Assembly (NCBI RefSeq): GCF_001458695.1
Contig: NZ_LN885086.1
Location: 2,760,001 to 2,792,000 of the forward strand
From: Candidatus Nitrospira inopinata
GTDB lineage: Bacteria; Nitrospirota; Nitrospiria; Nitrospirales; Nitrospiraceae
Length of the DNA: 32,000 nucleotides
Direction: 5' to 3'
The notes beneath the pieces are model-generated. The model saw only the letters and a program-made list of their open reading frames with translations, did no database searches and was not told where the DNA came from. This document shows positions 1-32,000 of the stretch, piece after piece; within the stretch, counting starts at the first letter, position 1; each line of letters starts with the position of its first letter. Both the position numbers and the translations under genes were made by a program.

Positions 1-141
1 TTCTTAAACCATGCCATCCTTTGCTCCTTGCGAGAGGACGAACGACGATGGATCAAATGTTCCGCAAGCGCCGGCGCAGCATAGCATAATGCCCCCCATG
101 ACGCACGTTCCCACGCCCTCGACAGAGGCTCCCATGAGACC

Positions 142-864
142 TTATGGCACCGCAGCCGACAACGCCTGCCTCGTCAACATCCAGAGTCCGACACAGAGAC
201 TGGCCGTGCCGGCCAGCCCTTGCAGTCCCGCGAAGGCCCGCCGGCTGAACGCCATCGAGTACACGAGCGGGAGGCTGATCGTCAATCCGACCGCCATCAT
301 GCCGGCGATCGATCCGACGCCGAACACCGCGATGGACAACAACGCCGTCTTCAATTCCTGAGCGGAGGCCACGATCACGAGCATCAAGGCCGCCGATCCG
401 GCCAACCCGTGCGCCATGCCGATGCAGAGGGGGCGAATGGAATCCGCCATCCAATGTCGGTGGTGATGATCGATCCGTCGGCGGTGACTATGCAAATGGA
501 TATGGGCCCCATGACCGTGAGTGTGAGGATCGTGAGTATGAGGGTGGGCGTGCCACCGTTCGGTCAAAAGCTTGAAGATCAAGTTTCCGCCCAGCACGAC
601 AAGCAAAACCCCGACTCCGGCTTCGGCGACAATTTCAAACCGCTCCGAAATACGGATTCCGAACGCGAAGACGATCGCTCCCACCGCCAGCAGCGTCGCC
701 GTGTGGCCGATACCCCACCAGAAGCCCACGGCGCCGGACGCCCGGAGCGACGGTCGTTCGGCCAGCACCGTCGAGACGGCGGCCAGATGATCGGCGTCGA
801 GCGCATGCCTCAGTCCCAACAGGAAGCCCAATCCCAATCCCGCGGTATACGAAGGCTCACTCAC
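142..864 (-). CDS. NiCoT/NicO-family nickel-cobalt permease (UreH/HoxN-like) with histidine-rich loop
   Basis: 240-aa ORF with multiple hydrophobic spans. Carries RHALDADH (the HX4DH NiCoT signature) and WWGIGHT motifs. Central loop is HAHPHTHDPHTHGHGAHIHLHSHRRRIDHHHRH. Confidence 0.75.
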   Translation of the reverse strand: MSEPSYTAGLGLGFLLGLRHALDADHLAAVSTVLAERPSLRASGAVGFWWGIGHTATLLAVGAIVFAFGIRISERFEIVAEAGVGVLLVVLGGNLIFKLLTERWHAHPHTHDPHTHGHGAHIHLHSHRRRIDHHHRHWMADSIRPLCIGMAHGLAGSAALMLVIVASAQELKTALLSIAVFGVGSIAGMMAVGLTISLPLVYSMAFSRRAFAGLQGLAGTASLCVGLWMLTRQALSAAVP

Positions 865-910
865 GTCGTTGGTCTCTCCCCATCTCGGCGAACATCGACA
901 TAGAGCGGAC

Positions 911-1990
911 CTATCCCCCCCGCGCGTGCATCTCGAGATGCGGATCTTCCCGCAACCGCTCGATCCCGATAAGACCGCTCTCCCGTGTCCCCGTCCGTTC
1001 CAGCTCCTTGCGCGCCTCGGCGCCGCGATCCCGACGCGATCCCCACCCGGTTCTGATTATCTCCCGAATCTGATCCGGTGTAGCACCCCCGCGCATCGGC
1101 CCGCGCAGGTCAATTCCCTCCAGGGCATAGAGACAGAGGTACCACATGCCGTCGGCCGTCACGCGGCTCCGATCGCACTGCGCGCAAAAGGGCGCCGTCG
1201 TGGAAGAGATGATGCCGAACGTCGTGCCATCCGCCAGCCGGTACCGTTGAGCCGGCGCCGACCCCCGACCTGAAATGGCCATAATCAAACCGTACCGCCG
1301 GTTCAATCCTTCCAACATCACGTCGCGCGACAGCACCTTGTCCATCGTCCACTCATTGGCCCCGCCGACGTCCATATATTCAATAAACCGCACCTCGGCG
1401 CCGATGTGTTTGGCAAATTCAATCAGGGGTGCAAGCTCATCGTCATTGAATCCGCGGATCATGACCGTATCAAGCTTGAGATCGGGAAACCCGACCGTCC
1501 GAGCCGCCTCAATCCCGTCCAGAACGCGGGCGAATTCATCCCGGCCGGTCAACCGCCGAAATCTTTCCGGTTTCAACGTGTCCAAACTCACGGTCACCCG
1601 ATGGAGCCCCGCGTCATAAAGCGCCTGTGCCTGCTCGGCCAGTAACACCCCGTTCGTCGTCAGGGCAATCTCCGTGATCCCTCGGTTCTGCGAGAGCAGC
1701 CGGACCAACCGCGGAAGGTCTCGCCGCAGGAGCGGCTCCCCGCCTGTCAGCCGGACCTTGTCCACTCCCAGGTCAACGAAATAGCCGGCTAGGGTCGCCA
1801 TCTCCTCGAAGCTCAACACATCTTCGCGGGGGAGCCACACATAGTCTTCTTCGGGCATGCAGTAGCGGCAGCGCAGGTTGCAGCGATCGGTCACGGAGAG
1901 CCTCAGGCTCCGAAGCGGCCGGCCGTAGAGATCTTGGACCGCTTCGCCCACGGCGTGACGGCGAGAAGACGAAAGAGAGAGGTCGTCCAT
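911..1990 (-). CDS. moaA: GTP 3',8-cyclase MoaA (radical SAM, first step of Moco biosynthesis)
   Basis: 359-aa ORF. Has the radical-SAM motif CNLRCRYC, GGEPLLR, a second cluster CAQC-x13-C, and the C-terminal GG tail typical of MoaA. Confidence 0.92.
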   Translation of the reverse strand: MDDLSLSSSRRHAVGEAVQDLYGRPLRSLRLSVTDRCNLRCRYCMPEEDYVWLPREDVLSFEEMATLAGYFVDLGVDKVRLTGGEPLLRRDLPRLVRLLSQNRGITEIALTTNGVLLAEQAQALYDAGLHRVTVSLDTLKPERFRRLTGRDEFARVLDGIEAARTVGFPDLKLDTVMIRGFNDDELAPLIEFAKHIGAEVRFIEYMDVGGANEWTMDKVLSRDVMLEGLNRRYGLIMAISGRGSAPAQRYRLADGTTFGIISSTTAPFCAQCDRSRVTADGMWYLCLYALEGIDLRGPMRGGATPDQIREIIRTGWGSRRDRGAEARKELERTGTRESGLIGIERLREDPHLEMHARGG

Positions 1991-2008
1991 GTCCCGGTCA
2001 CCAACCTC

Positions 2009-2716
2009 TCAGGGGTGCTCTTCCACCCACACTTCGCCCTGTGGCGTGTGTTCGAGCTTCCAGATGGGAGTAATTTGCTTCAACTCGTCGATCGCCCACT
2101 TGCAGGCACGAAACGCGTCGGCCCTGTGCTCCGCCGCCGCGATAATCAGCACGATGTTTTCTCCGATCGCGATCTCGCCGTAGCGATGGACAATCAACAG
2201 TTCAAGAATGTCGAAATCCTTCAGTGCCCGTTCACGGATCTCGCGCAATTTTTTTTGGGCCATGCCTTCATAATGTTCAAACGTGATCCGGTCCACTTCC
2301 CGGCCCCGTGACCAATCCCGAGCAATGCCCAGAAACGTGGCAATGCCCCCGATCCTCGTGGACCGGCGGCGGACGCGATCCAGTTCCCGGTCGACCGAGA
2401 AGTCCTCGCGCTGGACCCGGGCGAACTCTTTTGCTTCATCCTGTTCCGTCGAAACTTCACCGGAAGCCCCCCCTGCAAACGGAGGCAAGAGCGCGATCTC
2501 GTCCTCGGCATGAACGACCGTGTCTTCGTGCGCGATCTCTTGATTGACCGATACCAAGACTTTTTTCTTCTGAATCAGGGCTCCGATGTCCGGGTAACCG
2601 GCCTCGATGGCGCCGATCACGTCCTTGACCTGCCGGCCGTCAGCCACATTCAGCGACAGAGTCGCCTGATTCCCGGCCATCATTTTCGTCATGCCGAATA
2701 ACTTGACTGTCACCAT
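2009..2716 (-). CDS. moaE: Fused MoaD-MoaE molybdopterin synthase (sulfur carrier and catalytic subunit in one ORF)
   Basis: 235-aa ORF. The N-terminal ~83 aa are ThiS/MoaD-like and end in LLPPFAGG. A short acidic linker follows, then a MoaE-like domain (GGIATFLGIARD..., HRYGEIAIGENIVLIIAAAEHRADAF, PIWK). Confidence 0.8.
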   Translation of the reverse strand: MVTVKLFGMTKMMAGNQATLSLNVADGRQVKDVIGAIEAGYPDIGALIQKKKVLVSVNQEIAHEDTVVHAEDEIALLPPFAGGASGEVSTEQDEAKEFARVQREDFSVDRELDRVRRRSTRIGGIATFLGIARDWSRGREVDRITFEHYEGMAQKKLREIRERALKDFDILELLIVHRYGEIAIGENIVLIIAAAEHRADAFRACKWAIDELKQITPIWKLEHTPQGEVWVEEHP

Positions 2717-2721
2717 GATCG

Positions 2722-3234
2722 CTACGCCTTAACCTTGACCCGGCCTTCCCTGGTATAGGTCCCAGACTTGCCGCCGGACTTGGAGAGCAGACAGACATCG
2801 GTGACGGTCATCCCCCGATCAATTGCCTTGCACATGTCATAGATCGTGAGCGCCGCAACCGAGACCGCCGTCATCGCTTCCATTTCCACGCCGGTTTGCC
2901 CCGTGGTCTTGACGGTCGCCACAATCGTGATCGAGCAGAGGCCGTCGACATTGGGTTGCGTGTCTTCTTCGAAACTGATGTCCACACTGGAGAGAAACAA
3001 CGGATGGCACATGGGAATAAGGTCCGGCGTTCGCTTGGCCCCCATCACCCCGGCCACTTGAGCAACCGCCAGTACATCGCCCTTGGCGATCGTGCGTCGT
3101 TGAATTTTTTCAAGGGTTTCCGGTCGGAGGAGAATCTTGGCCTGGGCCATGGCGACCCGTTCCGTCAAGGCCTTGGCGGTCACGTCGACCATGCGGGCGC
3201 GACCAGCCTCGTTAAAGTGGGTGAATTCGGCCAT
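2722..3234 (-). CDS. moaC: Cyclic pyranopterin monophosphate synthase MoaC
   Basis: The ORF is open to 3261. The MoaC-like N-terminus starts at the internal ATG 3234 (MAEFTHFNEAGRARMVDVTAK). Conserved IPMCHPL and DMCKAIDR blocks are present. The predicted promoter puts the TSS near 3268. Confidence 0.88.
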   Translation of the reverse strand: MAEFTHFNEAGRARMVDVTAKALTERVAMAQAKILLRPETLEKIQRRTIAKGDVLAVAQVAGVMGAKRTPDLIPMCHPLFLSSVDISFEEDTQPNVDGLCSITIVATVKTTGQTGVEMEAMTAVSVAALTIYDMCKAIDRGMTVTDVCLLSKSGGKSGTYTREGRVKVKA

Positions 3235-3275
3235 TTTGTTCGGTGAATCAGGGCGTTGCACTACGTCGTCACAGA

Positions 3276-3305
3276 ATTATAGGGGCCGCCGGAAATGAAG
3301 GTCAA
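3276..3305 (-). promoter_or_regulatory. Candidate sigma70 promoter of the moaC-moaDE-moaA operon
   Basis: The minus strand reads TTGACC (3305-3300), an 18-nt spacer, then TATAAT (3281-3276), about 40 nt upstream of the moaC ATG. Confidence 0.4.
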
Positions 3306-3654
3306 GCAAGAGAAGGCGATGGTGGATAGACCTCACGACAACCTCTGGAGACGCCGCGAAGTGACACGGTTCATCTGAGCGGGGAGACCTGACAGCAATC
3401 CGAACCCTCTTATGGTATGTGTGAGGCCGGTTTCGCACAATATCGAAGGGGCCGAACGGGATTTCCCCGACCTTGTTTAGCAGATTGCGGAAAAATTCGA
3501 TAGCCCGTTAGGTACCTTAGCGGTCCACTTAATTTTATGGTAGGGCTCGCTCTCGGGCTTGACCAGAAAAGGAGAATGTCCCATTTTGTCCGCCCCAGGA
3601 GAGAAAGAGGCATAGTCTTTTCATTCTTGTGCCAAGTCCGGCTCATCCTTAAGA

Positions 3655-3971
3655 TGGCCTGGGGCACTGACATTCTGTTCGACCCCGCACGAACATCGAA
3701 GCAAAACGCCATCCTCACCACTCTCACCCGCCGGCACCATCCAGCCGAAATCCTGCGGATGGCCACCGGCACCGACGCCGAGTTGCTGGCGCGCTCTTGC
3801 CCGCGCAATCCCTATCCCGGTAAGCTCGGGGTGGTGGAAGAAGGAGCCGTGGCCGATCTGCTGCTTGTGGACGGCAATCCGCTGGACAACCTCGAATGAA
3901 TCGCGGATCCGGAAAGAAATGTCGTGGTGATCATGAAGGACGGTACGATCTACAAGAACAGCCTTCGGTGA
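3655..3971 (+). pseudogene. C-terminal relic of a metal-dependent amidohydrolase (5'-truncated, in-frame TGA)
   Basis: Translation gives ...AWGTDILFD...AEILRMATGTDAELLA...GKLGVVEEGAVADLLLVDGNPLDNLE, then TGA (3897-3899). The same frame continues IADPERNVVVIMKDGTIYKNSLR*, the typical amidohydrolase C-terminus. No N-terminal metal-binding half is present. Confidence 0.6.
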
Positions 3972-3996
3972 TCAGGCGAGGCTTGAAGGGCAAATC

Positions 3997-4479
3997 GTGA
4001 AACCATCGGACAAAGAGACCACAGAATCAAAAGGTGTTGATGTGACGAGCGCTCTGGCTGCCGCTCTGAAGCAACTCTGCCAGCGATTGCGCGATCACGG
4101 ATTGTCGGTCAAGCTAGGCGCGCCGGGCGACGACTCTGACCTTGCTCTGTGGCCCTGGCAACTGACTCCTGGCTCAAGTCCGCGCTCGGCGCCGGTCGGC
4201 GGCTCCGCCCCTACCCTTTCGGCCCAGACACCGATCATCCTCGAACTTCGCTTTCTGCTGGTCTCCAACAAAGACTCCGAGGACGCCGTTCACGCTTTGA
4301 CCTTGGCTCAAACGATCCTTGCCCAATCTCCGATCATGCAAGTCAGCGATACACCGGTCCAGATTGCATCGGAGTCCCTCGCGCCGGATCATCTGGCGGC
4401 ATTGTTCACCGCGGCGGGCATGTGTCTGAGTTTGTCCAGCGCCTACGTGGCACGATGCACGGTCTTGCCTCACTCATAA
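3997..4479 (+). CDS. Hypothetical protein, DUF4255 (Pvc16 N-terminal)-like
   Basis: 160-aa ORF with a GTG start. My recognition of the family pattern rests on DLALWPWQL, ILELRFLLVS, EDAVHALTLAQTIL and SLAPDHLAALFTAAG...SLSSAYVARCTV. No search was run. Confidence 0.4.
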   Translation: MKPSDKETTESKGVDVTSALAAALKQLCQRLRDHGLSVKLGAPGDDSDLALWPWQLTPGSSPRSAPVGGSAPTLSAQTPIILELRFLLVSNKDSEDAVHALTLAQTILAQSPIMQVSDTPVQIASESLAPDHLAALFTAAGMCLSLSSAYVARCTVLPHS

Positions 4480-4621
4480 CTTGATCACCGGAACGAAGGA
4501 GTCTCGTCGGAGGGACTCCCTCATGAGCGCTTGACAAACACAAGAATCTTCCGCGATCGTGTTTTCGCTCGACCAGGGCCACGCAAGCAGTTTCTCATAG
4601 AGAACCCCTCAGAGAGAATCC

Positions 4622-4939
4622 ATGGACATCCGAATCATCCGCGACGCGATCACCAAGGACGAGCTCCGAACCATCGCCGCTCAACAGTTCGGCGACATGG
4701 TCAAGGCCGTCGTCGACGTCGAGCGAGAGATCATGGCGATCGGCGGCGAACTGCATGCTGATGAGGAAACCCTGCTGTTGGAGAACGGATCACGCCAGGA
4801 GAACCTGTGGGGCGTCAATCTCTATCCGGAGCAACCGCCTTCGGAGTGGATCGAGTTCGACTCGATGATCAATGTTCACCGGCCCATGGGAACCGGTCGC
4901 GGTTCGTGGAGAACGCGACGATTCGTGACGCCATTGTAG
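4622..4939 (+). CDS. DUF5674-like protein, apparently frameshifted near its 3' end
   Basis: The core FGDMVKAVVDVEREIMAIGGELHADEETLLLENGSRQENLWGVNLYPE...EFDSMIN matches my memory of DUF5674. After about 4890 the listed frame becomes R/G-rich. The adjacent frame reads NRSRFVENATIRDAIVAIIHRLVRD* and ends at 4968. Confidence 0.5.
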   Translation: MDIRIIRDAITKDELRTIAAQQFGDMVKAVVDVEREIMAIGGELHADEETLLLENGSRQENLWGVNLYPEQPPSEWIEFDSMINVHRPMGTGRGSWRTRRFVTPL

Positions 4940-4976
4940 CGATCATCCATCGGTTGGTGCGGGACTGACATCCCTC

Positions 4977-5324
4977 ATGACACCCGTTCATAAACAATTG
5001 GCATCGGGACGCTGGCATTCACTTTCCCTCTTGGAGCAACTGGCCAATGTCGGCAGCGAGGTGGCTCGCGCCGGCCGCTGGTATGAATCGGATCGGGATC
5101 GTTGCGAACAGGCCTTTGTCCGAACCCTTGAACTGTTGGATTTGACGATCGCCGATCCCAGGTGGAAAGGCCGCCGCAAAGAATTGACCCGTGCGCGCGA
5201 ACTCTTGTGCGACGCCATGTATGGCGGAACGCTCTACGGCAGTGATTGGGCTTCGCTGGATCGCTACTTCTTTCACTTCGCCGTGGCGGCCCGCCTGAGT
5301 CGCCGAATGGCAGGGAGACAATAA
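4977..5324 (+). CDS. Hypothetical protein (helical, conserved-looking)
   Basis: 115-aa ORF lying 8 nt after the restored end of the preceding gene. No motif recognised. Confidence 0.45.
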   Translation: MTPVHKQLASGRWHSLSLLEQLANVGSEVARAGRWYESDRDRCEQAFVRTLELLDLTIADPRWKGRRKELTRARELLCDAMYGGTLYGSDWASLDRYFFHFAVAARLSRRMAGRQ

Positions 5325-5463
5325 AGAAAACAAGACGGCTTTTCCCATCCCTTCGCACGCCGGTTGTTTCTTTTACGGCGAACCCACTCTGGAAAATCAC
5401 CGTTCATTTTCAGTAGACTCGTCCCGGTTTGCGAGCGGTTGTGCGTCCGCTGACGGAGGGATA

Positions 5464-5874
5464 ATGGAACTCTTTCGCCGGCTTTTCGGCCTGCCGTCGT
5501 TCGCCGGGTCCACGAATGCCTTGCTGGTCGAGCTGATGTTGCCGACGCTGACAGACGCGCAACGCGCCGAGTTGAAGAAACGCGCCATTGAATTCTTGCA
5601 AAACACCGGCTCGGCGGGAACCTCGCCGGAGGCTGCGTTGGCCGTCTTGAATCAAGCCTCCCGTATCACGCAACTCAATCTCCTTGCGCTTGCCATGAAA
5701 GAACTGGGCTATAAGCCTGCGCTCTCGACGGAACGATTCAAAGCAATCAGCGACCCCTTTGCCCCGGACCTCGTGGACGAGCGGACCTTGCGGGCCGTCG
5801 CCCGTCGGTTGAAATGGGCGCACGGAGTCGAGGCGCTGATCGGCGAAGAGCCCCTGAGCTTCGATTCATGGTAG
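5464..5874 (+). CDS. Hypothetical protein
   Basis: 136-aa ORF in an otherwise empty interval, with plausible codon usage. No motif recognised. Confidence 0.4.
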   Translation: MELFRRLFGLPSFAGSTNALLVELMLPTLTDAQRAELKKRAIEFLQNTGSAGTSPEAALAVLNQASRITQLNLLALAMKELGYKPALSTERFKAISDPFAPDLVDERTLRAVARRLKWAHGVEALIGEEPLSFDSW

Positions 5875-5883
5875 CCCCGTTCA

Positions 5884-5912
5884 CTTGACAGGCTGAAACC
5901 GCAAAGTTATCC
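5884..5912 (+). promoter_or_regulatory. Candidate sigma70 promoter upstream of skp
   Basis: TTGACA (5884-5889), a 17-nt spacer, then TATCCT (5907-5912). Confidence 0.35.
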
Positions 5913-5963
5913 TGCCCCCGCTTTGATTCAACCCATGCCCACACCTTGAAAGAAGGAGTTCCA

Positions 5964-6515
5964 ATGCGAATCCGCTCGTTCCAACGCGTTCTCGCGACCT
6001 CGCTACTTGTCCTTCCGCTTACCTTTTTCGCTTCCCCTGCTCCGGCAGCCGAAGACTTCAAAATGGGCGTCGTGGATCCCCAAATCGTGCTGGAGAAATC
6101 CAAGGCGGGCAAGCGGGCGCTGGAAGGGTTAAAGGAATATGTGTCCATTCGACAAAAGCTGTTGGCCAAAGACGAAGAAGAGCTGCGCAACACCGAAAAG
6201 CAGCTTCGCGAGCAAGCGGCCAAGATGAGCGAGACCGAAAAACGGGAGAAAGAAACGCAGTTCCGAACCAAGGTGCAGGACTACCAAAAGCGCGCGCAGG
6301 AGTTCAACCAAGAGCTCCAGCGAAAGCAAAAAGAACTGGTCGACGACTACATGAAAAAGATCATGGCGGCGACCAAGACTGTTGCCGAAAAAGGCGGGTT
6401 TTCCCTCGTCTTGGACAAGGGCAGCGAGCAGACGATGAAGATCGTCATCTACAATAAAGACGCCATCGATCTCACGGAGCAAGTCGTCAAGGAGTTTGAT
6501 CTGACCAACAAGTAA
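5964..6515 (+). CDS. skp: OmpH/Skp-family periplasmic chaperone
   Basis: ATG at 5964 preceded by AGGAG (5954-5958). Signal peptide MRIRSFQRVLATSLLVLPLTFFASPAPAAE. Lys/Glu/Gln-rich coiled-coil body and a GFSLVLDKG...IVIYNKDAIDLT tail. Confidence 0.85.
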   Translation: MRIRSFQRVLATSLLVLPLTFFASPAPAAEDFKMGVVDPQIVLEKSKAGKRALEGLKEYVSIRQKLLAKDEEELRNTEKQLREQAAKMSETEKREKETQFRTKVQDYQKRAQEFNQELQRKQKELVDDYMKKIMAATKTVAEKGGFSLVLDKGSEQTMKIVIYNKDAIDLTEQVVKEFDLTNK

Positions 6516-6585
6516 AATCGATCACGTCCGGTGTTCCGCGTGAGCGCCGGGTCTTCCTCCGGCTTAATCCTGACGCCGGCTTCGA

Positions 6586-7635
6586 TCAGAATAAACATCC
6601 TTGCTCGCATCCCGGTCTCCGGAACGTATCCGGGATCGAGCCCGAATCATCATCGGAGAATCCCGCCCGCCGTCTCGCCACGTCGAACAATCGCTCGATC
6701 ATCTCCCAATAGACGCCCGTCCCCGCCTGCCGCTTGAAAAATTCGCTCTCGTTGAGCGAGCCGCCCCTCACGTCCCGCAGCCGGTTGACGATTTTCCCGA
6801 CGCGATCCGGGAACAGTTCGCTCATCCGCTCCAGAAACACGGTTTCCACATTCCCGCTCAGCCGCAGCAACGTGGCGAACGCGGTGCGGGCTCCCGCCCC
6901 TCGCGCTCGCTCCAGCAGCTCGGGAATATCTCTTTCGTTCAAGCCGGGTATGATCGGTGCCAGTGAAACGCCGACGACGATCCCCTCCCCGGCCAAGGTG
7001 CGGACGGTCTCGAAGCGTTTTGAAATGGATGGGGCGTGGGGCTCGACTTTTCGGGCGATCGCGTCGGATGCAAAGGGAATGCTGATATACACGCGAAGCC
7101 AGGCTTTTTCATTCAAGCATCTGAGAAGATCCAGATCCCGCAGCACCAGCGCCCCTTTTGTAATGATGCCGACCGGATTGCGGTACTCGGCGCAGACGGC
7201 CAGACAGGCTCTTGTCAGGCCGTACACCGCCTCCAGCGGCTGATAACAGTCCGTATTCCCCGAAAACACGATCAGTTCCCCTCGCCACGAGGATTTGTCG
7301 AACGCGCGCCGCAACAGACGTGGCGCGTCTTTTTTGATGACGATCTTGCTGTCAAAATCCGTCCCGGCGCCGAACCCCCAATACTCATGCGACGGCCGGG
7401 CGTAACAATAGGCGCAAGCGTGAAAACACCCTCGATACGGATTCACACTCCATCGAAAGGGAAGATCCGGGCTTTCATTGCGGCTCAGGATTTCCCTCGT
7501 CGCATCGTCGTAGACCGTCAACGCGGCGGGGCCTGCCGGTTCGAGCAAGTCCCGGTGCCGTGATTCATAGGGATTGGGGGGATTCGCGATGACTCGCATG
7601 GTTTCATGGTGACTCCGACCGATCCCTCGTGTCAA
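6586..7635 (-). CDS. Radical SAM protein, PA0069/SplB-like family
   Basis: 349-aa ORF with NPYRGCFHACAYCYARP (CX3CX2C). TTG start at 7635; an alternative ATG lies at 7599. Confidence 0.75.
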   Translation of the reverse strand: MTRGIGRSHHETMRVIANPPNPYESRHRDLLEPAGPAALTVYDDATREILSRNESPDLPFRWSVNPYRGCFHACAYCYARPSHEYWGFGAGTDFDSKIVIKKDAPRLLRRAFDKSSWRGELIVFSGNTDCYQPLEAVYGLTRACLAVCAEYRNPVGIITKGALVLRDLDLLRCLNEKAWLRVYISIPFASDAIARKVEPHAPSISKRFETVRTLAGEGIVVGVSLAPIIPGLNERDIPELLERARGAGARTAFATLLRLSGNVETVFLERMSELFPDRVGKIVNRLRDVRGGSLNESEFFKRQAGTGVYWEMIERLFDVARRRAGFSDDDSGSIPDTFRRPGCEQGCLF

Positions 7636-7737
7636 CGAGCGCCCCTCGCCGTCCCGCCGATCGGTCGGTGGCTTCGTTGACTCTCCACAACGCCGATGCT
7701 AGATTCCAGACGCTTTCGAGCCGGAAGAAACACCGTC

Positions 7738-9018
7738 ATGCATGACCCGAAATATCTTAGGGAAAACACGGAGTTGATCCGCACCGCCTTGGGCACCCGC
7801 GGCCGCGACGTTCCCTGGGACGCCGTTCGGAAACTCGGCGAGGAACGGCGCGCGCTGACCGCGCAGGTCGAGCAACTTCGGCATGAGCTCAAAAAAGGAT
7901 CCGACGACGTCGCCCGCCGGCGTCGAACCGGCGAGCCGACCGACGACGCCGTCGAGGCGATGAAGCGAGTGGGAGATCGGATTAAAGAGATTGAAGGGCG
8001 CTTACGGGAAACAGAGGACGCCTTAAACGACCTTGCCCTCCGCATCCCCAATCTGCCGCACCAGACGGTTCCGCAAGGCCCGGACTCCACCCACAACGTT
8101 GAAATTCGCCGCTGGGGCGCTATCCCCTCCTTCGCGACTCCGCCGAAGCCCCATTGGGAGATCGGCGAGGCTCTTGGGATCTTGGACTTTGATCGAGCCG
8201 CCAAAATCGCGGGGGCTCGGTTTGCCCTGCTGCGCGGAGCCGGCGCAAGACTGGAGCGAGCGTTGATCGATTACATGCTCGATCTTCACACGACCGGACA
8301 CGGCTATCAAGAAGTGCTGCCTCCCGTCATCGTCAATCGACAGACGATGACCGGAACCGGGCAACTTCCCAAGTTCGAAGACGATCTGTTTCGATTGCGC
8401 GACGAAGACTGGTTTCTGATTCCTACAGCCGAAGTGCCCGTCACGAATCTCCATCGAGACGAAACCCTCACCGAGAACCAGTTACCCCTTCGGTACACTG
8501 CCTACACCCCCTGTTTCAGACGCGAGGCGGGCTCGTACGGGAAAGACACCCGCGGCCTGATCCGGCTGCATCAATTCAACAAAGTGGAATTGGTCTCGTT
8601 GACGACGCCCGACCAATCGTACCAAGAACTCGAACGGCTGACCGGCCATGCCGAAGCGATCTTGCAAAACCTGAATCTTCCTTACAGGGTCGTCACACTC
8701 TGCACGGGCGATCTGGGATTTTCCGCGGCCAAAACCTACGATATCGAAGTCTGGTTGCCTTCCCAAGGACAGTACCGGGAGATTTCGTCATGCAGTAATT
8801 TTGAAGCCTTTCAGGCACGCCGGGCCAACATCAAATATCGACCTGCTAGAAAAGACGCCAAGCCCGACTTCGTCCACACCTTGAACGGGTCGGGCCTTGC
8901 CGTCGGCCGAACGATGGTGGCCATCCTCGAAAACTACCAGCAGCCTGATGGATCGGTCTTGATTCCGGAAGCATTGCGACCCTATATGAGCGGCAAGGAA
9001 CGGCTCGCCAAGGAGTGA
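7738..9018 (+). CDS. serS: Seryl-tRNA synthetase
   Basis: Starts [15 protein letters not shown], followed by an N-terminal coiled coil. Class II motifs are present: [25 protein letters not shown] and [21 protein letters not shown]. The ORF is open from 7696, but the ATG at 7738 fits SerS N-termini. Confidence 0.95.
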
Positions 9019-9137
9019 CCGAGCCGAGCAAACGACATACGCACTCGCGATCCTCTCGCCAAGAGAGTCCTGATGTCTCTTGGGCCCGGAAACCGGGGGA
9101 TGAAAAGAATGTATGGTGGGGACGAGAGAACTGGCAG

Positions 9138-9167
9138 GTTTCACGCAATTCAGTTTCATGCAATTCA
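9138..9167 (+). repeat. Tandem 15-bp direct repeat abutting tRNA-Ser
   Basis: GTTTCACGCAATTCA followed by GTTTCATGCAATTCA (1 mismatch), ending 4 nt before the tRNA 5' end. Confidence 0.7.
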
Positions 9168-9171
9168 GTAT

Positions 9172-9261
9172 GGAGGGGTGCCGGAGCGGCCGAACGGACC
9201 GGTCTTGAAAACCGGAGATGGGGCAACTCATCCGCGAGTTCAAATCTCGCCCCCTCCGCCA
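9172..9261 (+). tRNA. tRNA-Ser (anticodon UGA), CCA encoded
   Basis: Acceptor stem GGAGGGG/CCCCTCC. Anticodon stem CCGGT/ACCGG with loop CTTGAAA. Long variable arm. T-arm GCGAG-TTCAAAT-CTCGC. Discriminator G followed by CCA. Confidence 0.95.
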
Positions 9262-9345
9262 TCGTGTGCGCGTGTTTTTGTGATTCATCTTCGGCCCTGA
9301 GCCCGATGGTGTGGCGCCTGACCGGTTCACCGACGACGGAATCGC

Positions 9346-10176
9346 ATGAAAATTTTGCGGGCTTGTTGGCAGTGGTTTCAGCGGCAAACGTGGCTGAACA
9401 AGATCATCATCCTCGGTCTGTTCGCCGTCGTCGTTCCGTTTTTCCTTCCCACCATCGTCGCCTGGTTCAAACCCACCATGATCAACGTCGGCGTCGCGTT
9501 CTATACCTACGAGCGAGGCCGGGTCTCGGAAGGCAAAACGGCGGCGTACTTTTTTGAAAAACGCAACCTGGTGACCAATTGCAGTCTCCGTCGCGTCGAG
9601 CAGACGATCCCGCCCGGAGAGGTCCGACTTCCTCGGCAGGAATCATGGGTCATCATCAAGCTGCTGCTTGAGAACGTGTCGGACGAGTCCATCACCCGTC
9701 TTCGTCTGGCTGTCCGCTCGCCGGCCATCGGTCCCGCCACGCAGGTCTCGACCGCTCCCATGATGGAAGCGACGGGACAGATGGAAACGCCGCCGAATGA
9801 CGGCCGCCGATGGTTCGTCGTCACCCTTCCCGCGATCGCCCCCCGCTCCTCCGTTGTTTTGAGCCTCAAAACGCCCCTCGATGACAATCTGCGCAAGTTC
9901 ATCTATGAAGACCGCCGAACCGTCACCATTCAAGTGCCGTTCGTCTCATCGGACCAGTTCCACGAATACCCCCCGATCGTCTCTCGCACCAATGCGCTCA
10001 AAATTTTAAATCGGGAAGGGCTGTTGCGAGCCGGAGGCGACGCGGCTGCCGAGGAAACGTTCCTCTTCTCCTCTCTTCCCGACGATGAGCCGCGACCCAA
10101 AGAACAGAAAGTCCCTTCCTATCAACTCCTTCCAAAGTCACGGATCTGCCCGGAGGGAGAAGCCGGAATGTGGTAA
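9346..10176 (+). CDS. Hypothetical membrane-anchored protein
   Basis: 276-aa ORF with an N-terminal TM span (IIILGLFAVVVPFFLPTIVAWF). No motif recognised. Confidence 0.5.
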   Translation: MKILRACWQWFQRQTWLNKIIILGLFAVVVPFFLPTIVAWFKPTMINVGVAFYTYERGRVSEGKTAAYFFEKRNLVTNCSLRRVEQTIPPGEVRLPRQESWVIIKLLLENVSDESITRLRLAVRSPAIGPATQVSTAPMMEATGQMETPPNDGRRWFVVTLPAIAPRSSVVLSLKTPLDDNLRKFIYEDRRTVTIQVPFVSSDQFHEYPPIVSRTNALKILNREGLLRAGGDAAAEETFLFSSLPDDEPRPKEQKVPSYQLLPKSRICPEGEAGMW

Positions 10177-10337
10177 ACCCACCCTTTGCCATTCTGATGT
10201 TGCACCGAGTACGGACGATACAGGATTGTCACCTAACCCTTTTGTAGGGTCTGCTTAGCCCCTTGAGGGAGTTGAAGAAACGCGGTTCTGCATACTATGG
10301 TACCTCCCACGATCGCACTGTGGAGGGAGGCGTCGCC

Positions 10338-10694
10338 ATGTCACTTCAACCGATTTCTCGGGTTGCAATCAATTGCATTCTCGCAAAGGGCGGCTCCGGC
10401 TTGGAAGGAGACGGTTGCCTGTACGACCTTTCGGCGCCGGACCGGCGTCTCTCTCCCCAGACTCAACTGCGTGCCGGCGATTACGTGAAGCTTCGCCTCT
10501 GGCTGCCCGACGAGGACTCCCACATGTCCGTCGAGCTGGCCGAAGTCGATTGGATCGACAGCCACCGACTCAAAGTCGACCTTCTGTCACTTTCCCCGGA
10601 AGTTCGAGCCAAGCTTCATCAATTTAAAGCCTCGCAGCGGGTGACGCGCTCCACGCATGACACCACGACCGAACACATCCTGATTCGCTTTTAA
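10338..10694 (+). CDS. Hypothetical protein, possibly a degenerate PilZ-like beta-barrel
   Basis: ATG at 10338 lies 7 nt after GGAGGGAGG. The pattern G..YDLSAPD...GDYVKLRLWLP....VELAEVDWI resembles PilZ, but the RxxxR and DxSxxG motifs are incomplete. Confidence 0.3.
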   Translation: MSLQPISRVAINCILAKGGSGLEGDGCLYDLSAPDRRLSPQTQLRAGDYVKLRLWLPDEDSHMSVELAEVDWIDSHRLKVDLLSLSPEVRAKLHQFKASQRVTRSTHDTTTEHILIRF

Positions 10695-10861
10695 TCTACC
10701 GGCCTTCATGTTCGCTTTAAGTTTGTTCACTTCAAGTGTATGGCGTGGACCCATGCCCCACCTGCCGTCGGTCATGCCATCCCTCTTTCGTCTAACACTC
10801 CGCTACCTCTATGGTATTTTCATCCGCCCTTCACGTGTTTATGCTTTCGCCATCACGCCGG

Positions 10862-10889
10862 TTGGAAATGAGAGCCTTGGAAACGAGAG
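10862..10889 (+). repeat. Direct repeat TTGGAAAYGAGAG x2 (15-bp phase)
   Basis: TTGGAAATGAGAG (10862-10874) and TTGGAAACGAGAG (10877-10889), about 55 nt upstream of the 10945 ORF. Confidence 0.6.
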
Positions 10890-10944
10890 GCGTGGGCGGT
10901 GAGGAAAAGAACTCCCGACGATTGATTGAAGAGGAGGGTTGTCC

Positions 10945-11532
10945 ATGCAGAAACGGCTTGGGAAAATCGGAACGGTACGGCGAGAAATTCGAGGCAAGGC
11001 GTGCCCGCTGTGCGGAGGCTACCGGTATCAACTCCTTGTTCATTCTTCGACTGCGCCTGAAGAAGCATCGGACATGCTTGCCCGATGCGTGCAATGCAAC
11101 CGTCCACGACAATTGGACGACGGCTTTTGGAAAAACCTAGTGGATATCAAGGTCCCCGATCACAAACAGGCGCTCGCTAAGCCCCTTGAGCTCTGGCAGA
11201 CCTATCGAAAACGCAAAGAGGAGACTCGCAAGGCGATCCAGATGCTGGCGATCAGCGGCGCGGTGCGGCCGGGGAACGTCGAATTTCGCTATTCAACCTC
11301 TCCGGACGAGAGCGGCATCCTGGCCAGATCTTTCGCCGTCGCTCCCCCTTCCGAGCCCGATTCTCCGACTCCCTTGCATCTTTTCTACGGCCGCCTCCAA
11401 ACCCGCGTGCTCCACGTGATCGAGCGGCTCAAGCTTCAAGAATCCTACGCCCAACTACAGTCACGCTGTCTGCATCTGTTCCATTGGATTCGACGGGAAT
11501 TGACCGCTCGTTCGTATTTCTCGCGGATTTGA
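10945..11532 (+). CDS. Hypothetical zinc-ribbon protein
   Basis: ATG at 10945 preceded by GAGGAGGG. CPLCGG...CVQCN forms a CxxC-x28-CxxC pair near the N-terminus. Confidence 0.5.
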   Translation: MQKRLGKIGTVRREIRGKACPLCGGYRYQLLVHSSTAPEEASDMLARCVQCNRPRQLDDGFWKNLVDIKVPDHKQALAKPLELWQTYRKRKEETRKAIQMLAISGAVRPGNVEFRYSTSPDESGILARSFAVAPPSEPDSPTPLHLFYGRLQTRVLHVIERLKLQESYAQLQSRCLHLFHWIRRELTARSYFSRI

Positions 11533-11589
11533 ACCGCTCTCTTGTGCCCTCTACGGAGGCTGAGGTAATATCGCCCTCGCGCCGGGAGT

Positions 11590-11633
11590 ACCCGCGCAGG
11601 CGGAAACGTTCCGCCTGCGCGGGTATCTTCTTC
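11590..11633 (+). terminator. Strong hairpin, probable intrinsic terminator
   Basis: Perfect 15-bp stem ACCCGCGCAGGCGGA / TCCGCCTGCGCGGGT with a 5-nt loop, followed by ATCTTCTTC (a weak U-tract). Confidence 0.5.
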
Positions 11634-11650
11634 AACAAATCGTGAAGCAT

Positions 11651-11744
11651 GGAGAGGTGGCCGAGTGGCCGAAGGCAACGGTTTGCTAAACCGTCGTAGG
11701 GGCGAAAACCTCTACCGAGGGTTCAAATCCCTCCCTCTCCGCCA
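11651..11744 (+). tRNA. tRNA-Ser (anticodon GCU), CCA encoded
   Basis: Acceptor stem GGAGAGG/CCTCTCC. Anticodon stem ACGGT/ACCGT with loop TTGCTAA. Long variable arm. T-arm GAGGG-TTCAAAT-CCCTC. Discriminator G followed by CCA. Confidence 0.95.
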
Positions 11745-11915
11745 TCATACCGTGGACCACCGTCATCGGTGAATGATCAACGGCTTCTCCCCACCGATCG
11801 CGCATCAAGCCCCACGGACGTTCCATCTTTTTGAAGACAAAATTTCTGTTGTACGGCCCGGACCGGTATCGTATGCTCGTTGTATTCACCTCGTCTTTAC
11901 AAGAAAGGATTTCGA

Positions 11916-12593
11916 ATGCGCACCTTCATCGCCATTATGGGAACATCGCTCCTCTTAGCCGGCTCGCCGGCGCTGGCCGCCACCCAAGAGCCCGCGAACG
12001 AGGACCAAAAAACCTTGTACGCCCTTGGTCTGGCCATCAGCCAATCGCTTTCGACGTTTGCGCTCAATGAAACCGAACTCGAGATGGTCAAGACCGGCAT
12101 GGTCGACGGCGTGCTGAAACGGACGCCGAAAGTCGATCTCCAGGCCTACGGCCCCAAGATTCAACAGCTTCAGCAAACCAGGCTCGGCGTCCTGGCGGAA
12201 CAGGAGAAAAAAGCGGGCGCCGCGTTTCTTGCGAAAGCCGCGTCCGAGAAAGGATCGGTCAAAACCGAATCCGGAGCCGTCATCACTCCCATCAAGCTCG
12301 GCTCCGGCGCGACTCCCAAATCGACCGACACGGTCAAAGTCCATTACCACGGGACGTTGATCGATGGAACCGTCTTCGACAGCTCCGTCAAACGAGGCGA
12401 GCCGGCCACGTTTCCTCTCGATCAAGTCATCACCTGTTGGACCGAAGGCGTTCAGCAGATCAAGGTCGGCGGAAAGAGCCGCTTGATCTGCCCGTCGAAT
12501 CTTGCTTACGGAGATCGCGGCTCTCCACCCGTCATTAAACCGGGCGCGACGTTGGTATTTGAAGTCGAGTTGCTGGAGATCGTTTCCAAATAA
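11916..12593 (+). CDS. FKBP-type peptidyl-prolyl cis-trans isomerase (FkpA/FklB-like, secreted)
   Basis: Signal peptide MRTFIAIMGTSLLLAGSPALAA. C-terminal FKBP domain VKVHYHGTLIDGTVFDSS...LAYGDRG...PGATLVFEVELLEI. Confidence 0.9.
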   Translation: MRTFIAIMGTSLLLAGSPALAATQEPANEDQKTLYALGLAISQSLSTFALNETELEMVKTGMVDGVLKRTPKVDLQAYGPKIQQLQQTRLGVLAEQEKKAGAAFLAKAASEKGSVKTESGAVITPIKLGSGATPKSTDTVKVHYHGTLIDGTVFDSSVKRGEPATFPLDQVITCWTEGVQQIKVGGKSRLICPSNLAYGDRGSPPVIKPGATLVFEVELLEIVSK

Positions 12594-12759
12594 GCGCGTT
12601 CTGCCGCTTCCTCTTGGGAGAGGAGACCATCGCGGGCGGAAGCCCGAGCCTGGCTCTTTTTCCCACCAGCGTCCGGAGAAAGGCGGCCCTCTTTCGGCAA
12701 AGGAGAGGCCGTCCTGACCTCCGGACCCATCGCGCCGACACCTGCGTTCTGGAGCAACC

Positions 12760-14088
12760 GTGAGCGGGCCGTTCTCTTCTTTCCCTCGGCGGTCGCCGGG
12801 TCATTTCCCTCCACGCCGGCTGATTCTCGGACTGCTCTTTGCCGTCAGCGTCGTGACCTACGTGGATCGAGTCAATATTTCCGTCGCCGCGCGCCAAATG
12901 ATGCCGGCGCTCGGGTTGACCGATCAACAAATGGGGTTCGTCTTTTCCGCCTTCGTCATCGGGTATGCCCTGTTTCAAATTCCGGGCGGATGGTTGGCGG
13001 ATCGATGGGGAGCCCGCCTGGTGCTGACCATCGGGCTCCTCTGGTGGTCATGTTTCACCGCCTTCACCGCAATCGCCGCCGCCTCGTTTCTGGCCGGTGT
13101 CCTGGGAATCCTCGGTGCGCTGGCGCTGATACGGTTTCTGCTCGGAGTCGGCGAAGGGGTGGCGCTGCCCACGTTCAACCGCGCCGTGACGGATTGGCTC
13201 CCGGCTCACGAACGCGGCTTCGGCATCGGCATGACCATCGGGGGAATCGGCGTCGGCTCCGCCCTTACTCCCCCGCTGACGGCGTGGATCATGGTGAACT
13301 ACGGTTGGCAAACCGCCTTCTATCTTTCGGCCGCTCTTGGAATCGGGCTGGCCGGTCTGTGGTGGACCGTCGCTCGTGACCATCCAGACGGCCATCCGCA
13401 GGAGAAAGAAAGGTTCACACTTTCTTCCGACGATCATCCCAATCATTCCACAAGATCGCCTGCCATTCCATGGACCGCCTGGCGAAAGACTCCGTCGGTG
13501 CGGTGGCTTGTCCTAAGTTACACGTGTCTGGGATACGTGGCTTACATCTACATGTCGTGGTTTTATCTCTACCTCGTGAACGTTCGCGGGTTCAACCTCC
13601 TGCGGGGCGGTCTGTATGCCGCCGCTCCGTTCCTCGCCATCCTCGTATTCTGCCCGCTGGGAGGATGGATCACGGATCGGTTGGCCTTGAAACACGGCGT
13701 CACCAAAGGTCGCCGCATCGTCGGCCAGGCGGGAATGGGATTGGCCGCGCTTTTTATCGCCGGCGGCGCGATCATTGACTCGCCCCATTGGGCCATCGCC
13801 AATCTCTCGTTCGGCGCCGGGTGGCTCTATTTCTCGGTCGGAGCCTATTGGTCTTCCACCAGCGATCTCTCAAGAACCCACGCCGGAAGTTTGTCCGGGC
13901 TGATGAACATGGGGGCCAACGTCGGAGGAGCCGTCTCCCCCTCCCTCACACCCTGGATCGCCGAACAATGGGGATGGCCCCTCTCACTCTCCGTCGCGGC
14001 GCTGATTGCGCTTGCCGGGGGGCTCATGTGGCTGAAGATCGATCCGGAAAAAGGTCTGTATCCGTGTGAAAACACGGCGCGTGGCTAG
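12760..14088 (+). CDS. MFS transporter (anion:cation symporter-like)
   Basis: 442-aa polytopic ORF. GTG start lies 5 nt after GGAG. Contains YVDRVNISVAA and MFS motif A, GGWLADRWGARLV. Confidence 0.85.
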   Translation: MSGPFSSFPRRSPGHFPPRRLILGLLFAVSVVTYVDRVNISVAARQMMPALGLTDQQMGFVFSAFVIGYALFQIPGGWLADRWGARLVLTIGLLWWSCFTAFTAIAAASFLAGVLGILGALALIRFLLGVGEGVALPTFNRAVTDWLPAHERGFGIGMTIGGIGVGSALTPPLTAWIMVNYGWQTAFYLSAALGIGLAGLWWTVARDHPDGHPQEKERFTLSSDDHPNHSTRSPAIPWTAWRKTPSVRWLVLSYTCLGYVAYIYMSWFYLYLVNVRGFNLLRGGLYAAAPFLAILVFCPLGGWITDRLALKHGVTKGRRIVGQAGMGLAALFIAGGAIIDSPHWAIANLSFGAGWLYFSVGAYWSSTSDLSRTHAGSLSGLMNMGANVGGAVSPSLTPWIAEQWGWPLSLSVAALIALAGGLMWLKIDPEKGLYPCENTARG

Positions 14089-14165
14089 CCATCGCCGCAA
14101 GGTACCGGCCTTCAGATGCAGATGGGTTGCGGGGTTCACCGGACTTTTCCACGCTCGATCCGGCC

Positions 14166-14195
14166 TTGCCGCAAAAGCGCCGTCCTTGATAGAGT
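14166..14195 (+). promoter_or_regulatory. Candidate extended -10 promoter placed for a leaderless cyclophilin mRNA
   Basis: TTGCCG (14166-14171), an 18-nt spacer, then TGATAGAGT with the -10 hexamer at 14190-14195. Only 6 nt separate it from the ATG at 14202, and there is no SD. Confidence 0.35.
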
Positions 14196-14201
14196 GCCGC
14201 T

Positions 14202-14723
14202 ATGGCGATGCAGTTCCAAAAAAAAGATCCGCGCCTCACCATCGTCACAAAATTTGGAGAGATTGCCGTTCGCCTCTATCCCGACGACGCCCCGCGTCAC
14301 GTCGAAAACTTTCTCAATCTCGCCCGGCTGGGATTCTTCGACGGCACCACGTTCCACCGCGTCGTACCGGGCTTTTTGCTCCAAGGCGGCGATCCGCTCA
14401 GCAAACAGCCTGATCGATCCCTGCACGGCACCGGAGGGCCCGGCTATTTTCTTCCGCCCGAACCGAACGACCGCCCCCACAAGCGCGGCGCCGTCTCCAT
14501 GGCCAAAATGCCCCGCGAGAGCAACAGCACCCGCGACTTCAACGACAACGGCTCGCAATTCTTCATCTGCCTGGATGACAATAACGGCCTTGATCGGTGC
14601 TATACCGTCTTTGGGGAAGTCTTCCGGGGCCTCGACGTCATCGATCAAATCGCCGCCGTCCCGCGTGACGAACGGGACAACCCGCTGGAGCCGATCAGGA
14701 TCACGGTCAAGGTGAAGGAGTAA
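14202..14723 (+). CDS. Cyclophilin-type peptidyl-prolyl isomerase
   Basis: Contains FHRVVPGFLLQGGDP and NGSQFFICL; 173 aa. Confidence 0.9.
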   Translation: MAMQFQKKDPRLTIVTKFGEIAVRLYPDDAPRHVENFLNLARLGFFDGTTFHRVVPGFLLQGGDPLSKQPDRSLHGTGGPGYFLPPEPNDRPHKRGAVSMAKMPRESNSTRDFNDNGSQFFICLDDNNGLDRCYTVFGEVFRGLDVIDQIAAVPRDERDNPLEPIRITVKVKE

Positions 14724-14862
14724 TCGGCGGCAACCGCCCTTCAGCCGCACCCACCGCTTTTCTTTCCAACCAGGAAAGACATCTCCCGACCGGCAGAACG
14801 TCGTTTTCCCTTGGCGTGGACGCTCACGATGCGCAAGGCACGGCCGGCTGGTCCTCGACCGG

Positions 14863-16104
14863 TTAGAAGAACGCCATGCTGACGTAGGTGACGGTGGAAT
14901 TGAACTGATCGGTGATACCGCGGTCGTAACGAAGCACTTCGCCCTTTTCAGCCTGAATCAGCCGCAAGAGCGAATAGATCGGCGCGAAACCGGTAATGCG
15001 GCGCCGATCCTCTTCCTTGAGGAGAAAGTCGGCAAACTCGTCGGCCTTGAGCTCTTCGACAAACTTGAGCATTTCAAGGTCCCGCTGCATGGACCGGTGG
15101 AACGAAAAATCCGTCGGCGGCTCCTTGTCGCCGTAGCGTAAGCCGAGATGCGCCAGCTCCCCCGCGGCGATCACGCAATAGGGTCGGCCGTCCTCGCGGA
15201 GAATCTCCCGCAGGCCGTCGAGAAACGCCCTCACTCCCTGTTTCAACGCGTGATCGGCCATCTCAATCGCCGAAAAGGAACAGAGAATCGGCACGATGGT
15301 GAAAGCCTTCTCACGACCCACGACCTCCTGCAAAAACGGCAATTGAAACTCGATCGAGGACTCGGCTTGGTGACACAGATCTTCGTGAAATGAATCGGGC
15401 AGGCGATCCCTGAGCCGCGCCATGATCGGCTGATCCGTACGGACCAGGCCAAGGGGTGTTTCAAAATCCTTGTCCGTCGCGGTAAACGGACGCACCGGCC
15501 CCGCTGAAGCGGTCCCCATGATGACATAGAGATCGGGCTGCACCGCCTCCCGCAACTCTTTGTACGCCCAGGCATAGACAGGTCCGGCTTGCTTCAGATC
15601 ATAGGCCGGCGTCACCAGCCCCTTGATCGGCTTGCCGGCATGAACGGACGGCTCGAACCCCGGCCCTTCCTGAGATGAGAAGAATCCCTCGACCTGCCTT
15701 CTCAGCTTGATACCTTCGGCTTCATAACCTCGTCCCGCAAACGTGGGCTTCCGACAAGGGGCTTGCCGGTAGGCATCCATGGCCCGTGCCAACGCCGCCT
15801 CGGTGCGAGCCCCTTCAAGGAACAGTTTTTCGTCCAGCTCGTTCACCAACCGTTCGATCTTGTCGGGCAGAAGAAACTCGCCGAACCGTTTGAGATACAG
15901 CGAGAGAATGTCCGTTAGAGAATGGCGGCCGTCGAAATGTTGGATGATGAAAAAATAATTCAGCGGCAGCACCAGCTTTTCTTGGCTCAACCCCGTCGGA
16001 TCCCACAACACAATGAACGAGTCTTCCCCCTGCTTGATGGGAGAGTACTGAAGATTCCGGAGCACCGGATACTGTTTGGGATCTCTCACGGTTTCGGTGG
16101 ACAT
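14863..16104 (-). CDS. MEMO1/AmmeMemoRadiSam-B-like protein with ~170-aa N-terminal extension
   Basis: The C-terminal ~250 aa resemble the Memo family: LVTPAYDLKQAGPVYAWAY, FTIVPILC, IAAGELAHLGLRYGD. The ORF is open to a TTG at 16143, but I prefer the ATG at 16104. Confidence 0.5.
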   Translation of the reverse strand: MSTETVRDPKQYPVLRNLQYSPIKQGEDSFIVLWDPTGLSQEKLVLPLNYFFIIQHFDGRHSLTDILSLYLKRFGEFLLPDKIERLVNELDEKLFLEGARTEAALARAMDAYRQAPCRKPTFAGRGYEAEGIKLRRQVEGFFSSQEGPGFEPSVHAGKPIKGLVTPAYDLKQAGPVYAWAYKELREAVQPDLYVIMGTASAGPVRPFTATDKDFETPLGLVRTDQPIMARLRDRLPDSFHEDLCHQAESSIEFQLPFLQEVVGREKAFTIVPILCSFSAIEMADHALKQGVRAFLDGLREILREDGRPYCVIAAGELAHLGLRYGDKEPPTDFSFHRSMQRDLEMLKFVEELKADEFADFLLKEEDRRRITGFAPIYSLLRLIQAEKGEVLRYDRGITDQFNSTVTYVSMAFF

Positions 16105-16113
16105 GGCGGCGAC

Positions 16114-16143
16114 ATTGTAGAAGATGAAAGGAGGGAGCTGCAA
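16114..16143 (-). promoter_or_regulatory. Candidate promoter directly upstream of the Memo-like ATG
   Basis: The minus strand reads TTGCAG (16143-16138), an 18-nt spacer, then TACAAT (16119-16114), with 9 nt to the ATG at 16104. No SD. Confidence 0.3.
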
Positions 16144-16227
16144 CGAGAGCGTCGATCCTTCGGCTTATGGTCAAACCTGAGGACGGCAAGAGACAAACAG
16201 AGGAATCTCAGGCTTCAACTCCTCGTA

Positions 16228-16980
16228 TCATCCCTCCGGGGGAGGCTCCGACTTGAGGCGGCGGCTCAGCAACAGGAGCGCGCCCACCGTGAGCAGCAGC
16301 ATCCACAGAGTCGGCCGTCCATACGACGCATCGGCATAACCGATCAGATCGCTCAGCCGGCCGATCAACAGCGACATGCGGGCCATCACCGTGTAGCCGA
16401 ACGCGGCGCCGAAGGCGATCATGAGGAAGAAAATCCCGGTTCGAGCCACCGCCTTGCCGGGCCCCGTGTGTTCGACCGAGAAAAAGAAGTAAAACAGGAC
16501 GGAAGTGACCCCGATCAGAATAATGATGGTGTTGATCCCACTCGCGGGGTTCAGCAGATTCCAGGTGAATACCACCCCTTCCGCCGGCACCAACGCGACC
16601 AAGGGACGGACCGTGTCTTCGACTTGTTTTAAGATGAACGAGGAGATGGTCCGTGGAATCGCCAATCCCGCCCCCACTCCCACGATAAAGGCAAAGGCGT
16701 AGCGGGACAGCCACGACACCTTCGGCACATAGCGCGCCAGCATCAACATGCCGATGAAGACGGGGATCAGCAACGTCCATTCATGGTTCTCGACGATCGG
16801 TTTCCAAATCAGATGCACGAGCACCATATCGTAGGTCTTGACGATCGTGTACCCGACCGACACGCCGACGTACAGATGCTCGGCCAGTTTAAACAAGGGA
16901 TTGTCCCGGTACAGAAACGAAAAGATGAACAGAGTCAACCCTGTCGCCACCCAGGCGCCGATGATGGATTCAACCGACAT
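16228..16980 (-). CDS. Polytopic membrane protein, unknown function (operon gene 7)
   Basis: About 250 aa with at least 6 hydrophobic spans. ATG at 16980 lies 7 nt after GAGG. Confidence 0.6.
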   Translation of the reverse strand: MSVESIIGAWVATGLTLFIFSFLYRDNPLFKLAEHLYVGVSVGYTIVKTYDMVLVHLIWKPIVENHEWTLLIPVFIGMLMLARYVPKVSWLSRYAFAFIVGVGAGLAIPRTISSFILKQVEDTVRPLVALVPAEGVVFTWNLLNPASGINTIIILIGVTSVLFYFFFSVEHTGPGKAVARTGIFFLMIAFGAAFGYTVMARMSLLIGRLSDLIGYADASYGRPTLWMLLLTVGALLLLSRRLKSEPPPEG

Positions 16981-17057
16981 CACGAGCCTCGATTACAGCC
17001 TGACCGAACTGAACACGACCCTTATTGCGACACACCAATCCCACGACCGTCGCCGCG

Positions 17058-17888
17058 TCACGACGCTTGCTGTTTACGCCGCAGGGCAAAGTAGAACAGA
17101 TTGCACAACATCACCAACACGATGATCGCCATGTGAGTGGCCGATTGGGCATCCATGCCGGCAACGGCCTGTCCCTTGCGGCCGATCAAACTCTCGTACT
17201 CCGCCGCCCCGCGCAATCCGCCGATCAGGCCGTTGATCTGCCCGCTTCGCAACAGCGGATAGAGTCCCGGCGCCATCACACCAGTACAGCCGCCCCCCAT
17301 TTCGAACTTGTATTTGTCCTTGCCGAACACGTACCAGGCTTCGACCCCCGGGTTGCCTGCTCCCAGACTCACGGCATAGTCCACATCCCGCAGACTGTTC
17401 ACCCCATCGAGCACCGGCAACCCTTTCGTCGGCCTCCCATGGTAGTCGGTCGGAAAGGTGGTGTAGAGGTTTTGCCCCATATTGATGATCACGGCCGTGC
17501 CTCCCGGACTCCAGCCGAGAAACACATAGTCCTTTGTGTCTTCTTTCCCCATCTCGCGGGCGACCTGTGAGATGATCTGATCGGCCAAGCCAGTCCCACT
17601 CACCCACAAGGTCATCGCCACGACACGCAGGTTCTTCCGAAACGCATGGTGGAGCAACGCCACGGCTTGCGGATACAGCTCCGGCTTGGAAGAGGGGTCA
17701 AAATCCAACGACAGGAGAAACACGGACCCTTCCGGCATCGATTCGATATAGTCATAGACGGCCCGGACTTCCGGCGAAATTTTGATCGGCAGCCCGACCG
17801 GATAGAGCAACGGCAGGAGCGTGCAGAGGCCGATGATCAAAAAGATGATCCGCCGGTCGATCTTGAGCATCCGTTCGGCAAGACTCAT
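17058..17888 (-). CDS. Bitopic membrane protein with large extracytoplasmic domain, unknown function (operon gene 6)
   Basis: 276 aa. N-terminal TM (IIFLIIGLCTLLPLLY) and C-terminal TM (HMAIIVLVMLCNLFYFAL). GGAGA lies 8 nt before the ATG. Confidence 0.6.
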   Translation of the reverse strand: MSLAERMLKIDRRIIFLIIGLCTLLPLLYPVGLPIKISPEVRAVYDYIESMPEGSVFLLSLDFDPSSKPELYPQAVALLHHAFRKNLRVVAMTLWVSGTGLADQIISQVAREMGKEDTKDYVFLGWSPGGTAVIINMGQNLYTTFPTDYHGRPTKGLPVLDGVNSLRDVDYAVSLGAGNPGVEAWYVFGKDKYKFEMGGGCTGVMAPGLYPLLRSGQINGLIGGLRGAAEYESLIGRKGQAVAGMDAQSATHMAIIVLVMLCNLFYFALRRKQQAS

Positions 17889-17965
17889 CGGCCGGTCTCC
17901 ATGAGACCTGGAGTTGATCGCGTCTGATCAGCAAATACCAAGCGACCGTTCACCTTTCGTCCTTT

Positions 17966-18616
17966 TTACTCCTTGCCTCCGCCCAGATACGACCGTTCCA
18001 CGCCGAAGATGATTTTCAACGACAGGGCCACGGCCCCCAAACTCACCCCGATCAAAATAGCCCGCCGCACCGAGGCGTTGAGGACGTTCAAAATCCATTG
18101 AGAGACATCCCCGCTTGCGGGAAGGACATACTCGCCCAACGGCACCCGTCCCATCATCACGATCACCGCCGCAACGAGCAGCACGGCGGCCTCGCGGCTC
18201 CTGGCGCGGAACGACCGATAGGCCGCGGACGCGATAAAGAACGCCAAAATAGCGAACATGGTCCCTTGCAGCGGCACCATCATGTAGTTGTACACCCACC
18301 CGAATGCCGTCAGGACCCCGTCGAGACTTTCCTTGCCATCTGCCCAAAGCCCGGCCACGATCGTGCCCACCATGCCGGCGTACAACACGAGACTGTAGCC
18401 CCAGCCCGCTTCCCGCCGGCGTATTTTGACGGCATGTTGATGGAAGAGACTGCTCACCCCCAACACCAGCGCAAAGCCGCCGATGATCTGAAGCCACTTG
18501 GTCACCGAGGTGAGCAGTTCTTCCGAGGCTGGATGGGGCACATAGTATTGGCCCGCCATCGTGAACCCGGCGATCAACGTGATCACAAGCGGCAACTGTC
18601 GGCGCAGTAAAATCAT
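17966..18616 (-). CDS. Polytopic membrane protein, unknown function (operon gene 5)
   Basis: 216 aa with 5-6 hydrophobic spans. A 4-nt overlap with the upstream gene suggests translational coupling. Confidence 0.6.
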   Translation of the reverse strand: MILLRRQLPLVITLIAGFTMAGQYYVPHPASEELLTSVTKWLQIIGGFALVLGVSSLFHQHAVKIRRREAGWGYSLVLYAGMVGTIVAGLWADGKESLDGVLTAFGWVYNYMMVPLQGTMFAILAFFIASAAYRSFRARSREAAVLLVAAVIVMMGRVPLGEYVLPASGDVSQWILNVLNASVRRAILIGVSLGAVALSLKIIFGVERSYLGGGKE

Positions 18617-19887
18617 TTCACATCCCTAAAGACGTCCAACAACCAGCGGGGCCACTCGGCCTCCGCCGCGACACCAATCGTCGCCAGCACGGTGCCAATG
18701 ATCAGAACGCCAAGGATCAACGCCTTGCCGACATCCTGGCCGCGCAAGGTGCCGACCTGCACTGGTTCCCGCGAGAGATACGCACTCGCGGCGTAAAGTT
18801 CTTCGCCGATCAGCGTATAGTCACAGGTCGTAACGAAAAACGGGAGCTGGTGATCAGAGTCGGTTCCTGCAATCTGGATCGCGCCGGTACTCGCGCCGGT
18901 TTCGGTCAGCAGCAACGACTCGGCAAAGTACGAGCCCATGAAAAAATTCGCCGCCGGCCTCTTGCGCAACATGATGCCATCCACCGCCGCCGTGTAGCTG
19001 AATTGATCCGAGGTGATGAAAAAATTCGAGTCTTCCTTGTAGAGATCAGGTTTCCCAGCCTCCAGATAGGCCTGCTTCGTAATCTCCTGGCAGACGGCCA
19101 TCGTGATCGGCTCGCGATGGGGCACCATCAATTCCGTCTCGTACGCGGCGGCCCGTTTGGCCACCCGCCCCAGAATCACCGCCGCCGCGATCGTCGAGGG
19201 ATCGCTCATGTCATGGGCGCCGGTCAAATACAGAACCGGCTTGCCCAACTCCGTCGCCCGGCCGATCGCTTCATCGACGGCGTCCAAGCCGGGAATGCGC
19301 CGCAGGAACATCTCCCGCTTCTTGGCCAAGCCGATGGAGACAAACACAATCCCGCCGAACAGGACAGCGAGGAACAGGTTGTTGATCTGATTCCAGTTGA
19401 TCCAATTGGGCTCCGGTACGGCGGAGACGATGGGACTGACCACCCGTTGTTCGCCGGACACCACCGCCAAGGCCACGGCGTACGGAATCCCGTCCTTGAG
19501 TCCGACGGTCTTGCCGTTTTTCATGACATACAGGTGCTGATCATCATTGGCCGGCTTGGTCCACCAGGGCTGCTTGGTCTCTCGCACATAGCGGGTGTTC
19601 GCGGGAAACTCGGCAACGACCGCGAGGCTGGAGGGGTCCACGTTATCCGCTGCCTCTCCCAGCAATACTTGGTACCGAACCTCGCTCGAATCATAAGACG
19701 CGGGCGGCCAGACAACCGTGAGACTGCCTCCTCCATCGCTCGGCGTGTCAAAGACACGCACCATGTCCGGCGGCGTCAACTCCTTGGGATCTGCCGCCCA
19801 TAGCAATCCAGCCGGTCCGATCGCTCCGATCGCCCAGCAGGCCGCGATCCCGATCACCGCCGCCGTGATTCCAAACCGCCGCCTCAC
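18613..19887 (-). CDS. Membrane protein with signal peptide, Fn3-like ectodomain and large cytoplasmic domain (operon gene 4)
   Basis: 424 aa. Signal peptide MRRRFGITAAVIGIAACWAIGAIG. Beta-rich segment SLTVVWPPASYDSSEVRYQVLLGE, a TM at ~170 and a C-terminal TM. I faintly recall this as DUF6754-like, not verified. Confidence 0.55.
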   Translation of the reverse strand: MRRRFGITAAVIGIAACWAIGAIGPAGLLWAADPKELTPPDMVRVFDTPSDGGGSLTVVWPPASYDSSEVRYQVLLGEAADNVDPSSLAVVAEFPANTRYVRETKQPWWTKPANDDQHLYVMKNGKTVGLKDGIPYAVALAVVSGEQRVVSPIVSAVPEPNWINWNQINNLFLAVLFGGIVFVSIGLAKKREMFLRRIPGLDAVDEAIGRATELGKPVLYLTGAHDMSDPSTIAAAVILGRVAKRAAAYETELMVPHREPITMAVCQEITKQAYLEAGKPDLYKEDSNFFITSDQFSYTAAVDGIMLRKRPAANFFMGSYFAESLLLTETGASTGAIQIAGTDSDHQLPFFVTTCDYTLIGEELYAASAYLSREPVQVGTLRGQDVGKALILGVLIIGTVLATIGVAAEAEWPRWLLDVFRDVK

Positions 19888-19891
19888 GCTG

Positions 19892-21022
19892 CTAGGCCCC
19901 CTCGATCACTTCGATGTTGGCCCTGGGAACGACCACGGTCGATCCATCGTCGAACCGCACTTCGAGCACACGGACTTCGCTTTCGGTCGGAATCTTCCGC
20001 AATTCGGACGGGAGCGCCGACACCCGGCCGATTTTTCCGAACAACGGATCGCGAATGATCCGAACCAGGTCTCCCGGTTGAATCCCCTCCCGCGTCACCT
20101 GCACCGAGCGGCGCCCTGCCTGCTGACCTTCCTTGAGTGGAATGATGATCTCCGGCCGGATCACTCCCGCGCGAATCTGAGTGGCGCCGGAAATCGAGGC
20201 CATTGCGCCTGCATGGGACGACAGCACCGCAAAGGTCTTGGCAGCCATGGGAATCGCGCCGAACCCTTCCGTCAGAATCAACGTGAACCCCACCTGCTCC
20301 GACCCCGTGATCGCCACCCCCAGGTCATAGCCCAAGAGTGCGCGCAAATCTTGATCGTGAATGCCACCAACCACCAGCCCGGCGACGCCGACCTCCTTGG
20401 CCTTGGCCATGGTTTCAGCAGACAAGAACGAGCCACCCACTACGACCTTGCCTTTCATCTCGACCATCAGTCGATCCGGCGTCAGGGGGCAGTCTGGAGC
20501 CTCGACGGCCATCACGATTTGCCCGTAAGCCTCTCCTCCGATCCCAAAGATCCCCTGAACGAGGCTACAGGCACATTCAATGGTCACTCCCTGTTGGGAA
20601 CGCACCTCCACCACCAGGCCATCCACATAGGCCAACAGATCCAGCACGCGCGGCGGCTCACGCAGGAGGACCTGCCCCGTGACGGTGGAAATTGATTCAA
20701 CCGTGCCGGTAACCGGCGAGCGGATTTCCGTCTTGAGCCACTTGAAAAACGGTTTATTCTCCGCCAGCACCTCATCCTTGTGAACCGTTTCACCTTCCCG
20801 CTTGACCAGATAGTCTTTGATCTCGTTGGGAGCCGCCCCCAACTGATTGGCCAAATTCAACGGGTACACCTTGCCCGGCAACTCGGCGCGGGCGACCGAT
20901 TGTGTCGCCAGAACGAGATCGCCTTCTTTCACCAACACCGTTCCTTGAAGCGGCAACTGCCGCACCCGCCGCACGACCGTTTGGTCGGTGACCGTCAAGC
21001 CCGGTGTGTAGGAATGAGCCAT
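19892..21022 (-). CDS. Soluble unknown with barrel-sandwich-hybrid-like N-terminus and KOW/SH3-like C-terminus (operon gene 3)
   Basis: 376 aa. Lipoyl/hybrid-like strands (VKEGDLVLATQSVA, IRSPVTGTV). C-terminal GDLVRIIRDPLFGKIGRV...VLEVRFDDGSTVVV. Confidence 0.55.
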   Translation of the reverse strand: MAHSYTPGLTVTDQTVVRRVRQLPLQGTVLVKEGDLVLATQSVARAELPGKVYPLNLANQLGAAPNEIKDYLVKREGETVHKDEVLAENKPFFKWLKTEIRSPVTGTVESISTVTGQVLLREPPRVLDLLAYVDGLVVEVRSQQGVTIECACSLVQGIFGIGGEAYGQIVMAVEAPDCPLTPDRLMVEMKGKVVVGGSFLSAETMAKAKEVGVAGLVVGGIHDQDLRALLGYDLGVAITGSEQVGFTLILTEGFGAIPMAAKTFAVLSSHAGAMASISGATQIRAGVIRPEIIIPLKEGQQAGRRSVQVTREGIQPGDLVRIIRDPLFGKIGRVSALPSELRKIPTESEVRVLEVRFDDGSTVVVPRANIEVIEGA

Positions 21023-21035
21023 CGCGAGTTGTCGG

Positions 21036-22901
21036 TTATCGGTTGTCGATTCTCAGTGAAGAAGCCGCGTCTTCAAAAGAGGGGTACAGCCCCACGGCCT
21101 GGTACCAGGTGGTCAACAAGGAAATACGAGCCTGCTGATCGGCCGGCAATTGCAACGGTCGCCCTCTTCCATCGAGCAACAGCCCCACGACGCCGCCGTG
21201 AACCGTCTTCGTGACGGGCGTTCCGGAACCGGCGCCGAGATTCACTCCCTTGACCGGTCGCACAATCACGGTCGCCTGCTCTCCCACCCCAAGCGGATAG
21301 AGCCGCAAATCGCCGAACTTGAGGTGGTCGGTGACGACTCTGCCGTCGGGAAAGGTGATCTCATAGTCGGCGCACCGATCCCCCACTTTTCCTTGCCCGA
21401 TCGGCGCCACGCAGGTTCCCAGATAGACCATACAGTCGCGAACGAACACGTCCGTCGCGGCTTTTTCATCAATCGTCGAGAGGACACCCAGGTGCGGCAT
21501 CATGAAGATACTGTCCACCGACAACCTCGTAACCCCCAACGGCTCGTAGGCATCGACCATCATCATCATGGCCTGAACCCGGCGTGGCGCATGGGACAGA
21601 ATCCCGCCGCTGCCCACGATGAGATCCAGCTTCAACATGTCGATCAAGGTCTTGCCGGAAGTCTGTTGTTCAAAGACATCCGAAATCGTCCGTTCCTGTT
21701 GAACACCTTTTAAGGCGGTCGCGAGGGACTTGTGATGGATCAACGCGAGCCGCAACGCTTCGCGGGCGATCGCCTGCTCGATCTGCAACTCATCCAACGT
21801 TTGCGGGATCGTCGTCGGGCGGATCATCTTGTTTTTGATCCGATTGCGCAACGTCTGCTCGTCGATCGTAAACGGCACCCACCGCATGATGTTGGCCAGG
21901 CCCGCCTCGGCCAGCACGTTGGACACACTGTACGACATCCCCAAATTGGCGCTCACGGTCCGGTTGAACGTGCCGTCGAACACTGAAAAGACGTCCGTCG
22001 TGGCCCCGCCGATATCGACACCGATCAAGTTGATGTGCTCCCGCTTGGCGATCGTTTCCATGATCAGCCCGACCGCGGCCGGCGTCGGCATGATCGGCGC
22101 GCCGGTCATCTCCATGAGCTTTTTATAGCCCGGAGCCTGTTGCATCACATGTTCAAGGAACAGGTCATGGATCTTGTGGCGCGCCGGCCCCAGATTTTCC
22201 CGCTCCAAGACGGGACGGATGTTCTCGGTCATCACCAGCGCCGTCTTCTCACCGAGGATCGTTTTCACCTGCCCCTGCGCGGCTTTGTTACCGGCATAGA
22301 TCAGCGGCAATTTGTAGGTCGCGCCGAACCGCGGTTTCGGCTCCGCCGCCGCGATATATTCAGCCATCTCCACCACGTGGGTCACCGCGCCGCCATCCGT
22401 TCCTCCCGACATCAAAATCATGTCGGGCCTCATGGTTCTGATCCGTTCGATCTTTTCGTGCGGCAGTCGCCCGTCGTTGGAGGCCAACACATCGATCACG
22501 ATCGCCCCCGCTCCCAAGGCGGCCCGCTGGGCGCTCTCGCCGGTCATGTTCTGCACCACGCCGGTCACCATCATCTGCAAGCCGCCGCCCGCGCTGCTCG
22601 TCGAGATATAGAGATCCACGCCGGTCTTGTCGTCCTTGCAAGGAGTCAGGATCCGGTCACCGTCCAGAATCTTGCGGCCGGAGAGCTCTTCAATCTCGGC
22701 GATCGCGTTCAGCACGCCTCTCGTCACGTCCTCAAACGGCGCCTCGACCGTCGTCGGCGCTTCTCCGCGATAGGTTTGCCGATATTCGTCGCCGATCTTT
22801 TCGATCAAAATCGCCTTGGTCGTCGTGCTGCCACAGTCGGTCGCCACGACCACCCGGAGCGGGCGAGGAATTGGTGGATCGTTCGAGACAGGACCCGTCA
22901 T
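21036..22901 (-). CDS. GlmL/MutL-type (glutamate mutase L / EutA-DdrA-like) ASKHA-fold ATPase, long form
   Basis: 621 aa. Phosphate-1 motif VVATDCGSTTTKAIL and a second nucleotide motif GVDIGGATTDVFSV. Also SSAGGGL and MSGGTDGG blocks as in GlmL. Confidence 0.65.
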   Translation of the reverse strand: MTGPVSNDPPIPRPLRVVVATDCGSTTTKAILIEKIGDEYRQTYRGEAPTTVEAPFEDVTRGVLNAIAEIEELSGRKILDGDRILTPCKDDKTGVDLYISTSSAGGGLQMMVTGVVQNMTGESAQRAALGAGAIVIDVLASNDGRLPHEKIERIRTMRPDMILMSGGTDGGAVTHVVEMAEYIAAAEPKPRFGATYKLPLIYAGNKAAQGQVKTILGEKTALVMTENIRPVLERENLGPARHKIHDLFLEHVMQQAPGYKKLMEMTGAPIMPTPAAVGLIMETIAKREHINLIGVDIGGATTDVFSVFDGTFNRTVSANLGMSYSVSNVLAEAGLANIMRWVPFTIDEQTLRNRIKNKMIRPTTIPQTLDELQIEQAIAREALRLALIHHKSLATALKGVQQERTISDVFEQQTSGKTLIDMLKLDLIVGSGGILSHAPRRVQAMMMMVDAYEPLGVTRLSVDSIFMMPHLGVLSTIDEKAATDVFVRDCMVYLGTCVAPIGQGKVGDRCADYEITFPDGRVVTDHLKFGDLRLYPLGVGEQATVIVRPVKGVNLGAGSGTPVTKTVHGGVVGLLLDGRGRPLQLPADQQARISLLTTWYQAVGLYPSFEDAASSLRIDNR

Positions 22902-23317
22902 TGAGCCGACGTTCCTTTAGGAGCGTGAGCCGGAGCATGGGCTGAAAGAGAAGGAGACGACGTGGAAGTCATGGACTTGGCCTCGATCAACGCGACCAGA
23001 CGATCGACCGTGTCGCGCCGTTCGAGCAACCGGGCCGCCTGGTCCAATGTCTTGGCATCCAGAACCACTTCGAGAAGAGGAGCCAAGACCTGCAGCGCCT
23101 GGCCGCCTACAAAGTTCATCGGCGCGAGCGATTCCAGGAACACCGTCGCCGGGGCCGCCATCCCCCTTTGCACAACAGCCTCGGCGATGCGATCCAGCAA
23201 GGCCTGATCTTCCGAAGACAAGGCCATACTCTCGGGTTGAGTCGTAAAGGCATGGCGGAACCCCGCTTGAACCCTGCCCCATGTCTGAGCCCACGATGGT
23301 TTGAGAATGGAAGACAT
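22898..23317 (-). CDS. Small helical protein, unknown function (operon gene 1)
   Basis: The ORF is open to a TTG at 23383. The near-consensus promoter overlaps that region, so the ATG at 23317 (MSSILKPSW) is the first start downstream of the predicted TSS. It overlaps the next gene by 4 nt. Confidence 0.5.
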   Translation of the reverse strand: MSSILKPSWAQTWGRVQAGFRHAFTTQPESMALSSEDQALLDRIAEAVVQRGMAAPATVFLESLAPMNFVGGQALQVLAPLLEVVLDAKTLDQAARLLERRDTVDRLVALIEAKSMTSTSSPSLSAHAPAHAPKGTSAQ

Positions 23318-23354
23318 GCGTCTCTGGAAAGGCCTGTCAACTTGTCGCTGCGGC

Positions 23355-23383
23355 ATTATAGAAACGGGTCTGGAGAGAGTCAA
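23355..23383 (-). promoter_or_regulatory. Near-consensus sigma70 promoter of the GlmL-like operon
   Basis: The minus strand reads TTGACT (23383-23378), a 17-nt spacer, then TATAAT (23360-23355). Confidence 0.55.
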
Positions 23384-23618
23384 TTCAATGGCTCTTCAAT
23401 GACTCTCCCTGGCACCGCCGTAGCTCGATTGGCCGGTCATCCTGCTCGGTTGATGATCGGCCCAAGCCCGACGGGGCGACACAAGACCAACGCCGTTGAC
23501 AACGCACCGCCTTTGCTCAACAATCCCGCCGTCGTCGAGGATGGTCGAGAGCAAGACGGCAACCCCGACCCGCACAGACTCTCTCTCTTGTTGCGTACTG
23601 ATTGTGGAGCGTCGCGAC

Positions 23619-25281
<1,663 letters not shown>

Positions 25282-25307
<26 letters not shown>

Positions 25308-25563
25308 CCGTCACGCGCTCGAACGCATGTTTGAGCGACGGATCTCGGAGCCCGAGGTGGAGGAAGCGGTGCGTAACGGTGAGGTCATCGAGGAATATTC
25401 TGAGGACACGCCATACCCCAGTCAGCTTTTACTAGGGTGGTTCGGGGGCCGACCGCTGCACGTCGTGGCGGCGTACGATCCCGGAAGCGGAACGTGTGTG
25501 GTGATAACGGCGTATGTTCCGGATGCAACGCAATGGAACGAGGACTTCAAGACAAGGAGATGA
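25282..25563 (+). CDS. DUF4258-family putative toxin
   Basis: 93 aa: [23 protein letters not shown]...[11 protein letters not shown]...VITAYVPD..W. Its ATG sits in the GGGTATGG box that normally provides the hsdS start. Confidence 0.7.
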
Positions 25564-25565
25564 GC

Positions 25566-25790
25566 ATGAAATGCGTGATGTGCAAGCACGGGGAGACAGA
25601 GCCTGGCAAGGTGCCGGTGACTCTACACCGAGGCGACAGCGTGATCATCATCAAGGAGGTTCCGGCCGAAGTATGCCGGCAATGCGGCGAGTACTATGTG
25701 GACGACGCCACAACTGCTCGACTCCTCGCCATGGCTGAGGAAGCTGTAAAGCATCGCGCTGAGGTGGAAATCCTTCGCTACGCAGCGTGA
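25566..25790 (+). CDS. YgiT/MqsA-type zinc-ribbon putative antitoxin
   Basis: MKCVMCKHGE...VPAEVCRQCGEYYV (CxxC...CxxC). AAGGAG lies 6 nt upstream. It overlaps or abuts the toxin stop. Confidence 0.7.
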   Translation: MKCVMCKHGETEPGKVPVTLHRGDSVIIIKEVPAEVCRQCGEYYVDDATTARLLAMAEEAVKHRAEVEILRYAA

Positions 25791-25805
25791 CAGTGGACCG
25801 TGCGG

Positions 25806-25902
25806 CGAAAAAATGAAATGCTGGCCACGACGTTACGCGAGCAACAGGCCGAGGCGGCGAAGCTTGATGCGGCCATCGCCAAGAACCTGGAGGAGCTTGG
25901 GT

Positions 25903-25913
<11 letters not shown>
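25806..25913 (+). pseudogene. Relic second copy of the hsdM 3' end
   Basis: The frame reads ...[32 protein letters not shown]. The true HsdM tail reads [31 protein letters not shown]. Its TGA (25911-25913) overlaps the hsdS ATG (25903). Confidence 0.8.
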
Positions 25914-27146
<1,233 letters not shown>

Positions 27147-27150
<4 letters not shown>

Positions 27151-27773
27151 TTCGCCCAACATCCATGAACTACGACCCCGAAAAGCATCATCGCCGCAGC
27201 ATCCGCCTGAAGGAATACGATTATTCCCAGCCGGGGGCATATTTCATCACCATCTGCACACAGGATCGGGCGTGCCTGTTCGGCGAGGTGGTGGATGGGG
27301 AAATGCGGGTAAATGATGCAGGGCGCATGATCCAATCGGTGTGGGACGAAATGTCGGCGTTCTATTCCGGCATTGATGCCGACGAATTCGTTGTCATGCC
27401 CAATCACATCCACGGGATCATTGTCCTTGTAGGGGCGACCCCCTGTGGTCGCCCCGAATCGGGGCAGGCACAGGGGCAGGCACGGGGGCCTGCCCCTACC
27501 CTCTCGGTACCGGCTGCGGTTCACCGGTTCAAAACCCTCACCACGAAACGATATACCGATGGGATAAAACAATCCGGATGGCCGCCGTTTCGCGGTCGGT
27601 TGTGGCAACGCAACTATTACGAACACATCATCCGCAATGACGAATCCCTGAACCGCATACGCGAATACATCACAAACAACCCGTCGCAATGGTCGTTGGA
27701 CCGCGAGAACCCGAATTTCGTAGGGGCACGGCATGCCGTGCCCCTACCAAAAGATGAACCATGGCGCGCCTGA
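27147..27773 (+). CDS. REP-associated tyrosine transposase (RAYT, IS200/Y1 HUH family)
   Basis: Contains [25 protein letters not shown], the HUH motif PNHIHGII, and the Tyr region [27 protein letters not shown]. An alternative start lies at 27165 (MNYDPEKHH). The 3' end reads through a REP hairpin. Confidence 0.85.
27429..27499 (+). repeat. Inverted pair of GTAG-headed REP-like hairpins inside the RAYT ORF
   Basis: First hairpin: GTAG then GGGGCGACC-CCCTGT-GGTCGCCCC (27429-27455). Second, opposite orientation: AGGGGCAGGC-ACGGGG-GCCTGCCCCT then AC (27472-27499). Together they encode [24 protein letters not shown]. Confidence 0.75.
27719..27746. repeat. Perfect 28-bp GTAG-headed palindrome (REP-like) at the RAYT 3' end
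   Basis: GTAGGGGCACGGCATGCCGTGCCCCTAC. Confidence 0.8.
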
Positions 27774-27885
27774 CCGAATCCGACGTTGAATCCGCCGCCC
27801 TCGCCTGGCTGGAGGCCATAGGGTGGTCCGCCGCCCACGGGCCGGACATCGCGCCGGATATGCCCGCGGCCGAGCGGGCCGATCA
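27761..27885 (+). pseudogene. Relic hsdR 5' end, copy 1
   Basis: [42 protein letters not shown] matches the HsdR N-terminus at 30551. Similarity is lost after about 27885. Confidence 0.75.
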
Positions 27886-27991
27886 CGAAGACAGGCGGGA
27901 CGCACCGAGCGGTCGACGTGAACTTGCGAGCAGCCGCGCTGCAAACTCGCGTTCGGCCAAGACCACGAGGAGCATTCAGCCGGCGTGTGGC

Positions 27992-28083
27992 TTGCAGCCA
28001 GCCGATGGACAACCTTGCAATCCGCCGATCCATAAGGTTGCACTTAGCCGACAGCAAACCTTACAATCAGCCGATGCCAGACC
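27992..28083 (+). repeat. Four 23-bp-phased iteron-like repeats (TTGCA-N4-GCCGA)
   Basis: Units start at 27992, 28015, 28038 and 28061: TTGCAGCCAGCCGAT, TTGCAATCCGCCGAT, TTGCACTTAGCCGAC, TTACAATCAGCCGAT. Units 3 and 4 also supply TTGCAC, an 18-nt spacer and TACAAT, 6 nt before the ATG at 28074. Confidence 0.7.
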
Positions 28084-29321
28084 CGGGTTTCTATCCGCGC
28101 TTCGTCGCGGATCGGCTGGCTGAGGCGCTTGAAGACGCTCCGGCCGTGCTGATCCACAGCCCCCGCCAGAGCGGCAAGACGACGCTCGCCCAGCGAACCG
28201 GCCTGCGGGCTGGCTACACGTACTTGAGCTTCGATGACGACGCCATCCGCAGCGCCGCGACGACGGATCCGATCGGCTTCGTCGCGAATTTGCCGGCGCG
28301 GGTGATCCTGGACGAGGTGCAGCATGTGCCGCACCTGTTCACCGCGCTCAAGACGACGATCGATCGCGACCGGCGGCCGGGCCGTTTCCTGTTGACCGGC
28401 TCGACCAACGTGCTTCTCCTGCCAAAGCTCGGCGATTCGCTGGCCGGTCGCATGGCGATCGTGCACCTGCACCCGCTGGCGCAGTGCGAACTCGCCGGTC
28501 AACGCCCATCCTTTCTCGACCGGCTTTTCGGCCGGGGCTTCACGATGCGCCCGTTCGAGCGTCTCGGTGCAGCACTTGTTGAACGCATCGTTGCCGGCGG
28601 CTACCCGGCTGCGCTCAAGCTTCCGTCGGGCCGGCGGCGGGGGCGATGGTACGAGGCGTACGTCGAAACGATCGTGCAGCGTGACGTGCGCGAGCTCGCA
28701 CGAATCGCCTCGCTCGACGTGGTTCCTCGGCTGCTTGCCGCAGCCGCCGCGCAGACAGCTCGGCTGCTGAACGTCTCCGACCTGGCTGCGCCGTACCAGC
28801 TCAGTCGGCCGACGATCCGCGATTACGTGACACTGCTCGAGCGCATCTTCCTGCTGGAGGAATTGCCTCCCTGGTACGTCAACCGCTTGAGGCGGCTGGT
28901 CAAGACACCCAAGCTGCACGTAGGTGATACCGGTATCGCGTGCGCGCTCCTCGGCGCAGACGCCAGAAGCTTGACGGCCGATCGCGCCCTGTTGGGCCAG
29001 ATGCTTGAGACTTTCGTGTTCCAGGAACTCAAGCGGCAGGCGAGCTGGTACGAGCATCCCCTCGCGTTTCATCACTTTCGTGACCGCGACGGGTACGAGG
29101 TGGACATCGTTGTCGAGCGCGGGGCGCGCGCCGTCGCGGGGATCGAGGTCAAGGCTGCGGCGACGGTGACAGCGGCCGACTTTCGCGGACTGCGCAAGCT
29201 CCGGGACGCTGCCGGCCAGCGCTTCGCGTGCGGCGTCGTGCTCTACGACGGCACCGTGAGCGTATCGTTCGGGAACTCGTTGTTCGCCGTTCCGATCCGC
29301 GCGTTGTGGGAGGCGTCATGA
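28074..29321 (+). CDS. AAA+ ATPase (AAA_14) with DUF4143 wHTH and a PD-(D/E)xK-like C-terminus
   Basis: Walker [10 protein letters not shown] and Walker [10 protein letters not shown]. wHTH-like [26 protein letters not shown]-terminal [12 protein letters not shown]...GIEVKA. The ORF is open from 27918, but homolog-like sequence begins at M 28074. Confidence 0.8.
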
Positions 29322-29578
29322 CCAGGCCCTTCATGGAGTCGGACGTCGAGCAGGCCGCCCTGGCCTGGCTGAAAACCAGCGGGTGGCCCGTCGCGCACGG
29401 GCCGGACATATCGCCTTCCGGCAATACCCTCACCCTAGCCCTCTCCCAGCGGGAGAGGGAACATTACGGCGAGGTGGTGCTGGCGCAGCGGCTGCGCGAC
29501 GCGCTGCCGCCCACGCTTGTCTCTGGTAAACTGCGAGCGACGGAGGCCATAAACGTTCCGGAGGCACAGCGGTTGTGA
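29318..29578 (+). pseudogene. Chimeric relic: hsdR 5' end (copy 2) fused to an hsdS-type C-terminal tail
   Basis: [35 protein letters not shown]...[16 protein letters not shown] is HsdR-like. It then reads [14 protein letters not shown], compared with the HsdS tail LPKLISGELRVKDA. ATGA overlap with the ATPase stop and GTGA overlap with the next gene. Confidence 0.7.
29396..29505 (+). repeat. Direct repeat A (~110 nt), partner at 30626-30735
   Basis: Hand alignment at an offset of 1230 nt gives 5 mismatches in about 110 nt. Includes the CCCTCTCCC-AGC-GGGAGAGGG hairpin at 29439-29459. Confidence 0.85.
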
Positions 29579-30480
29579 AGCCTGTTTCCGCAATCGTCAT
29601 TTACGAAGGCGAAAATGCCCGCGTCGAGGTGCGCATCGAGCATGACAACGTCTGGCTGAACCTGCAACAGGTGGCGGACCTGTTCGGTCGCGACAAGTCG
29701 GTGATCTCGCGGCATCTGAAAAACATCTTCGACACCAAGGAGTTGGAGCGCGACTCAGTTGTTGCAAAAAATGCAACAACTGCCGCCGATGGCAAGACCT
29801 ACCTCGTCGATTACTACAACCTCGACGCCATCATTTCGGTAGGGTACCGGGTCAACTCCACCCGTGCCACCCGCTTTCGCCAATGGGCCACGCGCGTGCT
29901 GCGTGAGCATCTGACAAAGGGATACACGCTCAACCGTCAGCGCTTCGAGCAAAACGCTCGGGAACTGGAAGCCACACTGGCGCTGGTGCGCAAGGCCGCA
30001 GCCGGCGAGGTGTTGACGACCGATCAAGGGCGCGGGCTGGTGGATATTATCGCCCGCTACACACAGACCTTCCTCCTGCTGCAGCACTATGACGAGGGGC
30101 TGCTCGCCGAGCCGAAGGGCGTGCCCGGTGGCGTGTTGCCAACGGCACAGGTGGCGCGCGCCGCGATCGCGCGGCTCAAGGCCGAACTCATCCAGCGCGG
30201 CGAGGCGAGCGAACTGTTCGGCCGCGAGCGGGACAACGGGCTTACCGCGCTACTCGGGAATCTGGACCAGACGGTGCTCGGCGCACCCGCGTACCCGACC
30301 ATCGAATCGAAAGCGGCGCACCTTCTGTATTTCGTGATCAAGGACCACCCGTTTGTCGATGGCAACAAACGCATCGGCTCGTTCTTGTTCGTCGAATTTC
30401 TGGACCGCAACGGCCGCCTCTTCCGCGACGGCGAACCGGTGATCACGACATGGGGCTGGCGGCGCTCGCGCTGCTGGTAG
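29575..30480 (+). CDS. RhuM-family N-terminal domain fused to a Fic/Doc domain; 3' frameshift
   Basis: The RhuM-like N-terminus is [27 protein letters not shown]...[25 protein letters not shown]. The Doc-type Fic motif is [11 protein letters not shown]. After about 30447 the adjacent frame reads [33 protein letters not shown] and ends at 30548. Confidence 0.8.
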
Positions 30481-30550
30481 CGGAGTCCGCCCCCAAGGAC
30501 AAGGAGATAATGATCCGCCTCGTGATGAACATGCTCGCGGAGTCGTAGCC

Positions 30551-32000
<1,450 letters not shown>

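Follow-up and report, generated by a model that had tools for sequence, protein, structure and literature searches.

The seven-gene operon on the minus strand at positions 16228–23317 of the window (the whole 32,000-nucleotide stretch of DNA analysed, from Candidatus Nitrospira inopinata) probably encodes an undescribed cell-envelope machine. Its products, numbered g1 to g7 in the order of transcription, would form a single ATP-driven inner-membrane complex of two modules and of an undescribed kind, a reading to which we assign a probability of about one half. The first-pass annotation of this DNA had suggested an ATP-driven envelope-spanning machine, which is compatible with the predicted topology and the co-conservation of the genes. 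It had also allowed that profile searches might place the set in an already characterised pathway; no characterised system with this gene set was found in Pfam, NCBIfam, PADLOC, PDB (sequence and fold), or the full-text literature. Five of the seven proteins, among them g1, g5, g6, and g7, match no Pfam or NCBIfam family, and none of the six proteins compared with solved structures has a matching one.

Gene organization and promoter

All seven open reading frames and their exact spacings (−4, 13, 4, −4, 77, and 74 nt from g1 to g7) are as first annotated. The operon is preceded by a sigma-70-type promoter on the minus strand (23355–23383; TTGACT at 23383–23378, 17-nt spacer, TATAAT at 23360–23355), which is the top-scoring site of a 9.5-kb scan, with 11 of 12 consensus matches. 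Of 31 upstream regions compared (the window and 30 Nitrospirota loci), 28 have identical hexamers at identical spacing, approximately 37–40 nt from the g1 ATG, which is far above chance; the flanks have diverged among Nitrospirota and the element itself has been kept. The promoter proposed in the first-pass annotation is thereby corroborated. The longest open reading frame for g1 (22898–23383) begins at TTG 23383, where the −35 hexamer begins as well, and the start of g1 was therefore set at ATG 23317 (139 aa), in agreement with the start of its conserved core. The g1 and g2 frames overlap by 4–8 nt in the window and in loci L082–L086, and overlaps are frequent at g4/g5, g5/g6, and g6/g7 (translational coupling).

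Gene products

The second gene, g2 (21036–22901; 621 aa), encodes an ASKHA (actin/Hsp70-fold) ATPase of the MutL/GlmL family, as previously annotated. Residues 18–489 match Pfam MutL (PF13941) over the entire length of the model (E 9e-130), and there is a weak match to Hydantoinase_A. The phosphate-1, phosphate-2, and adenosine motifs of ASKHA proteins are present, and no variation was seen in ATDCGSTTTKA, VDIGGATTD, or GSGG across 27 sequences. An additional C-terminal domain of approximately 130 aa, beyond the end of the MutL model, is conserved across phyla. Median identity across phyla is 68% for g2, 53% for g3, 38% for g1, and 46–49% for g4–g7.

The small soluble protein g1 (22898–23317), the stop codon of which overlaps the g2 start (ATGA), has the conserved core ...HAFA...PA..FLES..P.NF.GSQ. 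The soluble protein g3 (19892–21022; 376 aa) is predicted to consist of an N-terminal barrel-sandwich hybrid, a beta-barrel, an alpha/beta domain (approximately residues 190–295), and a C-terminal KOW/SH3-like domain (AF2 model, pLDDT 84). Pfam matches of g3 are weak (RnfC_N, Biotin_lipoyl, KOW), Foldseek gave matches at domain level only (NusG/Spt5 KOW and BCCP), and the many invariant residues include TEGFG and SGATQIRAGV.RPE.

The g4 product (18613–19887; 424 aa) belongs to DUF6754 (Pfam, E 5e-116). According to hydropathy and the AF2 model, it comprises a signal peptide, an ectodomain of approximately 135 aa, a TM helix, a cytoplasmic Rossmann-like domain, and a C-terminal TM helix; the earlier description ended with the cytoplasmic domain and lacked this third hydrophobic segment. 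Residues 150–424 are modelled with confidence (pLDDT 94) as a Rossmann-like fold between two TM helices, for which Foldseek matches are weak (best E 2e-3; TM 0.3–0.5). The DUF6754 family contains 2,192 clusters at 50% identity, its ectodomain varies strongly in length, and some of its ectodomains are seemingly coiled-coil (JGI label 'EnvC', weak match to Baculo_PEP_C).

Hydropathy indicates approximately six TM helices for g5 (17966–18616; 216 aa), the cytoplasmic loops of which are conserved and Arg-rich, and six to seven for g7 (16228–16983; 251 aa). The g6 product (17058–17888; 276 aa) was annotated as bitopic with a large ectodomain; the large periplasmic domain (approximately 220 aa) stands, and the single-helix topology does not, a TM helix being found at each end. 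In summary of the predicted locations (hydropathy, AF2), g1, g2, g3, and the DUF6754 domain are cytoplasmic, and the ectodomains of g4 and g6 periplasmic.

Conservation and modularity

The comparison covered 86 loci, which represent at least eleven named bacterial lineages. Lack of co-conservation between the membrane genes and the ATPase had been named in advance as grounds for abandoning the proposal, and the opposite was found: g5-g6-g7 follow g4 collinearly in 72 of 74 testable loci (34/35 Nitrospirota, 38/39 other phyla), and g1-g2-g3 precede g4 in 56 of 67 (28/29 Nitrospirota, 28/38 other phyla). All seven genes are collinear in Nitrospirota, Methylomirabilota, Elusimicrobiota, Binatia, Brocadiia, Phycisphaerae, Latescibacterota, Gemmatimonadota, and Eisenbacteria.

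Two modules can be distinguished, namely the cytoplasmic g1-g2-g3, joined in some phyla by an additional small gene, g0, and the membrane module g4–g7, which is sometimes duplicated or encoded apart. They are separable, since in 8 of 67 testable loci g2 and g3 do not occur within approximately 10 kb of g4–g7. The membrane module occurs without g2 and g3 nearby in WOR-3 and Sumerlaeota loci; in Brocadiia, g1–g3 are found alone in L084 and g4–g7 alone in L060 and L079; the modules are also apart in L068 and L078. Tandem duplication of g4–g7 beside a single g1–g3 was observed in L074 and L065, with paralogues only 38–50% identical, and g6 is duplicated in L054 and L058. Such modularity is typical of machines built from a motor and a membrane module.

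A Memo-like gene (AmmeMemoRadiSam protein B family; 14863–16143, minus strand; Pfam Memo, E 9.5e-33; TIGR04336, 94.8 bits) is the gene after g7 in 31 of 32 Nitrospirota loci but in none of 35 loci of other phyla, which places it outside the conserved core; its suggested membership of the operon is thus unsupported. The 84-nt gap reported before it is correct for a TTG start at 16143, and the ATG at 16104 quoted with it would give 123 nt. LipA is encoded immediately before g1 in five Nitrospirota loci. An LplA-like ligase is encoded immediately before g0-g1 in five loci of Latescibacterota/Gemmatimonadota type (L052, L063, L081–L083), and in L074 it comes after the second copy of g7. This adjacency to lipoylation enzymes is not accounted for by the two-module model.

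Proposed mechanism and alternative explanations

In the proposed machine, a cytoplasmic motor module of g1 (small adaptor), g2, and g3 would bind and hydrolyse ATP, and would assemble with and be coupled to an inner-membrane module of g4 with its variable ectodomain, g5 (6 TM), g6 (TM, periplasmic domain, TM), and g7 (approximately 7 TM). DdrA and EutA, two ASKHA reactivases, force open a Rossmann-like subunit of their client at the expense of ATP. By analogy, force may be applied to the Rossmann-like domain between the two TM helices of g4, possibly via g3; the analogy is weakened by the absence of a detectable sequence relative of g2 among PDB chains, which should include DdrA. This would either translocate a substrate or actuate the g4 and g6 domains in the periplasm. 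In several phyla of heterotrophs, it may act together with an Opp-type oligopeptide importer, whose genes are interspersed with those of the cluster (Latescibacterota, Gemmatimonadota, Binatia, Elusimicrobiota) in five or more different permutations. Against this link, none of 43 Nitrospirota loci, the window included, has Opp genes near the cluster.

Alternatively, the two modules could be separate, metabolically linked units, with g4–g7 a secondary or accessory transporter and g2 and g3, with g1, a soluble ATP-dependent enzyme acting on the transported compound, for example one derived from peptides or amino acids. Precedents are the ASKHA hydantoinase, oxoprolinase, and the GlmL-associated amino-acid pathways. 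The separate occurrence of the modules and the weak Hydantoinase_A match of g2 agree with this, and so do the neighbours: Opp genes are inserted between g2 and g3 (L052, L081) or between g3 and g4 (L067), and in Latescibacterota and Gemmatimonadota they are accompanied by a Tricorn-like peptidase and a TonB-type receptor. We nevertheless consider this explanation unlikely, as g3 lacks any known enzyme's signature, whether of a cofactor or of catalysis, g5 and g7 fit no transporter family, g1 remains with the membrane module in loci lacking g2 and g3 (L047, L048, L077), and the conservation of g2 and its occurrence in autotrophs (Nitrospira, anammox bacteria, Methylomirabilis) are unusual for a catabolic enzyme.

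It is distinctly improbable that the genes encode a membrane-anchored complex of actin-like type, serving as a scaffold or in morphogenesis and comparable with MreB-MreC-MreD, FtsA, or PilM-PilN-PilO, in which g2 would form polymers or act as a switch at the cytoplasmic face and arrange its partners in the periplasm. The ASKHA fold, a sequence conservation as high as in cytoskeletal proteins, the MreC/MreD-like partners (a membrane protein with a large periplasmic domain, and polytopic proteins), and the seemingly coiled-coil DUF6754 ectodomains point towards it, but Pfam and NCBIfam gave no match to MreB, FtsA, or PilM families, and no division or cell-wall genes recur near the loci. Moreover, a survey of the actin superfamily lists the glutamate-mutase family among enzymes, apart from the polymer-forming families (PMC5597319).

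The full-length MutL match, the 238.5 bits reached with the NCBIfam GlmL model, and the database label 'glutamate mutase L' carried by homologues of g2 would suit an ordinary GlmL/EutA/DdrA-type reactivase, with a client (a radical enzyme, B12-dependent or not) located at another place in the genome and the membrane genes unrelated. Outside this operon, ATPases of this type are known solely as helpers of vitamin-B12 enzymes. Such a role is very unlikely here, because g2 scores below the equivalog cut-offs of NCBIfam GlmL (238.5 bits against 475, about half), Or-4 (216 against 600), and TIGR01319 (170 against 204), has the additional conserved C-terminal domain, and keeps the same six collinear partners in many phyla, which cannot be coincidence. 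As first annotated, there is no mutase partner: no glmS, glmE, or other B12 enzyme is present among the annotated open reading frames of the window, none was seen in the Pfam-annotated or scanned neighbourhoods of other loci, and no glmS/glmE-like family recurs among the neighbours.

A further possibility is a lipoate-dependent relay, in which LipA or the LplA-like enzyme encoded next to the cluster would install a lipoyl or octanoyl arm on the barrel-sandwich domain of g3, and this arm would pass acyl groups or redox equivalents on to the membrane module. It is suggested by those neighbours and by the weak Biotin_lipoyl and RnfC_N matches, but is scarcely credible given that the g3 hairpin has no invariant acceptor lysine (in 8 of 28 sequences, L030 and L014 with lipA next door among them, K94 is replaced by Q, R, S, or G, and the L042 hairpin has no lysine at all), that the operon keeps its own promoter even where lipA adjoins, and that no conserved cysteines were found in the membrane proteins.

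Comparison with known systems

With GlmL/MutL (accessory protein of methylaspartate/glutamate mutase) and Or-4 of ornithine degradation, g2 shares the MutL model and the ASKHA motifs; it differs in reaching only about half the equivalog cut-offs, in its C-terminal extension, and in its constant partners, which are two soluble proteins of unknown function and four membrane proteins in place of a B12 enzyme. DdrAB (diol dehydratase reactivase) and EutA (ethanolamine ammonia-lyase reactivase) belong to the same superfamily, and the cytoplasmic domain of g4 would correspond to their Rossmann-like client; in contrast to these systems, no B12 client is seen, the presumed client is membrane-embedded, and g2 has no detectable sequence similarity to PDB entries. 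PilM-PilN-PilO, FtsA, and MreB-MreC-MreD resemble g1–g7 in that the ASKHA protein is encoded together with membrane proteins, both bitopic and polytopic, but there is no similarity at family level. The Opp/Dpp oligopeptide ABC importers are a separate, recognisable system (SBP_bac_5, BPD_transp_1, ABC_tran with oligo_HPY). The mechanotransmitting or modular systems FtsEX-EnvC, the MacB/LolCDE-type ABC systems, and the ECF transporters, in which energising modules are shared, differ in that g2 has an actin/Hsp70 fold and not that of a P-loop ABC protein, and none of g4–g7 matches ABC, ECF, or MacB families; their general plan is nevertheless shared, namely a cytoplasmic ATPase module with membrane proteins bearing large periplasmic domains, and, as in modular ATP-driven envelope systems, one motor module is combined with duplicated membrane modules and a variable periplasmic domain.

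Operon structure and surroundings

All seven ORFs proposed in the first-pass annotation are present on the minus strand: g1 (22898-23317), g2, the ATPase (21036-22901, 621 aa), g3 (19892-21022, 376 aa), g4 (18613-19887, 424 aa), g5 (17966-18616), g6 (17058-17888), and g7 (16228-16983); the spacings given for them (-4, 13, 4, -4, 77, and 74 nt) were reproduced exactly. Gene calls from other lineages show g1 and g2 overlapping by 4-8 nt, and g5, g6, and g7 often by 1-4 nt. The proposed promoter, TTGACT-17-TATAAT (23383-23355), was the top match of the region (11/12). Both hexamers recur with equal spacing, about 40 nt from the g1 ATG, in 28 of 31 upstream sequences (30 other Nitrospirota loci plus the window), and the DNA around them shows no conservation; on this phylogenetic footprint, with hexamers kept and surroundings diverged, we regard the promoter as real. 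Loci in which lipA runs right up to the -35 box retain it as well. Since the TTG at 23383 is the -35 box itself, g1 was taken to start at the ATG at 23317 (139 aa), not at TTG 23383, in agreement with a cross-phylum alignment in which conservation begins at "...HAFA".

Immediately upstream of the promoter lies a mobile/defence island (23496-30480; GC 0.60-0.66 versus 0.57-0.61 in the operon) with type I restriction-modification HsdM and HsdS, a small overlapping ORF pair (25282-25790), a DUF4143/AAA_14 ATPase, a RhuM+Fic protein, and a weak REP-associated tyrosine-transposase-like ORF. In five Nitrospirota loci (L014, L027, L030, L033, and L086; L numbers denote the 86 homologous loci compared here), lipA stands on this side, immediately upstream of g1. 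Other genes of the window are the Moco genes MoaA, a MoaD-MoaE fusion, and MoaC (911-3261); a PA0069-family radical SAM gene and SerS followed by tRNA-Ser(TGA) (6586-9261); a second tRNA-Ser(GCT) 2.4 kb further (11651-11744); and genes for an FKBP, an MFS transporter, a cyclophilin, and the Memo-like protein.

Co-conservation and modularity

Loci were collected by a GTDB scan with one genome per species, using alignment of g4 homologues. Of at least 591 matching species, the best 80 loci were analysed, together with six further loci from contig look-ups; six-frame ORFs of all loci were searched with the window proteins. The best 80 of at least 591 came from at least eleven named bacterial lineages, nitrifiers and anammox bacteria among them: Nitrospirota, Methylomirabilota, Elusimicrobiota, Binatia, Brocadiia, Phycisphaerae, Latescibacterota, Gemmatimonadota, WOR-3, Sumerlaeota, and Eisenbacteria. 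Loss of co-conservation between the membrane genes and the ATPase, named by the first-pass annotation as the outcome that would count against it, did not occur, since g5-g6-g7 follow g4 collinearly in 34/35 Nitrospirota loci and 38/39 loci of other phyla (the single miss being an ORF-calling artefact), and g1-g2-g3 precede it collinearly in 28/29 and 28/38, respectively. Median identities to the window proteins in other phyla are 38% (g1), 68% (g2), 53% (g3), 48% (g4), 49% (g5), 46% (g6), and 49% (g7). The gene set is under strong purifying selection, and the roughly 68% identity of g2 across phyla suggests a core physiological role. Some public labels in this collection are probably wrong: the bin of L039 ("uncultured Enterobacteriaceae") and the database proteins P0445 and P0492 ("Petrachloros mirabilis") carry Nitrospirota-like versions of the cluster.

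The exceptions to full collinearity are instructive. In L038, L068, L075, L078, and L079, neither g2 nor g3 lies within 10 kb of g4-g7, and two Binatia loci and one Sumerlaeota locus hold g1-g4-g5-g6-g7 without g2 and g3; conversely, L084, a Brocadiia contig, holds g1-g2-g3 alone, followed by ligT, recA, and alaS, and g4-g7 stand alone on other Brocadiia contigs (L060, L079). Two tandem g4-g5-g6-g7 sets accompany a single g1-g3 in L074 (9557-13249, 13260-16806) and L065 (2421-6170, 9653-10804); as these paralogues are just 38-50% identical, the duplication is old. Gene g6 is present twice in L054 and L058. A further gene, g0, directly precedes g1 in 21 loci (e.g., L082:7313-7741, L077:3685-4152) from Latescibacterota, Gemmatimonadota, Phycisphaerae, Sumerlaeota, Eisenbacteria, and some unclassified bins, and is missing from the window; it encodes a small membrane protein of about 140-155 aa with two hydrophobic helices and a soluble domain, which matched no Pfam or NCBIfam family. 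We read the cluster as two modules, cytoplasmic (g0)-g1-g2-g3 and membrane g4-g7, probably joined through g1. Loci with one module only are also what two metabolically linked, physically separate units would leave; this reading appears unlikely.

The ATPase g2

Protein g2 belongs to the Pfam MutL family, ASKHA superfamily, and matches it over the full model (PF13941; 433.9 bits, gathering threshold 27; model positions 1-449 of 450; E 9e-130). Its nucleotide-binding motifs are intact: ATDCGSTTTKA, VDIGGATTD, and GSGG.L.H.P do not vary among 27 sequences drawn from many phyla. Against PDB chains (E <= 1), both single-sequence and profile searches returned noise only. About 130 aa at the C-terminus (window 21036-21434, aa 490-621) form an additional, conserved domain with the motif GGVVGL.LDGRGRPL. 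Its Cys490 is invariant; Cys497 (25/27 sequences) and Cys510 (26/27) are not, and an Fe-S or other metal site was not adopted on this ground, a metal site being possible but not well supported. The actin relationship of the fold would allow an actin-like scaffold; a survey of the actin superfamily groups the glutamate-mutase family with enzymes, apart from the polymer-forming families (PMC5597319), and we hold a scaffold to be improbable.

An ordinary B12 reactivase that happens to lie beside unrelated genes would agree with the family assignment of g2, and is nevertheless given very little weight. The protein scores below the equivalog cut-offs for GlmL (NF040745, methylaspartate mutase accessory protein; 238.5 versus 475 bits), Or-4 (215.7 versus 600), and TIGR01319 (170.2 versus 204). 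The absence of a mutase partner reported by the first-pass annotation was borne out: no glmS, glmE, or other B12 enzyme gene is found among the annotated ORFs of the window, no B12-dependent mutase was seen in loci with Pfam-annotated or scanned neighbours, and no mutase-like family recurs among the neighbours of the remaining loci. The closest database matches of g2 are Nitrospira proteins labelled "glutamate mutase L". Its homologues are often annotated "glutamate mutase L", "methylaspartate mutase", or "ornithine aminomutase", in contradiction to their genomic context, and a large clade of "glutamate mutase L" annotations is almost certainly wrong.

Protein g3 and lipoylation enzymes

The model of g3 (pLDDT 84) comprises an N-terminal barrel-sandwich hybrid, a beta-barrel, an alpha/beta domain, and a C-terminal KOW/SH3-like domain. 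Structure matches are confined to the domain level (NusG/Spt5 KOW, TM about 0.8 on isolated KOW domains; BCCP) and agree with weak Pfam matches to RnfC_N (22.8 bits, threshold 25.6), Biotin_lipoyl (PF00364; 19.1 bits, threshold 22.1), and KOW. Of RnfC/NqrA-type features, neither a Complex1_51K, SLBB, or Fer4 match nor conserved cysteines were found in g3. A GlmE-like mutase subunit was considered on account of a single-sequence PDB match to glutamate mutase epsilon (E 0.65) and was rejected, as the profile search did not reproduce this match and gave noise-level TIM-barrel and KOW matches.

Two different lipoylation enzymes adjoin the cluster in unrelated phyla, next to a g3 without a conserved acceptor lysine: LipA in the five Nitrospirota loci, and a divergent LplA-like ligase (87 bits versus a cut-off of 480) directly upstream of g0-g1 in L052, L063, and L081-L083 (Latescibacterota/Gemmatimonadota-type), and also after the second g7 copy of L074 (16834-17694). 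These neighbours raised the idea of g3 as a lipoylated or biotinylated carrier. Its hairpin lysines are not invariant: Q, R, S, or G stands in place of K94 in 8/28 cross-phylum sequences, including loci adjoining lipA, K90 and K97 vary too, and L042 (Binatia) has no hairpin lysine at all. A carrier role was thus not accepted as a general property; with the lysine replaced or absent, canonical lipoylation of g3 is unsupported, and a lipoate relay, for all its suggestive neighbours, is very improbable.

The membrane module

Protein g4 belongs to DUF6754 (PF20539; 386.7 bits, gathering threshold 27; E 5e-116) and shares 100% identity with a Candidatus Nitrospira inopinata protein. By hydropathy and AF2, a signal peptide and an ectodomain precede a first TM helix, which is followed by a cytoplasmic Rossmann-like domain of six strands and, at the C-terminus, by a long TM helix; the AF2 model covers aa 150-424 (pLDDT 94), and database homologues, not locus-derived sequences, served as input for structure prediction. 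Foldseek against the PDB gave weak generic matches to the SIS domains of MurR/MurQ and to Moco-carrier/LOG-like proteins (best E 2e-3, TM 0.3-0.5). An exhaustive search found 2,192 clusters of homologues at 50% identity, about 50-60% identical to each other in the TM-DUF6754-TM part, with ectodomains ranging from very short to about 1,000 aa. No informative Pfam domains were found in the long ectodomains, and the search for DUF6754 on plasmids gave no match. One DUF6754 protein, P0512, bears the JGI name "septal ring factor EnvC", probably from its coiled-coil ectodomain.

Protein g5 has about six TM segments and g7 about seven; g6 consists of a TM segment, a periplasmic domain of about 220 aa, and a second TM segment. 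Proteins g1, g5, g6, and g7 found no Pfam or NCBIfam match, and scanning 24-33 diverse homologues of each did not change this; no family was matched by more than 4 of 33 g5 or 30 g7 homologues, all with E >= 1e-4. Internal homology between g5 and g7, g4 and g3, or g6 and g4 was rejected (hhalign probabilities below 1%). None of g2-g7 is related by sequence to a solved structure. No PADLOC anti-phage defence model matched any of the seven proteins, and a defence system was rejected on this basis. By family searches, g4 is a DUF protein, g3 has sub-threshold domain matches only, and g1, g5, g6, and g7 are familyless.

Accessory genes

Genes of Opp-type oligopeptide ABC transporters are interspersed with those of the cluster, in at least five arrangements: g1-g2-[OppA,B,C]-g3...g7-[OppD,F]-Tricorn-like peptidase (L052, 4071-8360 and 13181-15230; L081); g2-g3-[OppABCDF]-g4...g7 (L067:1912-8140, Elusimicrobiota); [OppA]-g0-g1...g7-[OppB,C] (L085); [OppA]-g0...g7-[TonB-type receptor] (L061 and relatives); and [LplA-like]-g0...g7-[OppD,F]-Tricorn-like-UbiA (L082, L083). 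Complete or partial Opp sets are found at L047 and L048 too. Opp-bearing loci number 9/11 in Latescibacterota, 2/2 in Gemmatimonadota, 3/4 in Binatia, 1/2 in Elusimicrobiota, and 0/43 in Nitrospirota; a secreted Tricorn/TolB-like peptidase or a TonB-type receptor is a frequent companion of the interleaved Opp genes.

The Memo-like gene (14863-16104), suggested as a possible operon member, is not core: it follows g7 in 31/32 Nitrospirota loci and in 0/35 elsewhere. It matches TIGR04336 (AmmeMemoRadiSam protein B) with 94.8 bits (cut-off 26). An AmmeMemoRadiSam trio in the window was rejected, as the radical SAM gene (6586-7635) is of the PA0069 family, not an AmmeMemoRadiSam enzyme, and the adjoining 190-aa ORF has no family. 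In the g7-Memo gap (16105-16227), TTGCAG-N18-TACAAT ends 9 nt short of the Memo start codon (ATG, 16104). This element, which the consensus scan passed over, may be a separate promoter of a near-leaderless Memo transcript.

Proposed mechanism and comparison with known systems

We put the probability that the gene set encodes one ATP-driven membrane complex of an undescribed kind at about one half; any specific substrate is far less certain. The seven proteins would assemble, g2 would hydrolyse ATP, and its conformational cycle would be passed through g1 and g3 to the membrane module. To our knowledge, the sole mechanistic precedent for this ATPase family is that of the reactivases DdrA, EutA, and presumably GlmL. 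DdrA and EutA use ATP turnover to open up a client subunit with a Rossmann-like fold. By analogy, the Rossmann-like domain of g4, placed between two TM helices, is the most plausible site for force to enter the membrane. The ATPase cycle could serve to translocate a substrate through g5 and g7, or else to actuate the periplasmic parts of g4 and g6. In heterotrophic phyla, the Opp genes, peptidases, and TonB-type receptors nearby suggest peptides or peptide-like compounds; presence in autotrophs that lack these neighbours argues for a more general envelope role. More tentatively, the cluster may represent a new class of inner-membrane machine, driven by a GlmL-family ATPase of actin/Hsp70 fold and not by an ABC, AAA+, or rotary one, in which a g1-g2-g3 motor docks on one or more exchangeable g4-g7 modules, the variable ectodomain sets specificity, and the machine may cooperate with oligopeptide uptake and protein lipoylation.

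A single complex would provide the first functional context for DUF6754, with its roughly 2,200 clusters at 50% identity, for g3 and the nameless families of g1, g5, g6, and g7, and for the large clade labelled "glutamate mutase L". Its carriers are environmentally important and hard to grow (Nitrospira including comammox relatives, anammox Brocadiia, Methylomirabilis, Latescibacterota, and Gemmatimonadota), and the Opp interleaving and the adjacent lipoylation enzymes offer concrete, testable entry points.

No description of this gene set was found in the family libraries and literature searched; judged by absent matches and genomic inference, the system corresponds to no known kind. The DdrA and EutA reactivases have a B12-enzyme client, whereas no client gene lies near g2, and g2 has no detectable sequence relation to their solved structures. 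GlmL shares its Pfam family with g2, yet g2 falls outside GlmL on both score and context. Genuine OppB/C neighbours are readily detected by Pfam as ABC permeases, unlike g5 and g7 of the window, for which no Pfam family (BPD_transp_1 or other ABC membrane domain) was found. If the seven proteins do form one ATP-driven complex, an ASKHA-fold motor would join the short list of principles by which processes at the inner membrane are energised.
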